Virus record (IMG/VR): IMGVR_UViG_3300013121_000038
Location: 38,312-102,311 of that record
Reading direction: 5' to 3' (one strand)
Source: a virus
Taxonomy: Duplodnaviria > Caudoviricetes
DNA length: 64,000 bases
A program made the position numbers and the translations under genes. A model generated the notes under the pieces. That model worked only from the letters and a program-made list of their open reading frames with translations. It searched no databases and was not told where the DNA came from. Shown piece after piece: positions 1 to 64,000 of the stretch (its first letter is position 1; each line of letters begins with the position of its first letter).

Positions 1-1410
1 AAGACCTTCTACAACGCTCACGCCTTCCAGCACCACGCGAACAAGGACACCGCACGCGCGTTCGGGGTTCCTGTCGTTTCCGTCCTGAATCCGCGCATGA
101 AGCGCGTCGAGCTCATCATCAAGCTCGACCGCGCGGCGGCGCGCGCCCAGGGCGCCGACGGCATCATCACCCGCATCGACAACGGCGAGTTCCCAGACGT
201 CTCGATGGGATGCAAGGTCCCGTACGACGTCTGCTCGATCTGCGCCCACCGCTCGAAGACGCGGAACGACTACTGCCAGCACATGCGGCCGCCGGAAGAG
301 CTCCGGCACATCTACGGCCCGAACAAGATCCTGCCGGATGGTCGCAAGATCTACGTCATCAACACCATCCCCCGCTTCTTCGACATCTCCTTCGTCTTCA
401 TCGGCGCCGACAAGACGGCCAAGGTGATGGCGAAGCTGGCCTCCAATGGTGCGCATGTCTGCCTGGGTGAAGTGTGTGCGATACCTGCCGGAGCAGGAGC
501 GACTGGGCCTCAACTGTATGGACCCAGCGGCAACCCTCTCGATGTTCGAGACCTTCACAAGGTCGCCTCCGCCTGCGACGACCGGACCGGGCCATGTGGC
601 CGCCGATGCGCTGACTGCTCCGAGCGAGACGCCTGCGAAGAGGAGAAGCTCGCTTCCGCCTTCCATGTGAAGTCGGCCGGCAAGAAGATTGCCGAGATCG
701 TGAAGGACGTCCCAGCCGGTGTCTTCTCGATGAAGCGCCTGCCGGAGATGGAGAAGCGGGAGCCTGACATCTCCCGGGAGGACCTCGACCGGATGTCTGA
801 GCGTCCTCTTGCGTCATCCCTCGGCGCCGCCGCGCGGATGGGGATCGTCCTCAAGCCCCACGAATTCCAGAGGGTTGTGCTCAAGCGGATGGGAGAAGAT
901 GCGCTGATCTCCCACCTCGACAAGCACCACCACGTCTTCCGCGAGGTGCCGGACGCCGGCGAGAGCCTCTCCTGCGACGTCCGCGACCCGCTCGACGAAG
1001 TCTTCGACCTCTTGAAGAAGTACATCCGGTCACGTACCGCTCTTGGACCGTCTTTCCAGATGCGGGTGATGGTGGTCGGGAAGTCGAAAAATGTCCTTCC
1101 CACTAGAACCCCAATCGGCAACTCTCTTCTCGACAAGGTGAGCGCCGCGTACAACAGCTACCGGCGTGGAGTTCTGGAGAAGGTCTCGCAGGTGATCGAA
1201 GAAGTGAAGAGCGACCCAAGGTTGGCGGAAGCGGTTCTCGGAGACGGACTCAGCATGATGTTCAAGACGGCCAGCTCCGAGATCCTCTTTCCCGACTCGG
1301 TGAAGTACATGTTGGGCGCTCATCTGCAAGATCGTGGTCTGCTGTGCAAGTCGGCCGCTGGCGCGGTCGTTCTCGATGACTCGGTCTTTTCGGAGACCAA
1401 CTCGGCCTAG
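1..1410 (+). CDS. Putative prohead (capsid maturation) protease, 5'-truncated
   Basis: Frame is open from base 1 (KTFYNAHAFQHHANKD...). Motifs F-x-HH-x-NKD, DVSMGC-x-V-x3-CSIC...YC-x-H and FFDISFV-x2-GAD resemble phage prohead serine proteases with a Zn-ribbon insert. First gene of the head module. Confidence 0.7.
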   Translation, partial: KTFYNAHAFQHHANKDTARAFGVPVVSVLNPRMKRVELIIKLDRAAARAQGADGIITRIDNGEFPDVSMGCKVPYDVCSICAHRSKTRNDYCQHMRPPEELRHIYGPNKILPDGRKIYVINTIPRFFDISFVFIGADKTAKVMAKLASNGAHVCLGEVCAIPAGAGATGPQLYGPSGNPLDVRDLHKVASACDDRTGPCGRRCADCSERDACEEEKLASAFHVKSAGKKIAEIVKDVPAGVFSMKRLPEMEKREPDISREDLDRMSERPLASSLGAAARMGIVLKPHEFQRVVLKRMGEDALISHLDKHHHVFREVPDAGESLSCDVRDPLDEVFDLLKKYIRSRTALGPSFQMRVMVVGKSKNVLPTRTPIGNSLLDKVSAAYNSYRRGVLEKVSQVIEEVKSDPRLAEAVLGDGLSMMFKTASSEILFPDSVKYMLGAHLQDRGLLCKSAAGAVVLDDSVFSETNSA

Positions 1411-1470
1411 AGGCATCCGCCTCAGAGACGGCCACACCAACCCCTGAAGTACCGAACCAGGAGAAACGAC

Positions 1471-2268
1471 ATGCCGATGGATCCACAGCTCGCTGCCATC
1501 TACGGGACCAACCAGGACGAGAGCGACGTCGAGAAGCTCGCCGCCGCCGAGCTCGCCGAGGAGCTCGCAGACGAGGGCGAGGAGGTCGAGGAGTCCGACC
1601 TCTCCGACGAGGAGGCCGAGGAGCTCGCCCAGCAGCTTCTCGCCGCCGAGGGCGAGGAGGGCGCGGAGCAGGGTGACGAGGAGGACGAGGAGGGCGCCGC
1701 CGTCGAGGAGCCGGGCGAGGAGGAGCAGGAGAAGCTCTCCGAGGCCGACTACCTGGGCCGCGTCATGGCCCACGCCTACACCCAGGAGCTCCGCAAGATC
1801 GCCGCCGTCGGCGACTCCAGCGCCTACGAGGGCAAGGACACCGCGTCCCGCGCCCAGAAGGTCGGCGGCTGGGCTCGTCGTCAGGGCCACCGTGCTGCCG
1901 GCGCCGCCAAGGCCTTCGGCAAGCACTTCAAGGGCGGCGACAAGTGGTCCCTGAAGGGCCAGCACGCCGGCAAGACCTGGGGTGCTCGCGCCGCCGTCGG
2001 TGCGGCTGCCGGTGCTGCCGGCTACGGCGCCTACCGGAAGTTCAAGGGCAAGGGCAAGAAGAAGCAGTCCGCCGCCGAGCCGTCGGCCCTCGACATCCTC
2101 GCCGAGCGCCGCGCGCTGGAGATCCTGGCCGAGAACGGCATCGACCCGACCCAGGAGCAGGAGAAGACCAGCGCCTCCGAGCCCGAGATGGAGGCCCTCG
2201 GCAACGCCGTCGAGCAGCGGGCGTACGCGCTGCTCCAGGCCAACGGCTACATCCAGGAGCAGGAGTAG
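1471..2268 (+). CDS. Acidic scaffold/internal head protein with a central basic Gly-rich cassette
   Basis: Very acidic N- and C-termini, GGAG RBS, located between protease and major capsid; several K-x-[AS] motifs. Confidence 0.6.
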   Translation: MPMDPQLAAIYGTNQDESDVEKLAAAELAEELADEGEEVEESDLSDEEAEELAQQLLAAEGEEGAEQGDEEDEEGAAVEEPGEEEQEKLSEADYLGRVMAHAYTQELRKIAAVGDSSAYEGKDTASRAQKVGGWARRQGHRAAGAAKAFGKHFKGGDKWSLKGQHAGKTWGARAAVGAAAGAAGYGAYRKFKGKGKKKQSAAEPSALDILAERRALEILAENGIDPTQEQEKTSASEPEMEALGNAVEQRAYALLQANGYIQEQE

Positions 2269-2274
2269 CACCTT

Positions 2275-2311
2275 CCTGGTGGGCGGCGGGTACGAGACGC
2301 CGCCCACCAGG
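2275..2311 (+). terminator. 14-bp stem-loop (terminator or mRNA-stabilising hairpin)
   Basis: CCTGGTGGGCGGCG-N9-CGCCGCCCACCAGG immediately after the stop codon; no strong U-tract. Confidence 0.5.
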
Positions 2312-2329
2312 CTGTAGTTCGGAGTGCGC

Positions 2330-2710
2330 ATGCCAGCTTGGATCCACGACAGGGCAGAGCACATCCAGAAGAAGAACCCGTCGATGCCGAAGAGCCAGGC
2401 CTTCGCCATCGCCACGCAGCAGTCGCACGCGACAGGACACACCCCGCAGGGCTACGGAACGGCAGAGGGCAAGAGGAAGGCGAAGAGGAAGTACGACAAG
2501 CCGGCGTCGAGCTACACGCAGACGGCGGACCCTAGCAGCAAGACCAAGTCGAGCGGCCTCAACTTGGTTTTCCTGAAAGGGTTCACAAGCGAGCTTGAGA
2601 AGATCTCAGGCGTGTCTGTGAAGAAGAGGTTGGAGCACCCAGCGGAGAAGCCGTCGGCGACTCCTGAGAACTTTCCACCGCCCCTCGCGTCAGCAGCAGG
2701 GGACAGATAG
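2330..2710 (+). CDS. Small basic head-module protein
   Basis: GGAG RBS before ATG 2330; SQAFAIAT helix motif; FTSELEKIS motif shared with other head-module proteins. Confidence 0.6.
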   Translation: MPAWIHDRAEHIQKKNPSMPKSQAFAIATQQSHATGHTPQGYGTAEGKRKAKRKYDKPASSYTQTADPSSKTKSSGLNLVFLKGFTSELEKISGVSVKKRLEHPAEKPSATPENFPPPLASAAGDR

Positions 2711-2722
2711 GACGGAGATGCG

Positions 2723-4288
2723 ATGAAGACCAAGCTCGCCGGTCACCTGCCACTCCAGGACGCCATCGCGCGGACCATCGAGGAGGCGCGCGAGAAGATG
2801 AAGCTCGCCTCCGATGCCTGCGAGGGGGAGGACAAGGAGAAGGTGAAGAAGCTGGTGAAGTTCGAGAAGAAGGAGCACGGCCACATCCCCTCCGAGAAGG
2901 AGGAGCGGGCCGAGTACGAGAAGAAGAGCTCCATCATCGACACCGACGACCCGGAGGAGGTGGAGAAGCTGGCCGCCTCGCTCGACTTCCTCGCCGAGAA
3001 GATCGCCGGCGACTCCGTCACCATCGGCGGCGAGTCGCGTCAGGGCGGCCAGGTCCTCGCGACCATGAACGCCGTCGGCGGCACCCAGCCCTACAAGAAG
3101 GACTCGTCCAAGAGCCACAACGTGCCGACGTCGACCGGCATGAAGTCGACGAAGGACAACCCAGGCGCGTCCACCGCCGTCCCCACGGACGACGAGCGGG
3201 CCCCTGGCGGCACCGGGGCCAAGTACCCCGCCAAGGGCGTCCTCAAGACCGGCGGCGTGAAGAAGACGGCCATGGACTACCACCAGGCCCGCGCGGTCGG
3301 CCAGGCCGTCGGCCTCGGCACCCATCTCGTGGGCGGCGCCATCGGCTACCAGAAGGGCAAGGAGCAGCACGCCCGAGGCGAGAAGCACACCTTCGGGGTG
3401 CCGCAGGGCGCGGCCGCCCTCTTCCTCCCAGGCGGCGCCGGCTACCAGCTCGGCCGCTACATGGGCCACAACGCGGCCGGCGGCGAGAAGAAGAAGGGGA
3501 AGAAGAAGCACAGCTCCGTCGAGCGGCTCCAGCTCGCGCTGGCAGCCCAGACCGGCATCGTCACCCCGGAGATGGCTGCCGACATGGAGAAGGACGCCGG
3601 CAAGGTCACCGACGCCCTGAAGTCCATGGGCGGCAAGGCGCGCGCCGCCGGCGGCCGCGTCATGGAGCTCCTCAAGGGCGGGAAGTTCGGCGCTGGCAAC
3701 CGCGCCAGCAACTACCGGCCTGGTGCGAGAGGCACCATCCCTTCGAGCGAGGCGTGGAAGTCGCTCGGGACTCGTGCTGCGGCCGGAACGGCTGCCGTCG
3801 TCGGCGGGAAGAAGGCCTACGACAAGCTGAAGAAGAAGGGCAAGAAGAAGGCCGCCGGCGTCGAGGCCGTCGACTACATCCTCTCCAAGATCAGCGCCGT
3901 CGAGAACGGTGGCGAGAGCCCGCAGGGTGGTGAGCAGCTCAGCAACACCGCCCCGGTGCCCTCCAACGCCGGCCGTGAGCTCATCCGGAACAAGGACGGC
4001 ATCAAGAACGTGACCAAGGCCCAGGCCAAGTCCCCTCGCAAGAAGGAGCTGGCCGAGGTCCTGACCGAGCCTGCCATGAGCGCGGCTCACGACTCCAAGG
4101 TCAACGAGAACCTGCGGAACGCCGCGAAGGGCGGCGTGAAGATCGCAGCGGCACGGGTGTTCCTCCAGAAGATCGCTTCGGAGGGCTGCCAGTGCTCTGG
4201 CGCCGGCAAGTGCCGGTTCTGCCAGATGCAGGAGAAGGCTGCCGCACTTCGCGGCAACGGAGCCGAGGCCGTCGCCTCGGAGGCATGA
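2723..4288 (+). CDS. Internal head/scaffold polyprotein with two Gly-rich basic cassettes
   Basis: 521 aa, strong codon bias, internal GGES-x-QGG repeat, C-terminal C-x-C-x5-C-x2-C, many K-x-[AS] motifs. Confidence 0.65.
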   Translation: MKTKLAGHLPLQDAIARTIEEAREKMKLASDACEGEDKEKVKKLVKFEKKEHGHIPSEKEERAEYEKKSSIIDTDDPEEVEKLAASLDFLAEKIAGDSVTIGGESRQGGQVLATMNAVGGTQPYKKDSSKSHNVPTSTGMKSTKDNPGASTAVPTDDERAPGGTGAKYPAKGVLKTGGVKKTAMDYHQARAVGQAVGLGTHLVGGAIGYQKGKEQHARGEKHTFGVPQGAAALFLPGGAGYQLGRYMGHNAAGGEKKKGKKKHSSVERLQLALAAQTGIVTPEMAADMEKDAGKVTDALKSMGGKARAAGGRVMELLKGGKFGAGNRASNYRPGARGTIPSSEAWKSLGTRAAAGTAAVVGGKKAYDKLKKKGKKKAAGVEAVDYILSKISAVENGGESPQGGEQLSNTAPVPSNAGRELIRNKDGIKNVTKAQAKSPRKKELAEVLTEPAMSAAHDSKVNENLRNAAKGGVKIAAARVFLQKIASEGCQCSGAGKCRFCQMQEKAAALRGNGAEAVASEA

Positions 4289-4298
4289 GGAGCTGACG

Positions 4299-4694
4299 AT
4301 GCCCGACAAGATCAGCAACGTCCAGGTCGCCCAGCTCCAGAAGCTGGCGAGCACCACCCTCCGGAAGCTGGCGGGGGAGAACAAGACGCTCCGCGACGAG
4401 AACGGTGACCTGAAGACCAAGGTCGCCGCCTTCGAGAAGAGGGCTCGCGCGGAGAAGATCGCGTCCGAGATGGAGTCCAAGGGGCTCAACCTCGGATCCA
4501 CCTTCGAGCAGAAGGTGGCAGAGCTGCTGGAGAACGACCGACTCGACGTCGTCGAGGAGGCCGTCGGTCTGGCGGCGCCGCAGATCAAGCTCGCCTCCGT
4601 CCACGAGGACGGCGTCGAGGTGGAGAGCACGGGAGACGACGCCGCCGACAGGGCGACGCAGGTCTTCGCAGCAGGGCTCGCCTCCCTCGGCTGA
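4299..4694 (+). CDS. Coiled-coil scaffold-like protein
   Basis: Heptad pattern; GAGGAG RBS; just upstream of the decoration and capsid genes. Confidence 0.55.
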   Translation: MPDKISNVQVAQLQKLASTTLRKLAGENKTLRDENGDLKTKVAAFEKRARAEKIASEMESKGLNLGSTFEQKVAELLENDRLDVVEEAVGLAAPQIKLASVHEDGVEVESTGDDAADRATQVFAAGLASLG

Positions 4695-4747
4695 GGAACT
4701 TCAACCCCACGCTGTAGATCGACACACCCTTCAAGGAGAACACCAAG

Positions 4748-5230
4748 ATGTCCGCACCCAACTTCGAGCTGATCACGGAGCTCCAGGTCACCCTCCGCAG
4801 GGACTTCCCGCTGGCGGTGCCTGGCATCCTCAACCCCATGGACGCTCAGCCCCTCGTCGAGGGCGAGTGGCTGGAGCTGGACGCCAACTACCTGCTGAAG
4901 CGCGGCAGCGTCGCTGGCGGCGGCGTGAACGGGGCAGTCTTCCCGGTCCACACCGAGCGCGGTCGGTACGACACGCAGGCGGTCCAGAAGGCCAACGTCA
5001 TCTTCGCCGGCCAGTACGAGGCCGAGACGAAGATCTTCGACACCGGCGGGACGTACAACCCCGGCACCGAGCTGATGGTCGACGACGTGACCATCGGCGG
5101 CATCGTCCGGCGCGGCCTCAAGCCGGCCACGGCGGGCCACATCGTCGTCGGCCACGTCTCCAAGCTCACCGGCTCCGGCGCGTCGGCGAAGCTCCGCTTC
5201 ATCCACGGCGCCAACTACATGAAGGCCTAA
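4748..5230 (+). CDS. Putative head decoration/cement protein
   Basis: 160 aa beta-rich protein directly upstream of the major capsid gene; AAGGAG RBS. Confidence 0.6.
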   Translation: MSAPNFELITELQVTLRRDFPLAVPGILNPMDAQPLVEGEWLELDANYLLKRGSVAGGGVNGAVFPVHTERGRYDTQAVQKANVIFAGQYEAETKIFDTGGTYNPGTELMVDDVTIGGIVRRGLKPATAGHIVVGHVSKLTGSGASAKLRFIHGANYMKA

Positions 5231-5264
5231 GGCCTAGGCCGACACGAAAGGAACGGAGAAAACC

Positions 5265-6404
5265 ATGAGCGTGCCAGCCAAGGTCCTGAACGACCTGTTC
5301 TTCGAGAAGGTCGCCACCCAGGAGGGCAAGGACAAGATCGCCGAGTTCGGCGGGACGTACATCCGCGACCGACTCCGCGAGGTCTCCTTCGCCCGCAAGG
5401 TCCTCCCCCCGCAGCCCGTCCAGCGGTCCGAGTGCCAGCGGTCCGTCAACCACGACACCCTGGTCAAGATCGTCGACATCGAGCCCAACTCGAAGGCGAT
5501 GGCCATGGGCTTCCGTGGCCAGCCCACGGCGCGCTTCATCCGCGCGCCGCGCTACGAGATCCCCTTCTTCACGATCTCGTCCGAGAAGTTCGAGAAGACG
5601 GAGCAGGAGCTCCTCGCCTACGAGATGCCCATCACCAAGATCATCGAGGAGAACTCGGTGAAGGACATCCAGAGCATCGAGGACCGCCAGTTCCTGCTCT
5701 TCATCGAGGCCGCCGTCCAGGGCTTCCAGACCGACGCGAACGGAGGGGCCACGGCGTTCAACCACACGAACGTCAACGCCGGCTCCGTGAAGTCGGCCTC
5801 CGTGGTGAAGGGTGAGGGCGCCCTCACCGCCACGACCGAGGACTTCACCGTCTACCCCGTCCTCAAGACGGACTTCATCAAGATGAAGAAGCTCCTGCAC
5901 CGCCGGCACCTCCGCGCGGAGCGGATGCTTCTCACCGAGCCGGACTACGACGACATCTCGTCGTGGACCATCCAGGACGTCGGCATGACGATCGCCGGCG
6001 AGACCTCCACCGAGGGCTGGAAGAGCGACACGGTGGTGGGCCTGAAGATCATCCGCACCATCAAGACCGAGATCCTCCGCGAGGGCAACATCTACTGCTT
6101 CACCGCGCCGGAGTTCTGCGGCCGCTTCTACGTCCTCAACCAGACCAAGTTCTACATCGACAAGATCGCGAACCTGATCACCTGGCAGTCGTGGGAGGAC
6201 ATCGCGATCGGCATCGGCAACATCTCGTCGATCGTGAAGATGGAGCTCTACCCCGGCTCCGTCACGCCTGGTGAGGAGACCGCCATCGGCGGCGGCATCG
6301 ACTACCGCGCGGCCCTGCCCGTGGACGAGCTCGACCCGCTCCTCGCCCCGACCAACAACAAGGTCGACCAGGGCCTGAAGTACCCGAACGTCTCCCAGTT
6401 CTAG
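5265..6404 (+). CDS. Major capsid protein (HK97-fold, inferred)
   Basis: 379 aa; IRDRLRE-x-SFARK-x-LPP and ENSVKDIQ-x2-ED-x2-F segments typical of phage capsid proteins; extreme codon bias; followed by a strong hairpin. Confidence 0.8.
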   Translation: MSVPAKVLNDLFFEKVATQEGKDKIAEFGGTYIRDRLREVSFARKVLPPQPVQRSECQRSVNHDTLVKIVDIEPNSKAMAMGFRGQPTARFIRAPRYEIPFFTISSEKFEKTEQELLAYEMPITKIIEENSVKDIQSIEDRQFLLFIEAAVQGFQTDANGGATAFNHTNVNAGSVKSASVVKGEGALTATTEDFTVYPVLKTDFIKMKKLLHRRHLRAERMLLTEPDYDDISSWTIQDVGMTIAGETSTEGWKSDTVVGLKIIRTIKTEILREGNIYCFTAPEFCGRFYVLNQTKFYIDKIANLITWQSWEDIAIGIGNISSIVKMELYPGSVTPGEETAIGGGIDYRAALPVDELDPLLAPTNNKVDQGLKYPNVSQF

Positions 6405-6424
6405 CCATCCGGCCGGGGACAACG

Positions 6425-6467
6425 TGAGGGGAGGAGGAGCCACAACTCCTCCTCCCCTCATCGCTTT
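6425..6467 (+). terminator. 15-bp perfect stem-loop after the major capsid gene
   Basis: TGAGGGGAGGAGGAG-N6-CTCCTCCTCCCCTCA followed by TCGCTTT. Confidence 0.65.
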
Positions 6468-6487
6468 CCAGGGGGTAGGATGCCGCC

Positions 6488-6784
6488 ATGAAGGTCTTCA
6501 ACCTGACCAACCACCCGCTCGACTTCCACGGCCGGGTCATCGCGCCGAACGGCGGCAGCCTGGACTACCCAGAGCTCGACGCCTTCCTGCCGTCGCGTGA
6601 CAAGAAGCTGGAGGAGCTCCGCTACATCGCCTTCGGCTTCCTCCCGACCTGGTGGAAGAAGCAGCAGGAGAAGAAGCCACAGGTGCCGCACAAGCGCGTG
6701 ACCCTCAAGCTCTCGGACGACGTGAAGGTCTTCGACAGCGTCTCGACCAGGACTTCCAGGCACGGGAAGAAGTACCAGGGGTGA
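6488..6784 (+). CDS. Hypothetical protein
   Basis: 98 aa ORF with coding-like codon usage in the operon. Confidence 0.65.
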   Translation: MKVFNLTNHPLDFHGRVIAPNGGSLDYPELDAFLPSRDKKLEELRYIAFGFLPTWWKKQQEKKPQVPHKRVTLKLSDDVKVFDSVSTRTSRHGKKYQG

Positions 6785-6787
6785 GGC

Positions 6788-7006
6788 ATGGCGACCGAAT
6801 CAGCCATCATCCGGATGAGGAAGATCCTGGAGAGCAAGGGCATCTCTCAAGACCTGCTGAAGGACACCCTGATGGTGTACGGCCGTGACTGGCTGCGGGA
6901 AGTAGAGGGTGACGTGGTCGGGGAGGAGGCCCTGGCGGCGCGCCGCACCAAGGCGTTCCGGATGGTCGCTGACTCCTGCCCTGACCTCTTCCCGCTCAAG
7001 GACTGA
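6788..7006 (+). CDS. Hypothetical protein
   Basis: 72 aa, tightly coupled to both neighbours. Confidence 0.6.
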   Translation: MATESAIIRMRKILESKGISQDLLKDTLMVYGRDWLREVEGDVVGEEALAARRTKAFRMVADSCPDLFPLKD

Positions 7007-7554
7007 TGATGGCCGACGACCTCGGATACGGCGCAGCAGGCACCAACCTCCCGGCTCCGTCCATGGAGTCGGCTGAGGGCGTGGTGCTGCCGGCGGCGCC
7101 GACGGAGCTCAACGACTTCGTCAACCAGGTCCGGCTCTTCATGCGGGACTACTCGGAGCTGAACCGCCTCATCGCCGGGGAAGAATCCTCGAACCGCCAG
7201 ATCATGTGGGCCGTCTTGGACGCCCTCGACGATTTCAACACAGACCCGCCCTTCACCCGCTTCAACCTGAACAGCTTCCCGTCTCGCAGCCTGCTGCTAC
7301 GGCTCACCGTCATCTCGCTGCTGGAGTCGATCGGCCTCCTCCAGACGCGCAACCATCTCCAGTTCTCGGACGGAGGCATCCAGGTCGGCATCAACGACAA
7401 GACGCCATTCCTCCAGTCCTGGATCCAGCTCTTCCGTTCTCGCTCCGACCAGAAGAGCCAGCGGCTCAAGGTCGCCTACAACATCGAGGCAGCCTGGGGC
7501 GGCGGCATCCACAGCGAGTACCGCTTCGTGAACAACTTCTACGGAGAATGGTGA
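7006..7554 (+). CDS. Putative head-tail adaptor/neck protein
   Basis: 182 aa helical protein (VRLFMRDY...ALDDFN...FSDGG); position after the capsid gene is typical of adaptors. Confidence 0.55.
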   Translation: MMADDLGYGAAGTNLPAPSMESAEGVVLPAAPTELNDFVNQVRLFMRDYSELNRLIAGEESSNRQIMWAVLDALDDFNTDPPFTRFNLNSFPSRSLLLRLTVISLLESIGLLQTRNHLQFSDGGIQVGINDKTPFLQSWIQLFRSRSDQKSQRLKVAYNIEAAWGGGIHSEYRFVNNFYGEW

Positions 7555-8132
7555 TGCGGCCCAACATCGACTCCTTCTTCGACGAGCTGCTGAACGTCTC
7601 GGAAGAGCTCACCAAGCAGTCGAATGCCCCTGTCCCTACCCCGAAGAAGGTTGGGCTTTCTGGCAAGGGCGCTCTCATCGGTGGCGCTCTCGGCGCCGGC
7701 CTGGGCGGAATCCGCGCCATCGGCCGAGAGACGCACGAGCGTGCGGCTGATGACCGTGCCGGCCTGACCGACGAGCAGAAGAAGGTCCTGAGGAAGAAGC
7801 GTCTCGCCGGTCACGCAGCCAACATCCTGGCCTGGAGCGGCGCAGGCTCTGGCATCGGTAGCCTGGAGCGCAAGGCGCGCGGTGTCGTCGGCGAGGCCGG
7901 AGAGAAGGTGTGGGATTCCATCGACTACGCCCGCGCGCACGCAGACGAGGTCGTCGCGGATGCTCGCAAGCACGCGGACCAGGTCGTCGCCGACGCCCAT
8001 GCCCGCGCCAACCAGACTGTTCACGACGCGCCGAAGAACTTCGTCAAGGGCATCGGTCACGCTGCGGCAAACGCCGGAAAGCGAGTCGGTCGCGGCATCA
8101 AGTCCATCTTCACCAGGAAGCCGAAGGTGTAA
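7554..8132 (+). CDS. Glycine-zipper internal virion protein
   Basis: ATG overlaps the upstream TGA; FFDELL...ELTKQS leader followed by GALIGGALGAGLGG; ARAHADEVVAD tandem repeat. Confidence 0.65.
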   Translation: MRPNIDSFFDELLNVSEELTKQSNAPVPTPKKVGLSGKGALIGGALGAGLGGIRAIGRETHERAADDRAGLTDEQKKVLRKKRLAGHAANILAWSGAGSGIGSLERKARGVVGEAGEKVWDSIDYARAHADEVVADARKHADQVVADAHARANQTVHDAPKNFVKGIGHAAANAGKRVGRGIKSIFTRKPKV

Positions 8133-8141
8133 GGAGCCAGC

Positions 8142-8282
8142 ATGGCCATCGCAGCGTTCAAGGTCGCCGAGTTCAGCACCGCCCTGGATCTCCAGAAGTT
8201 CGTGGCGACTGGGGCGCCCGTCGTTGTCGTCTCCATCGTCTTCAACGGCGCCAGCGGCAAGTACGTCCTGTTCTACACCTAG
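8142..8282 (+). CDS. Small hypothetical protein (46 aa, below the ORF-track cutoff)
   Basis: AAGGAG RBS; MAIAAFKVAEF...KYVLFYT fills the intergenic gap. Confidence 0.65.
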   Translation: MAIAAFKVAEFSTALDLQKFVATGAPVVVVSIVFNGASGKYVLFYT

Positions 8283-8295
8283 CCAGGGAGCGGCC

Positions 8296-8922
8296 GTGGA
8301 CGACCTCACCTTCTATCAGGCGCTGCGCGGTCCAAGGGCCGAAGGCGGCGAGGCATGTCTGCGCTCCCTCATGAAGAAGACTGCCCAGACAACGCCGGTC
8401 AAGAAGCCGATCTCCGTCCAGGACACTCATGCCATATCCAACGACATCCAGGCTCGGATGGCGGAGGTCGTGAAGAGGCTGAAGGCGATCAAAGCCGGCA
8501 AGATCAAGAAGGGCTCGGCCGAGGAAGCGAAGAAGCAGGTCCTCGACCGACTCAAGGCTCATGCTCCTGAGCTCATCGGCGGCGGTGTCGGAACCGTGGC
8601 GGGTGGTCTGTACGGTTATCTTGCGTCCCGCCGCAAGGATCCGAAGAAGCCGTCGGCCATGGAAGAGGACGCCGCCAAGATGCTGCGGGCGTACGAACGT
8701 GCCGAGCAGGAGATGAAGGAAGAGGGCAAGAAGCCAGGCTTCCCGCACAAGATGCGTGGTGTCTACGCCCGTGCCTTCGCCGACGCCTCGAAGGTGATGA
8801 AGGAGCATCCAGTCGCCACCGGCGCGATGTATGGCGGCGCCGCTGGTTCGGCCGGGGCAGGGCTCGGTCGTATCGCCTACGACCTCTACAACAGCAGAAT
8901 CGGAAAGGGCCTCGACGTATGA
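8296..8922 (+). CDS. Glycine-zipper internal virion protein
   Basis: GTG start after GGGAG; LIGGGVGTVAGGLYGY and GAMYGGAAGSAGAGLG zippers; KKTA motif. Confidence 0.65.
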   Translation: MDDLTFYQALRGPRAEGGEACLRSLMKKTAQTTPVKKPISVQDTHAISNDIQARMAEVVKRLKAIKAGKIKKGSAEEAKKQVLDRLKAHAPELIGGGVGTVAGGLYGYLASRRKDPKKPSAMEEDAAKMLRAYERAEQEMKEEGKKPGFPHKMRGVYARAFADASKVMKEHPVATGAMYGGAAGSAGAGLGRIAYDLYNSRIGKGLDV

Positions 8923-10166
8923 ACCACGAAGCTCAACTCGCCAAGACCCTCGGAGACGACGAGCAGGAGAAGCTCGCGTCCCACTTTGCTTCCTACACCG
9001 TCGACGAGCTCGCGTCTCTCCTGAAGGAGAAGACTGCGCTCGCTCCGATGCCTGCTCCTGCGGCGACCCAGGGCGATCTCATGCGTGAGCGCACCAAGGG
9101 CGGGCGGATGATCAACACGCTGAAGAATACCTTCAAGCCGCCAGTGCTGGCGTCGGTGAAGATCGCCGACGAATGGGGCCGGCAGCTAGCGAACGAGGAC
9201 ATCGAGAAGAACGCCTTCATGGATCAGGCGCTCGGCCTCGCCGTCGGTCATCACTATGGCAAGGAGCAGAAGAAGCGTGGCGAGAACTACAGCTTCGGAG
9301 TTCCGCAGGGCGCCGCTGCTCTCTTCCTGCCTGGGGGAGCCGGCTACCAGATCGGCCGCTACATCGGCCACAACGACAAGAGCGTGAAGAAGGGCAAGAA
9401 GAAGAAGGCCAGCGCCCAGCTCGTCTACGAAGCGCTCATGGAGAAGATCTCTACCGGCGCCGTCGGCAACCTCGGCGGCCAGATGCCGAGCCTCACACCG
9501 AAGATGCCGACTGCTCCCAAGGTCGGCGCCGGCAACATGATGCCGCGAATCGGAACGGTCGGAGGTGGCGGGCTCGGCAAGACCGTGACGGGCGCGGCCA
9601 GGCTGCGCGCGGAAATGGACAAGGTGGCCTTCTGGGGCTCCGGCACCATCGCCAAGGGCATCAACTGGGCCGCCCCTCATCTCGCCAAGGCCACCAGCGC
9701 CCTCGCGTCGGCTGGGCCAGGCAAGTCCGCTCTCATCGGCGCCGGCGTGGGTGCTGCCGGCGGTGCCGCGCGGCACGCGCTGTCGGGCAGAGACCCCCAG
9801 ACGGGGCAGAAGCGCACCACCCTGCTAGGTTCCATGGCCGGCGGCGCCGCTCTCGGTGGCGCGGCTGGCGCTGGTCTCAGTGCAGGAGCCAGCCGCTTCC
9901 AGGGCTCTGCGCTGCATGGGCGCATGACCAGCGGCAACTTCAAGTTCAACACCCAGCCTCCGGCTGCGGCCGCAGGAGCAGCCGGCGCCGCCGGGCCGAC
10001 GCCTGTCGCGCAGCCGGCGCCAGTCGGTCCAGGCGGACTGCGTCCGAATCCAGAAGGCGCTCCGGCACACTGGCGAAACGCTCCGCCTCCGCCGGCTGCT
10101 GGTCCTCAGGCAGCCGGTCCACAGCCAACGCCAGTGAAGAAGGGCTGGTTCGGGCTCGGCAGGTAG
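8919..10166 (+). CDS. Multi-cassette glycine-zipper internal virion polyprotein
   Basis: 415 aa; segments delimited by EKLA, EKTA, VKIA, EKNA, KKAS, EKIS and DKVA; shares a cassette with 2723-4288. Confidence 0.65.
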   Translation: MNHEAQLAKTLGDDEQEKLASHFASYTVDELASLLKEKTALAPMPAPAATQGDLMRERTKGGRMINTLKNTFKPPVLASVKIADEWGRQLANEDIEKNAFMDQALGLAVGHHYGKEQKKRGENYSFGVPQGAAALFLPGGAGYQIGRYIGHNDKSVKKGKKKKASAQLVYEALMEKISTGAVGNLGGQMPSLTPKMPTAPKVGAGNMMPRIGTVGGGGLGKTVTGAARLRAEMDKVAFWGSGTIAKGINWAAPHLAKATSALASAGPGKSALIGAGVGAAGGAARHALSGRDPQTGQKRTTLLGSMAGGAALGGAAGAGLSAGASRFQGSALHGRMTSGNFKFNTQPPAAAAGAAGAAGPTPVAQPAPVGPGGLRPNPEGAPAHWRNAPPPPAAGPQAAGPQPTPVKKGWFGLGR

Positions 10167-10169
10167 TCG

Positions 10170-11081
10170 ATGATCCCTCTCGTCACCAAGCTGTGGGTTC
10201 GGTCCTTCAACATGGACCACATGGACGTGTTCTGGGAGATCGGCCCGGTGCCGGCGACCAGCGACACGGCTCCCCACACCATCTTCGACTGCGAGTTCAC
10301 CGTCCTCCGTTCGCAGGCGGCGCTTGGTCCGTACGAGGCGATCAGCTTGCCGTTGATGGACCAGTACCACTTCCGCGACGTGAAGATCTCCCGTCTCCAC
10401 AAGTGGCGGCAGTGGTTCTACAAGCTGAAGGTCACCAACAAGAAGACAGGCGAGGAGAAGGAGTACGGGCCATGCTCCGACGTCGAGCCGGAGCCGGACC
10501 TCATCGCCGCAGAGATCATCCGGCAAGAGGACATGCTCTTCCGGAAGTTCGTGGGTCGACGCTGCTGGCTCCTACCTGTGCGCACCTTCGGCCCTCGCTG
10601 TTCCTGCTTCGACACTACGCTGCAACGGGTCACACGCTCTGCGCATCTGCCGTGCTTCGGCACCGGATGGCTCGGCGGGTACATGCGCCCTGTAGAGGTC
10701 TTCGTCCAGTTCGACCCGAACCCGAAGCGCACAGTGCTTCAGGCCACAGGCGAGATGCAGCCGACGAATGCCTCCGCCAGGATGTCTTCCTTCCCACCCA
10801 CCAGCCCGCGTGACATCATCATCGAGTCGGAAAACCGTCGCTGGCGTGTGGTGAATGTCTCACAAACTCAACGGCTTAGGGCGGCCGTACACCAGGAGCT
10901 CACTCTCCACGAAGTTCCCAAGACAGACGTCGAGTACTCCATCCCTCTCGACGTCGACGCGCGCTCGGTGACTCCGTCCGACGAGGGGAACTTCACGAAC
11001 GCGCAGAACATCGAGAAGCATGGCGACGACTCCGACATTCTCTCGTTCTGGACTGGCAAGGCACGCGGCACTCTTCGATGA
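10170..11081 (+). CDS. Putative head-closure/neck protein
   Basis: RCSCFD...CFGTGWLGGY metal-binding motif and DIIIE...RRWRV beta segment; neck position. Confidence 0.55.
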   Translation: MIPLVTKLWVRSFNMDHMDVFWEIGPVPATSDTAPHTIFDCEFTVLRSQAALGPYEAISLPLMDQYHFRDVKISRLHKWRQWFYKLKVTNKKTGEEKEYGPCSDVEPEPDLIAAEIIRQEDMLFRKFVGRRCWLLPVRTFGPRCSCFDTTLQRVTRSAHLPCFGTGWLGGYMRPVEVFVQFDPNPKRTVLQATGEMQPTNASARMSSFPPTSPRDIIIESENRRWRVVNVSQTQRLRAAVHQELTLHEVPKTDVEYSIPLDVDARSVTPSDEGNFTNAQNIEKHGDDSDILSFWTGKARGTLR

Positions 11082-11391
11082 GATCGAGAAGATCTCCGAA
11101 GAGGCGCACGTGATGCAGCCGGCTCCAGTTGCGCCCAAGAAGAAGCCGAACTGGAAGAACGTCCTCAAGGCTGGTGCCGGCTACGCACTCGGTGGCGCGG
11201 CCGGCTACGTCGGCGGCATGGCAGCAGAGCGCGGGCTCGCGCACGTCTTCAGGAACAAGTGGCCGTCGATGACGCCTGAGCAACGGTACAAGGTGCTCTA
11301 TCCGGCTCTCGGCGCCGCGACCGTCGGCCTCATGGCAGTGAACCACGCCTCCCAGATTCGCCGTCAGCAGGCTCTGGAGGGAGATGAGTGA
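11020..11391 (+). CDS. Small glycine-zipper internal virion protein
   Basis: ALFDEIEKIS leader followed by GAGYALGGAAGYVGG. Confidence 0.6.
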   Translation: MATTPTFSRSGLARHAALFDEIEKISEEAHVMQPAPVAPKKKPNWKNVLKAGAGYALGGAAGYVGGMAAERGLAHVFRNKWPSMTPEQRYKVLYPALGAATVGLMAVNHASQIRRQQALEGDE

Positions 11392-12115
11392 CGCCAAGAT
11401 CAGCTCCGGCGTTCCTCAGCCTCAGGGCGTGGGAGAAGATCCTCTCTTCCACTACACCAAGCTCTTCGTCCGCTTCCTCCAGGTGGTCTTCTCGACGTTC
11501 GAGAAGGGCGCCTACCGCTGGCTGCCGGATCTGGAGCTGACGGACATCGTCATCTCCGACCAAGGCGTGCTCGGCAACCCGGTCGTCGAGAAGCGTCCTT
11601 CCATCGTATGCATGAGAGGTCATGCGTCTTGGTCGAACGTCTCGATGGACCAGTTCAAGAGCTTCAACTTCCAGAATGGGACGAGAACGCACACCGACCT
11701 CATCGCCAGCTCCATGCTCTACCAGTGCATGGCCAAGGAGGGTCTGGAGGCTCAGCGCCTCGCTTGGATCGCTTCGTACGCAACGCGAGTGCTGAAGCGC
11801 AACCTGATGCGCGCAGGTCTTCACCGGGTGGGAGAGAACGTGGAGATGGGCCCGGAGTCGGATGCAAGCTCACTCCTCGAAGACGCTGGCAAGGAGATTT
11901 CGCTCGTCCCTGTCTCGGTCCCGTTCTTCTTCCAGGACACCTATGGCATCGGGCCGGTAGACAATCTCCTTCTCAAAGACCTCAACCTGAGACTAACTTC
12001 TGAGATCAACAGCCTGGCGGAGCGACAGGTCGGACTTCGGCCACCAGCCATCGGCGGAAGAGTTCTTGATTCCTACAAGGTGATCTCGATCACGCAGAGG
12101 GTGCCGAAGAAGTAG
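11384..12115 (+). CDS. Putative tail terminator/completion protein
   Basis: 243 aa immediately upstream of the sheath; RPSIV motif; synteny. Confidence 0.5.
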   Translation: MSDAKISSGVPQPQGVGEDPLFHYTKLFVRFLQVVFSTFEKGAYRWLPDLELTDIVISDQGVLGNPVVEKRPSIVCMRGHASWSNVSMDQFKSFNFQNGTRTHTDLIASSMLYQCMAKEGLEAQRLAWIASYATRVLKRNLMRAGLHRVGENVEMGPESDASSLLEDAGKEISLVPVSVPFFFQDTYGIGPVDNLLLKDLNLRLTSEINSLAERQVGLRPPAIGGRVLDSYKVISITQRVPKK

Positions 12116-12147
12116 CTCCCTCAGAAGCAAGTTGAAAGGGGCACAAG

Positions 12148-15100
12148 ATGGCCAACGCTGCTGCGGAGCTTGCTCAGCCAGGCGTGAAGGTTCTCCAGTC
12201 GATCAGGAAGACGTCGCCGACCTTCCTGCGGCCGACGCTCGCTCCAGTCGTGGTCGGTCCTGCCTTCGAGATCATCGAGGCGCTGACCGCCGACGGCACG
12301 CTGAACGCGAAGGCCAAGTACGGCGCCTACGCTCAGCTCGGGAAGACGATCTCGCAGTCGTCCTTCCCGGACCCGCGCGGCAACGTGGACGAGCTGGACG
12401 TGCTGGAGGAGACCATCAAGGCCTACCTCTTCACGGCTGGCCGGCTCACCGAGCTGCCGATGTCGCCTGGCGACTCGTTCCTGCTCGCATCGCACAAGGC
12501 GTCGACGGCGGTCTTCAAGGTCACCGGCAACAACTTCGCCGTCCAGGGCAAGAACATCATCCTGGCGGTGGACCAGCCTGTCGCTGCTGACACCACCGAG
12601 GACGTCACCGTCGCCTTCACCGGCGGCAGCCCGTACACCGCTGCCGAGGTGGTGGCTGCCATCAACACCGCCTTCGGCTTCGAGCTGGCGGTGGTCACGA
12701 AGGACGGTGCCGGAGCCGTGACCGGCTTCGAGCTCATCTCCCCGACCACCGGCGCGCTCAGCTCCCTCACCGTGCGCGGCGGCGGCACGGCCAACGAGGA
12801 TCTCGGTCTCGGCTTCGCCGCCGCCGTGAAGGTGCAGGAGCGCATCGAGGCTTCCGGCTTCCGCGCCTTCGACCTCTCGAACAACGCTACCGTCTCCACC
12901 TGGGTGGAGTTCGCCCGTGGCGAGTACTGGACCGGGGCCGTCGCGTCCGGCGCCAGCGCCTGGCCAGCCAAGGCCGCGCGCCGTCCTCTCACCGGCGCTG
13001 ACGTCGCCGGGCGAGACGTGCAGGTGCAGTTCGGCACCGGCGCGGGCCAGATCCCAGTGGTCCCAGGCGACCAGATCGTCGCCGACGGCATCGTGGTGAA
13101 GAACGGCGAGATCGCCCGAGTCGAGTCCGAGAAGATCAAGATCGGCACCGTGAACACGCTGCTGTCTTCGGTCGACTCCGACGGCAACTACACCAACAAG
13201 GTGTACGACGACGTGGCGCTCGGGCTGCTCCTCGATCCCAACTCTCCCTTCTCGCCGAAGTACGTCTGGTTCAAGGCGAACGGGCTCTCGCCGAACGCGG
13301 CTGCCACGGCAGCGAAGATGGTCGGCACAGCCACCGCGCAGGCCGCCACGAAGCCGACGGTCACCGGCCAGGCAGATGCGACGCCGGACGTCTTCCAGGG
13401 CCTGGGCTTCGACTACACGCTGACCAGCGGCGGCGTGACCGAGACCAAGCACCTGACCTTCGCCCAGGCGGACGCCTTCGCGACCGTCCAGGAGATCGCG
13501 GACTACATCAACGCGAACACCAACGACATCGCCGTCACCCTCTCCGGCAACAAGCTGGTCTTCGAGGGCCCGGACGCCGGCGCTGACAAGAGCATCGGCA
13601 TCCTCGACTCCGGCAGCGCCAACACCGGCCTCGGCATCACCGCCGCGCTCTCGGACACCGGCACCGATCCGGAGTTCGCCAACCTCCCGAGCACGACGCT
13701 GAAGTTCTCCTTCGACGACAGCGACCACGTCTACGACGTCTCGTTCACCGACAAGAGCCTCACGCAGGCCATCGACCGCATCAACTCGCTGGTGGGCGTC
13801 ACGGTGGCCTCCAACGTCGGCGACCAGCTCGTCCTCACGTCGCAGCTCAGCGGCGTGGCGTCTCGCGTGAAGGTCGTCGAGGGCTCGGCCATGACCGAGC
13901 TCGGCTTCACCGCCGGCCAGACCTCGGACGACGCTGGCGGGACCAAGGGCACCGGCCGTCCGAGCCCGAACGCCTACCTCGACGGCGCCAACAACCTGGT
14001 GATCGGGCCACAGCTCGTCCGGGACCCGGTCACCGGCGCGCCGCTCGACTTCATGACGAGCTCGGCCAGCCTCTACATCCAGTACAAGGGCCTGCGCCGG
14101 GACGTCTCCCCAGCGGCCAAGGTCGCGGGAGTACTGCGCCTTCCAGGCGTGGACACCCTCTCGCAGGTCCTCGACCCAGTCGACGCGCGCAACCCGCTGG
14201 CGCTCGGCATGTACCTGGCGATGCTCAACGCCCCCAACTTCGAGGTGAAGGGTCTGGGCGTCGACGAGGTGAGCGCCGCTGCTCCAGAGGGCACGGAGCT
14301 GGCCTACGCTCGCGCGGCCGCCATGCTGGAGGCCGAAGAGGTCTACGCCATCGCCCCGCTCAGCCAGAACGAGGTGGTCCACCAGACCTTCATCACCCAC
14401 GCCACGGTGATGTCCGAGCCCGAGCAGGCCGGCGAGCGCATCGTCTTCTTCAACAAGAAGACCCCGACCACCCAGTCGCCGACGGCGGCTGCCAACGGCG
14501 TGGGCGCGAAGGCGACGGCGACGGCGAACCAGCTCATCCTCGACGTCACTCCTCAGCAGGGCCTGGTGGATGCTGGCGTGAACCCTGCGCTGCCTCTCTC
14601 GGCCGCCACTGGCGTCTACATCGAGTTCAACTGGAAGGGCGTCTTCTACCGCTACAACGTGTCGAGCGTGAACGGCGGTCGTGCCGATCTTCGCGTCTCG
14701 TTCGGCGCCGGCGAGAACGACGACTTCTTCTACTCGACCGTCACCATGCCCACCGACGTGCTCGACGCCGCGTGGTCCATGAAGGTGCGCGGCGCCTCGG
14801 TCGTCATCCCAGGCTCCAACCCTCCCAAGACCGACTACTCCCTCGTCGCCGACACGGTGTCCGAGGCCAACGGTGGCGTGGGCAACCGGCGCGCCTTCTC
14901 GGTCTTCCCCGACACGGTCAAGACCACGCTGGCCGGCATCGAGGTCGAGATCCCTGGCTACTACGCCTGCGCGGCTGCCGCCGGCATGGTGGCTGGCCTG
15001 CCTCCGCAGCAGGGCTTCACCAACTACCCCATCACCGGCCTCACGGGCGTCTCCGGCACCGAGAAGTTCACCCGGAAGCAGCTCAACAAGATGGCCGGTG

Positions 15101-15471
15101 GCGGCACCTACATCCTCATGCAGGAGGTGCAGGGTGGTCCGGTCTTCAGCCGGCACCAGCTCTCCACCGACGTGAGCCAGGTCGAGGTCCGAGAGCTCTC
15201 GGTCACCAAGGTGGTGGACTTCGTCGCGAAGTTCCTCCGCGCCGGCCTCCGCCGCTTCATCGGCCGCCAGAACATCAACGCCGTCTTCCTCGACTCGGTC
15301 GGTACCACGATCCAGGGCATGCTCCAGTTCCTCACCGAGAACGGCATCATCAACGGGGCCAACCTCAACAACATCATCCAGGACCCGAGTGCGCCTGACA
15401 CCGTCATGGTCGACGTGACCCTCGACGTGCCGTTCCCCTGCAACTACATCCGCCTGACCCTCGTGGTCTGA
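12148..15471 (+). CDS. Contractile tail sheath protein
   Basis: 1107 aa; N-terminal PGV-x-V and VVVGP; C-terminal RHQLST, RELSV-x-KVVDF and V-x-V-x-LDVPFPCNYIRLTL sheath signatures. Confidence 0.9.
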   Translation: MANAAAELAQPGVKVLQSIRKTSPTFLRPTLAPVVVGPAFEIIEALTADGTLNAKAKYGAYAQLGKTISQSSFPDPRGNVDELDVLEETIKAYLFTAGRLTELPMSPGDSFLLASHKASTAVFKVTGNNFAVQGKNIILAVDQPVAADTTEDVTVAFTGGSPYTAAEVVAAINTAFGFELAVVTKDGAGAVTGFELISPTTGALSSLTVRGGGTANEDLGLGFAAAVKVQERIEASGFRAFDLSNNATVSTWVEFARGEYWTGAVASGASAWPAKAARRPLTGADVAGRDVQVQFGTGAGQIPVVPGDQIVADGIVVKNGEIARVESEKIKIGTVNTLLSSVDSDGNYTNKVYDDVALGLLLDPNSPFSPKYVWFKANGLSPNAAATAAKMVGTATAQAATKPTVTGQADATPDVFQGLGFDYTLTSGGVTETKHLTFAQADAFATVQEIADYINANTNDIAVTLSGNKLVFEGPDAGADKSIGILDSGSANTGLGITAALSDTGTDPEFANLPSTTLKFSFDDSDHVYDVSFTDKSLTQAIDRINSLVGVTVASNVGDQLVLTSQLSGVASRVKVVEGSAMTELGFTAGQTSDDAGGTKGTGRPSPNAYLDGANNLVIGPQLVRDPVTGAPLDFMTSSASLYIQYKGLRRDVSPAAKVAGVLRLPGVDTLSQVLDPVDARNPLALGMYLAMLNAPNFEVKGLGVDEVSAAAPEGTELAYARAAAMLEAEEVYAIAPLSQNEVVHQTFITHATVMSEPEQAGERIVFFNKKTPTTQSPTAAANGVGAKATATANQLILDVTPQQGLVDAGVNPALPLSAATGVYIEFNWKGVFYRYNVSSVNGGRADLRVSFGAGENDDFFYSTVTMPTDVLDAAWSMKVRGASVVIPGSNPPKTDYSLVADTVSEANGGVGNRRAFSVFPDTVKTTLAGIEVEIPGYYACAAAAGMVAGLPPQQGFTNYPITGLTGVSGTEKFTRKQLNKMAGGGTYILMQEVQGGPVFSRHQLSTDVSQVEVRELSVTKVVDFVAKFLRAGLRRFIGRQNINAVFLDSVGTTIQGMLQFLTENGIINGANLNNIIQDPSAPDTVMVDVTLDVPFPCNYIRLTLVV

Positions 15472-15484
15472 GAAGGAGCTGTCC

Positions 15485-16240
15485 ATGGCGCTCACGCAGC
15501 GAGCCACCATCATGATCGCGAACCTCGCCAAGCGTGGCGATTCGTTCGCGCGCAACATCCTCTTCAAGTCGACGTACAAGGACCAGATGCTGATCTCCAG
15601 CCTGGCCAAGCGCGGCGACCACCAGGCGAGACGCCACGTTCTCGGCACCAACGCTCCGGTGATGGCGAAGGCCCTCGTGAACCGGCTCGCCAAGGCCGGC
15701 GAGTGCATCGCCCAGGGCCTCAACTCCATCACCGTCGACAAGAACCCGCAGGTGATCACCTTCGCCCAGCCGGCCAACCGCACCTTCGGCAGTGCGCCGG
15801 CGGCGCTCGTCGCCAGCAGCGACTCCGGGCTGACGGTGACCTTCGCCGTGGTCAGCGGCCCAGCCACGGTCAGCGGCAACGTGCTGACCCTGACCGGCGC
15901 TGGTGACGTGGTGGTGCGCGCCTCTCAGGTGGGCGATCCCAACACGGCTGCTGCCACGCCGGTCACGCGGACCATCACCATCGACAAGGCCGATCAGGTC
16001 ATCACCTTCGACGCGCCGGCCAGCGTGGAGCAGGCCGACTCCCCGGTCACCCTCGTCGCCACCTCGACGTCTGGCCTCGCGGTCGCCTTCGCTGTGCAGA
16101 GCGGCCCAGGCACCGTCGACGGGGACGAGCTCACCATCACCGCCGGCACTGGCACCATCGTGGTCCGTGCCACGCAGGCGGGCGACGACAACTACAACGC
16201 CGCCACCCCGGTCGACGAGTCCATCGACGTCACCGGGTAA
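15485..16240 (+). CDS. Virion protein with two Ig-like repeats
   Basis: Two QVITF...SGL-x-V-x-F-x-V-x-SGP-x-TV-x-G-x2-LT...A-x-Q-x-GD repeats; N-terminal LAKRGD-like motif three times. Confidence 0.7.
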   Translation: MALTQRATIMIANLAKRGDSFARNILFKSTYKDQMLISSLAKRGDHQARRHVLGTNAPVMAKALVNRLAKAGECIAQGLNSITVDKNPQVITFAQPANRTFGSAPAALVASSDSGLTVTFAVVSGPATVSGNVLTLTGAGDVVVRASQVGDPNTAAATPVTRTITIDKADQVITFDAPASVEQADSPVTLVATSTSGLAVAFAVQSGPGTVDGDELTITAGTGTIVVRATQAGDDNYNAATPVDESIDVTG

Positions 16241-16255
16241 GAAGGGAGCTCTTCC

Positions 16256-16975
16256 ATGGCAACGATCACGAACTGGCAGCCCTACGTGCAGAAGGTGGAC
16301 AACTCGTCCGCCCTCGGCGAGGGCCGCTTCGCCTCCGGCGCGCTGACGATGATCGCGGCAGGGCCCCCAAGGCTCTCCGCTGTCGGCGGCGCCGCCGGCG
16401 CAGCGCAGTCCATCGGCAACCAGAACTGGGCCCTGCCCATCGGCATCGTCCAGAACTTCAACCTGGCCCACAACAAGAGCTTCGCTCGCTTCTGGGAGCT
16501 CGGGTCGGAGCGGAGCTACTTCATCGCGGGGCGCACGGTGGCGCAGGCCGGCTTCGGCCGCGTGCTCTACAACGGCCCCTCGATCCTCCGCATGATGTAC
16601 TCGTTCTACGACGACGCGGTGGCGCCGACGCTGGTGCCCACCTTCGGCGTGGACCCAAACATCTCCAAGTCGGTGGCGAACCAGCACGACGTGAAGATCC
16701 CGCCTGGGTTCGAGAACATCTACCTCAACCTGGCCTCGGACCTCTTCTCGCAGCCGTGCGGCCTCCTCGTCTACATGAAGGACTCCAACGAGGAGACGCT
16801 CACCGCCTTCTACCTGGAGGAGACGTACATCCCCTCCCACTCCATCGCCACCGACGCGCAGGGCGTCGTGGTGCAGGAGCAGGTGGCTCTCCAGCCAGAG
16901 CGCGTGGTGCCCATCGCCGTGGCGCAGCTCGCTCTCATCGCCGAGAACCAGGAAGTCGCTGCTCAGCTCGGGTAG
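16256..16975 (+). CDS. Tail tube protein
   Basis: PIGIVQNF...RFWELGS-x-RSYFI motif typical of myovirus tube proteins; follows the sheath. Confidence 0.75.
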   Translation: MATITNWQPYVQKVDNSSALGEGRFASGALTMIAAGPPRLSAVGGAAGAAQSIGNQNWALPIGIVQNFNLAHNKSFARFWELGSERSYFIAGRTVAQAGFGRVLYNGPSILRMMYSFYDDAVAPTLVPTFGVDPNISKSVANQHDVKIPPGFENIYLNLASDLFSQPCGLLVYMKDSNEETLTAFYLEETYIPSHSIATDAQGVVVQEQVALQPERVVPIAVAQLALIAENQEVAAQLG

Positions 16976-17007
16976 CTCCCGCCCGCCCACACTGCCAGGC
17001 AGGAGCG

Positions 17008-17050
17008 CGAAGGCCGGACCTCTGGGTGAGGGCCCGGCCTTCGTCTTTCT
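17008..17050 (+). terminator. Intrinsic terminator after the tube gene
   Basis: CGAAGGCCGG...CCGGCCTTCG followed by TCTTTCT; convergent gene downstream. Confidence 0.65.
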
Positions 17051-17143
17051 CGGTGCTGTGGAACCCGTCTGGCGCTGTTTCATGAGCCAACTGGGAGCCG
17101 TCGCAGGATCTCCCTGCGCACCATGGCGCCTGACGGAACTGGC

Positions 17144-17680
17144 CTACGCCTGGCCCGCCTGCTTCATGACCTCCTGGACCGCCGCCGGCGTGAACGGGAG
17201 CGGGGCGGGGGCGGGGCCTGGCGCCGGCGCGGGGGCAGGAGCGGGCGCCGTCTGGGTGGTGGGGGCCGGGGCCGCCTGCTTCTGGGCCTGCTGCGTGGGC
17301 GTCGCCGTGGCCTTCTTCTCCGCCACCGGGAAGGTGGTCTCGCGCCAGGTCTTCATGGAGCCGATGGTGGCGAGGAGCTCGGTGTCGAAGGCGGTGATGA
17401 GGGTGGGGTTGTGCTGGCCCTGGTTGTTGCCGGCGAGCTTCTCGCGGGCGTTGACGAGAGCCTCCACCTGCTTGCGCAGCTCGTAGATGTCGTAGGAGAC
17501 GCTGGTCTGACCGGAGCCCTCCTGCGCCTGGTAGCCGACTCCGACCTCGGCCTTGTTGTTGCCCCTCGTCTTCGAGATGGCCATCTCGGCGGCGACGACG
17601 GCCTTGTTCGCAGCCTTGGTTGCCTTCGTTGCAGAGCGCTTCGCCTTGATGGCTGAGCGGTCGTAGACTCCACGTGGCAT
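17144..17680 (-). CDS. Hypothetical protein with basic histone-like N-terminus and Pro/Ala-rich tail
   Basis: AAGGA RBS; MPRGVYDRSAIKAKRSATKATKAANK. Confidence 0.7.
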   Translation of the reverse strand: MPRGVYDRSAIKAKRSATKATKAANKAVVAAEMAISKTRGNNKAEVGVGYQAQEGSGQTSVSYDIYELRKQVEALVNAREKLAGNNQGQHNPTLITAFDTELLATIGSMKTWRETTFPVAEKKATATPTQQAQKQAAPAPTTQTAPAPAPAPAPGPAPAPLPFTPAAVQEVMKQAGQA

Positions 17681-17749
17681 CGGGTCTTCCTTTCGCGTCT
17701 TGGGTGAGAGACGACTTCTTCTTCTTACCACCTCATGTGTGAAAAGCAA

Positions 17750-17932
17750 CTACCTCTTCTCTTCTTTCAACAAGTCGGCTCTCTCGAAGAACTGGTCGAC
17801 GATGACCTGCACCAGCTTGCTCATCGAGACCGGCTTCCCCAAGTTGGCAGAGAGCTCGCGACGGAGCTCTTCGAGGCGCCGCTTGGTGGCTCTGGAGAAT
17901 CTGACTTCGGTGCGCGGGTCGTTCGCAGCCAT
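17750..17932 (-). CDS. Putative ribbon-helix-helix DNA-binding protein
   Basis: RTEVRFS strand plus two helices (ATKRRLEELRREL, SMSKLVQVIVDQF); start could be 17962. Confidence 0.55.
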   Translation of the reverse strand: MAANDPRTEVRFSRATKRRLEELRRELSANLGKPVSMSKLVQVIVDQFFERADLLKEEKR

Positions 17933-18106
17933 TTGGGCTAAGATGTGGGTGTCAGTGGACAAATCGAGAAACCTGGCTTCTCACTCAGCTTTCTAGCACA
18001 TCCCACTCGGTGATTCGTCGGCGCCAGCAGGTTGTTTTCCCAGTCCTAAATGGGTAGAACCCGCCAGGCAGCCCTGCTGTTCCGGTGACAAAAGGAGCTC
18101 TACACG

Positions 18107-18433
18107 ATGGGCGCACAGGAAGAGGACCTCGTCCTCGACAAGTTGGTGAGTGGTGACAGGCCGTCCCTCTACGCCGCCGGCATGGTGGCCGCCCAGGCGC
18201 TCAAGGACACAGGCACAGCGGTCTTCATGCTCGACGTGCTGGGCCGAGTCCACCTCGTTCCGCCGCAGCTCGTCGAGGTGAAGCGACGCCCCAAGCTGAG
18301 CGACGACGAACTGAATGCTCTCGACGAGAATGAAGCTCTTGGCTTGCTGGTGAAGCAAGGCGAGGATGAGGAGAGCATCATCGCTTACGTGAGGCGGCGG
18401 GCCGCCGCGCAGTCAGAGAAAGGGGTCCTGTGA
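18107..18433 (+). CDS. Hypothetical protein
   Basis: AAGGAG RBS; 108 aa. Confidence 0.65.
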   Translation: MGAQEEDLVLDKLVSGDRPSLYAAGMVAAQALKDTGTAVFMLDVLGRVHLVPPQLVEVKRRPKLSDDELNALDENEALGLLVKQGEDEESIIAYVRRRAAAQSEKGVL

Positions 18434-18669
18434 TGGCGACGCAAGTCTGCGACAGAACCCCTTGCGAGTACATGAAGGCCACCATCGACGCTCTCATCTC
18501 GAACTCGTACGTGCAGGACCGTTTCAGCATCATGGTGCAGTCGCAGCTCGACCCCAGGATCTCGTTCCTCGTGCCGTTGAAGTACTGCCCCTTCTGCGGA
18601 ACGCGTATCGATCCAGCATGGGTCAGTGGCTTCTACAAGATGACCGGCTCGATGCGAGAAGTCGGATAA
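18433..18669 (+). CDS. Small Zn-ribbon protein
   Basis: C-x4-C ... YCPFCG motif. Confidence 0.65.
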   Translation: MATQVCDRTPCEYMKATIDALISNSYVQDRFSIMVQSQLDPRISFLVPLKYCPFCGTRIDPAWVSGFYKMTGSMREVG

Positions 18670-18672
18670 CCC

Positions 18673-19305
18673 ATGCCGAACCCGGTCACCGCAGTACCTG
18701 CCACACCTCTGCCGATCGACGCGAACGTCAACGCGGCCGCAGAGGCGTTTCTCACCTCTCTTCTCCAGATCTTCGAGCACGGCACCACAGGGCTCTCTGG
18801 ACAAGAGAACACCGACCCCTCTTACCAGCAGCTAGACGGGGCTGGGACCATCGGCCCCATGGTCCTTCGCTCGCGTGAGCAGCAGCTCTTCTTCAGGCAG
18901 GTAGGGCTTGCGCTGGCCAAGAACTTCGCCAACCTCACCGTCACCGTCCCAGAGCCGTACTTCTCCCAGTCGTACACCAGCGACGGCGTGACGCGTGGAG
19001 ACGCGGTGGTGATGACCTCAGAGGGGCATGTGGGACCTGGGTCCTGCACCACTGACGTCGGCTCCCTCCTCGTCGGAATGGCCAGGGACGACGCCAGCGC
19101 CGGCGCCACAGTGGTTGTGGTGCTCTTCGGCTCCTTCTTCGACGTCCTCGTCGGAGCAGCTCTCAACGAGGAGTTCTTCCTCGGCCCGACTGGTCGCCCA
19201 GTGCGCTTCGATGACCTCGTACCTGGGCAGCGCATCATCCGTCTCGGCTACGCCAGTTCTTCCACGGACCTCGAAGTCCGCATCGACGACCTCGGAGTGA
19301 GGTAA
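18673..19305 (+). CDS. Virion appendage protein with a C-terminal cement-like domain
   Basis: GDAVV...VGMA...FFLG-x2-G...LGYA domain, paralogous to the C-termini of 23740-24582 and 25077-26603. Confidence 0.6.
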   Translation: MPNPVTAVPATPLPIDANVNAAAEAFLTSLLQIFEHGTTGLSGQENTDPSYQQLDGAGTIGPMVLRSREQQLFFRQVGLALAKNFANLTVTVPEPYFSQSYTSDGVTRGDAVVMTSEGHVGPGSCTTDVGSLLVGMARDDASAGATVVVVLFGSFFDVLVGAALNEEFFLGPTGRPVRFDDLVPGQRIIRLGYASSSTDLEVRIDDLGVR

Positions 19306-19308
19306 TTC

Positions 19309-20682
19309 ATGGGCGGCTTCTTCGCACACACCGGCGGCTCTCCATCTGGATACACCGCTCTTCCAGTCACCACGTTCGACACTCTGCTCGACGCCATCGT
19401 GACCGATGTCGGCGCAGGCCAGAACGGCTGGACGCTCTACGACGACCAGCGAAGCGCTTTCACGCCTCTCGTACTGCCGTGCAACGTGAACGGCCTGAAC
19501 ATCACCAACCAAGGAATCGTTTTCACGAACGGCTCCTCGGCCATCTCGCAGAACACTTACGGCCGCTTCCGGAGGAACTGGGTCCCTGGCATCTCTGGCA
19601 CATACATCTCGGTCGACCAGACCAACTGGTACTACTGCTCGGCCATCGCCTCTCAGACGGCAGCCACTCTCGATCGCAACTACACCGGCACGACGACCTC
19701 TGCTGCAACCGGCCACAACATCTACGAGAAGAGTGGGCCGTACATCGTCTTGAAGCACACGAGCTCGCAGAGGACTTTCTACGTCATGCTGTGCAGGCCG
19801 GTCTCCTACGGCGCTGGCCTACGAGTGCAGGTCTTCGAGACCTGGAACGCCGGCACGCACGTCGGCACCAACGGTGGGCCGCAAGAAGAGATGCGCTGCT
19901 TCGAGGACGGCAATGGTCGTTCAGGAGCCACCGTTCTTCAGTACCTTCTGTTCCTTCTGCCAGACGCATTCGGGCTGTGGCTTGGTGGAGCTGCATCAGA
20001 GCCTGGCGTCACCATGTCGGACTTCTTCTACACCGGCAACCTCAACCCTCTGCGCGTCGGCGACGACACCTGCCTGATTCAGGCATGTACCAGTCAGGAT
20101 CTCTCCGGCATCAAGGTCGATGCCACCCCTGCCTATAGTGTTGCCACCGCCAACAACCGCATCGGCGGGGCGGCGATGTTCAGAAACATCGCTGGTACTG
20201 TGTGGGTAGATCCGAGAGCCGTCGCATCGTGGACTGGGTCCAACGAATACGCCATCGTACCGAGGGGCTTCTCGTATCAGTTCGGCATCGATCGGACCAA
20301 CCTCGACGACGGCGCCAAGTTCCAGTTCTGCGAGATGGACGCCTACTGGACCGGGCCTACTGGCAGCGGCTTCGACAAGAACGAGGGCAAGCGTGGGGAG
20401 CTGAGGTACGTGAAAGTGCCGGTGATGAATCCGTCCGGTCTTCACTTCGCTTCTCTCGGACCGGCGGATGACGGCAACACGTACGTCCTCTTCGGCACTA
20501 GCGGTCCGAACACTCAAAGTGCTGCTCCCACCAGCTACGTCGGAGATGTGGTCTACAACACAGCTACTTTCAGCGGTTTTGCCTGGTCGCTGAGAAATGG
20601 AACCTTGGGCCAGGTCTCTGTCAGTGGCTCCCTCAACGTCTTGTTCACCACTCGCTGGTTCATGATGCCCATCAACCTGTAG
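19309..20682 (+). CDS. Putative virion structural/fibre-associated protein
   Basis: 457 aa, Gly/Thr/aromatic-rich beta protein in the fibre cluster. Confidence 0.55.
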   Translation: MGGFFAHTGGSPSGYTALPVTTFDTLLDAIVTDVGAGQNGWTLYDDQRSAFTPLVLPCNVNGLNITNQGIVFTNGSSAISQNTYGRFRRNWVPGISGTYISVDQTNWYYCSAIASQTAATLDRNYTGTTTSAATGHNIYEKSGPYIVLKHTSSQRTFYVMLCRPVSYGAGLRVQVFETWNAGTHVGTNGGPQEEMRCFEDGNGRSGATVLQYLLFLLPDAFGLWLGGAASEPGVTMSDFFYTGNLNPLRVGDDTCLIQACTSQDLSGIKVDATPAYSVATANNRIGGAAMFRNIAGTVWVDPRAVASWTGSNEYAIVPRGFSYQFGIDRTNLDDGAKFQFCEMDAYWTGPTGSGFDKNEGKRGELRYVKVPVMNPSGLHFASLGPADDGNTYVLFGTSGPNTQSAAPTSYVGDVVYNTATFSGFAWSLRNGTLGQVSVSGSLNVLFTTRWFMMPINL

Positions 20683-20685
20683 ACC

Positions 20686-21264
20686 ATGGCTACTCCGCAC
20701 CGCTACTGGCGCATCAACATCGCCCTCGCCAATGGCGCTAGCAGCTACACTTCTATGAGTGAGGTGCAGCTCAGAGATGTGGTTGGTGGTCCTGATCGCA
20801 CTGGCTCCGGCACTGCGTCGGCCAGTTCGGCCTATTCAGGCTACCCAGCGTCGAGCGCGGTCGATAACACGACGGCCACGTCATGGGCTTCCTTTCCCAA
20901 CTACGTCCCGCAGTGGTGGGCGTACGACTTCGGTCCAGGTGTCGCCTACGACATCATTGAAGTGGTGATCTCAGCACGTGCGGATGGCTACCCCCACGAA
21001 GCGCCGACCGACTTCACTATCGAATGGAGCGACAATGGTGCGGACTGGACGGTAGCCGCCCATCTCCTCACAACAGTGTGGACTGGTAACGGAGAGAGCA
21101 AGAGCTTCTTCACCCGCACCCCGCACCTCGTTGCCCGCTCTGCTGACAACGCGCCTAGCGGGGTACGCTCTGTCGCTCGTCCCGCCAAGAACCTCATCAC
21201 GACGGCTGGCTCGTCGACAAGTGCTCGCAAGAACGGCTCCAAGCTGAGCCCAGGAGTCGGCTAG
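20686..21264 (+). CDS. Discoidin/F5-8 type C-like carbohydrate-binding virion protein
   Basis: RYWRINI, ASASS, AVDN...W, WWAYDFG and FTIEWSDNG-x-DWT motifs. Confidence 0.65.
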   Translation: MATPHRYWRINIALANGASSYTSMSEVQLRDVVGGPDRTGSGTASASSAYSGYPASSAVDNTTATSWASFPNYVPQWWAYDFGPGVAYDIIEVVISARADGYPHEAPTDFTIEWSDNGADWTVAAHLLTTVWTGNGESKSFFTRTPHLVARSADNAPSGVRSVARPAKNLITTAGSSTSARKNGSKLSPGVG

Positions 21265-22116
21265 GTGGAGTTCTGGGCAGATCGCGTGCTTTCTCTCAAC
21301 CCGGTCGCCTTCTGGCGTCTAAACGACGCCTCCGCTCCGTTCTTTGACTCCGGGCCGAACGGTCTGCACTCGTCCGGGTACGCCTTCGCCCATGGCTACC
21401 GTCAGACCGCTTACGCACTGGTCGAACATCAAGATCTACTAGGCCCGCTGCTATGGGGAGGTGGGTCTAGTAGCAGCGCGCAGTTCACCGCCAGCTCTCT
21501 CTATGACTTTGAGTGGGACCAAGCGTTCGCCGCTTTTGCCTGGTTCTACCCAATAGGCAACGCTGGGCCTCTTGTCTGCAAGGCGAACGGTGCGGGAACT
21601 CTTGGATGGGAGTTCGGTCTTGACACCGGCCGTCCGTTCTTCGCGATGTACCAATCAGGCGCCGTCTACATCAAGGTGATGGCCACCGACTCGGTGTCGT
21701 TCACGGCGATGAACGGCATCGCCTTTACCTACGATGGCTCTGGCACTCCAGAAGGAGTCGCCCTCTACTTGAATGGTCGCCTACTCGCATCGACAGCTAC
21801 CGGGGTCGCGTCCTTCTCTTCAGGCTCCATCAAGGCACCGGATCGAGTAACCATCGCGTACCGAGGTACGGTCGTTGGTGGCGGGTCAGCCCTGTACGGA
21901 CGTCAGGGGGACACGGTGGTTTTCGGCCCAGGCTACCCCTCGACACTTGCGGTAGATATCTTCGGCTTCGCAGCGGATGTAGTCGCAAGATACGCTGCCG
22001 AAGACGCCGGCTACGTCCGCTCCGTCTCCCGCCCGGCCAAGAACCTCCGAAGCCTCACGTCCTCCACAAGCACCCGTCGCAGGAAGCGGCGCAAGGTCAA
22101 CCCCGGAGTCAACTAG
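21265..22116 (+). CDS. Concanavalin A/LamG-like lectin-domain virion protein
   Basis: PVAFWRLND, IAFTYDG and LYLNG motifs. Confidence 0.65.
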   Translation: MEFWADRVLSLNPVAFWRLNDASAPFFDSGPNGLHSSGYAFAHGYRQTAYALVEHQDLLGPLLWGGGSSSSAQFTASSLYDFEWDQAFAAFAWFYPIGNAGPLVCKANGAGTLGWEFGLDTGRPFFAMYQSGAVYIKVMATDSVSFTAMNGIAFTYDGSGTPEGVALYLNGRLLASTATGVASFSSGSIKAPDRVTIAYRGTVVGGGSALYGRQGDTVVFGPGYPSTLAVDIFGFAADVVARYAAEDAGYVRSVSRPAKNLRSLTSSTSTRRRKRRKVNPGVN

Positions 22117-23736
22117 ATGCTCATCCTCAAGACAGGACAGGATGCTCTGGTGCCGGTCGTCTTGAACGACGCCACGACGGGGAACGCCTACAACGGCGCG
22201 CTCTACAACAACGTCTTGGCCACCATCATCAAGAACGATGGCACGGTGGTGGACCTCGGCGAGCTTGCACCAACGGACTGGACGCAGATCGAGACCGGGG
22301 CCTACTCGTTGCGCGGCTACTACCTGCTCAAGATCCCGGCCAGCGCCATCGATCAAGAGGGCATGCTGCACTACGGCGTGGCTGTGACTGGCGTTGAGTT
22401 CTACCCAGGCGTCGCCACGGTGCGCGCCAACACCGAGAAGAACATCTTCGATCGCATCGGCGCCCCAGTCGGTGCCAGCATCTCCGCTGACATCCAGAAC
22501 ATCAGCGCCGCAGTCGGTGGCGAGGGAGGCTTCCAGGCCGCAGACCGCCAGACGCTCCTCGACGTGAAGGCGAAGACTGATCTTCTTCCGACTGATCCAG
22601 CCGACCAGAGCCTGGTCGAGGCCGCCGTCGCTGCGACCTTCACGGCATCGGACCGCTCGAATCTCGGCGCCATCAAGGCCAAGACAGACAACCTGCCAGC
22701 AGTGCCGGCGTCTCAGGGCGACGTCACCACGGCCCGAGACAACGTCAACACCAACACGAACTCCAGAGCCACAGAGCTCAAGGGCACGAGCTGGAACGGC
22801 ACCAACGACACGCTGCACCAGCTCCGTCTCAAGGCTGACTCCATCGACGCGAAGACGGCGAATCTTCCCGCTGACCCGGCGAGCGAGAGTGGTCTTGGTG
22901 GCGCAGGCTACGATCCTCTCACCGACTCTCTTCACCAGCTCCAGCTCGCCATCTCGGCAACTGTCAGCGGAGAAGGCGGCTTCGGCCCGACGGACCGGGC
23001 CACCATCCAGGCCATCGAGGCTCTGCTTCCGCCTGCCGGCGTCATCGCATCGAACCTCGACGTGGAAGCAGCCATGGGTGTGGACACAACGAACTCGCCT
23101 TTCAACGTGAAGCGCACCATCTCCGAGGTGTACGTCTACGCCAGGAACAACATCCACGCGAAGACCACCAACCTGCCAGCCGACCCAGCCTCCAACACGG
23201 TGGTGAACGCCAGAGCCACCGAGATGAAGGGCTCTGGATGGGCTGCGACCGACTCTCTCAAGGACATCAAGAGCTCCATCGTCGCCTCGAACTTCACCCA
23301 GGCCGATCGAGACGCCATCAACGACACCAACGCCGACGTCAACAGCATGCGGACCGTGGTCGACAACATCCGCTCCGAGACGGTTGCCATCAAGGGGAAG
23401 ACGGACAATCTCCCAGTCGACCCGGCCTCGAACAGCCACATCGACATCGCCGTCGGTGCTGGTGCCAACGCCTTCACCGAAACCGAACGCCAGGCGCTCA
23501 TGGACATCAAGGCGAAGACCGACAACCTGCCTCCAGACCCGGCGGCGGCTTCCGCCGCTTTCGGCTCCGCTGACAGAGACGTCATGAGCTCCATTCGTGC
23601 GAAGACGGACCTCTTGCCGCCTGACCCGGCGTCCACCACCAGCATCACGGCTCTCTCGAACAAGGTGGGTACGCCGAGAGCCACGGTCTCTCAGGACATC
23701 GCTGACGTGACGGACGTCGTTCTGTCGAACGGGTGA
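22117..23736 (+). CDS. Fibrous virion protein with seven [AG]KT-x-[NL]-LP-x2-PA repeats
   Basis: Seven copies of the repeat separated by helical spacers. Confidence 0.7.
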   Translation: MLILKTGQDALVPVVLNDATTGNAYNGALYNNVLATIIKNDGTVVDLGELAPTDWTQIETGAYSLRGYYLLKIPASAIDQEGMLHYGVAVTGVEFYPGVATVRANTEKNIFDRIGAPVGASISADIQNISAAVGGEGGFQAADRQTLLDVKAKTDLLPTDPADQSLVEAAVAATFTASDRSNLGAIKAKTDNLPAVPASQGDVTTARDNVNTNTNSRATELKGTSWNGTNDTLHQLRLKADSIDAKTANLPADPASESGLGGAGYDPLTDSLHQLQLAISATVSGEGGFGPTDRATIQAIEALLPPAGVIASNLDVEAAMGVDTTNSPFNVKRTISEVYVYARNNIHAKTTNLPADPASNTVVNARATEMKGSGWAATDSLKDIKSSIVASNFTQADRDAINDTNADVNSMRTVVDNIRSETVAIKGKTDNLPVDPASNSHIDIAVGAGANAFTETERQALMDIKAKTDNLPPDPAAASAAFGSADRDVMSSIRAKTDLLPPDPASTTSITALSNKVGTPRATVSQDIADVTDVVLSNG

Positions 23737-23739
23737 TAA

Positions 23740-24582
23740 ATGGCTACCCCGAGAATCATCAACGAGATCTCGCACGACACCCGAGCGACTCTTCAGCATT
23801 CGCACTCTCGTGGTGGCTTCAAGGAGATCGTAAGAGATCTCACTGGGCTTCTTACCGACATCATCATCTGGGTCGACTCAGGTAAGACGAGGAAGATTCG
23901 CGAGACTCATCTCACACGAGTGCTCGGCAAGCTGACCAGCGTCACCAAGAAGCAGTACGACATGGACGGCAACCTGGTGGAGCAGTACACCCAGGATTTC
24001 GACCGAGACGGCACCGGCAAGGTCGTCGACATTCGGTTGTCGGCCACCGTCTTCCCAACAGGCATCGGCGGGCAGCCTGTAGGGGCGGCTGGTTCGGTCC
24101 AGATTCGCTCAGCCGGTCTGCCTCTTGGCGGCGCTGGCACTCTCGACTTCTTGGACGCCACCGTGGCCGTCAACAATGGTGTGGCGTCCATCAGCACAGG
24201 GGTGGCGGGCGGCTCTCCGAACTCCTTCACCGGCATCTGTCTCAACACCATTCAGGTGGGCGATCTCGTCTTCGCGGCTGGGCCGAATCGGACCGTGGAC
24301 CTCGCCGACCCGGTCAACATGACCAAGATGCCGGTCATCGGCATTGTGAGCTCGAAGCCTACACCGTCTTCATGCATCGTCCAGACGACTGGCATCGCCA
24401 CTGGTCTCTCGGGTCTCACCGCAGGGCAGTACGTCTTCATCGGAAGAAACGGGAGACCGACTATGACGTCTCCCACTCCAGCGCTTGGTGAGACACTTGT
24501 CCACCAGCCGCTGGGCATCGCCATCGACTCCACCTCGATGGTCTTGTGTCTCAGCATCATCACCACCCGAGTGCGGGGGTAA
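23740..24582 (+). CDS. Virion appendage protein
   Basis: N-terminal beta-hairpin repeats; C-terminal cement-like domain. Confidence 0.6.
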   Translation: MATPRIINEISHDTRATLQHSHSRGGFKEIVRDLTGLLTDIIIWVDSGKTRKIRETHLTRVLGKLTSVTKKQYDMDGNLVEQYTQDFDRDGTGKVVDIRLSATVFPTGIGGQPVGAAGSVQIRSAGLPLGGAGTLDFLDATVAVNNGVASISTGVAGGSPNSFTGICLNTIQVGDLVFAAGPNRTVDLADPVNMTKMPVIGIVSSKPTPSSCIVQTTGIATGLSGLTAGQYVFIGRNGRPTMTSPTPALGETLVHQPLGIAIDSTSMVLCLSIITTRVRG

Positions 24583-24638
24583 ACCGTTCCCACACTCATA
24601 CCCGGATGTTACAGTCACCCACGTTCCAGGAGTCCTGT

Positions 24639-25061
24639 ATGGCCAAGAAGACCGTCACCCCGATCATCAAGGACCTCGCTCCAGCCGCCGCTCCGGCCCC
24701 CAACGGCAACGGAGCCACTCACCCGCTCGCCATCGACGAGTTGAGCCTCCTGCGTCTCACCAGAGCTGCCGAGAAGGGCCGCGCGGCCAATCTGGAGCTT
24801 CAGCTCGCCTCGAATGCCATCAATGGCCTCTTCCAGAGGTGGCTCCAGGAGAACGAAGAGGCGAAGAAGCTGAACGCCCGCATCGTGGAGCTCCAGGCAG
24901 AGGCCAAGAAGGCGCAAGACGACTACACCGAGATCGTCAAGAAGATCGACGCCGAGCTGAAGATCGACCTGAAGGAGTACTCCTACGACGACGAGACGGG
25001 GGTGCTCCACAAGCTGCCTGCTGCGCCACCGCCAGCGGCGCCAGCTCAGCCAGCCCAGTAA
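24639..25061 (+). CDS. Coiled-coil protein, possible fibre chaperone
   Basis: AGGAG RBS before ATG 24639; heptad repeats. Confidence 0.55.
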   Translation: MAKKTVTPIIKDLAPAAAPAPNGNGATHPLAIDELSLLRLTRAAEKGRAANLELQLASNAINGLFQRWLQENEEAKKLNARIVELQAEAKKAQDDYTEIVKKIDAELKIDLKEYSYDDETGVLHKLPAAPPPAAPAQPAQ

Positions 25062-25076
25062 CCAAGGAGCAGTCCG

Positions 25077-26603
25077 ATGGCCCTTCGTCGCTTCCTCTTC
25101 CAGACCATTGCCGCTGGTTCGGCGTACTTCGACTCCAGCCAGGACTCGGATGAAGTATCGCTGGCGAAGGTCACTCTCGTCACGGGAGTCGGTGGAGTAG
25201 GTCTCGACGCTGGCACCACTGACTTCACCAACGTCAGGAAGGCGACGTTCGTCACCGGCGTTGCCGGAGTAGCCATCGACGCTGGCGGGCTGAGGATCAC
25301 CAACCTCAACCTCACTCCATCAGCCAACAGCGACGCCGTCTCGAAGCAGTACGTCGACAACATCGCCGCTGGTGTGGACTGGAAGGCCTCGGTCCGCGTC
25401 GCCCTCACCACCAACCTGGCGAACCCGACGACGGCGCCAGGAGCCAACGTCGACGGCGTTGCGATGGTGGCAGGAGACCGCTTCCTCCTCATCGGTCAGA
25501 CGGCGCCTGCTGAGAACGGCATTTACGTCTGGACCAACGCCACCTCGGCTGCCAGAGCCGCTGATGCTTCTGCTGGCACGCTGACGTCTGGTGCTGCCGT
25601 CTTCGTGGCAGAAGGCACGCAGGACAACAAGGCCTTCATTCTCACCACCAACGATCCGATCACGGTCGGCACCACAGGGCAGGCGTGGACGCAGTTCGTC
25701 GGCATCGGTACGTACACCGCTTCCAACGGCGTCCAGATCTCCGGCATGGCCATCAGCGGCGTGGCCAACACCGCGCAGGGCCTGAACGTCGGGGCCTCCG
25801 GCTTCGGCATCACCCTGAACGGCACCAACCCAGGTCTCGCCTTCACCTCCACCTACGTCGACGTGAAGTACGGCAACGGCGTGGCTGCGAGCGCCACAGG
25901 TGTCACTGCGGTCGGCAACGCGGCGCAGGGCATCAACGTCGGTGCCTCAGGCATCGGCATCACTCTCGCAGCAGCTCCAGGCCTTGAGTTCAACACAGGC
26001 CTCAAGATCCTGCTCGACCCGACCAACCCTGGTCTTCAGCTCACCTCTGGTCTCAAGATCCTGCTGAGCGGCACCACTCTCTCCCTCGCGGGAGGGCTTT
26101 CCGTCGTCGGCGTGCCTGCGGCCGGCACCTGGCAGATCGGCGGAGTCGCCACGTCGGCCAACGTCACGGCGGCCAACCTCGGTACCCTCACGGGTGGCGG
26201 AGACGCCTCGGCGCTGCACACGCACGCAGGTCTGACCTCTATCTCCGTGGCTTTCTCTGCCACCGTGGGCGCCGGCGGTGTGACGAAGGGGGACTGCCTC
26301 TACTTCTCGGCCAACGACACCGTGAACAAGGGAGACCCAACCAACGTCGCCAAGTCGGTCATCATCGGCGTCGCTCAGACCACGCAGTCGGCTGCTGCCT
26401 CAGTGGGCGTGCAGACGGACGGAGTGCTGACAGGAGCCGGCTCCGGATGGACCGCTGGACAGCAGATCTTCATGAGCACGACCGGCGGTCTCACCAACGA
26501 TCCAACCTCTCTCGCTTCTCGCACACGCACCATCCAGGCAGGCATCGCGAAGAACGCCACGGACCTCGCCATCAACGTCCGCGACTACGGCATGAAGGCG
26601 TAG
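25077..26603 (+). CDS. Head/tail fibre protein
   Basis: DAVSKQYVD and DWKASVRVA...GDRFLL-x2-QT-x3-ENGIY motifs common in phage fibres; Gly-rich shaft repeats; C-terminal cement-like domain. Confidence 0.75.
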   Translation: MALRRFLFQTIAAGSAYFDSSQDSDEVSLAKVTLVTGVGGVGLDAGTTDFTNVRKATFVTGVAGVAIDAGGLRITNLNLTPSANSDAVSKQYVDNIAAGVDWKASVRVALTTNLANPTTAPGANVDGVAMVAGDRFLLIGQTAPAENGIYVWTNATSAARAADASAGTLTSGAAVFVAEGTQDNKAFILTTNDPITVGTTGQAWTQFVGIGTYTASNGVQISGMAISGVANTAQGLNVGASGFGITLNGTNPGLAFTSTYVDVKYGNGVAASATGVTAVGNAAQGINVGASGIGITLAAAPGLEFNTGLKILLDPTNPGLQLTSGLKILLSGTTLSLAGGLSVVGVPAAGTWQIGGVATSANVTAANLGTLTGGGDASALHTHAGLTSISVAFSATVGAGGVTKGDCLYFSANDTVNKGDPTNVAKSVIIGVAQTTQSAAASVGVQTDGVLTGAGSGWTAGQQIFMSTTGGLTNDPTSLASRTRTIQAGIAKNATDLAINVRDYGMKA

Positions 26604-26621
26604 CGGGCTGAAGGGATAAGA

Positions 26622-29600
26622 ATGGCTGTCGTTGCGGTCTTCCCTCTCGTCAACTCCGCAGGGCAGTACGAGGCCCCTCTCGACTACTCCACTGGAGTCG
26701 AGCAGGGCCTTGTGGCGCGTGGCTTCTATCCTCAGAAGCTGGCGACTCCACTCACCGCTCCGACAGTCACTACTGGCGTCGAGTACGATGCCACGGACTC
26801 CTTCTTCGTCGTCAAGACGGAAGGCTCCAAGATCTCGCTTCAGATCGGCGGGAACGAGTACGCTTGGCTGAGCAACACCGGCGAGCTCAACTCCGTCTCC
26901 TTCAAGGCCAACGCTGCTTCTGGAGCCGTAGGGCTGCAACTCGTGTCCGGGGCCAAGATCTCTTTCGGCCAGAGCGGCACTGACTATTGGTACGGCAATG
27001 GCGGAGCGATTCGTACGCCCGGCACCTTGCTGGTCGACAGCAACATCTACACCAACTCGCACTACGTCGGCCAAGGTGCTGGCGGCATTGTTCTCAGGAC
27101 GGTTGGAGGTCTCAGCAGCAGCTACACCGGCACTAGCGTCTGGTCCACGACGGACCAGACCATCGCTGGTGCGAAGATGTTCCGCGTCTTCCGCGACCAG
27201 GGGACCACCGAGCTACTCTCGGTGTACCAGTCTGGTGCGGTGGAAATCAAAGGCACGGACGCCACTGGCCTGCTCAAGCTGTTCTCCGTCACCAACTCCA
27301 GCTCCAGCCTGGACCCGGTGTTCGGTATCGGCATCGGTGTCGGCGGGCAGTACGACAACTACATCAAGTTCTTCGTCAACTCGACGTGGGTCGGCGGCTT
27401 CTACGACGGTGCCACGCCCAACTTTATCGCCCAGTATGGCATGGCGGTGAACAACTACGGCAAGTACACGGCGTACGCTCATGGCAACGCCTACTGGCAG
27501 CCGGACAAGGACGCCACCAGCGTCGCCCGCCTTCAGGGCTGGCTCGGTCTTGAGGTCTTCGCGTTCCCAGGTGAAGGAGCCACGGTCACTGCCGTGCCGG
27601 CTACTGCTGTTCTGATGGGGCAGCACTACGGCTTCACGGCTCAGGGCTCGAAGGTCGTCTCGTTCCGCAACGGCTACGCTTACGAGCGGGCGTACATTGA
27701 CGGCTACGGCACTCTAGGCCACGTCGAAACGGCTCGTCTCAAGAGCGATGCGCCAGCAGCCGGGCGCACGGTCACCAACTACGCTCTTCAGTCACAAGCG
27801 TTCAATACCGTACCTTGGTACAAATACGGAGCCGGTGGGGCTGCTGCGCCGACTGTCACGGAAAACAACGTCGTCGCTCCGGACGGCACCACCACAGCAT
27901 CCACCGTCTCGATCCCGGCGGTGACCGCTGGACAGTACTCGGTGCTGAACCAGACGTATGCGTGCGCCAACGGCTACTACTACTGCTTCAGCATCTGGTT
28001 GAAGGCGGCCGCGCCAGGCACTACGTACCTCTACCTCTACAACAACACCTCCAACTCGTTCCGCCGCGTCGCCCAGTGCTCGGTGACGACGTCGTGGCAG
28101 CGCTTCTACGTCTCTGGCCAGACGAACAGCACCTCCCTCCAGTTCAACTTCGGTGTCGATGCCCTCACGGCCGGCACCACGATGGTGGGGCAGAGCGCCA
28201 TCACGTTGCACGTGTGGGGCGCTCAGCTTGAGCACAACGCCACGTTCCCGAGCCAGTACGTCCCGACGACGACGGCATCGGCTTCTGCGACGGTGAACGA
28301 GGCTGCCGTCGTCACGACGCAGAACCTGTTCACAACTGGCAAGCTCCAGTCCTGGAAGAACCAGGATCTGGAGAAGGCGTCCCTCGATTACAGCGGCAAC
28401 TTCTACGCCCGCACGCTCTACGTCCTCACCGGCTCGCTGATTGCTCAGTCCGGCAACCCAGTCTACTTGACCTCGGGGGCCTCTGACGGCTCCACCGCTG
28501 CTGGCGTCGTCATCAACACACAGGCGACCTTCAACAACTCAGCCTCCAAGCTCCTTCAGCTCTACAACAACAACATCGAGAAGATCTACTTCGCCGGCTA
28601 CACCGGGGCGAGCTTCGGCAGCATTACGGACGGCACACGCACGCTGACGTTCGGTGCCGACTCCAACAACCCGTGGGTCGCCACCTCCACCGCGCACGAC
28701 CTCCGATTCGGCACGTCGAATCAGACCAGGTGGACGGTGCAAGCGGCTGGCCACCTGCTTGCCGCCTCCGGCTACAACATCACAACGACCGGCGCGCTCT
28801 CCGTCGCCGGCGCCACCATCACGACGAACGGTCTCACGGTCTCCAACGGCCACGTCACTCTGACCAACGGCAACCGGGTCGTCGTCGGTACTGGGACGGC
28901 TGGGTACGCCGCCGTCTTCGGGAACAGGAACCACACCGACGCCGCCGCGCTGAACTACGGCGCCTACTTCGCCTACGACTGCTACTGGGACGACACCGCT
29001 GACAAGTGGATGGCGCAGCGCACGACGCTGGGCACCAAGCTGGTGATGACCGCCGGCTATCACGACGGAGGCTTCCGGTGGAAGACGTACTCCAGCGGCG
29101 GCACCGGCGATCTGGTGAATGGCTGGGCCGACGCCGACATGCTCACCATGATGTCGCTGAATGCCGGCGCGCCTACCTCCAACGCGATCTTCGCCACACT
29201 CAACTCACCAGGCACCTACTACGGCAGCAGCAAGCTCCTCTCACTCCAGAACAACACCGTTGAAAAGGCGTACTTCCTCTACGACGGCACTCTCGTGGCG
29301 CCCAACGCCATGAAGCGTTGGTATCAGACCGCAACGCTTCCAGTCGTGGTCGGAGACTACGTCGAGATCGGATCATTCAACGTCGGAGCCGGGGGTCACG
29401 CAGTTCAGCTAAGTGTCGTCGTTTCGTCCTCTGGCTTCTCAGTGGCGAAGCATTACACGGTTTCGGCCCAGTTCAACCAGACGAGCAACACCTACAAACT
29501 GGTGGTGCCTGATTCGACTTCTGGTCAGTACGCCGGTCAGGACTACGACCTGGAGCTCAACGTCAGCAACACTGTCCTCACCTTCCGGCTTCGTAGGACT

Positions 29601-31829
29601 GCCGGGACCACTGCCGGCACCGCCTACATCACCGTTCTGTCTACTGGTGTGGAGTCTGACGCTTACACCGCTCTGACTGGAACCGGCACCTCCATTGTCA
29701 CTGACTACTTCAACGACGGTGGCACGTTGGGCGTCGTCACCGGATACTCCGCTGATAGCTCTTCGGCTGTCGGCGTCGTCTTGGACACGAAGAACCCCTT
29801 CGCCACCTCTGGTGCGAAGATCGCCTCCTTCCGGACCGCCGGTTCCGAGAAGGCGTACATCGCCTTTGACGGCTCCAGTTACTTCTCGAACACCGTGACT
29901 AGCGCCACCCGCTTCATCGCGGGATCGACCGGCTACCAGGCTGGTGTCGGGCTTTCGCTGCTGCTCCAGGGTAGGCAGTCCAGCAGCGATACGGCAGTGA
30001 ACGTCATCCTGGACACGCTGACCATCCCCTATACACATTCCGGCTCCAAGCTCCTCTCGATCCGGAATGCGGGGGTCGAGCAGGCGTACTTCGACTACAA
30101 CGGCGCGCTCGCCGTGCCTTCTGCCGCGATCGGCGGGTTCGGCATCCTGGCAGGTATCGCCGACCGCACCAGCAGCACGCTTTCCTTCGTGGATGGCACT
30201 CGTGTCTTCACTCTCGCACCAGTTGGCTCCTTCGTCGTGTGGGCCAACAACGTCAAGTACACGAAGAGCACCAACCAGACCGTCACCATCCCCAACACGG
30301 TGGGCGAGCACTTCATCTACTTCAACGCCTCCGGCACCCTCGTCTCCAGCACGACTTCATGGAACGTCGAGAGTGATCAGATCGCCACCGTCGCCACCAT
30401 CTATTGGGACGGCACGAAGGGCGTCGTTGGGGACGAGCGGCACGGTGCCTTTCGCAACCGCTCGCAGCACGCCTACCTGCACAACACGCGTGGCACGGCG
30501 TACCAGTCTGGTCTCGCCGGCACCTTCACCGATACCACTCTCTCCGTCACGTCCGGCATCATCTGGGACGAGGATATCAAGCACGACCTGAGCGGTACCT
30601 ACACCACCTGCCGGCTCTGGTACCGCACCACTGGTGGCACGGTGATGACGTCGGCTACGGCCAGCGCCACGCCGTACTCGGTGAACGCCGGCACGCTGCG
30701 ATACGACAACGCTGGTGTCCTGACTGCCGTCGGCGTCAACGGCTACGTCGTCAACTGGGTCTATGCCACCAACGACAAGGACTACCCGATCGCGGTGGTG
30801 GTGAGCCAGGAGGAGTTCACCACTCTCGGCCAGGCTCGGGCTGCCACGCAGCCCAGCTTCCCCAACCTGACTACTCGGGAGTGGAAGCTCCTCTACAGCG
30901 TCATGTACCGCAACGCGGCTGGCACGCCGACCTTCACCGAGAGCGTCGACTATCGCAACACGTCTTCGCTGCCGAATGCTACGGTCAGCTCGCTTCCAGC
31001 CATCGCCGTCACCGTCACTCCGTTCGGGACCATCGCCGCCACCAACGTCCAGGCGGTTTTGGAGGAGATCGTAGCAGAGGCGGCGTCCGTATCCGGACTC
31101 GACACAGAGCTACAGTTCAATAACTCCGGCGTCTTCGGGGGGACAACTGGCGTCACGTATGACGCGGCCACTCACTCCATCTCGGTGGTGGACACGTCTT
31201 TGGTGACCATCAAGGTGGGCGTAAACGAGGATGGTAGCGGTATCGATCTTGTCGCCGCCGATCAGGGTGATGGCGTCTACTCGGACATCGGCTTCTATGC
31301 TTCCAGGCCCACCATCGGCAACGTCATCAAGTTGGAGGCCAGGGACTCTCGGAGTCAGCTTCAGCTCTACTGGCCGCTCGGTGCGGCTAGCGAGAGTCTT
31401 GAGATCGGCTCCGACGCCGAAGGGCCCTACATCAACGGGTTCGGCGGCTGGGCACTTCCGACCAGGATCTACAGCGACGCCGAACTTCACATTCACAGCG
31501 TGTCTGACGTCAACATCTGGTCGGATTCTTTCTATGTTGAGATCGGTCCACCAAATTCTGTTACTGGAACTCCAGGGGTCGACTCTCAGGAGCGAATCCT
31601 TCAGTTCAGGGACTTCGACCAAAACGGCAACTCAAACGACATCGCCACGATCAAGACTAGGTGGATCGACATCGCCAATGGTAAGGCTCGCCTGATGCTC
31701 TCCAGCACTTCGGAAGATGTCGGTGTGGAGATCGTCGGAGGCATCGTCATGCGTTCTCCAGATGGCACGATCTACTTGGTGACCATCAACAACGATGGCT
31801 CGCTGGTATCGACAGAGATCTCGATCTAG
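26622..31829 (+). CDS. Large tail fibre/receptor-binding protein (1735 aa)
   Basis: Repeated [SAG]K-hh-S-h-x-N-x3-EKA shaft units; APDGT...WQRF...WGAQLE...YVPTT carbohydrate-binding-like domain; ATNVQAVLEEI and LQFNNSG-x-FGG fibre motifs. Confidence 0.8.
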   Translation: MAVVAVFPLVNSAGQYEAPLDYSTGVEQGLVARGFYPQKLATPLTAPTVTTGVEYDATDSFFVVKTEGSKISLQIGGNEYAWLSNTGELNSVSFKANAASGAVGLQLVSGAKISFGQSGTDYWYGNGGAIRTPGTLLVDSNIYTNSHYVGQGAGGIVLRTVGGLSSSYTGTSVWSTTDQTIAGAKMFRVFRDQGTTELLSVYQSGAVEIKGTDATGLLKLFSVTNSSSSLDPVFGIGIGVGGQYDNYIKFFVNSTWVGGFYDGATPNFIAQYGMAVNNYGKYTAYAHGNAYWQPDKDATSVARLQGWLGLEVFAFPGEGATVTAVPATAVLMGQHYGFTAQGSKVVSFRNGYAYERAYIDGYGTLGHVETARLKSDAPAAGRTVTNYALQSQAFNTVPWYKYGAGGAAAPTVTENNVVAPDGTTTASTVSIPAVTAGQYSVLNQTYACANGYYYCFSIWLKAAAPGTTYLYLYNNTSNSFRRVAQCSVTTSWQRFYVSGQTNSTSLQFNFGVDALTAGTTMVGQSAITLHVWGAQLEHNATFPSQYVPTTTASASATVNEAAVVTTQNLFTTGKLQSWKNQDLEKASLDYSGNFYARTLYVLTGSLIAQSGNPVYLTSGASDGSTAAGVVINTQATFNNSASKLLQLYNNNIEKIYFAGYTGASFGSITDGTRTLTFGADSNNPWVATSTAHDLRFGTSNQTRWTVQAAGHLLAASGYNITTTGALSVAGATITTNGLTVSNGHVTLTNGNRVVVGTGTAGYAAVFGNRNHTDAAALNYGAYFAYDCYWDDTADKWMAQRTTLGTKLVMTAGYHDGGFRWKTYSSGGTGDLVNGWADADMLTMMSLNAGAPTSNAIFATLNSPGTYYGSSKLLSLQNNTVEKAYFLYDGTLVAPNAMKRWYQTATLPVVVGDYVEIGSFNVGAGGHAVQLSVVVSSSGFSVAKHYTVSAQFNQTSNTYKLVVPDSTSGQYAGQDYDLELNVSNTVLTFRLRRTAGTTAGTAYITVLSTGVESDAYTALTGTGTSIVTDYFNDGGTLGVVTGYSADSSSAVGVVLDTKNPFATSGAKIASFRTAGSEKAYIAFDGSSYFSNTVTSATRFIAGSTGYQAGVGLSLLLQGRQSSSDTAVNVILDTLTIPYTHSGSKLLSIRNAGVEQAYFDYNGALAVPSAAIGGFGILAGIADRTSSTLSFVDGTRVFTLAPVGSFVVWANNVKYTKSTNQTVTIPNTVGEHFIYFNASGTLVSSTTSWNVESDQIATVATIYWDGTKGVVGDERHGAFRNRSQHAYLHNTRGTAYQSGLAGTFTDTTLSVTSGIIWDEDIKHDLSGTYTTCRLWYRTTGGTVMTSATASATPYSVNAGTLRYDNAGVLTAVGVNGYVVNWVYATNDKDYPIAVVVSQEEFTTLGQARAATQPSFPNLTTREWKLLYSVMYRNAAGTPTFTESVDYRNTSSLPNATVSSLPAIAVTVTPFGTIAATNVQAVLEEIVAEAASVSGLDTELQFNNSGVFGGTTGVTYDAATHSISVVDTSLVTIKVGVNEDGSGIDLVAADQGDGVYSDIGFYASRPTIGNVIKLEARDSRSQLQLYWPLGAASESLEIGSDAEGPYINGFGGWALPTRIYSDAELHIHSVSDVNIWSDSFYVEIGPPNSVTGTPGVDSQERILQFRDFDQNGNSNDIATIKTRWIDIANGKARLMLSSTSEDVGVEIVGGIVMRSPDGTIYLVTINNDGSLVSTEISI

Positions 31830-31837
31830 GACTCGAC

Positions 31838-33379
31838 ATGCCTCTTCATGCACAGATGAAGTATGTCGGCGCGGTGCCTCTCATCACCGTACTCGACAAG
31901 ACCGCGCCTCTCTTGTCGAGCAACGGGAACCAAGTCATCATCGATGACTGGATCGATCTTGCCGAGTGGGGTGTGATAGCAAGCTCCAGCCTCTGCTACC
32001 TCGACGCCTGGGTCGAGAAGAACGTGGCTGGCGAATGGGTGCCGGTTATCCTGGGGGCAGCGGACCAGGCCCCTCCTGACTTCCCTGGCATCGATCCGCA
32101 AGGCTACACCGTCCTGTTCAGCTTTTTGGCGGACTCCTTAGACGTCCCCGTTCTTGACATCGTCGAGTTCGGTGGGACTACGGAGTACGGCAACTGGGCC
32201 GGCACGGATCCGCGCACCCACGTCGACAACATCTCCTTCACCCATCCTGACATGCGGCTGTCGCGCATCAGGGCTGTTGCGAAGGCCGACTGCTCAAGCG
32301 GGACGCACGACGATAAGAACTACCGCTTCCGGATGCGGGTTCGTGTGCCAGACATGTGCGTCTGGTCCAAGGAGGTGGAGATCCCGGCCACCGACGGGCA
32401 GATCTTCCTCGACGAGCCGCTCATCAGCCTCACCGATCTCGGCGTGAGTTCGTTCGCCAGCGAAGTCGCAATGGTGGCGCTCATCCGGCGCAACGGCAAG
32501 ACCATCAGGGTCAATGACTCCAGGCAGTCCCTCGACAATGAGACGTTCGACCCTCCCTCGTACCCCATCCAGATCTACGCGAACGTCGTCACTCCCAACC
32601 AGCACGTCTACGACCCCTCGCAGAATGGATCTCCGGCGTTCTACAACTGCAAGCTGTACGGTGACGGCAACAGCGACGTTTACCCGTACGGCGTGAAGGC
32701 CGGTGGCTCGTGGCTTGGTGGCGGGCTTGGTCAGTGTACCGAGTTCATCAACGACACCATCAAGATTGCGGCTTGGCGTGACGGCGCAGCCTACACGACA
32801 TACATCCCATCGAAGGGCGCCTCCGAGGTCGCGGTGCCTGGCGGCAGCGCGGACGGCTGCACGCTGCTTATCAAGATCTTCAGGGCCGCTCCGTATCTTA
32901 CGTGGGTCTATCCATTCAACCAGGCGGAGAACCCTTACTGTATCAGGGTCCCTTCGGCCGTCTCTGGTGTCCCGGCTAAGTACGTCCTGGATCAGGAAGG
33001 CCTCGTCGTCGATCCGAACAATCGCCTCAAGATGCCGTGGTCCGGGCCACATGCGCTTCTCGCCGACGTCACGACGCTCGGCGACGACCTGCGCAAGGAG
33101 ATGATGCTGGTCTCCGACCCGGTGCCTGTGCCGACCGGCTCCCTGGACTACGCCCCGACCTACTCTGATGGTCGCCTGTCGTACGAGACGTGGACGGAGA
33201 CATCAGGCTCGATACTACTGAAGCGCAAGGACTATACTTACGCGAGCGGGCTCGTGGACACCGAGATCACCAAGGTCTACAACCCGCTCGATGGCACCAC
33301 CGTCATCGCCCAGACCACGGTGACGTACTCCTACACCGCAGGTCGGCTTTCCGGCTACTCCTGCACGAGGGACGTCTGA
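31838..33379 (+). CDS. Putative virion structural protein
   Basis: 513 aa in the fibre cluster; C-terminal Y-T-Y hairpin repeats. Confidence 0.55.
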   Translation: MPLHAQMKYVGAVPLITVLDKTAPLLSSNGNQVIIDDWIDLAEWGVIASSSLCYLDAWVEKNVAGEWVPVILGAADQAPPDFPGIDPQGYTVLFSFLADSLDVPVLDIVEFGGTTEYGNWAGTDPRTHVDNISFTHPDMRLSRIRAVAKADCSSGTHDDKNYRFRMRVRVPDMCVWSKEVEIPATDGQIFLDEPLISLTDLGVSSFASEVAMVALIRRNGKTIRVNDSRQSLDNETFDPPSYPIQIYANVVTPNQHVYDPSQNGSPAFYNCKLYGDGNSDVYPYGVKAGGSWLGGGLGQCTEFINDTIKIAAWRDGAAYTTYIPSKGASEVAVPGGSADGCTLLIKIFRAAPYLTWVYPFNQAENPYCIRVPSAVSGVPAKYVLDQEGLVVDPNNRLKMPWSGPHALLADVTTLGDDLRKEMMLVSDPVPVPTGSLDYAPTYSDGRLSYETWTETSGSILLKRKDYTYASGLVDTEITKVYNPLDGTTVIAQTTVTYSYTAGRLSGYSCTRDV

Positions 33380-33753
33380 TGCTCGGCATTGTCCAGGTAC
33401 AGGAGCTCCTGCCGGCTGGTGGCGCGCTCATCCACAGGAAGCTCGCCGCCAACACCACCAACGCTACCAGCGTTCTCGATGCTGCTGGTCGCGTCTATGG
33501 TTGGTACGTCTTCAACCTCTCGGCTGCCACCAAGTACCTAAAGCTCTACGACCTCGCGGCGGCGCCGGCGGTGGGTACCGACACGCCAGTCATGACGATC
33601 CCCATCCCGCCTGGTGGTGGCGCTAACGTCTGGTTCTCCGGCGGCATCGCGTTCTCGACCGGCATCGCCTACGCCATCACGGGCGGTGTCGCAGACACCG
33701 ACACCACGGCCCTCGCCACCAACGACGTCGTCCTCAACTTGCTGTACGCCTGA
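33379..33753 (+). CDS. Small beta-rich virion protein
   Basis: ATG overlaps the upstream TGA; YLKLYD...P-x-VGTDTP...GIAFSTGI motif. Confidence 0.65.
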   Translation: MLGIVQVQELLPAGGALIHRKLAANTTNATSVLDAAGRVYGWYVFNLSAATKYLKLYDLAAAPAVGTDTPVMTIPIPPGGGANVWFSGGIAFSTGIAYAITGGVADTDTTALATNDVVLNLLYA

Positions 33754-34436
33754 TGGCTCTCAGTGCCTATGCCGAAGGAGCTTCGCTGACGTTCATCACG
33801 TCGGCAGGGTCCATCCCTCTGCCTGCCAATACAGCAGAGGGGGACCTTCTCGTCTGCTGTGCCGCCAGCAGGTCCCTCACCCCGCCCACCATCGAGAGTG
33901 GTTGGAACCTGATTCAAACGGCATCTGGCGGCTCGATGGCATCGCTCCGTGCCTGGTGGCGCGTGGCCACCGCCGGGCAAGCCGCTCCCTCTGTCACTCC
34001 AGGCGTGGCTTCGGTTGCCAACATCGGGTTCATCTTCCGCATACGAGGGTTCGACCCTTCGTCCCCCATCGACGTGGTCGGAGCCGCCGGCGGTGGTACG
34101 AGCCAGGCGACCCCTAGCTCGTCTGGCATAGTGACGACGCGCCCGAATGCTTGGATCTTCCACCTCGGCTGCCTCGGCACCACTTCCTCCACGACCCCTA
34201 CACTGACCCACTACTCGATCGGCGTGGTGAGCACTACGAGACTCACTGCCGTGTATGTTGGCGCAAGCAACAAGATCCGCATCTCCCTCTTCTCGACCAT
34301 CTGGCCCACGGCCTCGGACTGCGGCACCGACTACCTCAGCACGAACGTGAGCTCTGGCTCCAACGCACGCTTTCTATTCGCCATCCGCCCCGAGCCTGAG
34401 CCGGCGAAAGGCTTGATGCTCTTCGGTGTCGGATAG
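33753..34436 (+). CDS. Putative virion protein
   Basis: LPA-x4-GDLLV...GW beta-sandwich pattern. Confidence 0.55.
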   Translation: MALSAYAEGASLTFITSAGSIPLPANTAEGDLLVCCAASRSLTPPTIESGWNLIQTASGGSMASLRAWWRVATAGQAAPSVTPGVASVANIGFIFRIRGFDPSSPIDVVGAAGGGTSQATPSSSGIVTTRPNAWIFHLGCLGTTSSTTPTLTHYSIGVVSTTRLTAVYVGASNKIRISLFSTIWPTASDCGTDYLSTNVSSGSNARFLFAIRPEPEPAKGLMLFGVG

Positions 34437-34459
34437 TACTCATCACTCAAGGAGATCAC

Positions 34460-34762
34460 ATGGCCTTGCAGCTCAACCTCACAGCGGACAAGACAGCAGT
34501 CGGCATGGCTGCGCCCGAAGCCTACGCCCGCATCGTCTACCTCACCTTCGACACGAAGACTGGCCGGGTGCAGTTGTCGGTCGACGTCCACGCCAACCAA
34601 CAGGCTCGGGAAGATGGCAAGGCACCGATCAGCGGAGGCGTCTACACCGGGGTGGTGGGTGTGGACATGCCCAACATCGACGACACCATCCCAGGTATTC
34701 GTGCGGCGCTCTACGACTGGCTGAAGACGCTTCCGGACTTCGCCGGCTCGATAGACGTGTAA
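34460..34762 (+). CDS. Small tail-associated protein
   Basis: AAGGAG RBS; AYARI...LYDWLKTLPDF motif seen next to phage fibre genes. Confidence 0.6.
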   Translation: MALQLNLTADKTAVGMAAPEAYARIVYLTFDTKTGRVQLSVDVHANQQAREDGKAPISGGVYTGVVGVDMPNIDDTIPGIRAALYDWLKTLPDFAGSIDV

Positions 34763-34869
34763 GAAGAGCCGTACAGCGGGCCTTGAGTGACTACCCTCGC
34801 GTGAGAGAGAAGGTGGTGGTGCTAGGCCACCATCTTCCAACCGACGCCTCCACCGAGTGGGTCCAGGTC

Positions 34870-34986
34870 ATGGGCATCATCCTCTACGTCATCGCCACGT
34901 CTGCTGCGGCTCTGATGGTCGGAGTCTGCGCCGACGGTATCGCTTCTCTCTTCGAGCGCTACGCCAAGCGCCGGGCGAAGAGCTAA
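34870..34986 (+). CDS. Short membrane peptide
   Basis: Hydrophobic segment plus basic tail; start uncertain. Confidence 0.35.
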   Translation: MGIILYVIATSAAALMVGVCADGIASLFERYAKRRAKS

Positions 34987-34997
34987 GAGAACGAAGG

Positions 34998-35040
34998 GCT
35001 AACGGCAAAGCCGCCCGAAGGCGGCTTTGTCGGCGTTCTT
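34998..35040. terminator. Bidirectional terminator at the convergence of the virion and early arms
   Basis: CGGCAAAGCCGCC-CGAA-GGCGGCTTTGTCG; TTAGC tail on the - strand. Confidence 0.75.
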
Positions 35041-35051
35041 GAGGAGTGGTA

Positions 35052-35582
35052 CTACGGCACTGCAACTGCGGGTGTTGCGGTTCCAGTCGGTGCCGTGTGC
35101 GGCGTCGGAGCCGCGCCATGCATTGATGGCGCAATCGGTGCCATAGCACCTCCTCTCTCCCCTCCACCGTGGGACCGTCGGGGTTGGCGACGGTCTCCAG
35201 CAGGGCTTCGTGCCTCGTTTCCCACTCTCTTCGCCTGGTCGTCGTTCCGGGCGATGTCGCGCTTCAACGCAGACTTGGCTGCCTCGACGCGGAGCTTGAT
35301 GTACTCCTCGTCCCCCAACAGCCTCTTCTGCACTTCGCACTCCAGCTTCGACACGGCCAGAGCCGTATCTCCCTTCGCCTTCTCCTCGTCGTCGGAGTGC
35401 TCCTCTTTCGACGCCTCGGCCCTCACTTTCGAGCCCAGGTCTTCGTAGTACTGGCGGCCCGCCAACAGGAGTGCGGTCTTCGCCCGCAACATCTCCCGTC
35501 GTTCGTCGAGCAGAGGTCCGCCTTCCTCTGCTCCGCCCACTGCTTCATCAACGCCCGACTCCACCATCCGCAGCAGTTCCAT
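35052..35582 (-). CDS. Hypothetical coiled-coil protein
   Basis: 176 aa; AAGGA RBS; preceded by its own promoter motif. Confidence 0.65.
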   Translation of the reverse strand: MELLRMVESGVDEAVGGAEEGGPLLDERREMLRAKTALLLAGRQYYEDLGSKVRAEASKEEHSDDEEKAKGDTALAVSKLECEVQKRLLGDEEYIKLRVEAAKSALKRDIARNDDQAKRVGNEARSPAGDRRQPRRSHGGGERGGAMAPIAPSMHGAAPTPHTAPTGTATPAVAVP

Positions 35583-35666
35583 GGTTCTTGAATCCTTCCA
35601 TCTAAGAAGAGCACATTCTCTTCTTCTGTTTTCTTATCCCACAGCCAGACAGCGATTTGCTGCGCC

Positions 35667-36113
35667 TCAGTTCTTCATCGAGGAGCCCAGGTTCATCATC
35701 GACAGCATCGGGTCTCCCAGGAATGTGTCGATGTTCTTCACCATCTCCTTCGAGTCGACGCCTGCGTCGAGCAAAGCATCAAGCTCTACCTTGTACGTCT
35801 GAGTGGCGATGATGGTGCAGAGCTTCGGGCAGCACGTGATGTAGTCCTCCTTCATCATCGTGCCATCCTGGCTGATTGAGATCTTCACGACTTGGCAGAT
35901 GTTCCGTACCTCACGGTGCGCCCGGTAGATCTCCAGTGCCACACCCTCTTGCTTCTTCATGCCCGTCGCCAGGTTGGCAGCGGACAGCACCATCTTCACG
36001 GACTCCAACACCTTCTGCATCCCCTCGATCTTGGACGCCTTCGTGTTGTGTGGTGACGACAGGTACGACTGGCACTCGTTCTTCGCCTTCTGCACAGCGT
36101 CGTCGAGAAACAT
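35667..36113 (-). CDS. Hypothetical protein
   Basis: GGAGG RBS before ATG 36113. Confidence 0.65.
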   Translation of the reverse strand: MFLDDAVQKAKNECQSYLSSPHNTKASKIEGMQKVLESVKMVLSAANLATGMKKQEGVALEIYRAHREVRNICQVVKISISQDGTMMKEDYITCCPKLCTIIATQTYKVELDALLDAGVDSKEMVKNIDTFLGDPMLSMMNLGSSMKN

Positions 36114-36127
36114 GTCGCCTCCCACAA

Positions 36128-36256
36128 GCTAAGAAACGGCGCCAGTTAACCAGGCTGGCGCCGGAGCAGAGAGTTCCCTCTTCACGGCAGTCCGGGAGGA
36201 ATGCGCCGGCGGCATGGCGCGCCGGTTTTTGCGCTCAGAGTTACGGTCCCTGCTCA
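36128..36256 (-). ncRNA. Candidate small RNA (~125 nt)
   Basis: Bounded by the promoter motif (36262-36289) and a hairpin-TTCTTAGC terminator (36128-36163); GAGCAGGG/CUCUGCUC closing stem; no RBS-led ORF. Confidence 0.5.
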
Positions 36257-36380
36257 CCTGTCTTATCCCTTTCCCAAGAGCATTGTTGCATACGAGCTAA
36301 AAGAAGCCGAAGGGGAATGTGCCCCATCGGCCTCCGGGCCCGGAACCGCACTTGGGAGCGCGGTGACGACCAGACCCAAG

Positions 36381-36497
36381 CTACTTGAAGAGACGGTGCC
36401 TCTCGGACCAGACGCACCACACCGCCCAGACTCCGACGCACAACCAGAAGAAAGCCATCATGGTAATCCTCCCGTATCTTCTTGTGCCCTTTTTCAT
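36381..36497 (-). CDS. Short membrane peptide
   Basis: MKKGTRRYGRITMMAFFWLCVGVWAVWCVW... Confidence 0.35.
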   Translation of the reverse strand: MKKGTRRYGRITMMAFFWLCVGVWAVWCVWSERHRLFK

Positions 36498-36574
36498 GGT
36501 CGAATTGCTAAGAGTGAGAGAGCCATACGGCCCCGACGTCCCCCTCGCATGAGGACGTCGGGGCTGCACAAGCC

Positions 36575-37144
36575 CTACTCGGTCTTGGGCTTGTCCGGGT
36601 TGCCAGGCGGCAGCAGAGCCGCCCTGAAGGACGGGGCGATGAGCCGGTTGGCCTGCTGCTGCGCCCTCGGCAGCCACTCCTTGTAGGGCTTGGCCTCGGC
36701 GGTGTCGGGGATGGCGTCCTGGTCGATCGACTCGATGATCTCGGAGAACTTCTTCGACGCGCTGGCGATACGCGCCGCCTGCGTGGCAGCAGGCCCCTTG
36801 GTCATGTCGAGATCGTCGACGGTGGCGCGCATGCCGAGGCCGACCTTCGAGATGATGCGTCGGCCGTACTTCTTGAGCAGGATGTTGCGCGCCGTGCTCT
36901 TCAGCTTCTTCTTGCAGAACTCCACATCATCGGAGTCGGCACGCGGCCGCGTCCGCAGCCCCATCGCGCTGTAGGCGATGTCGACGAGGTTCTTGAACGC
37001 GTAGGGGTCGTGCCGTGCTGCCCAGTCGAGGTAGTGCGCGATCGCCTCGGCGAGGTTCAGGTCCGCTGGCTTCTTGTAGTCCGGCGCAGTGGACCGCCGC
37101 TTCGTGGTCTCGTTCTTGGTCACTGAAGGCTCCATCCTATCCAC
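36575..37144 (-). CDS. Hypothetical protein
   Basis: 189 aa basic protein with coding-like codon bias. Confidence 0.7.
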   Translation of the reverse strand: MDRMEPSVTKNETTKRRSTAPDYKKPADLNLAEAIAHYLDWAARHDPYAFKNLVDIAYSAMGLRTRPRADSDDVEFCKKKLKSTARNILLKKYGRRIISKVGLGMRATVDDLDMTKGPAATQAARIASASKKFSEIIESIDQDAIPDTAEAKPYKEWLPRAQQQANRLIAPSFRAALLPPGNPDKPKTE

Positions 37145-38042
37145 CCTTCTGGAGTTGAGAGTTGTACCGCTCCAAGGTCAAGTAGCTGTGCATAACCGAC
37201 TCGAAGAGCTCGGAGGTGTCTCCGTGCGTCTTGTCCGGATGATACTCGTTGGCCAGACGCCACTTGTTCCTCTTGGCCAGGTGCAGGTCCGCCGGCTTCC
37301 CGTTCGGCGGCGGGTCCATCCCCAGCGTGGAACAAGCCTTCTCGACCTCGTCCTTCGACACCGACTCCTGCTTGTCCATCTTCGCCACATGCTCGTCGGT
37401 CTCCATCGCCTTGGCGAGGCTGTCTCTGAAGTCGCGAGCCACGATGCGGAGCATCACCAGCAACTCGCGTTCCAGTGTCGTGTGTACGACCGGATCGGAG
37501 TATGCCAGCTCCTTCTTCAGGAACTTCTCGGTGCGCGCCTTGATGTCGGCCCAGAAGATCGCGCTCTCGGTCGCCAGCTTCTCAGGAGACTTCCTAGGGC
37601 TTCTCCTCTTGCGAGTGAGGTGCTTCTGCCCTGCGATGCGGTACGGAACCCCGGACCTCGACATCCTGATGTACGGGAGCTGGTCGTACTCCTTCAGCGC
37701 CTCGTTCAAGACGTCAGCGACCTGGCGGTTGGTGCTGAGTGCCTTGATCCGAGCCTTCATGATCATGCTGGCTATGGATGAAGTGGTCATCTTCTTCTCG
37801 TCGAGTCTCCTCCAGAACTCTTCTACCCCATCACCGATAGAGAGCAGCATGCTGCGAACACGGAAGTCACGCTGAGCCACGCCAGGGATGTTCGCAGCGA
37901 ACCACTTCTCTCCAGAGAGTGGACCGTTCCATCCGCTGCTGACAACCTTGACCCACAGCTCGTGCTCCAACATCGCCCGCTCTCGCTGAGTGGCGTAGTC
38001 GGCAAGAGCGATGTGCTCGGCGATCAACTCTTGCAGTGTCAT
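37137..38042 (-). CDS. Protein with a C-terminal J-domain (DnaJ-like)
   Basis: ACSTLGM...KRNKWRLANEYHPDK...FESVMHSY-x2-L; HPD motif intact. Confidence 0.75.
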   Translation of the reverse strand: MTLQELIAEHIALADYATQRERAMLEHELWVKVVSSGWNGPLSGEKWFAANIPGVAQRDFRVRSMLLSIGDGVEEFWRRLDEKKMTTSSIASMIMKARIKALSTNRQVADVLNEALKEYDQLPYIRMSRSGVPYRIAGQKHLTRKRRSPRKSPEKLATESAIFWADIKARTEKFLKKELAYSDPVVHTTLERELLVMLRIVARDFRDSLAKAMETDEHVAKMDKQESVSKDEVEKACSTLGMDPPPNGKPADLHLAKRNKWRLANEYHPDKTHGDTSELFESVMHSYLTLERYNSQLQKGG

Positions 38043-38662
38043 GAGAGCTTCCTCACGATGTCTTCGAGCTTGCTTAGCAGCTCGGTCTGACGCTTCTCGA
38101 AACCCTCGAACATCTTCTTGATTTCGTCTACTCCTTCCCTCGTGTAAATGGTGGACTGCAAGGCGGTGTGCATCGTCTCGATGAGCTCCCCCAACAGGTA
38201 GTTCGTCTGTGCGAGGGAGTTCTTGTCGGCTGGAGGCGGCGGCACTTCGCCAGGCTTCGTTGGGATGTACGGCGCTGGGGCGAGGAACAACGTCTGCTGC
38301 CCGTTCTCTGGCTGAGTCTGGGCTGACGTCTTGGGTTGTGCCGGGGGGTCGACTGGCATCTGTGGCGGCACGTTCGACGGCCACACGAAGTCAGCGATGC
38401 TCTCGTCGCTCTCCAAGATGTCATCCAGCCTGTCGGCATCAGCTAAAACGTATTCAGCGGGCTTACCGACTTCTCCCGTCTCAGCCACCTTGCGAGCAGC
38501 GCCACACGCAACGAGGCTTCTGAGGACCCGGCGTTGGAAGACTCGATTGCCTTCCTCTTCCGGCATCCCCATGAAGAGCTCGTTGCGTGTGGCGACCTTG
38601 CCCTTGCGCAGCGTACGGAGAGCGCGACGGACGAATCCAAGACGCGCTGCCTCGTTCGCCAT
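38039..38662 (-). CDS. Putative winged-helix DNA-binding protein
   Basis: TRNELF...RRVLRSLV-x2-G-x3-KV...AEYVL pattern; C-terminal coiled coil. Confidence 0.5.
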   Translation of the reverse strand: MANEAARLGFVRRALRTLRKGKVATRNELFMGMPEEEGNRVFQRRVLRSLVACGAARKVAETGEVGKPAEYVLADADRLDDILESDESIADFVWPSNVPPQMPVDPPAQPKTSAQTQPENGQQTLFLAPAPYIPTKPGEVPPPPADKNSLAQTNYLLGELIETMHTALQSTIYTREGVDEIKKMFEGFEKRQTELLSKLEDIVRKLS

Positions 38663-38673
38663 GTGTCAGCCTC

Positions 38674-39183
38674 CTAGATCGCCGGCGGGGTGTACTGCTG
38701 CTTGATCATGAGCATGACGAACTTCTTCACCTTCACGATGCCCGCCTTGCCGTTCTTCTCCATGAACTGGTAGCGGCGGGCGATCTCGTCGCGCTGGCTC
38801 GGCACCTTCACCGCCTCGTGCGCGAACACCACCAACCGCTTGGTGGACGTGCCGACGTTGACGATGACGGTCTCGAAGACCGGGAACAGCTCCAGCGGCT
38901 GGTCCTTGATGAGCGCCGACTTCACGCTCCTCATGCGAGAGCGGAGCTTGGCGATCTTCGCGTTCTCGTACGCGTCGTTCTTGTCGACCTTCGCGATCGA
39001 CTCGAACAGCTTGGGGTAGCTCTTCCCCTTGTCTGCCTCCACCGCGTCCTTCATCTCCTGCGGTGTGGCGTCGACGTGCGCCGTCTTGAGCTTCGCCACC
39101 AACGTGGCGATCTCCAACCCGTAGTCCGTCGGTGCTTTCCCACGGATGTGGTCGAGCACGTACTTTGTCGTGATCTGTGCCAT
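38674..39183 (-). CDS. Hypothetical protein
   Basis: 169 aa, Lys-rich. Confidence 0.7.
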   Translation of the reverse strand: MAQITTKYVLDHIRGKAPTDYGLEIATLVAKLKTAHVDATPQEMKDAVEADKGKSYPKLFESIAKVDKNDAYENAKIAKLRSRMRSVKSALIKDQPLELFPVFETVIVNVGTSTKRLVVFAHEAVKVPSQRDEIARRYQFMEKNGKAGIVKVKKFVMLMIKQQYTPPAI

Positions 39184-39246
39184 AGCACTAAGAAGGCGCC
39201 CGAGCAGTCTCGGGCGCCTCCTCCTTTCAAGAGGGTTGGGTGTGCT

Positions 39247-39783
39247 CTACAGCTTGCCGCTGAAGACGCCAGCCACGCGGCGCGCCTCGAAGCCGTCCTC
39301 GAAGACGCTGAGCTTGTCGAGCCCCATCGACTTCATGAGCTCGACCATCTTCTGGCGCTCCTCGACGTCGAACTCCATGTTGACGTCGAGGATGAACACG
39401 GCCTTGTTCTTCTTGGCCATCTCCATGCGCCGGCGGATGTAGCCGGCCAGCTCCTCGGGCAGCGCCAACGCCACCTGGGGCGGCTGCTCCTTCGGCGCCC
39501 TCACCAGCCGCGCCGCCTGCCTGGTCGTGCTCTTGGCCTTCTTCTTCTCGGCCTTGACCGCCGAGTTGTACTGCGCCGCCCGGCTCTTCATCTGGCTGTT
39601 GGTGAGCCCGAGGTCGCGCGCCACCTTGGAGCACGTCTTCGAGTCCATGCCGCCCTTGAACTGCTTCCTCACCTCGGCCAGTGCCTGCTTCTTCGACTGG
39701 CCCAGCTTGAGCAGCTCGGTGTAGAGAGCGATCTTCTTCGCAGCCTTTTCCACCAGCTTCTTGTTGTTGCTCGGCATTCGCAT
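39247..39783 (-). CDS. Highly basic hypothetical protein, possibly DNA-binding
   Basis: Lys/Ala-rich; has its own promoter motif and terminator. Confidence 0.7.
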   Translation of the reverse strand: MRMPSNNKKLVEKAAKKIALYTELLKLGQSKKQALAEVRKQFKGGMDSKTCSKVARDLGLTNSQMKSRAAQYNSAVKAEKKKAKSTTRQAARLVRAPKEQPPQVALALPEELAGYIRRRMEMAKKNKAVFILDVNMEFDVEERQKMVELMKSMGLDKLSVFEDGFEARRVAGVFSGKL

Positions 39784-39889
39784 CCTCCCGGAATGGAAGA
39801 CTGAAAGACTCAGCCTTCACGTCTGTGGTCTTATCCCCTGACAGGGATGCCATTTGCCACGCGTGAGGGGACCTCTTAGACTGCGTTCC

Positions 39890-40180
39890 ATGAGCTCTGT
39901 CATGATGGCATCTGGCGACCCCAAGCCGTTCGGCTGGATCGCGGACCAGGTCTGGCACACCTCCAACAACCCATGGCTGCCGGCCGAGCCACAGCCATGG
40001 TATGTGCCGCAGACGATCGTGGAGCCTCAACCAGCACTGCCACCCATCGTCGTGATGCCCACCCAGGAGCTGGACGCTCTCAAGAAGCGTCTGGACGAGC
40101 TGGAGAAGGCCGTGAAGAAGCTCAGCCCGGTGAAGGAAGACGGCCCGGAGTGCGAGCCTGGTCGAGTGGTCGAGCTCTAG
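39890..40180 (+). CDS. Hypothetical protein (opposite strand to neighbours)
   Basis: Pro/Trp-rich N-terminus followed by a coiled coil. Confidence 0.5.
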   Translation: MSSVMMASGDPKPFGWIADQVWHTSNNPWLPAEPQPWYVPQTIVEPQPALPPIVVMPTQELDALKKRLDELEKAVKKLSPVKEDGPECEPGRVVEL

Positions 40181-40384
40181 GGCTAAGAAAGAGGCGGGGC
40201 GCTGTACAAGCCGCCCCGCCCGGTCTACTCCACTCGCTCTTTCTCTAGGTCGGAGAGGCTTCTCACCTAGTGACGTGAACGCAGCCTGAGAGCCTCCCCT
40301 ATCGCGTACGGTGTCAGAGGTTCTGGGCTTCAACCACCGAGCTTGTCGCTCAGCATCGCATCACTCCTCTCGTACCTCGTTCTA

Positions 40385-40522
40385 TCACCGCTCCTGCCTT
40401 GGCGGCTGGATGAGCCTCATCCGCTCGCGTAGCGCCGAGACCCCTAGCACGGCGGCGATGCCCATCAACAGCCCAGGCAGAACCCACTTCTCAGCGATGA
40501 TCTCGATCTTGATACCGAACAT
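40385..40522 (-). CDS. Short membrane peptide
   Basis: MFGIKIEIIAEKWVLPGLLMGIAAVLGVSAL... Confidence 0.45.
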   Translation of the reverse strand: MFGIKIEIIAEKWVLPGLLMGIAAVLGVSALRERMRLIQPPRQER

Positions 40523-40590
40523 GACAACTCGCTTTCTACGTCTCCCTGCTCAACCGCCAGAGGAGACGTAGTGCCTCAGCCGGCGCATGA

Positions 40591-40827
40591 TCACCTCCTT
40601 TCGTTAGGATCCCAGCCGTAGCCGTGCTCGGTCGCGCCGATGAACTCGCCCTCGTGGTTGACTGGGCGCCAGCTCCAGAAGTTGCTGAGCCCGTGCTCGC
40701 CCCAGTACTGCCCGCTGGTGATCTTCACCATGCGGCCATCGGGATGCTTGACGATGTCGCCCACCTTGAAGGGCGCACCACCAAGCACCTCTTCCGTCAT
40801 CTGCTTCACCCAGTTGGCGACTGGCAT
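40591..40827 (-). CDS. Hypothetical protein
   Basis: AGGAGG RBS; FKVGDIVKHPDGR SH3-like start. Confidence 0.65.
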   Translation of the reverse strand: MPVANWVKQMTEEVLGGAPFKVGDIVKHPDGRMVKITSGQYWGEHGLSNFWSWRPVNHEGEFIGATEHGYGWDPNERR

Positions 40828-40835
40828 GCGCCCTC

Positions 40836-41096
40836 CTAGGACATCTTGAAGCGACGCCACTTCATGTCCTCGCCGTCGTCGAGGAAGATGTGGAAGCCGT
40901 TGTGCTCGGTGTAGACGATGAGCCAGCCCTCGTACTTCTCGATCTCCGCGTTGTGGAAAGTGCAGGACGTGAGGTCGTGGTGCGTGACCGTGACGAGCCA
41001 CTTGAAGTTGCGCTCCGACGACATCTTGGAGTCCACTCCATAGGCGTGTTCCATGGCATGCCTGAATGGACTCACAGGCTTCTGTCTTCGCATCAC
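40836..41096 (-). CDS. Hypothetical protein
   Basis: Packed in the operon; start uncertain. Confidence 0.55.
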   Translation of the reverse strand: MMRRQKPVSPFRHAMEHAYGVDSKMSSERNFKWLVTVTHHDLTSCTFHNAEIEKYEGWLIVYTEHNGFHIFLDDGEDMKWRRFKMS

Positions 41097-41326
41097 TTGC
41101 CTCTCTTGCAGCGACAGTGGCCCTTCTTCGCCAGGTGATCATGGGCCATGTCGAGCTTGGTTGAGAACTTCTCCAAGTTCTCCAGCGTCTGCCTCTGCGA
41201 CAGCTCGTTGGAGATGTACTGGCCCTCGGTCGGTCCGAAGCCACGAGAGCACGTGAGAGTGATGAGCTGCTTGGCTTCCTCCTCATCCCCGACTGAGAAG
41301 ACGGGGAGGAAGCCCTTATCCGGCAC
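41093..41326 (-). CDS. Hypothetical protein
   Basis: Packed in the operon. Confidence 0.55.
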   Translation of the reverse strand: MPDKGFLPVFSVGDEEEAKQLITLTCSRGFGPTEGQYISNELSQRQTLENLEKFSTKLDMAHDHLAKKGHCRCKRGK

Positions 41327-41393
41327 ACGGCCGAATCGGACGACGACAGCTCAAAAGATCTTGATGGGCCCGTTGTCGAGCCGCTCACCGATC

Positions 41394-41618
41394 CTAGTGC
41401 CGATCATGGCTGATACGCTTTCCGTCTCTGCGCTCCTGCTGTCGCAGATACTTCTTGAGCCCGCTCTTGGCCCGAGCAGCACCTCGATGGCCGTTGGCGA
41501 AGTCGTTGCCGATCTGGGCTTGCACCACCGAGCTCGACAGCTTCCTGGTTCTGCGCAACATGGACGGATCTCTGAAAGAACCAGGATCCTTGTACCCACG
41601 TCTGTGGTTTGTCTTCAT
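41394..41618 (-). CDS. Small basic hypothetical protein
   Basis: AAGGAG RBS; Arg/Lys-rich. Confidence 0.6.
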   Translation of the reverse strand: MKTNHRRGYKDPGSFRDPSMLRRTRKLSSSVVQAQIGNDFANGHRGAARAKSGLKKYLRQQERRDGKRISHDRH

Positions 41619-41621
41619 GCT

Positions 41622-42002
41622 TCACTCCTTCCAGTACTTCGGCTTGCCTTCGATGAGTGCATCGAGGCGTTGGCGAGGGTCCCCCACGTCGCCGCCGTAG
41701 GAGACCACCACGGAGTCCAGCGCCTTGTTGATGTCTGGCTCGGAAGCCAGCGCTGCTTGCAGCTTGTCGAGTGCCTCACGGGCACGCTCTGGCTTGTACG
41801 TTCAAAGCTCAAGGAGGATGTGCGGCGGGCCGCACTCACCAGCCTCGAACTTCACCACGTTGTCGTCATGCTGGTACTGCTCCACTTGAATGCGGAGCTG
41901 GCCGAGCATATAGCCATAGACGACCAAGCACACCTTGCCGTCTTCGCTAGCCAGGAGGAGCTTCTGCGCCCCGTACGTCGGAGCTCTCTCTGTGAACTTC
42001 AT
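41622..42002 (-). pseudogene. ORF interrupted by one in-frame TGA at 41802-41804
   Basis: Reads ...ILLEL*TYKPERAREALDKL...KYWKE*; coding-like codons continue for 59 codons with no early restart. Confidence 0.5.
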
Positions 42003-42429
42003 CTGGCTTCTTCTCCTCGTCCTTGTGCTTGAGCTCGCTCGGGTGGTACTGGAGCACGCGCTGGAACTTCAGCGACCCCTCCTCGTTGTCGAACTTGATG
42101 AAGTGGATGGCGCGAGCCGGGTAGCCGCACTCGGCGCAGTAGCCTTCTCCGTGTGCCAGCCCCCAGGTGAAGGTGCAGCCGAGGATGTACGCCTCCACCA
42201 TGTCCTTGCCGACGAGACGCTCACCACAGCCGATGCACTTGTGGTCCACCATGGGGGTGAAGTGGTGGTAGTAGACGTCGAGCTCTGCGTTCAACTTCGC
42301 ACACAGCTCGATGGCCTCAGGAGCGGTCTCCCCATCCTTCACCGTCACGCCGATGCCAACGCTTGCCACAGTGGCATGTGGCAGGTTCTTCGCCCTCAGC
42401 TCGTTGAGCTTCTCCAGGGTCATCTTCAT
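41947..42429 (-). CDS. Zn-finger hypothetical protein
   Basis: CIGCG...FTWGLAHGEGYCAECGYPAR. Confidence 0.65.
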   Translation of the reverse strand: MKMTLEKLNELRAKNLPHATVASVGIGVTVKDGETAPEAIELCAKLNAELDVYYHHFTPMVDHKCIGCGERLVGKDMVEAYILGCTFTWGLAHGEGYCAECGYPARAIHFIKFDNEEGSLKFQRVLQYHPSELKHKDEEKKPDEVHRESSDVRGAEAPPG

Positions 42430-42653
42430 AGCTTCTTCTCCACACCTTCGGGTGGCATCCAGATGATGCAACCGCAGCGTCCCTCCCTGATGACGATGTC
42501 CGTTGAGCAGCAGTAGACGCGACACGCCTCGTTCTTGCTGTCGTGCTTCTTGATGCTGTCGGTGATGATGAAGATCAGCGCCAGGACGACGATGGTCGCC
42601 ATGAAGGCGAAGAGGGCAGAGTAGCTGTCCTTGAAGACTGGTCTCCAGATCAT
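42426..42653 (-). CDS. Membrane-anchored Cys-rich protein
   Basis: One transmembrane helix followed by C-x3-CC...CGC. Confidence 0.6.
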   Translation of the reverse strand: MIWRPVFKDSYSALFAFMATIVVLALIFIITDSIKKHDSKNEACRVYCCSTDIVIREGRCGCIIWMPPEGVEKKL

Positions 42654-42853
42654 GGCTTCTTGCCCTTCCTGAGCAGCTTGTCGAGCTCCATCGTTGCCTT
42701 GGCCAGCTTGGTGTACGCGTCGACGTCCACCGCCACGTAGTTCTTCGTCCCGTAGGAGCCGTGAACGCCTGACACCACGACGTTCACGGCGGCATGGTGG
42801 ACGTCGGCGAGGAGCTTGGTCTGTCTCATGACTCTCTTCCCTAGGAGTTCCAT
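42650..42853 (-). CDS. Hypothetical protein
   Basis: GGAGG RBS. Confidence 0.6.
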   Translation of the reverse strand: MELLGKRVMRQTKLLADVHHAAVNVVVSGVHGSYGTKNYVAVDVDAYTKLAKATMELDKLLRKGKKP

Positions 42854-42861
42854 GCTGCCTC

Positions 42862-43095
42862 CTACTTCTTGAGCTTCTTCACGAAGCGGCCGATGGCGAC
42901 GGCGAGGCCAACCGTCATCCGAGCCTGTCCGTCGTTGGGGTCGATGGCGTCGATTGCTGGTCTCACCACCGAGAGCAGCATCTGGAGCTCTCGGTGAGCC
43001 TTCGCCGCATGGCCGTGGTAGATCGAAGCCGGGTGAGAGATGGACTCCACCAAGTCCGACAGCGTCGGAACGATCTTCGATGGCTTGCGAGGCAT
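42862..43095 (-). CDS. Hypothetical protein
   Basis: Packed in the operon. Confidence 0.6.
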   Translation of the reverse strand: MPRKPSKIVPTLSDLVESISHPASIYHGHAAKAHRELQMLLSVVRPAIDAIDPNDGQARMTVGLAVAIGRFVKKLKK

Positions 43096-43680
43096 TTACT
43101 TCTTCGCCTTCTTGGCTGTCGTGAGGCGCTTCGGCTTCTCACCACGGCGGCGCAGGGCGATGAGCCTGAAGCCCTTCTTCTTGGCGAGCGTGTTGAGCTC
43201 CTCCACGCTGAGCAGGTGCGCTGTGGCGTGGATGAGCTTCTCGCTGACGTCGGTCGCCGGCTTGGGCGGCTCAGGAGGCGGCACGTACTCGTACTCCTCG
43301 ACCTTCTTGGCCTGGTTCTTGAGCTTCAAGACATTCGGCTCGGTCTTCTTGCCGTGGATGTCCTTGATCTCGGCGAGGCGGCGCTCCTTGCGCAGGATCT
43401 GCTGGATACCCTCCCAGCGGTAGAGCTCCTGCGCCACCTTGACGTCGTTCTTCGGGTCGTCGATGGGCAAGTGCATGAGCACACGAGCCGTGTTGCCGCC
43501 CACCAGCACCACAGCCGTGGTGTCAGCGTGGTGCGTCTCGACCACGTAGAGGCCGTGGCCGATGGGCTGGTTGTGGCTGCCCATCTGGATGGCGGTGTGG
43601 ATGAGCTCTCCCAGCTTGGTGTCCGCCTTGAGCTCACCAAGCAGGTCGTTGAGCAGGAACAGCGTTGTGTTGAGTCCCAT
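43096..43680 (-). CDS. Hypothetical protein
   Basis: GAGGAG RBS; MGLNTTLFLLND start. Confidence 0.65.
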   Translation of the reverse strand: MGLNTTLFLLNDLLGELKADTKLGELIHTAIQMGSHNQPIGHGLYVVETHHADTTAVVLVGGNTARVLMHLPIDDPKNDVKVAQELYRWEGIQQILRKERRLAEIKDIHGKKTEPNVLKLKNQAKKVEEYEYVPPPEPPKPATDVSEKLIHATAHLLSVEELNTLAKKKGFRLIALRRRGEKPKRLTTAKKAKK

Positions 43681-44081
43681 TACCCCTCCTCGGGATGGAT
43701 CTTGATGACGGCGTTGAACGGCATCTCCGCAGCGAGGTAGACGCTCGGGCCGAAGATGCTCATGAGCTCCCAGAGCTGCCACTTCGACCAACCATCAACC
43801 TCAGCGATGGGCTTGAGCTTGATGTCTTTCGGCAGCTTCAGCTCATCGTGGTACTTCTTCAGCAGCGCTCGTCCGTGATCGGTGAGCTTCACCGAGACGT
43901 AGCTGTTGATGTTGAAGAAGTTGTTCTTCTGCTCCTCTGCCAGTGCCTCTTCCACCGCCTTGCCGAAGATCATCGAGCGGTGCATCCACTTGATGACGTC
44001 TTCGGTGTCAGAGTCGAGGCCAGGGAAGGCCTTGACGTGCTTCACCAGCTCGGTAGACGACTTCTGAAGTGTGGTGCTCAT
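43680..44081 (-). CDS. Hypothetical phage protein
   Basis: FNINSYVSVKLT...WQLWELMSIFG domain. Confidence 0.65.
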   Translation of the reverse strand: MSTTLQKSSTELVKHVKAFPGLDSDTEDVIKWMHRSMIFGKAVEEALAEEQKNNFFNINSYVSVKLTDHGRALLKKYHDELKLPKDIKLKPIAEVDGWSKWQLWELMSIFGPSVYLAAEMPFNAVIKIHPEEG

Positions 44082-44413
44082 ATCTTCCCCTTGGTGATGG
44101 CAGACATCACCAGCTCGTGAAGGATCATTGCCAGATCTCGTCTGCTCTTCTCCAACGTCTTCGAGTCGGCGAGCTTCTTCGCCACCATGACCCACGCCTT
44201 CCAGAGCTCGGAGTCCGAGACATCTTCGTTCGTCTCACCATCGAGCGACGATACGGAGGTCGTCGTGCTGCCATCTTCGTTGCGGATGACCGAGACGACA
44301 ATGACGGCGTCGGAGCCAGTGAAGCCCTGTGCTTCGATCTCCTCCTTGGTGGCGCCGTCAGGGTCGTAGATGACCACGTGGCCTATCTTGTACCTCCGCT
44401 CGGTCTCGCTCAT
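44078..44413 (-). CDS. Hypothetical protein
   Basis: ATGA overlaps with both neighbours. Confidence 0.65.
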   Translation of the reverse strand: MSETERRYKIGHVVIYDPDGATKEEIEAQGFTGSDAVIVVSVIRNEDGSTTTSVSSLDGETNEDVSDSELWKAWVMVAKKLADSKTLEKSRRDLAMILHELVMSAITKGKI

Positions 44414-44610
44414 CGGATCAGGATCTCCAGAGAGATGGTGTAGCCGTGCTTCTTGGCGAACTCCTGCATCTCTTCCTTGTTGAAGTTGCAGTTGTAGTTG
44501 CCGCAGAAGTCAGTCACTGAGCCGTGGAAGAAGACAACAGGCTCCTTCCACGGGCTCCTTGGGTCACGTCCGAAGACGGTGACCATGGAGACTTCACTCG
44601 CCTCGAACAT
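44410..44610 (-). CDS. Hypothetical protein
   Basis: Packed in the operon. Confidence 0.6.
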   Translation of the reverse strand: MFEASEVSMVTVFGRDPRSPWKEPVVFFHGSVTDFCGNYNCNFNKEEMQEFAKKHGYTISLEILIR

Positions 44611-44611
44611 G

Positions 44612-44908
44612 CTAGCCCTTGCTTTCTGGCTGGTAGCTCTGGTTCCAGCGCACCCTGTCCATCGCGACTTCTCTCTCCAAGACGCCTGCCTCGATCATGG
44701 TGTTGAGCGTCTCGTAGAGAGCGTTGCCGAGTCGGTTGTTGGACCAGAAGATCCACTTGAAACCGTGCCAGCCATCGGTCGGTGGTGGAGGTTGTGGTGA
44801 GGTGAACTCAGGAACGAGGCCGAGCACGGTTGCGAGCTCGTACGCGGCCACGTCCCAGTCCTGCCAGTTCTTCAGCCTGTCCTTGAGCGTCAGCATGGGC
44901 TCAGGCAT
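44612..44908 (-). CDS. Hypothetical protein
   Basis: Trp-rich 98 aa protein. Confidence 0.6.
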   Translation of the reverse strand: MPEPMLTLKDRLKNWQDWDVAAYELATVLGLVPEFTSPQPPPPTDGWHGFKWIFWSNNRLGNALYETLNTMIEAGVLEREVAMDRVRWNQSYQPESKG

Positions 44909-45557
44909 CGGGGAGAAGGTCCCAGTCGTCGGCCCACTCGCTGTAGTCGATGCCGCTCGGCTTGGCCGGAGACGGCTTCGGCACGGTCTGGTTCATTGGC
45001 GCCGAGGTCAGACGCCCAGACTGCGTGGCAGGCGAAGAAGGAACAGGAGGCATCGAAGGCGGCGGCACAGGCGCCTGAGGCACGGGAACAGGAGCGTGAG
45101 TCGAGACCTGGATCACAGGCCACTTCTCGACCATCCTGCTGTTGGAGTAGTTGCCGTTGCAGGTGGGATCGCTGCTCCAGCAGCCCCAGTACTGCCAGGA
45201 CTCGTGATCCGAGTGGACCTGGTTCGCCGGGACAGTGCAGCGATGCCCCTGAGGCGACGGAGCAGCGCAGCAGTCCTTGGAGCCGAGCATCCGCCCAGGC
45301 GGCTTGGCGGCCATCGGAGGAGGCTGCGCGACAGCCGGCGGCGGGGCGTAGTTGACCACAGCAGCGGCGTTGGGCCACTGCTCCAGCATCCTGCCACGGA
45401 CGCTGTAGGCGCCGCCGCAGGTGGGGTCCATGCTCCAGCAGCCCCAATCCGGCCAGGCTTCGTGGAAAACGTGTCCGTGGCTGCGTGGGATGGTGCAGTT
45501 GCGGCCCTGAGGCGACTGGTCAGCACAGCAATCGGCGCGACGGAGCTTCACTGGCAT
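44901..45557 (-). CDS. Protein with two Cys/His-rich repeats and an acidic C-terminal tail
   Basis: Two copies of DCC...CT[IV]P...H-x2-HE-x-W-x3-GCWS-x-DP-x-C; ends IDYSEWADDWDLLPDA. Confidence 0.75.
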   Translation of the reverse strand: MPVKLRRADCCADQSPQGRNCTIPRSHGHVFHEAWPDWGCWSMDPTCGGAYSVRGRMLEQWPNAAAVVNYAPPPAVAQPPPMAAKPPGRMLGSKDCCAAPSPQGHRCTVPANQVHSDHESWQYWGCWSSDPTCNGNYSNSRMVEKWPVIQVSTHAPVPVPQAPVPPPSMPPVPSSPATQSGRLTSAPMNQTVPKPSPAKPSGIDYSEWADDWDLLPDA

Positions 45558-45569
45558 GGTCTTCTCCTC

Positions 45570-45839
45570 TCATGCGTCTGGTAGGTTGTCGAAATCATCA
45601 GCCCAGTCCGAGTAGTCGATCTTCGTCGGTCCAGGCAGCTTGTACTTGTCGTTCGGCCACATCTTGTTCATGTGCTGACCGAAGAGCGTGCCGCCGCAGT
45701 CTGGGTCACCAGACCAGCAGCCGAATGCAGTCCAGCTCTCATGCTCTGCGTGGTTGACGGTCTTCGGCACGGTGCAGACGTAACCCTGGCCCTTGATGAC
45801 GATGAGGGCCTGGCAGCAATCAGATGCGTCCATCCTCAT
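45570..45839 (-). CDS. Paralogue with one Cys/His-rich repeat and the same acidic tail
   Basis: Same motif once; ends IDYSDWADDFDNLPDA. Confidence 0.75.
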   Translation of the reverse strand: MRMDASDCCQALIVIKGQGYVCTVPKTVNHAEHESWTAFGCWSGDPDCGGTLFGQHMNKMWPNDKYKLPGPTKIDYSDWADDFDNLPDA

Positions 45840-45908
45840 TACCCCCAGCTCTTGATGTTGAAAGCTAAGAAGGCGGCCCGAAGGCCGCCCCCATGATGCC
45901 ACTGCCTG

Positions 45909-46109
45909 TCACTGCGCGGACACCTCGACCTCGATGTAGTTCTGGCCGAGCGGGATGGTGACGTTGACGACGCGACCGATGAAGGTCTGTCCGTCCACCA
46001 CCAGCGGTCCGATGTTCCAGCCGATCTGCACTGGCACGAAGAGAGGCAGGTTGAACGTCCTCGGTCCGTTCCTCGTGTTGACGGTGATGCGATGGTTGAT
46101 GGCTTCCAT
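45909..46109 (-). CDS. Small beta-rich hypothetical protein
   Basis: Single-gene cassette with promoter motif and terminator. Confidence 0.7.
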   Translation of the reverse strand: MEAINHRITVNTRNGPRTFNLPLFVPVQIGWNIGPLVVDGQTFIGRVVNVTIPLGQNYIEVEVSAQ

Positions 46110-46237
46110 GTGCGTCTCCCGACGTAGTAACTGAGCTCTTGCTTCTCCTTTCTTATCACTCGTACCGACTAAACCTTGCGAAGAGCTAAGACGACGGAAT
46201 GCTCTCCGTCGAATGCCCTCGCATGAGGGCGGATGCG

Positions 46238-46645
46238 TTACTTCAGAGCCGCGAGGGCGTCCCCGAAGATGCCGCGAGCCCACTCGATGGTCTTCTGCTT
46301 GGCCTGGATCGAGTCAGAGGCCTCGAACTTGGTCTCCATGACGAGCTCGGTGTCCTCGGCCGTGTAGAGTCCGGCGCGCCAGATGGAAGGCGTCTTCTTG
46401 GAGTCCGTGGCGTCGTCGTAGTCGAAGGAGAGCTCGAAGGCGCCGAAGACTGCCTTCTCGGCGCACTCCGTATCCCCCAAGTGGTCCTCCTCCCAGGTCA
46501 GCGGCAGGACGGTCGGCTTGGTCGCTTCCTGGAGCTTGTCCCAGAGCTCCCCGGCCTGCTTGACCTGCGCGTCCATGGGTCCGTAGCTGATGGACGAGAA
46601 GTTGGCGGCAAGGATGAACTGCGCGATGAACTCGTGCTTGGTCAT
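46238..46645 (-). CDS. Hypothetical protein
   Basis: Single-gene cassette. Confidence 0.7.
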   Translation of the reverse strand: MTKHEFIAQFILAANFSSISYGPMDAQVKQAGELWDKLQEATKPTVLPLTWEEDHLGDTECAEKAVFGAFELSFDYDDATDSKKTPSIWRAGLYTAEDTELVMETKFEASDSIQAKQKTIEWARGIFGDALAALK

Positions 46646-46711
46646 GTGTGTTCCCGGTCTAGAGGCAGCAGGAGTGCTGCTCACGCTTCTTATGCCCGGC
46701 TCGCCCAAGTT

Positions 46712-47372
46712 CTTGACGTCTTTATGACGCAAACACGTCAAGCATGACCTGACGCGTAGCTCATCCAGAACACGTCAAGCACGGCGCAAAGCCAGGCCTG
46801 CTCACCTTGCGCCGTTCTTCTCTCCTCCTCAGTTCGGCGCACCTTGAGGGGAGCATGAAATCCAAGGCACGCTCACACCCCCTATACAAGCAGAGCTCTC
46901 GTCCCGGCTTCACCCTCCTGCCATTGACGTCTTCTAGACATGAACGCGTCAAGGGTGGGGAACATGAGAACCAGAGCCCGAGACAGAGTCGTGTGAGAGG
47001 AGAGCGTAGCACCAGCGAGTCAGGCTTCTGGCCCCTCGTTCTCCACAGCCCTGCTGAAGTACCCCCGCTCCCTCCAGCATGCGGCCTCTGTGTAAGCCCT
47101 GCCGATGGGTCGGGAGAGCCAGGGTCAGCACATCATCGAGAACTTCTCCTGCTCCCCTTGCGCCGGCGCACTTGGGAGAACAAGCTCCTCGCCATACCTC
47201 GCCTGGCCCTAGGGCTATGAAGACTTGAAACACCGGGGTAGGGAGGGGGGACAGTGGTACCCAAGTTTTGGGGGGGATTTTGTAGGGACTGGTTCCCCAG
47301 GGCCAGAGAGACCAAGCACGCACCAAGATTTGGGGGGAGGTTTTTGGTACCAGCCACTGTGAACGCGTCAAG
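46712..47372. repeat. Non-coding island with repeated palindromic sites
   Basis: TTGACGTCTT-N3-GAC-N3-AAC-R-CGTCAAG at 46713 and 46924; AACRCGTCAAG also at 46769 and 47362; CCAA-N3-TTGGGGG at 47261, 47323 (and 47820). Confidence 0.7.
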
Positions 47373-47445
47373 TCGGTCCATGGGCTAAGCAAGCCCCGGA
47401 GGGCTGGCCCCCGGCCCTTGAGCCGGGAAGACGGTCCAGAACCTG

Positions 47446-47727
47446 CTACTGCCAGGTCTGGCACTTGGTGGACTGCATCTTGTTCAAGCACGCCACGCCG
47501 ACCTGGATGCCCTCCTTCTCGTAGTACGCCCGGCACTTCTCGAAGTTGGTCTGGCGGGGGTCGCAGTTGGCCTTGGTCTGGGCATCCGACCAGTCCATGT
47601 GGACCTTGGCGCAGCCGACGGAGACCATCTCCTTCTCCTGGGGCGTCAGGCGGGGGTCGCAGGCCAGGGTGGTGGAAGGGGTGAGAGAGCAGACAGCGAG
47701 AACCAGGGTGATCAGGATGGTCTTCAT
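47446..47727 (-). CDS. Secreted Cys-rich protein
   Basis: Signal peptide MKTILITLVLAVCS...; six further Cys; CDPR twice. Confidence 0.7.
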   Translation of the reverse strand: MKTILITLVLAVCSLTPSTTLACDPRLTPQEKEMVSVGCAKVHMDWSDAQTKANCDPRQTNFEKCRAYYEKEGIQVGVACLNKMQSTKCQTWQ

Positions 47728-47952
47728 GATGTCCTCCCGGACGTTGTGACGGAGGAAGTTCCCCGTCAGAGCCTTATGCCGGAGGGTGGTCTGGAATTGC
47801 TTCTCCCGACCCCTTGCGCCCAAATTTTGGGGGTACATACGAGGCCGGCCTCGGAAACGCTGCCTACAGGATCATGGGCTAAAAAAGCCAGGCCCGGGGA
47901 GCTCGGTCTGGCTTTCCTGGGTGGCCGCCCAGGACGGTCGGGGCTGGTGCCC

Positions 47953-48210
47953 CTACTTCTTCGCCCGCTGCGCCTGGATGGCTCTGAGGTCCCGGATGGC
48001 GTTCTCCAGGGCGACGACCATGCCTTCGTCGTCCAGAGCCGCCTGGCCCACCGAGACCCGGGAGAAGACGTTCCCGAAGCTGTTCTGGACCACCAGGACC
48101 GAGTGCATGCCGAACTTCATCTTCCACCTGTGGAGCATGGAAGAGATGACGACCTTCTCGGCCTCCATGATCCGCTTCTCGACTTCCACCTGCTCGCGCG
48201 ACTTGGCCAT
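47953..48210 (-). CDS. Hypothetical protein
   Basis: Cassette gene. Confidence 0.65.
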   Translation of the reverse strand: MAKSREQVEVEKRIMEAEKVVISSMLHRWKMKFGMHSVLVVQNSFGNVFSRVSVGQAALDDEGMVVALENAIRDLRAIQAQRAKK

Positions 48211-48221
48211 GTGGGCGGGTC

Positions 48222-48467
48222 CTAGGTGCTGGAGGTCGTCGTCTCCAGGAGGTAGTCGAACTCCCTCCCGACCTTCTTCACCACGACCGTCTGCTTGATG
48301 CCGCAGGTCTCGGTCATCAAGTTGGCCCGCCCCTGGTACGGCTTGGAGCCGCTGTTGCCGGTGGCCTCCTTCTCCAGGTACTCGATGCTGTTGCCGCCAA
48401 CCGACTTGGTGAGCAGAGATGCCGCAGTTGCCCTCGTGATCTTCTTCTCGCTGATCGCCTTCGCCAT
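48222..48467 (-). CDS. Hypothetical protein
   Basis: GGAG RBS; cassette gene. Confidence 0.65.
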   Translation of the reverse strand: MAKAISEKKITRATAASLLTKSVGGNSIEYLEKEATGNSGSKPYQGRANLMTETCGIKQTVVVKKVGREFDYLLETTTSST

Positions 48468-48567
48468 GTGCTTCTCCAGTGAAGCTGCCTGAGTGCCGCT
48501 TCATCTCCTTATGGCTAAGAAGCACGGAGGGATTGCCCCCGTGCCCGGCTCCGGAGAGCCAGGACGT

Positions 48568-49056
48568 CTACCAGTAGTCGTTGACCAGCTCTTCCAGGTT
48601 GATGCCCTGGCTGACGATGGCGCGGTACCCGTCCCTCAGGGTCGCCTGGGCCTGCCGCGCCTGGGAGAGCTTCTCCTTGGCGAGCCGGAGGCTGCTCCTG
48701 GAGGTCCTGATCTCCTCGCACCACGCCCAGAGCAAGAAGCAGCACTTCTCGGCGAGCTGCTGCCGGTACGCCAGAACCTCGTCGGCGTCGAAGGGGTTCT
48801 TGGAGACGTCCACCGTCACCAGCTTGTTGAGTCGCTGGAGGTGGCGGACGACGTCCCGGAAGCTCTCGACCACGTGCGCGGCGCAGTTGAGGGAGATGTT
48901 CCTCCCCTCGCAGTACTTCGCCACCCGCTGCACCAGGACCATGGCGTTCTCGATGGTTCGCTCGTTGCCGACGAACCGATCGAAGCCCTTGATGTCCTGG
49001 GCCTTGAAATCCACGTGCTTCTGCTTCATCGCCTCGTACAGCGAGAAAGTCGCCAT
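48568..49056 (-). CDS. Hypothetical helical protein
   Basis: GGGAGG RBS; cassette gene. Confidence 0.7.
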   Translation of the reverse strand: MATFSLYEAMKQKHVDFKAQDIKGFDRFVGNERTIENAMVLVQRVAKYCEGRNISLNCAAHVVESFRDVVRHLQRLNKLVTVDVSKNPFDADEVLAYRQQLAEKCCFLLWAWCEEIRTSRSSLRLAKEKLSQARQAQATLRDGYRAIVSQGINLEELVNDYW

Positions 49057-49180
49057 GTGTACTGCCTCCCGTGAAGCCGGTTGGATTCCGGCCTATGGGC
49101 TTATGGCCTAAGACACCGGGGGATTGCCCCGGGCCGGCCTCGGAAGGCCGGAAGAAGACGTCCTGCGCCGTCTTCTCTTG

Positions 49181-49345
49181 CTACTGCGGGACTCGCGTCC
49201 CGTCCCAGGAGATGTTCCTGGGGATGGTTCCGTTCTTCTGGAGCTTCTTGTAGCAGTCCGGGCAGAGCTTCACCCAGGTGCAGACCAGCCAGATGTTCCT
49301 GACCTCCCGGTCGTTGGTGCAGCCGAAGCAGAGCCCGGAGGCCAT
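49181..49345 (-). CDS. Small Zn-finger protein (54 aa)
   Basis: CFGC...LCPDC; TGATG overlap with the upstream gene. Confidence 0.6.
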   Translation of the reverse strand: MASGLCFGCTNDREVRNIWLVCTWVKLCPDCYKKLQKNGTIPRNISWDGTRVPQ

Positions 49346-49527
49346 CAGGACCTCTGCATGGGCGGCCAGCGCCGGTAGCTGTACACGTGGAAGCCGAGGC
49401 CCATGAAGAGCAGCGGGATGCCGATGACCCGGAGCCCGGTGACGGTGAAGATGCCGGCCCCGGTGTAGCAGGCCATGACCACCAGAAGGCAGAGCCAGAG
49501 GTCGAACCCCAACTTCTTGGACCTCAC
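49345..49527 (-). CDS. Two-helix membrane protein
   Basis: Two hydrophobic segments. Confidence 0.6.
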   Translation of the reverse strand: MRSKKLGFDLWLCLLVVMACYTGAGIFTVTGLRVIGIPLLFMGLGFHVYSYRRWPPMQRS

Positions 49528-49937
49528 GACTTCCTCCCGAACCGCCTCAGCACCGACTGGCCCTTGGCCGGACCCTTGGACCGCTTCGCCCGCCTGGGCG
49601 TCACGTCCCGCTGGAAGCGGCCACCCTGGACCATGTCGACCATGTCGCCGCGCGCCGCCAGCACCATGCCGAGGAAGGTGTCGGCGCGCTTCTGGGAGGG
49701 GTCGGTACCCCTGCCCAGCATCTCGCGGAGGGACAACGCCGTGAAGCGCGTCAGCACCTCCTCGACGACGACCTTCACCACCTCCGCCGTCTTGGCCGAC
49801 GGGTGGGTGGCATCCACCTCGCCCCGCAGCTTGTCCACCACGTCCATCAACGCCTGGGCCAACTCGTGGTCCGGCAGCGACGCCAAGAGAGCGTCAACCG
49901 GACCAGGACACTCAGGGTTGCCGCAACGATCGCACAT
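49524..49937 (-). CDS. Hypothetical protein
   Basis: MCDRCG-x3-C N-terminus; GGAGGAG RBS. Confidence 0.65.
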   Translation of the reverse strand: MCDRCGNPECPGPVDALLASLPDHELAQALMDVVDKLRGEVDATHPSAKTAEVVKVVVEEVLTRFTALSLREMLGRGTDPSQKRADTFLGMVLAARGDMVDMVQGGRFQRDVTPRRAKRSKGPAKGQSVLRRFGRKS

Positions 49938-49940
49938 CGT

Positions 49941-50315
49941 TCACTCCTCCCGTTCGGTGTGATAGGGGCACGCGAGGCCATCTCGCCCAGTACCCCCGAA
50001 GCCCTTCACGTTCCGCCCGCACTCCGGGCAGACGCCACGACGAAGCGCCTCCCTCTCCATGATCTCGTCGCAAGAGAGAAGCCGGTTCTCGATGTAGCCA
50101 CTTCCCAGTGCAGCTCGCAGCTCCCGGCGCGCCTGCGCCATCCTCATGCGGCGCGCCTTCTTCTGCCACCAGCCCACGATGGGCCAGCGGATGAACCCGG
50201 GAACGAGACCCCAGAGCTCTTCCAGCATCGCCTGCGACAAGAGCCCGATGAGCCCCAGCGCAGCCGTCATGACCACCCCCAACACCAACGCCACCAGAAC
50301 CAACTCAAGCCACAT
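49941..50315 (-). CDS. Membrane protein with a C-terminal Zn-finger
   Basis: Transmembrane helix plus CPECG...CPYH. Confidence 0.65.
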   Translation of the reverse strand: MWLELVLVALVLGVVMTAALGLIGLLSQAMLEELWGLVPGFIRWPIVGWWQKKARRMRMAQARRELRAALGSGYIENRLLSCDEIMEREALRRGVCPECGRNVKGFGGTGRDGLACPYHTEREE

Positions 50316-50498
50316 GGTCTTCTCCCGTGACGGGCTTGTTTGCCCGCTACAGGCTTATGACGTAGCCGACCCGAGGGTTGCCTGTCTGTCCCAGGCACAC
50401 AGGGTAGGACATAGAAATTTCGTCATCACGGGCCATGGGCTAAGACTCGGAGGTGGAACTCCGAGCTCCCCGCAGGCCGGCGGGGGCGGTCCCCCAAC

Positions 50499-50732
50499 CT
50501 AGGAGGCCGTCTGGATGTAGACGATGTCCTTCCTGAGCCGCAGGTCGTGGGCCTCCTCGAAGGTCTTGCCGATGAGCTCGCTGAAGTCGAAGGAGATCTC
50601 ATCGTCGTAGTAGAAGATCGAGTCCTTCTCACCCTCGGCCGTCTCCATGTCGACCCGGACGTTGCCCGGACCCGTGAAGCACTGACCTTCGGGCGGATAG
50701 TTGAAGGTGACGCTGACGATCTTGTCAGCCAT
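50499..50732 (-). CDS. Hypothetical protein
   Basis: Single-gene cassette. Confidence 0.7.
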   Translation of the reverse strand: MADKIVSVTFNYPPEGQCFTGPGNVRVDMETAEGEKDSIFYYDDEISFDFSELIGKTFEEAHDLRLRKDIVYIQTAS

Positions 50733-50876
50733 GGTGATGCCTCCCGTAGGAAGAGAATGGCTCTTCCCTGTTGTCTCCTTATGACGGGTCCAAAGAAGGC
50801 CTTTCCTAGGGCCAAGCTAAAAAAGCGGCCGGACCCGGTGTTCTGGGCCCAGCCGCCTTCCCCCACCACGGAGCTT

Positions 50877-51320
50877 CTACATCTGGTGCTGGGCCGAGCG
50901 CTGCTCGCCGCCGGCCCCGTTGACCTGGGGGGCGGCCTTGGCGTTGGACAGCTCCTGCTCGGCCCGGAACAGCTTCAGGCCGGCCACGGCCCGCTTGGTC
51001 TCGGCCTCGATCCTGGCCGTCTCCGCCTCGACGGCCATCGCCGGCGTGAGCAGCTCCAGCTTGCGGAGCTCGGCCTGGGCCTGGGCCATCTCCACGCTGG
51101 CGCGCATCTTCAGCACGTCGGTGGAGGCCTTGGCGATCTCGCCGGCGGTGCGCGCCTTGATGAGGAGCGCCTCGCCGTGGGCCTTCATCAGGTCCTGGAA
51201 CGCCGGGCTGGAGGTGACGGTGGTGAAGACGGCGGCGACGGCCTCGCCGAACTTCGACCACCCAGACTTCTTCTTCTTCGTCTTCTTGCCGCCCTCGTCC
51301 TTCGTCTCGTTCTCGGCCAT
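50877..51320 (-). CDS. Coiled-coil hypothetical protein
   Basis: GGAGG RBS; single-gene cassette. Confidence 0.7.
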   Translation of the reverse strand: MAENETKDEGGKKTKKKKSGWSKFGEAVAAVFTTVTSSPAFQDLMKAHGEALLIKARTAGEIAKASTDVLKMRASVEMAQAQAELRKLELLTPAMAVEAETARIEAETKRAVAGLKLFRAEQELSNAKAAPQVNGAGGEQRSAQHQM

Positions 51321-51459
51321 ATCGATCCTCCCGGATCGGCGGAGCAGCGTCGAAAGACGCATCTTTCCGCTACACCCTTATCCCAGGGAGATCGCAGGAA
51401 TTGCCCTAAAACAGGGGGTTTCAGCTCCCCTGGGCGGCTCTCCGGCCGCCACGGTGTTT

Positions 51460-51651
51460 CTACTTCCGCCGCTCCGGCATGCGCCGGAAGCGGTTCATCG
51501 CCAGCTTGAAGCGCCGCTCCGTCGGAGACGGCACCTCTTCCTGCTCCCAGACGTCCTTCGTGTCCGGGAGCCGGCAGTGCGCCGGGAAGGTCAGGTTGCT
51601 GTCCCCAGGCACCATGATGACGTCTTCCAACTGGGCCATCCGGTACATCAT
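51460..51651 (-). CDS. Hypothetical protein
   Basis: ATGA overlap; GGAGG RBS. Confidence 0.6.
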   Translation of the reverse strand: MMYRMAQLEDVIMVPGDSNLTFPAHCRLPDTKDVWEQEEVPSPTERRFKLAMNRFRRMPERRK

Positions 51652-51902
51652 GGCCTCCGGAACTTGAACATCATCATCTTCAGGCCCTGGTGCGTGAGGA
51701 TGGCCCGGTTCTGGAGCTCCTTCGGCAGCCGGTCCAGGTGCCGGATCATGGCGGCGGCTTCGTCGAGCATGGCGAAGGCCTCCTTCACCTGGGTCGGGGT
51801 CAGGGCGCTCTCCTCGGAAAAGGAGATGAACTTCAGCTCCAACCTCTCCAGCGCCTCTTCGGCGAGCGTGGAGTTCAACGCCTTCTTTGCAGCGATCGTC
51901 AT
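51648..51902 (-). CDS. Hypothetical protein
   Basis: GGGAGG RBS. Confidence 0.65.
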   Translation of the reverse strand: MTIAAKKALNSTLAEEALERLELKFISFSEESALTPTQVKEAFAMLDEAAAMIRHLDRLPKELQNRAILTHQGLKMMMFKFRRP

Positions 51903-52028
51903 TGTGTTCCTCCCGTTTTGGAAGAAGAGCTGCTCTTCCTGTTCTCATCTTATGCCACAGACAGACACGGTCTTGAGCTAAGCACGAGCCCCGGAGGGCT
52001 CGGCCCAGTCTCGGAGGACTGGGTTGTG

Positions 52029-52787
52029 CTACTTGGCGCGGGCCGCCAGGCGGGCCTTCTTCTTGGCGACCTCCTTGCCCTTCCGGATGATCTCCCGGAG
52101 CCGCTCGGTCTTGGTGAGCCGCTTCGTCGGCTTCACCTCCTTCGCCGGCTCCGGCGGGTCCACCGGCACGGACGGCTCGTAGACCTGCACCGGCCGCACC
52201 TTGCCGTAGCGGAAGCCCCGCTCCAGGGCCTGGACGATGTTCACCGTCTCGTTCTTCCACTTGGCCTTGTCCACCATCGTCGGCCGGATGGGGTCGCCCG
52301 GGTGGAAGGTGTAGACGACCTCCTTCCCGTCCTCCGGCCCGAGGATGATGACGGAGAAGTCCACGATGAGCTGGTCCTCCAGCTTCAGCGGGAGCTCGGC
52401 CATCAGCCCGCCTCCGTAGGTGCCGGCGGTGCCCTTCGGGTCCACCAGCTTGACCATGGTCATGCTGGGGAACTGGGCCAGGTCGACGACGCCGAGCATG
52501 CCCGGGATGGGCGCCTTGAAGGCGGTGCAGCCCTTCAGGACGGCGGGGTGCTCGTACGGCTCCCAGTTCGCCTCGATGAGGCTCTGGACCGTCTGCGTCT
52601 CGTCGAAGGTGCTGCCGGACGAGTCGGGGCCGGCGGTGCGGCTCTTCAGCGTCTCGGCGATGTACTTCTCGTCGGACCTGGCGAACGCCAGGCCGATCCT
52701 CTTCTGGTGCTCGGTCTGCTCCGGCTTCTTCTCCTCCGGCTTCTCCTCCTGCGTCTGCTCCACGGTCGTCGTCTCGGTCTCAGCCAC
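52029..52787 (-). CDS. Hypothetical protein
   Basis: GTG start after GGGAGG; VILGPEDG-x-EVVYTFHPG motif. Confidence 0.7.
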   Translation of the reverse strand: MAETETTTVEQTQEEKPEEKKPEQTEHQKRIGLAFARSDEKYIAETLKSRTAGPDSSGSTFDETQTVQSLIEANWEPYEHPAVLKGCTAFKAPIPGMLGVVDLAQFPSMTMVKLVDPKGTAGTYGGGLMAELPLKLEDQLIVDFSVIILGPEDGKEVVYTFHPGDPIRPTMVDKAKWKNETVNIVQALERGFRYGKVRPVQVYEPSVPVDPPEPAKEVKPTKRLTKTERLREIIRKGKEVAKKKARLAARAK

Positions 52788-52989
52788 AAGTCCTCCCGGA
52801 CTCTTCTGCGAATGAGTGAACAGGAGGGGACTGCTCCCCTCCAGGACTGCGCGGCTCGCATGTCCGCACAGACGGAGCGCTCGTGGCTCCTCTGAACTTC
52901 TTATCCCTTCGGGAAGACGGACTTTGCTCCATTGGTGGTCTTGACTTTCACCTCTCGAAACGGCATCTCTCATCCAGCCCGGAGGATTC

Positions 52990-53304
52990 ATGCATCTCAC
53001 CATCCGAATCGACCGTCTCCCTGGCGGCCGCCTCAAGGGCTTCTTCGAGGAGCTGCCTGGGATCTTCTACACGTCAGACGACGAGTCCGCTCTCTCCGAG
53101 CGTCTCGGTCGGCTGGCGCACGCTCTCAGCTCGCCGCACGTCAAGATTCGCGAGATCAAGCCGGACGGCGACGTCGTGCTGGCCCTGGTACGGGAAGAGG
53201 AGGACGAGGAAGACGAGGAGTCTCCCACGTCTTTTCTGACCCTGACCGAGGCCGTCTTCATGGCCAGGCAGCAGAAGTCCTACGAGTTCATGGCTTCTTG
53301 CTAA
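52990..53304 (+). CDS. HicB-like-fold protein (tentative)
   Basis: IRIDRLPGG-x-LKGFFEELPGIF...ESALSERL resembles HicB N-terminal domains; GGAGG RBS; own terminator. Confidence 0.45.
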   Translation: MHLTIRIDRLPGGRLKGFFEELPGIFYTSDDESALSERLGRLAHALSSPHVKIREIKPDGDVVLALVREEEDEEDEESPTSFLTLTEAVFMARQQKSYEFMASC

Positions 53305-53323
53305 GGAAGCCGATCTTGTAGGC

Positions 53324-53364
53324 GGCCCCCACCACCCTGCGCGGGGATGGTGGGGGCCTTTTTT
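53324..53364 (+). terminator. Intrinsic terminator
   Basis: GGCCCCCACCA...TGGTGGGGGCC followed by TTTTTT. Confidence 0.75.
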
Positions 53365-53561
53365 CAGTTCTCCGGCGGCGGGCGGAACACGTCCCCACCG
53401 AAGACGCCTGGGTCTCGCGCCGGCGTGACGATGTTCGGCAACGCCTTCGCGAGCCCGCTCGCCTCCATCAGCCTTCTCGCCACCCGTCGCCGACGCCACC
53501 TGGGCACGATGAAGTACGCAGCCAGCGTGATGATGAAGACGGTGCCGATCAGATCCTCCAT
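53364..53561 (-). CDS. Small membrane protein
   Basis: N-terminal transmembrane helix, then Arg-rich. Confidence 0.6.
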   Translation of the reverse strand: MEDLIGTVFIITLAAYFIVPRWRRRRVARRLMEASGLAKALPNIVTPARDPGVFGGDVFRPPPEN

Positions 53562-53662
53562 TCGAGCCTCCCTTCGAGAAAGGGTGAAAGCCTACCGCAG
53601 CTAAAGAAGAAGCGGGTACCCGATGTTCTGGGTACCCGCCTCCTGCCGGGGTTCGCTGCTTG

Positions 53663-53941
53663 CTACGACGCCGCCTTGGTCTCCGCCGGCTTGGTCTCGG
53701 CCGGCTTGGTCTCGGCCGCCTTCTTCGCCTCCTTGCGGCTCTTGATGTTGGCCTTGGCGACGTCGATGCGCTTCTTCTTGTCCTCGTCGGACATGGTGGC
53801 GAGGACGTCCTTGCCGACGAGGATGGAGCTGCGGTTGGTGCCGTAGCGGGACAGGGCGTAGCCGGCGGCCATGCTGGCGGCGGCGGTAGCGACGATCTTC
53901 ACCACGGGACGCTTCAGGAACATCCAGAACGCGCTCATCAT
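53663..53941 (-). CDS. Hypothetical protein with AETKP repeats
   Basis: Cassette gene; three C-terminal AETK units. Confidence 0.7.
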   Translation of the reverse strand: MMSAFWMFLKRPVVKIVATAAASMAAGYALSRYGTNRSSILVGKDVLATMSDEDKKKRIDVAKANIKSRKEAKKAAETKPAETKPAETKAAS

Positions 53942-54183
53942 GATAGTCCTCCCGGACCAGACGGGGTTGGGTTTGGGTGCATCTTCCCGTCAACCCCTTA
54001 TGGCTGGATGAGGGTCTAAATTGCCCTCTGGGAGGCCTTTTGGAGGGTTTTACCCCGTGTACGGGCTAAAAAAGCACCCCCGGGCAGGACTGCCGGGGGT
54101 GCCACGGGCGCCTATGAATTACACCCAGACCGATTCCGGGTGCGCCGGGAGGCGGCGCCCACTGCAAAGGGTTGGAGGGGCTC

Positions 54184-54396
54184 CTACTTCACGACGGAGC
54201 GGATAAAAGCCATGTCTTCCATGGCCTCCACCCGCACGTGCTCTTCGTGCAGGAGCATGTCCTCCAGAGTCTCGGCTGCCTTGGACGCCCCCAAGTCCTT
54301 CAGGGCGTCCAAGATTCCCCTCTGGCGAGGGGTGATGGGCGGAGAGTTGGCCTTGGACTCCAGCCTTCTCATTGCCTGCGCGAGCTCCGGGGACAT
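54184..54396 (-). CDS. Hypothetical protein
   Basis: AGGAGG RBS. Confidence 0.65.
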   Translation of the reverse strand: MSPELAQAMRRLESKANSPPITPRQRGILDALKDLGASKAAETLEDMLLHEEHVRVEAMEDMAFIRSVVK

Positions 54397-54404
54397 GTTT
54401 CCTC

Positions 54405-54824
54405 CTAGTTCGGTCGCTTCGAGGCCCCAGCGGACTGGGACCACGCCGAGAACTGGGTCTCGGGCTTGGGGTTCTTGACCAGCGAGGAGAGCTCGACCAG
54501 CGTCACGAACCAGATCGCGTCTTCCGCGCTCTTGTACGCTGCCATCGAGACCTCGCTGGCCATCTTCTTGGCCTGCTTGCTCAGCTCATCGAAGGCCCGG
54601 ACCATGCTCCGGATCTTCGTCAGCCGCTCGATGACGGCCCCCGCCTCGGTGAGCGGGCGCATCGACAGCTCTCGAACCGCTGCCTCCACGTCCTTCAAGG
54701 TGGTGGCGACGTTCAGCAGGCCGTCCGTGGACAGGCCGTACTGCCCGATCTTGTTCTTCAGCGCCTTGATGTCAGCGTCGATCGTGAAAACCAGCTTCTC
54801 GATCTCGAAACGCGGATTAGCCAT
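54405..54824 (-). CDS. Helical hypothetical protein
   Basis: GGGAGG RBS; promoter motif upstream. Confidence 0.7.
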   Translation of the reverse strand: MANPRFEIEKLVFTIDADIKALKNKIGQYGLSTDGLLNVATTLKDVEAAVRELSMRPLTEAGAVIERLTKIRSMVRAFDELSKQAKKMASEVSMAAYKSAEDAIWFVTLVELSSLVKNPKPETQFSAWSQSAGASKRPN

Positions 54825-54945
54825 GTGGTGTTCCTCCCGTTATGGAAAGAGGTACTCTTTCCACTTGCGGTCTTATGGCCAAAAACCGGGCTGACTTGCT
54901 CACCCAGACATGATGAAACGGAGCCTGCCTGGGTGGCAAGTAGCA

Positions 54946-55473
54946 TCACCCACCACCGACCACTCCGAGAGCTGCCAGATCCTTCGCCCAGGGCAGCTCC
55001 TGGGCCGTGGGATGCTCTGAGAAGTGGATCTCGCAGTACATCGGGCCGTACTTGATGCCGTAGATGGCGTACCTGGAGCAGTCTTCGCACCTCGGGAGAT
55101 TCTCCAGGAGCTTCATCATGACGACATTGATCTTCCTCCAGTTGGTTTCGAGCTCTCCCTCGACGATCTGCCAGGCTGCGTCGAGCTCCTGAGGCATGCT
55201 CGGCCTCGTCGGACCGCTCTGGCCGAGCACCGTGCCGTAGTTGAAGCCGAAGCGCATGTTCTTCAGGATGCCGCGCTGCTTCTGAAGCCACATGCGCTCC
55301 GGCACCAGTCCATTCGGCCGCTGGCAGACTGGGCAGGATAGGACGTGGTCGTGTGTCGGGCCGTACGAGCTCCTCCAGAACTGCACCTTCGTCAGCGGAG
55401 GCACCTCCGCACCACACCTGCACGTCCCCACGGTCGGCAGGACTATCTCAACGACCTGTCCTTGCGGCTGCAT
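54946..55473 (-). CDS. Multi-Zn-finger hypothetical protein
   Basis: CRCG, CPVC, CEDC and CEIH motifs. Confidence 0.65.
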   Translation of the reverse strand: MQPQGQVVEIVLPTVGTCRCGAEVPPLTKVQFWRSSYGPTHDHVLSCPVCQRPNGLVPERMWLQKQRGILKNMRFGFNYGTVLGQSGPTRPSMPQELDAAWQIVEGELETNWRKINVVMMKLLENLPRCEDCSRYAIYGIKYGPMYCEIHFSEHPTAQELPWAKDLAALGVVGGG

Positions 55474-55952
55474 CACACCTCCACGATTCGGTTGGAGACC
55501 TCCTCCTCGTCCCCCGGCCGCACGTCGTAGCGGTTGAGGGCCAGGATCTTGCTCACGACGGCGATGCGACGCTCCTCCATGCTCTTGAACTGGGTCTTGA
55601 AGACCTGCTCGTCCTTCGGGGTCCGGCCGTAGGCGTAGAAACCGGCTCCTGGGCGAGCCGTTGGCTTGGGCTTCTGCTTCTTCCAGTCGAAGCAGCGCCG
55701 GCAGAGCAGCGAACCCTCCCACTCGTCGACGCCGAAGCGGTACGTCCAGGTGGCGCACAGCCCGGCGTTGGGCATGCAGTGCGCCGTGGCGGCCATCCCA
55801 CCGCCACCGTTCCACATCAGCTCCTTCGGCATGTGGACGGTGACGGCTCCGCCGACCCGAAGACCTCCCCAGGCGACGAGACAGAGCTCTGTCCAGGCGA
55901 GCTCGTGGATGATCCGACCATTGAAGTCGGGGATGTTCTGGATGAGGCTCAC
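55473..55952 (-). CDS. Hypothetical protein
   Basis: CRRC motif; coupled to neighbours. Confidence 0.6.
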   Translation of the reverse strand: MSLIQNIPDFNGRIIHELAWTELCLVAWGGLRVGGAVTVHMPKELMWNGGGGMAATAHCMPNAGLCATWTYRFGVDEWEGSLLCRRCFDWKKQKPKPTARPGAGFYAYGRTPKDEQVFKTQFKSMEERRIAVVSKILALNRYDVRPGDEEEVSNRIVEV

Positions 55953-56236
55953 GGCACGGTCTCCAGGATGGCCTTGGCGCCCTTCAGGAGCTCCTCGGCG
56001 CGCTCCTTCTCCTCCTCGACACGCACCCGGAGAGCCCCGATGGCCTCGTCGACGAGCTCCTCGATGTCAGGGCCCTTCTCGCAGTACAGCTCCTGGTCGT
56101 TGAAGTCTCGAATCGAGAACTCCCACTCGGAATCCTCGCGCTCCATCTTGACGCCGATGTTCTGGTCCTCCCCCTCCAGGCTGTTGAGGAAGACCAACAT
56201 CTCGATGCAGGCATCGATCTTCTTGTCCATGCTCAT
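55949..56236 (-). CDS. Acidic hypothetical protein
   Basis: 4-nt overlaps with neighbours. Confidence 0.65.
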   Translation of the reverse strand: MSMDKKIDACIEMLVFLNSLEGEDQNIGVKMEREDSEWEFSIRDFNDQELYCEKGPDIEELVDEAIGALRVRVEEEKERAEELLKGAKAILETVP

Positions 56237-56514
56237 GAGAAGTACTCCCCGATGTTGTGGCGTTCCTCGGTGACGTGTTCGAGGAACTTCATGAACTGCG
56301 CTCCGGTGAACGGACGATCGTACTCGTCGACGATGATCTCCTGGTCGAGATGGGCGACGCAGACCGCCTCGACATCTGAGCGCTTCTGAGCCCAGGCGAA
56401 CCCGTACTTCTGGCTGCCCAGGCCCCAGCGCAGGCCGATGTGGATCTGCGGGTCGTCCGTCCTGACGACCTTCCCGGTGACGGTCTTCGCGAGCCAGTAG
56501 TAGTTCGTGCTCAC
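56233..56514 (-). CDS. Hypothetical phage protein
   Basis: MSTNYY...HIG...IVDEY motif; GTG start after GGAGG. Confidence 0.65.
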   Translation of the reverse strand: MSTNYYWLAKTVTGKVVRTDDPQIHIGLRWGLGSQKYGFAWAQKRSDVEAVCVAHLDQEIIVDEYDRPFTGAQFMKFLEHVTEERHNIGEYFS

Positions 56515-57098
56515 GTCGGCCTCCCGACGGCGATGATGCAGCCCTTGAAGCCGACGGCGTTCGCCGGGATGGGGTGGTTCTGGGACATGCAGCCGCACTC
56601 CGAGCACTCGAAGTTCTCCTGTCTCGTCGGCGGCGGGTTGACGAGCGGATAGCAGACGTCGCAGTACGGATCGTCCCCGCTCATGTGCTTGGAGCAGTGG
56701 CCTGGAGACGAGCTGCGGAGCTGCGGAATGCCCCAGAGCTTCTCGATGGGGCCGTTGAGGATAATCGTCACCTCGTCCGGCAGCGGGCGTCTGGCCTTGC
56801 CGCGCCCCTCGTAGATGGGCTCCCCGCCCTCGTCGTAGCCCTCAGGGTTCCAGCCGCTGTGCCAGCCTGGGATGCCCTCCCAGATCCAGAGGCCGTCCTC
56901 CTTGGGGATCTCGGTCCACGGTCCTGCCTCGGCCTCGCGGCCGCCGCCGAGAGCCTCGACGTCCGCCTCGATGTTGGCGCCGACCTCGTGCATCAGGTAG
57001 ACGTGCTCCCCGTTCACGAAGAAGAACGCCTTCTCGACCTTCTTCTCCTCGGCCTTCTCATCGCCGACTGACTTCACGTCCTTGAACAGATCGCTCAC
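56511..57098 (-). CDS. Hypothetical protein with Cys-rich C-terminus
   Basis: GLWIWEG; CDVC and CSEC motifs. Confidence 0.65.
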   Translation of the reverse strand: MSDLFKDVKSVGDEKAEEKKVEKAFFFVNGEHVYLMHEVGANIEADVEALGGGREAEAGPWTEIPKEDGLWIWEGIPGWHSGWNPEGYDEGGEPIYEGRGKARRPLPDEVTIILNGPIEKLWGIPQLRSSSPGHCSKHMSGDDPYCDVCYPLVNPPPTRQENFECSECGCMSQNHPIPANAVGFKGCIIAVGRPT

Positions 57099-57280
57099 TC
57101 GGTCTCTCCTGGTGCGAAGATGCGGCCGCAGTCGGTGATCTCGACCTCCTCGCTGTCCTTGTCCATGTCCGAAGTCCTCATGTTGAGGACCTGCTTCTTG
57201 GCGTCGGCCTTTGTCTCGGCCTCGACCTCGATGGTTGCGGTCGCCGTGATGGTGACGGCAACGTAGAACTTCTTGGCCAT
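57095..57280 (-). CDS. Small hypothetical phage protein
   Basis: KFYVAV...IEVEAETKADA pattern. Confidence 0.7.
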   Translation of the reverse strand: MAKKFYVAVTITATATIEVEAETKADAKKQVLNMRTSDMDKDSEEVEITDCGRIFAPGETE

Positions 57281-57537
57281 CAGTCTTCCTCCTTGCGGGT
57301 ATCGAGAGGACAGTGCCTCCCGCTCCTCTTCGGCTCACCGTCCCGGAGCTGCGGGCAGTGCTTCCAGATGCACTCTCCATCACTGGCGCCTTGGCAGAAG
57401 CCGAGATGCCAGTGATGGAGGCAGCCGGAACCGACCGGCAGCATCTTGAGTCCGAACTTCTTGTGCATGCTAGGGATGGAGCAGCCGTCCTTCGACCAGC
57501 GCTTGCATGTCACGCAGACGGAGACTGGCTCTCTCAT
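57280..57537 (-). CDS. Cys-rich small protein
   Basis: Eight Cys; DGEC-x-W-x2-CPQLRDGEP. Confidence 0.6.
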   Translation of the reverse strand: MREPVSVCVTCKRWSKDGCSIPSMHKKFGLKMLPVGSGCLHHWHLGFCQGASDGECIWKHCPQLRDGEPKRSGRHCPLDTRKEED

Positions 57538-57764
57538 CACTTCACCGGAGCGACCTTGACGCGAATGGCGCGATACCCCATCCGGCGGTAGGCGCGCAAC
57601 GTCGCTGCCCACCTCTTCCAGTACTTCTGGCGGAACTCGTCGCCCATGAACTCGAAGAGTGCCTGCTGAGACTCGGACTTGCTGAAGGCCAGGGTCCGGT
57701 GCATCAGGTACCCACCGCTCTGCCGCATGCACCACATGATCGGTGGCTTGAGCTTCTTCATCAC
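57537..57764 (-). CDS. Small basic protein
   Basis: Coupled ORF. Confidence 0.6.
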   Translation of the reverse strand: MMKKLKPPIMWCMRQSGGYLMHRTLAFSKSESQQALFEFMGDEFRQKYWKRWAATLRAYRRMGYRAIRVKVAPVK

Positions 57765-57943
57765 TTCCTCGGGTTGAGGACCGCCGAGCAGCCGGCGCAG
57801 ATGGCGACTGGGTCATCCACCTCACACCTCGGGCAGGTCTCGGGAATGGTCCGAGCCGTCAGCGCAGCGAGGATCTGGTCGAGCTTCTTGTTGATGGTCG
57901 CCTGGTTGGCGAGGATCTGTGCAGCCTGGTCTTCTGCGCTCAT
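57761..57943 (-). CDS. Small Zn-finger protein
   Basis: CPRC...CAGC. Confidence 0.6.
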   Translation of the reverse strand: MSAEDQAAQILANQATINKKLDQILAALTARTIPETCPRCEVDDPVAICAGCSAVLNPRK

Positions 57944-58134
57944 GGCTTCTTGACCTCCTTCTCGACTTCGATGGGTGCGCGTTGGTTGGTGTCGCAGGCA
58001 CACGACACTCGGCTGTCGTAGCTGATGTCGCAGGCCCTGACGACGAACGGCTTGCACTTCTGGACGCACGTGTCGCACGTCTGGATTTCGCATCCAGTAG
58101 TGACGAGAGCCGCGAACAGGATGAGGAACTTCAT
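57940..58134 (-). CDS. Putative Cys-rich lipoprotein
   Basis: MKFLILFAALVTTGC lipobox-like signal. Confidence 0.6.
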   Translation of the reverse strand: MKFLILFAALVTTGCEIQTCDTCVQKCKPFVVRACDISYDSRVSCACDTNQRAPIEVEKEVKKP

Positions 58135-58337
58135 GCCTTGACCCTCTTCATGAAGAGCTCGTGGAGCATCTGCCGACCGACAGGGTCCGACAGCGCGACC
58201 ATCAGCATGCCGATGGTCTCCGAAGCAGGGGTGAGCTCTTCGTCTCCCTCCTGCGGCGGTAGTGCGGCTTCGTAGCTGCCATCAGCGCGAACGATGATGG
58301 CAGCGTCCTGGTCTCCCAGCGTAATGGTGGAGCTCAC
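58131..58337 (-). CDS. Hypothetical protein
   Basis: AAGGA RBS; GTG start. Confidence 0.6.
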   Translation of the reverse strand: MSSTITLGDQDAAIIVRADGSYEAALPPQEGDEELTPASETIGMLMVALSDPVGRQMLHELFMKRVKA

Positions 58338-58346
58338 GTTGTCCTT

Positions 58347-58550
58347 TCAGGCAGATGGTTTGGCCGGGATCTTGGCTTCGATGACGGCCTTGAGCAGCTC
58401 GATGCACCGGGCGGTGGCGACGAAGTCGATCTCCGCCGCCCGATACAGGTCCAGCTTGTCGCGCTTGGTGGCGAACTCGATGACCTCCCTCGTCTCCTGG
58501 AGACGCTGTTCGAGCTTGATGAGGATCTGCTCGTCGGTCAGGGTGATCAC
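58347..58550 (-). CDS. Hypothetical protein
   Basis: Coupled ORF. Confidence 0.6.
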   Translation of the reverse strand: MITLTDEQILIKLEQRLQETREVIEFATKRDKLDLYRAAEIDFVATARCIELLKAVIEAKIPAKPSA

Positions 58551-58837
58551 GGGCGGCGCTCCTCGAAGATGTGCCAGACCAGAGCCGGCGGCACAGACAT
58601 CGGCAGCGGCTGGATGACGGTGCCGAGGAAGGTGAGGCGGTCGTACTTGTAGACGTGGTGGCCGGTGCCGTGGATGCGGATCTGCCGGTACTCCTTCTCG
58701 ACCTCTTCGCTGTCGACCATGGCCCAGAGGAAGAGAGAGTCGCCGATCATGCCGACCGAGAGAATAGTCGCCCCTTTCGGCATCTTCACTTCCTGCCCGT
58801 CGGTGATCGCCAGCGGGAACTTCCAGATGGTCATCAT
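58547..58837 (-). CDS. Hypothetical phage protein
   Basis: IWKFPL...MPKGA-x-IL...LWAMVD...GTGH...VWHIFE, a motif set I recall from many phages. Confidence 0.75.
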   Translation of the reverse strand: MMTIWKFPLAITDGQEVKMPKGATILSVGMIGDSLFLWAMVDSEEVEKEYRQIRIHGTGHHVYKYDRLTFLGTVIQPLPMSVPPALVWHIFEERRP

Positions 58838-59016
58838 GTGTCTTCCTCGATCTCTTTCTTGGTCCGCTCTTTGAGAACCGCTTTCTCCTTCATGCGGACT
58901 TCTTTCTTGAAGGACTTGGAACGAGACTTGTCTTGGTGCCGCCCCTCCATCATGGCGATCTTGACTCCCTTGCCGACATCACCCGGCAACTGGCCCATCT
59001 TGATGCGCGGCTTCAT
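58834..59016 (-). CDS. Small basic protein
   Basis: AGGAG RBS; Lys-rich. Confidence 0.6.
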   Translation of the reverse strand: MKPRIKMGQLPGDVGKGVKIAMMEGRHQDKSRSKSFKKEVRMKEKAVLKERTKKEIEEDT

Positions 59017-59142
59017 CAGGTCTCCTGTGCCACTCGAAACGCCAGCGGCGTAGACACTGCCACCATCCAGCACGCGCCATGTGCGAGATGGGATGAGGCC
59101 GCACTCGGTCTCTTCGATGACAGACAGGACACCGAGGCGGTC

Positions 59143-59409
59143 TCATCGCGGGTCGGTCTTCCACCGATGCACGAACTCCCTCAGGTGCGCGAGAGAGACC
59201 TGCATGCAGGTCTGCTTGGCGTTGCGGTCGCTCGTGGCCTCGTAGTAGGCGAGCTGCACCTCGGCGAGGGCGCGGCGCTCGTTGCAGACCAGCTCGACGA
59301 CGCCCTCGTTCGAGCTGACGACTTCCCAGAGCGCCTCCCAGTCGATGTCGTCGTACTTCTTGATAGCCTCCTCGACCTTGGACAGGTCTGGCCAACGGTA
59401 GTCGGTCAT
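59143..59409 (-). CDS. Hypothetical protein
   Basis: ATGA overlap. Confidence 0.6.
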   Translation of the reverse strand: MTDYRWPDLSKVEEAIKKYDDIDWEALWEVVSSNEGVVELVCNERRALAEVQLAYYEATSDRNAKQTCMQVSLAHLREFVHRWKTDPR

Positions 59410-59765
59410 GTCTTGGTTCTCCACATGAGAGGGAACGGCGACTTCGGATCGAACTGGCGCGCTGTCCAGTCGATCCGAAGCCTACCGATGCGAACGACGC
59501 AGTGGTCCGTCCAGCCGCCGATGGGGCGCTTCTTGAGCCGGTTCTCTTCCTTGGTCGTCAGGAAGCGGGGCTTCAGTGGGTGGTGTCGAGCGGAGCGCGG
59601 CCTGTAGATGACGAGCTTCGCGCTGTTGGCGCCTGGGACGAAGTTCTCCTGGATGAACCTGACGAAGAACAGAGAGACGTTCGCGCATTCTCCGTTAGCC
59701 AGGGCTGGCTTCCGAAGGTCCTGGTTCTGCTTCCTGAATCTTGAGATCGCTTCCGTCAGAGTCAT
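59406..59765 (-). CDS. Putative papain/transglutaminase-like fold protein
   Basis: GEC-x3-S, DHCVV and IDWTARQF give a Cys-His-Asp order. Confidence 0.5.
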   Translation of the reverse strand: MTLTEAISRFRKQNQDLRKPALANGECANVSLFFVRFIQENFVPGANSAKLVIYRPRSARHHPLKPRFLTTKEENRLKKRPIGGWTDHCVVRIGRLRIDWTARQFDPKSPFPLMWRTKT

Positions 59766-60165
59766 CGACGGATTCCTTCTTGGCGATGTCGCCAAGATCT
59801 AGGGTCTGAGGCTTCGGGAGCTGGCACTTCGTGTAGTAGCACTGCACGGGACCGTGGTTCCGGCACAGGCTGGGCCTGGTCTCGTACGTCTTGCAGAGCC
59901 GCGTCTCCTTGTCGAAGTGCTTGCAGGTGAACCAGAACGACGGCTTGTGGTCCATCTCGCCGTTGCCGTTCAGGTAGGAGTGGTCGAGGAAGATGAGCAT
60001 GGTGGAGAGCTTGTCGAGCTCCTCCTTCTCCCAGGGCCGCGCGGAGGCGGCTTCCTTGAGAATTTCGGCCAGGCTCATCGACTTGTCGTTGGTGCCAGGC
60101 TTGCGGATGCGGAACCGCTCGCAGCAGAACCCGCCGCAGGTCTTCGGTGCAGTGGTGTCAGCCAT
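59695..60165 (-). CDS. YkgJ-like cysteine-cluster (Zn/Fe-chelating) protein
   Basis: C-x3-CC N-terminus and C-x-HFD-x5-C-x2-YE-x-RP-x2-CR signature. Confidence 0.75.
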   Translation of the reverse strand: MADTTAPKTCGGFCCERFRIRKPGTNDKSMSLAEILKEAASARPWEKEELDKLSTMLIFLDHSYLNGNGEMDHKPSFWFTCKHFDKETRLCKTYETRPSLCRNHGPVQCYYTKCQLPKPQTLDLGDIAKKESVDDSDGSDLKIQEAEPGPSEASPG

Positions 60166-60167
60166 GG

Positions 60168-60779
60168 CTACCTCCGGTTGAACGCGTACGTCAGCGCGGC
60201 GACCACCTCGCCCATGTTCTTGCCGTCGTAGCGGACGATTCTGTTGGTCGGGCTGAGAGAGATGTCCGCCAGCCTGGCAGGCGTGTTCCACGGGTGGGCC
60301 GGCACGATGACGACGCCACGAGGACGGTTCGCGAGCCACGGGTCGATGTACTCCGGCCAGTCATCGACCAGGACCCGGCCGTAGGCGGTGCTCTTGTCCT
60401 CGGTGATGGTGACCTTGGTGCCAGGCAACTCGCGCCGGCACCAGTTCACCTTCTCGGTCCACGCAGCCGTCGTGTTGTACGGACCCTTGGTGAGGATGGA
60501 GACGTCGAAGCCGAGCTTCCTCGTCATGTCGAGAATGTCCCAGCCCGGCTGGAACCTCGGAAGGTTCTCCCACCAGCCGGGCTGGTTCTTGACAAGCCGC
60601 TTGCGCTCTCGGAACCACGGAGCGTGGTCCGGGCCGATGTCGTCCGGCAGCCCTTCCATCGGCCCCATGATCTTCTTGAGGCCCTCCCTCATGGCGCCGT
60701 CGAAGTCGGCGAGCGTGCCGTCGAGGTCGAAGAGGGCGATCTTGGCGGGGTCGAACTTCTCGTAGTTGGTCTGGGCCAT
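60168..60779 (-). CDS. HAD-superfamily 5'(3')-deoxyribonucleotidase-like phosphatase
   Basis: FDLDGTLADF, ILT, EK-x2-W, DKS and LVDD motifs. Confidence 0.85.
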   Translation of the reverse strand: MAQTNYEKFDPAKIALFDLDGTLADFDGAMREGLKKIMGPMEGLPDDIGPDHAPWFRERKRLVKNQPGWWENLPRFQPGWDILDMTRKLGFDVSILTKGPYNTTAAWTEKVNWCRRELPGTKVTITEDKSTAYGRVLVDDWPEYIDPWLANRPRGVVIVPAHPWNTPARLADISLSPTNRIVRYDGKNMGEVVAALTYAFNRR

Positions 60780-60780
60780 G

Positions 60781-61209
60781 CTAGACCTCGGCCCGCGCTT
60801 CGGGCTTCGGCAGCGTGCGGTCCGTCACGATGTAGTAGGGCATGTTGCCGGGCAGCACCGCCCAGAGCTCGCGCGGCAGCGGGCAGACGACAGCCTTGAT
60901 CGCCTGCCCCAGGGAGAAGAGCATGTCCATGGACGGGTGCTCGCCCCACTGATCGCCCTTCTTGTCCACGCAGGCGTTGAGGAAGGACATCCCTCCGCCC
61001 TTCGTCTCCATGAACTCGTCCGGCAACTGGAGGAGCATGTCGATGATGTCCTGCTTGTGCTCCTCCAGCTTCGCGGGGACGAAGCCCCACTTGTGCATGA
61101 TGCCGTCGACGATGACGGCCTTCTCCATCATCTCCTCCTGTGGGACGTCGTCCCTGAAGAGACAGTCCTTGATGATGGCTTCCACGTTGGCAGCGGTGAG
61201 CTCCTTCAC
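60781..61209 (-). CDS. Hypothetical phage protein
   Basis: GGGMSFLNAC-x-D-x2-G-x-QWGEH...LPG-x-MPYY. Confidence 0.7.
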   Translation of the reverse strand: MKELTAANVEAIIKDCLFRDDVPQEEMMEKAVIVDGIMHKWGFVPAKLEEHKQDIIDMLLQLPDEFMETKGGGMSFLNACVDKKGDQWGEHPSMDMLFSLGQAIKAVVCPLPRELWAVLPGNMPYYIVTDRTLPKPEARAEV

Positions 61210-61325
61210 AGCTTTCCCCTGAGTCTGGCGATGAGTTCGCGCTTCACGTTCCAGGCCTTCGCCAATTCGATCTGGATCTTGCGTTCCTTCCACCACTCCC
61301 ACAGCCAGCAGGTCACGGCGACCTC

Positions 61326-61511
61326 TCAGCCGCCCACGTACTCCAGGGCGGCAGCGTAGGTGGCGGTTGCGACACGGACGGCTTCCTTGAGAGCTTCCTT
61401 GACGGCGGCATCGTCGTTGAGGTCGAGCTCTCCCTTCTTCGCCTTGTCCACGACCATGGTCGTGGCGATGTCGGCGATGCGCACCTTGTCTTCGGTGGTC
61501 CAGATGCTCAC
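61326..61511 (-). CDS. Hypothetical protein
   Basis: Coupled ORF. Confidence 0.6.
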   Translation of the reverse strand: MSIWTTEDKVRIADIATTMVVDKAKKGELDLNDDAAVKEALKEAVRVATATYAAALEYVGG

Positions 61512-61612
61512 GGCTTTCTCCTGCTGTTCCGGCCCAGCAACAGGCCGACGTAGAACGAGACGGTGCAGATGAGGATGGTGTAGATGAGGATGGCCCAGGA
61601 CTGGGTGTTCAT
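61508..61612 (-). CDS. Short membrane peptide
   Basis: Single transmembrane helix. Confidence 0.5.
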   Translation of the reverse strand: MNTQSWAILIYTILICTVSFYVGLLLGRNSRRKP

Positions 61613-61767
61613 GTGGCGTCCTTCGCGTCTTTCAAGCGGCTGAACTGCATGCCGCAAGCGACGCACCAGTAGTGGATTCGTCGCCCCAGGACGCCGAGGA
61701 CGCAGGCCTTGCTTTCGCAGATAGGGCAAGGGACCTGCTCCTCGACGTCCTCTTCTTCGCAGCTCAC
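61609..61767 (-). CDS. Small Zn-ribbon protein
   Basis: CPIC...LG-x-LG...CVACG. Confidence 0.6.
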   Translation of the reverse strand: MSCEEEDVEEQVPCPICESKACVLGVLGRRIHYWCVACGMQFSRLKDAKDAT

Positions 61768-62018
61768 GGCTTCGGCCCCTTCCCAGCGAGCCAAGCGGCG
61801 TACTCCGGGATGGCTTGCTGCGCGGCGGTGCAGACGTTCTTCGGGCAGTCCCACCAGCCGCCGGTCTCGTGGTAGGCCTGGTGGGTGTTCTCGGCCATGT
61901 ATCGGATGACGTCCTTGAAGTTGGCGTGCTCCGCCTCGATCTGCTGGAGGTGCCGGTACGCCTCCAGCTCGTTCTTGGGTTCCGAGACCTGGTGAGGCTC
62001 ACTTCTCTCGTCTGACAT
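61764..62018 (-). CDS. Hypothetical protein
   Basis: AAGGAG RBS; HQAYH...C-x4-C. Confidence 0.6.
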   Translation of the reverse strand: MSDERSEPHQVSEPKNELEAYRHLQQIEAEHANFKDVIRYMAENTHQAYHETGGWWDCPKNVCTAAQQAIPEYAAWLAGKGPKP

Positions 62019-62439
62019 GCGGCTCCTTCTTCCTTGGCCTGAGCCAGGTCTTGAGCTTCTTCTGGAGGATCGCGCAGTGCTCCTTGGTGACGGCCACGAT
62101 GACCATGGCGTGCGGCTTCTCGCCGATGAAGTGGTCGATCATCACGTAGCGATCGTGCTCGCTGTCTTGCATGAGACGCACGAGCTTGCCGGCGGTGCGG
62201 CCAACAGGCGTCTCAGCTAGCCGGACCTTCTTCGGCTCCTTCTCGCAGACGTGGCCGTGCGTATCAGCCATCTTCTGCTTGCACTTCGGACAGCGCGGGA
62301 GCTTCATCTTCTTGAGACAGCGGCTACAGGTGACGTGAGCCTTGACGTCGGTGTTGTCTGAGTCGAGAGACATCCTGGTGCCACACCACTCCCAGTTGGT
62401 GAGCTCATGACCGAACGGCTTGTAGTGGGTGTGCCTCAT
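61999..62439 (-). CDS. Zn-finger hypothetical protein
   Basis: VTCSRC and CPKC motifs. Confidence 0.55.
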   Translation of the reverse strand: MRHTHYKPFGHELTNWEWCGTRMSLDSDNTDVKAHVTCSRCLKKMKLPRCPKCKQKMADTHGHVCEKEPKKVRLAETPVGRTAGKLVRLMQDSEHDRYVMIDHFIGEKPHAMVIVAVTKEHCAILQKKLKTWLRPRKKEPHVRREK

Positions 62440-62440
62440 G

Positions 62441-62686
62441 TCAGCCTTCGACGCTGATGTCGTTGATGATGTAGTGCTCGAACCAGGTGCGGCCACACGC
62501 CTTGCGCAGGCAGTGGACCTTGATGTCGATCCGGCCGGAGGTCGGGGAGTCCTGCTCCAGCGGCTCCATCGACTTGCCGCCGCAGAACGGGCAGTGGTCG
62601 TTCGGATCAGCGAGGTACTTCTTCTTCACGGGCCGGAGGAACTTCTCCTCGCCGTGGTCCATCTTGGTCGCCTTCTCGGTTTTCAT
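62441..62686 (-). CDS. Zn-ribbon protein
   Basis: CPFCG...C-x4-CG-x2-W. Confidence 0.65.
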   Translation of the reverse strand: MKTEKATKMDHGEEKFLRPVKKKYLADPNDHCPFCGGKSMEPLEQDSPTSGRIDIKVHCLRKACGRTWFEHYIINDISVEG

Positions 62687-63003
62687 GACTTCCCTTTCTT
62701 CTCGGCTGTACGCCGATGGTCGTTGAACCAGATGACGGCTTGGCGCTTGGGCTCGTTGACTCGCAGCTCCCAGCCGCAGGAGCAGTGGATGGTGTAGCCG
62801 TAGTAGGTGCCGCCGCCACGAATCGGGCTGCCGCCCAAGGCGCGCCGGACGTACTTCGGCTGGTGCGCGGAGCGCGCCTTGGGCTGGCACTTCTTGCAGG
62901 TGGCGAGAGCGGGGTCTGCCACGATCTGTTCGTTTGCCACGACGATGCCGCAGAGGGTGTGGCCTGCGGCGCCGACGAAGACCTTCACGGCGTGGATCTT
63001 CAC
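62683..63003 (-). CDS. Zn-finger protein
   Basis: H...LCG...TCKKC and CSCGW...H. Confidence 0.65.
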   Translation of the reverse strand: MKIHAVKVFVGAAGHTLCGIVVANEQIVADPALATCKKCQPKARSAHQPKYVRRALGGSPIRGGGTYYGYTIHCSCGWELRVNEPKRQAVIWFNDHRRTAEKKGKS

Positions 63004-63209
63004 TTGGTGCCTCTCTTCATCACCATGTGGCGAGAGATCTGGTTCTTCGCCGCCTGGTAGATGATCTCCATCACCGTCTTGAGAGGCTTCACCTCGTTGA
63101 GCTTCTTCCCCTGCGCAGCCTGGGTGCGGATGTACTCCAGCAGGCAGTACAGGCAGGGGTCTTCCTTGGTGTCAGGGACCTGGTGCTTCTGGCAGACGTC
63201 AGCGCTCAC
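63000..63209 (-). CDS. Small Cys/His protein
   Basis: CQKH...CLYC. Confidence 0.6.
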   Translation of the reverse strand: MSADVCQKHQVPDTKEDPCLYCLLEYIRTQAAQGKKLNEVKPLKTVMEIIYQAAKNQISRHMVMKRGTK

Positions 63210-63852
63210 GGCCCGCCTCCTTGTCGAGCGCCAGAAGCTGCTCGTTGGTCATGCGGTCGAACTCGTCCCCGTCCTTGGAGCTCCAGTCCTCCCACCCGTC
63301 CCCGTCGTCGTCGACGGCCTCCGCATCAAAGACCATGACGCCGCCGGCGTTGCAGTAGTCGGGCTTGATGTTGTGTTCGAGCTGGAACTTGTCGTACTCG
63401 GCCAGCACGTTGAGCAGGAGCCTGGCGACGGTGAGCGACGGCACCGGGACCTCGAACGGAGTGCCAGGGACCTGAGGGATCCACCAGACCTTCAGGTCCC
63501 CGTGCTTCGGTCCGTCCTTCGACGGCTTCTTCTTCATCGCCGCCTCGAACGCGCGGCCCCCAGCCGCGAAGGCCTCCTCCGGAGTCGGGACGACCTTGTC
63601 TCCGAAGACCGGGTGGGTGGCCTTGTAGAGTTTGGCCACACGCACCCGCACTCCCTCGCTGTAGTAGCCAGCGAAGTAGCCCAGGTTGGAGCGGGCCGTG
63701 TCGATGTCGAGGCCGGAAGCGACGTACGCGGCGAGGAACGCGCCGGCCTCGTCCTGGTCCCTGACGTCGATGGCGGCGTCGAAGATCTCCCCCATCGTGC
63801 GGAGCTGCTTCCCCTTCCACTGTACGGCGAACGGCTTCTTCTCAGCCGGCAT
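63199..63852 (-). CDS. Protein with a C-terminal P22 gp17-like domain
   Basis: LKVWWIPQVP-x2-PF-x-V...LAEYD-x-FQ-x3-NIKPDYCNAGG...W-x-DW matches my recollection of the P22 gp17 family. Confidence 0.75.
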   Translation of the reverse strand: MPAEKKPFAVQWKGKQLRTMGEIFDAAIDVRDQDEAGAFLAAYVASGLDIDTARSNLGYFAGYYSEGVRVRVAKLYKATHPVFGDKVVPTPEEAFAAGGRAFEAAMKKKPSKDGPKHGDLKVWWIPQVPGTPFEVPVPSLTVARLLLNVLAEYDKFQLEHNIKPDYCNAGGVMVFDAEAVDDDGDGWEDWSSKDGDEFDRMTNEQLLALDKEAGRER

Positions 63853-64000
63853 TGGCCGCCTTCGTCTTCCTGCTCTTCACGAGCTTGTCGATGTAGTTGC
63901 GAGCCTCCAGCGGGATGTGGCCCATGTCGTACTGGATGAGCTTCTCCAGGTAGTCGTCCGGGCACTCCGTGACGAGCTTCGCCGCGTGAATGCCGTGGTG
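63842..64000 (-). CDS. Partial CDS (5' end outside the window)
   Basis: Open frame HHGIHAAKLVTEC...KAANAG*. Confidence 0.55.
   Translation of the reverse strand, partial: HHGIHAAKLVTECPDDYLEKLIQYDMGHIPLEARNYIDKLVKSRKTKAANAG

What the first reader, a model, noticed from the sequence alone, without database searches (positions are those of the whole stretch)
36128..36289. Gene-less cassette: candidate sRNA complementary to the phage's own ribosome-binding sites
An exact promoter motif (36262-36289) and a TTAGC terminator (36128) enclose about 125 nt with no RBS-led ORF. A 5' GAGCAGGG can pair with CUCUGCUC before the terminator. The RNA contains UCCUCCCGGACU (36200-36189), the perfect complement of the RBS regions of - strand genes starting at 52787 (12 nt, 52791-52802), 47727 (11 nt, 47732-47742), 53941 (11 nt, 53947-53957) and 39783 (10 nt, 39783-39792). 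The match extends beyond the GGAGG core. Inference: a trans-acting anti-Shine-Dalgarno RNA that silences early genes or host mRNAs. It also sits directly upstream of gene 35667-36113, so it could instead be an attenuator leader.
Basis: partly seen in the sequence, partly recalled or inferred. Interest (0 to 1): 0.7.

Follow-up and report, generated by a model that had tools for sequence, protein, structure and literature searches.

The report
Phage RNA mirroring its ribosome sites
An uncultured phage and its relatives keep a folded RNA of about 126 bases with no conserved reading frame; one hairpin tip is the exact mirror of hairpins covering the ribosome-binding sites of five of the phage's own genes, so it probably silences them, though no expression data exist.

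Summary
On the minus strand, 36128-36289 carries a phage-type promoter, about 126 nt with no conserved reading frame, and a GC-rich terminator with a UUUCUUAGC tail. The start of a 148-aa gene follows 14 nt later.

Four metagenomic relatives (58-81% protein identity in that gene) keep the whole unit. Each folds alone into the same shape: closing stem, second stem, and a three-way junction with a variable hairpin and a hairpin P4. Covariation supports the stems.

The flagged 10-mer UCCUCCCGGA is invariant, but it is not a linear seed. It is the top of P4: UCC/GGA paired, only the UCCC tetraloop exposed.

Each is the first gene behind a promoter of the same class, and each site can fold as the mirror hairpin UCC-GGGA-GGA.

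Neither the 42-codon frame nor the plus-strand ATG is conserved.

- **Best reading (about 0.45):** a terminated leader transcript that blocks these sites in trans, like the UCCC-loop sRNAs of Firmicutes.
- **Main rival (about 0.25):** a cis-acting leader of the 148-aa gene.

Expression is untested. This scan has noted similar anti-SD-loop RNAs in other uncultured phages.

The parts
36261..36289 (-). Promoter of the phage's GCAA-N17-(G)GGATAAGA class. The inferred transcription start is about 36255-36257.
   Evidence: One of 12 same-geometry motifs in non-coding gaps on the - strand. TGCAACA and GGGATAAGA are invariant in 4 relatives.
36128..36257 (-). Body of the RNA (about 126-130 nt), with no conserved reading frame.
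   Evidence: Conserved in L002, L003, L004 and L125 with indels of 1, 2 and 4 nt. The 42-codon frame is broken in all relatives. No Rfam family matches.
36164..36255 (-). P1 closing stem: 36247-36255 pairs with 36164-36172. It encloses the junction domain.
   Evidence: Found in the MFE fold of every homolog. In helices 1 and 2, 4 of 8 pairs change on both sides.
36178..36240 (-). P3 stem: 36232-36240 (CUCUGAGCG) pairs with 36178-36186 (CGUGAAGAG). The window has a tandem G.A at a position that relatives fill with Watson-Crick or U.U pairs.
   Evidence: helix 3; 82% of cells paired.
36206..36225 (-). P2, a variable hairpin on the three-way junction.
   Evidence: The sequence differs in each lineage while the stem is kept (helix 4 has 3 pairs changed on both sides).
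36187..36204 (-). P4 hairpin: a variable lower stem, an invariant UCC/GGA top (10-mer at 36191-36200) and an invariant UCCC tetraloop (36194-36197).
   Evidence: The 10-mer is invariant in 5 sequences. Loop unpaired probability is about 1.0 and the UCC/GGA top is paired in every homolog. The lower stem covaries and includes G-U pairs that work only on this strand (helix 5).
36128..36163 (-). Intrinsic terminator: stem-loop 36137-36163 and tail UUUCUUAGC 36128-36136.
   Evidence: In helix 6, 4 pairs change on both sides. The U-rich tail plus UUAGC is kept in relatives.
35667..36113 (-). 148-aa gene of unknown function. Its SD (GGGAGG) begins 8 nt after the terminator tail and no promoter lies between.
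   Evidence: There are 22 homologs. AF2 mean pLDDT is 86.5, with no family or fold match.
53947..53956 (-). Candidate target 1: SD hairpin GGUCC-GGGA-GGACU of a 92-aa gene (start 53941).
   Evidence: local hairpin -8.0 kcal/mol; first gene behind promoter 54024.
52791..52800 (-). Candidate target 2: SD hairpin AGUCC-GGGA-GGACU of a 252-aa gene (start 52787). It has a 12-nt perfect match to the RNA.
   Evidence: (-8.0 kcal/mol).
51326..51335 (-).
   Evidence: (-9.8 kcal/mol).
47732..47741 (-). Candidate target 4: SD hairpin GUCC-GGGA-GGAC of a 93-aa Cys-rich gene with a hydrophobic N-terminus (start 47727).
   Evidence: The P4 of relatives L004 and L125 is a 17-nt perfect complement of this site.
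39783..39792 (-). Candidate target 5: SD region UUCC-GGGA-GGAU of a 176-aa gene (start 39777).
   Evidence: (-4.2 kcal/mol).
49531..49545 (-). Weaker sixth candidate: the translation-initiation region of a 60-aa gene (start 49527). It pairs over 15 contiguous nt with the RNA if two G.U pairs are allowed.
   Evidence: (best RNAduplex energy, -28.3 kcal/mol).

Best explanation
The stretch encodes a conserved, structured RNA with no conserved reading frame.

**Proposed mechanism.**
- A promoter of the phage's own class starts transcription at about 36256.
- The RNA folds into a closed three-way-junction domain. This domain displays hairpin P4: an invariant UCC/GGA top and a UCCC tetraloop.
- Most transcripts end at the strong terminator at about 36131, giving an RNA of about 126 nt. 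The rest read through and serve as mRNA for the 148-aa gene.
- The terminated RNA acts in trans. Its UCCC loop contacts the GGGA loop of mirror-image hairpins that carry the Shine-Dalgarno sequence of five promoter-proximal phage genes (starts 53941, 52787, 51320, 47727, 39777). An 8-nt match extends this to up to ten genes whose SD is CGGGAGGA.
- Pairing then spreads through the complementary UCC/GGA tops to 10-12 bp or more. This covers the SD and lowers translation.

**Shown:** the sequence features, conservation, fold, covariation, complementarity and its enrichment.

**Inferred:** the transcript ends, trans pairing, and repression as the outcome.
For: - **A real conserved RNA.** The promoter, the 10-mer and the terminator are kept upstream of the homologous gene in four relatives whose gene product is 58-81% identical.
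- **Same fold in each.** All five sequences fold independently into the same architecture.
- **Covariation.** On the model-based alignment, 86.6% of cells pair against 76.2% in shuffles. 14 pairs change on both sides against 7.3. No shuffle of 500 reaches either value, and slid controls pair at 37-47%.
- **No conserved reading frame.** Frames are broken and indels are not multiples of three.
- **P4 is constrained at RNA level.** The 10-mer is invariant although the neighbouring P2 is unrecognisably diverged. The lower stem covaries with G-U pairs valid only on the transcribed strand.
- **Targets are enriched.** The exact complement occurs 6 times against 0.37 expected. Five copies are SDs placed 3-5 nt before a start codon. 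All five belong to the first gene behind one of the 12 promoters of this class.
- **Targets are hairpins too.** The five sites fold as GGGA-tetraloop hairpins of -4.2 to -9.8 kcal/mol. Three have 6-bp stems.
- **Pairing beats a flank-shuffled control.** RNAduplex of the P4 18-mer against 151 initiation regions gives 8 at or below -22 kcal/mol. Controls that keep CCUCC but shuffle the flanks average 2.0, and 3 of 100 reach 8. At -24 kcal/mol the figures are 6 against 0.55, reached by 1 of 100.
- **Cross-genome match.** The P4 of L004 and L125 is a 17-nt perfect complement of the gene-47727 site, better than either hairpin's own stem.
- **The downstream gene is not in the target class.** Its SD is UGGAGA in relatives, only 4 nt complementary, which argues against a purely cis role.
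- **Precedent.** Unpaired UCCC motifs in hairpin loops of S. aureus Rsa RNAs and RNAIII bind SD sequences and block initiation (PMC2790875, read). Terminated phage leader transcripts can act as sRNAs (StxS; PMC7547250, abstract seen).
Against:
- Only 4 nt of the motif are exposed. A 4-nt tetraloop is a poor kissing partner, so the UCC/GGA tops of both hairpins would have to open.
- Full-length cofolding puts only four candidate sites (starts 49527, 39777, 52787, 47727) in the top 11 of 154. Unrelated sites score as well, and the two most stable target hairpins (53941, 51320) gain little.
- CGGGAGGA is the general SD of ten genes in this region. Part of the match therefore follows from any anti-SD sequence, and the flank-shuffle control gives only about p = 0.01-0.03.
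- Target sites could not be examined in any relative, because all recovered contigs are short or lack DNA.
- The RNA always sits directly before the same gene, which has no promoter of its own. That is also what a cis-acting leader looks like.
- In more distant homologs of the gene the leader changes. L126 keeps a C-rich apical loop, L147 has none, and L148 has only a short ordinary leader.
Confidence: 0.45

Rival explanations
1. Cis-acting leader. The folded domain plus terminator is a regulated 5' leader (attenuator) of the 148-aa gene. A phage or host factor would bind the junction domain or the P4 hairpin and set how much transcription passes the terminator. On this reading the resemblance of P4 to the SD hairpins is secondary.
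For: - The gene's SD starts 8 nt after the terminator tail, with no promoter between, so its expression depends on read-through.
- The RNA-gene arrangement is kept in all four close relatives. In altered form (leader plus terminator) it is also kept in L126 and L147, at 37-39% protein identity.
- Junction nucleotides are conserved (AAC, GCGUAAA, GGA), as in ligand- or protein-binding RNAs.
Against: - No conserved antiterminator or alternative pairing with the terminator's 5' arm was found. The only candidate, P2, differs in sequence in every lineage.
- No riboswitch or leader family matches, even at E up to 10.
- P4 pairs with only 4 nt of the gene's own SD in relatives.
- L148 has the gene behind an ordinary short leader, so the gene does not need the element.
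- This reading does not explain why the invariant 10-mer is the exact complement of five other SD hairpins.
Confidence: 0.25
2. General anti-SD RNA aimed at the host. The UCCC hairpin binds SD sequences of host mRNAs or otherwise interferes with host translation. The match to the phage's own sites would then reflect only shared SD chemistry.
For: - CCUCCC is complementary to any strong SD.
- The scan has noted similar anti-SD-loop RNAs in other uncultured phages without defined phage targets (unchecked notes).
Against: - The invariant block extends to UCC...CGGA, which is not part of SD/anti-SD pairing. It matches a phage-specific SD hairpin class exactly.
- The host is unknown and no host sequence could be tested.
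Confidence: 0.1
3. Stabilising 5' structure plus chance. The element is only an enlarged version of the 5' hairpins that follow every promoter of this class. The complementarity has no function.
For: - All 12 promoters are followed by a 5' hairpin.
- P1 starts at the predicted 5' end, like those hairpins.
Against: - A stabiliser does not need an invariant 10-mer, a conserved junction and an internal strong terminator.
- The 10-mer is enriched 6 against 0.37.
- P2 shows how fast unconstrained parts diverge.
Confidence: 0.1
4. DNA-level operator. TCC-N4-GGA with palindromic flanks is a binding site for a dimeric DNA-binding protein, and it occurs six times in either orientation.
For: The six sites are the same double-stranded 10-bp sequence and have partly palindromic flanks.
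Against: - Stem positions use G-U pairs that would be A.C on the other strand. They are therefore neither DNA palindromes nor pairable on the opposite strand.
- The central 4 bp is asymmetric yet invariant.
- Five sites sit exactly at SD distance from start codons, 60-110 bp downstream of promoters.
Confidence: 0.05
5. Small protein gene: either the 42-codon frame from GTG 36257 (a leaderless mRNA) or the plus-strand ORF 36201-36686.
For: - GTG or TTG is kept at the predicted 5' end in all relatives.
- GGGAGGA precedes the plus-strand ATG at 36201.
Against: - The sense frame has stops within 5-9 codons in every relative.
- Indels of 1, 2 and 4 nt are present.
- The plus-strand ATG is TAC, CAC or CAT in relatives and has no spacer after the SD.
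Confidence: 0.02

Closest known systems
UCCC-motif / C-rich-loop base-pairing sRNAs of Firmicutes (S. aureus RsaE and other Rsa RNAs, RNAIII hairpins, prophage-encoded SprX; PMC2790875, PMC4005690)
   Same: - A 5' stem and a 3' intrinsic terminator.
- A conserved unpaired UCCC in a hairpin loop, in the most conserved part of the RNA.
- Complementarity to SD sequences of several mRNAs.
- The expected effect is a block of initiation.
- RNAIII likewise meets SDs that sit in hairpin loops of its targets.
   Different: - No sequence or structure homology (Rfam: nothing).
- Encoded by an uncultured 63% GC phage.
- A single tetraloop of only 4 nt.
- The targets are the phage's own genes, and each carries a mirror-image hairpin with identical closing pairs.
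- Expression and pairing are untested.
Terminated phage leader transcripts that act as sRNAs (StxS from PR'-tR' of Shiga-toxin phages, PMC7547250; lambda 6S RNA, from general knowledge)
   Same: A promoter is followed after about 75-200 nt by a terminator, and the genes behind it depend on read-through. The short terminated RNA is a regulator in its own right.
   Different: - No Q-type antiterminator or qut-like site was identified.
- Only one small gene lies behind the terminator.
- The proposed targets and the seed are unrelated.
P1/P7 c4 and P4 CI antisense RNAs (from general knowledge; not re-read here)
   Same: A phage RNA made from the leader of an operon that pairs, through exposed loops, with ribosome-binding-site regions of phage mRNAs.
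   Different: - c4 and CI are cut out of the transcript and act on sites in the same operon.
- Here the 3' end is a terminator, and the sites lie 3.6-18 kb away in five other transcription units.
T4 RegA (translational repressor) and RegB (SD-cutting nuclease) (from general knowledge)
   Same: One phage factor addresses a class of phage initiation regions that share a sequence signature.
   Different: Those factors are proteins. Here the proposed factor is an RNA.

Membership tests
UCCC-motif base-pairing sRNAs (RsaE/RoxS, RNAIII-type) | A conserved UCCC/C-rich motif in an unpaired position | tested here: met
   The UCCC tetraloop is invariant in 5 sequences, with an unpaired probability of about 1.0 in each.
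UCCC-motif base-pairing sRNAs (RsaE/RoxS, RNAIII-type) | Complementarity of the motif to SD regions of several mRNAs | tested here: met
   10 nt or more to five phage SDs and 8 nt to ten. This exceeds flank-shuffled controls.
UCCC-motif base-pairing sRNAs (RsaE/RoxS, RNAIII-type) | A discrete small transcript that is actually made | not testable with these tools
   A promoter motif and a terminator are present, but sequencing runs could not be searched.
UCCC-motif base-pairing sRNAs (RsaE/RoxS, RNAIII-type) | Homology to a described family (covariance model match) | tested here: not met
   No Rfam match at gathering score, nor at E up to 10. It works like these RNAs but is not a member of their families.
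Riboswitch / transcription attenuator | An intrinsic terminator between the promoter and the regulated gene | tested here: met
   Terminator 36137-36163 plus a U-rich tail, 14 nt before the ATG at 36113.
Riboswitch / transcription attenuator | A conserved alternative (antiterminator) pairing that competes with the terminator | tested here: not met
   None is conserved. P1 and the terminator are adjacent but do not overlap, and the only complementary segment (P2 in the window) is unrelated in relatives.
Riboswitch / transcription attenuator | A match to a known aptamer class | tested here: not met
   Rfam gives no match.
Type III toxin-antitoxin (ToxIN-like) | Order of promoter, RNA, terminator, protein gene | tested here: met
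Type III toxin-antitoxin (ToxIN-like) | The antitoxin RNA consists of tandem direct repeats | tested here: not met
   No tandem repeat in 36050-36350, even at minimum score 30.
Type III toxin-antitoxin (ToxIN-like) | The protein belongs to a ToxN/CptN/TenpN-type endoribonuclease family | tested here: inconclusive
   No Pfam, PHROG or PADLOC match. Fold search found no match above the noise level, with best Z 7.6.
Lambdoid PR'-tR' leader RNA (StxS / 6S) | A short terminated transcript ahead of genes that need read-through | tested here: met
   Sequence anatomy only.
Lambdoid PR'-tR' leader RNA (StxS / 6S) | A Q-type antiterminator acting at the promoter | not tested
   No search for a Q homolog was made. 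The neighbouring proteins have no family match.

The most novel reading that the evidence does not exclude
The phage runs an RNA-based translational regulon. One terminated leader RNA carries a UCCC-tetraloop hairpin, which may have arisen as an inverted copy of an initiation-region hairpin. It co-ordinately shuts down five to ten promoter-proximal genes whose Shine-Dalgarno sequences sit in matching GGGA-tetraloop hairpins. Regulator and operators would then co-evolve between related phages. This would be an RNA counterpart of the T4 RegA/RegB control of early messages.
Probability: 0.3. Interest if true: 0.65.

Novelty: new member of a known kind. Interest (0 to 1): 0.5.

Why it matters
Regulatory RNAs of virulent and uncultured phages are poorly known, and very few have a defined set of phage targets.

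This case offers three things together: a conserved RNA, an invariant 10-nt element, and five matching operator-like hairpins in the same genome. That makes a concrete experiment possible, namely loop-swap compensatory mutations.

If confirmed, it would show that phages can time or balance a class of their own genes by RNA-RNA pairing at ribosome-binding sites. It would also give a compact orthogonal pair (a UCCC hairpin against a GGGA SD hairpin) for translational control.

If the cis reading is right instead, the element is a new leader/terminator module of unknown input.

Tried and rejected
**Searches for relatives that found nothing**
- Phage-record searches found no relative.
- IMG/VR protein or DNA pattern scans found none.
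The 80 listed loci (L005-L084) that were screened had no promoter or terminator context.
- The scan of prokaryote genomes gave 17 hits, all inside unrelated coding regions.
- An alignment of 21 homologs was too diverse for a locus scan.

**Target sites in relatives could not be checked**
- The two closest homologs of target genes, and the two long contigs of relatives, had no DNA available.
- L128 and L149 turned out to be unrelated genomic contexts.

**Other attempts**
- The covariance model did not reach the diverged elements of L126 and L147. Those were compared by eye and by folding.
- Full-length cofolding did not single out the candidate targets.
- Fold and family searches for the 148-aa protein and for the target proteins gave nothing usable. 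A Z 6.9 resemblance to a HEPN toxin was set aside: the score is below noise level, and the family alignment shows no invariant or near-invariant Arg or His, which the HEPN R-x4-6-H motif would need.

**Rejected readings**
- Coding readings.
- Type III toxin-antitoxin.
- A classical riboswitch.

Full report
**Context**

The window is bases 38312-102311 of a 102-kb IMG/VR virus record of 63% GC that is estimated to be about 55% complete. Large plus-strand frames, probably the structural genes, fill 1-34400. Short minus-strand cassettes fill the rest. Neither the phage-record collection nor IMG/VR holds a relative.

**The observation**

On the minus strand, 36261-36289 reads GCAA-N17-GGGATAAGA. 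The same geometry occurs 12 times in non-coding gaps between 35632 and 54899. Each copy is followed by a 5' hairpin and then a ribosome-binding site.

After this particular copy there is no gene for about 126 nt. A 9-bp GC-rich hairpin (36137-36163) and the tail UUUCUUAGC (36128-36136) close the unit. The SD and the ATG (36113) of a 148-aa gene follow directly.

With one mismatch allowed, the 12-mer or its complement occurs five times in the window against 0.72 expected. The exact 10-mer TCCGGGAGGA occurs six times against 0.37 expected. Five copies are SD regions of minus-strand genes that start 3-5 nt downstream, at 53941, 52787, 51320, 47727 and 39777. The sixth copy is the antisense of the RNA itself.

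**Conservation**

The 148-aa protein has homologs in metagenomes. Short contigs were recovered for four close ones:

| Locus | Protein identity |
|---|---|
| L002 | 81% |
| L003 | 65% |
| L004 | 61% |
| L125 | 58% |

All four carry the whole unit upstream of the gene. The invariant parts are:
- the promoter boxes;
- UGAG at the 5' end;
- AAC-CU, GCG-AAA and CUCCGG;
- the UUAGC tail;
- the full 10-mer UCCUCCCGGA.

A hairpin between these blocks (P2) has an unrelated sequence in each lineage. Unconstrained positions have therefore diverged freely.

Gaps of 1, 2 and 4 nt separate the sequences. The 42-codon frame that spans the unit in the window is broken by stops after 5-9 codons in every relative. 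The plus-strand ATG at 36201 is TAC, CAC or CAT in relatives. Both coding readings therefore fail.

**Structure**

Each homolog, folded on its own, gives the same architecture:
- P1, a closing stem made of the 5' end and the segment just before the terminator;
- P3, a second stem;
- a three-way junction carrying the variable hairpin P2 and hairpin P4;
- the terminator.

I built a covariance model from the alignment and my structure and used it to realign the five sequences. On that alignment:

| Measure | Observed | Shuffled |
|---|---|---|
| Cells forming standard pairs | 86.6% | 76.2% |
| Pairs changed on both sides | 14 of 38 | 7.3 |

No shuffle of 500 reaches either observed value. Sliding the partners by 1-3 columns drops pairing to 37-47%. 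With only four really distinct sequences this is modest but consistent support. The alignment was fitted to the structure, which favours it.

No Rfam family matches, even at E up to 10.

**The 'seed' is a hairpin top**

In all homologs UCC pairs with GGA and only UCCC is exposed as a tetraloop. The unpaired probability of the loop is about 1.0, and the flanks are paired.

Below the invariant top, the stem changes in each lineage:

| Sequence | P4 lower stem |
|---|---|
| Window | GCAUUCC / GGACUGC |
| L002 | GUAUCC / GGAUGC |
| L003 | GUGUCC / GGAUAC |
| L004 | GAUGUCC / GGACGUC |

It uses G-U pairs that exist only on the transcribed strand (helix 5). This argues for an RNA-level function and against a DNA palindrome.

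**The targets are mirror hairpins**

The five SD sites can fold as xxUCC-GGGA-GGAxx. Local energies are -8.0, -8.0, -9.8, -6.1 and -4.2 kcal/mol. Three have 6-bp stems, again with G-U pairs in the mRNA sense.

All five belong to the first gene behind a promoter of the same class, so 5 of 12 such cassettes are involved.

More widely, CGGGAGGA is the SD of ten genes in the 36-55 kb region, with 4-7 nt spacing. A sixth site, at start 49527, pairs over 15 nt if two G.U pairs are allowed.

**How much of this is chance?**

I ran RNAduplex of the 18-nt P4 segment against 151 initiation regions. The control kept the CCUCC core and shuffled the flanks.

| Threshold | Observed | Control mean | Controls reaching it |
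|---|---|---|---|
| -22 kcal/mol or lower | 8 | 2.0 | 3 of 100 |
| -24 kcal/mol or lower | 6 | 0.55 | 1 of 100 |

The excess over a generic anti-SD is therefore real but moderate.

Cofolding the whole RNA with 55-nt target segments does not single out the candidates. Four of them gain 8-15 kcal/mol, but so do some unrelated sites, through GC-rich parts of the RNA. The two most stable target hairpins gain little.

One cross-genome observation is suggestive. The P4 of L004 and L125 is a 17-nt perfect complement of the window's gene-47727 site. The intermolecular duplex is fully Watson-Crick at a position where the RNA hairpin has a U.G pair and the target hairpin a C.A mismatch. I could not recover the corresponding gene from those phages.

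**Cis or trans?**

Points for a cis role:
- The 148-aa gene has no promoter of its own and must be expressed by read-through.
- The RNA-gene pair is kept in all close relatives.
- L126 (39% identity) keeps a promoter, closing stems, an apical C-rich loop (CCU-CCCU-AGG) and a terminator.

Points against a purely cis role:
- No conserved antiterminator exists.
- The gene's own SD is not of the target class, with only 4 nt complementary in relatives.
- L147 has a leader with a terminator but no C-rich loop, and L148 has an ordinary short leader. The gene therefore does not need the element.

The protein gives no help. The AF2 model is confident (pLDDT 86.5), but no family or fold match rises above noise. 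There are no tandem repeats, so this is not a type III toxin-antitoxin system. The target proteins have no family either.

**Best reading**

The unit makes a stable RNA of about 126 nt, a terminated leader. Its UCCC hairpin meets the GGGA hairpins at the SDs of five or more phage genes and, after the tops open, covers the SD.

This is how unpaired UCCC motifs of S. aureus Rsa RNAs and RNAIII act (PMC2790875). Terminated phage leaders acting as sRNAs are known from StxS (PMC7547250).

I put this at about 0.45, the cis-leader reading at about 0.25, and the remainder on host targeting, a mere stabiliser, a DNA operator or a coding frame.

Shown: the sequence, conservation, fold, covariation and enriched complementarity. 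Inferred: the transcript ends, trans pairing and repression.

**Novelty**

In mechanism this is a new member of a known kind, the C-rich-loop anti-SD sRNAs and leader-derived phage sRNAs. Its unusual feature is a defined set of mirror-image operator hairpins in the phage's own genome.

Other agents of this scan have noted anti-SD-loop RNAs in several other uncultured phages (unchecked notes), so the general theme recurs. The explicit hairpin-to-hairpin match to five own genes is what sets this case apart.

Noticed in passing
window 36381-36461 (-), with flanks 36295-36540: A separate mini-cassette lies just upstream of the RNA. It has a variant promoter (GCAA-N17-GGCACAAGA), the SD ACGGGAGGA, a 26-codon frame for a very hydrophobic Trp/Cys-rich peptide, and its own terminator with a UUUUAGC tail.
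   Followed up: no
window 35632-54899 (-): There are twelve promoters of fixed geometry, GCAA-N17-NNNATAAG(A/G). Each is followed within about 10 nt by a 5' hairpin, often purine-rich on the 5' arm and CU-rich on the 3' arm, before the SD. The promoter is not sigma-70-like, and neither the host nor the polymerase is known.
   Followed up: partly
window 36474-54839 (-): Ten genes of the minus-strand region share the SD CGGGAGGA with 4-7 nt spacing. Only two other plus-strand copies of this 8-mer exist in the 102-kb record, neither tied to a checked gene start. The C before GGGAGG is not explained by pairing with a usual 16S 3' end.
   Followed up: partly
L004:110-135 and L125:303-328 versus window 47727-47744: The P4 hairpin of two relatives is a 17-nt perfect complement of the window's gene-47727 initiation region, reaching to within one base of the AUG. 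This hints that regulator and operator co-evolve.
   Followed up: partly
window 35600-35632 (-); also L002 about 1140-1170 and L125 about 890-920: The next cassette (promoter 35632-35660) starts with a hairpin AAGAAGAG...CUCUUCUU followed by AG. It looks like a terminator placed right after a promoter, and it is conserved in relatives. It may end transcripts of the 148-aa gene while also capping the next mRNA.
   Followed up: no
window 35667-36113 (-): The 148-aa protein family has 22 metagenomic homologs. Its confident AF2 model is two long N-terminal helices, a four-stranded sheet and C-terminal helices. It has no Pfam, PHROG or PADLOC match and no PDB fold above noise.
   Followed up: yes
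L147:2085-2200: In a 37%-identical relative of the 148-aa gene, the leader keeps the promoter, stems and terminator. Its apical loop, however, carries GAAGGGA (SD-like) instead of a C-rich motif.
   Followed up: no
G000 about 37000 (window coordinate about -1311, + strand): The only other copy of TCCGGGAGGA in the 102-kb record lies outside the window on the plus strand. It was not checked whether it sits at a gene start.
   Followed up: no
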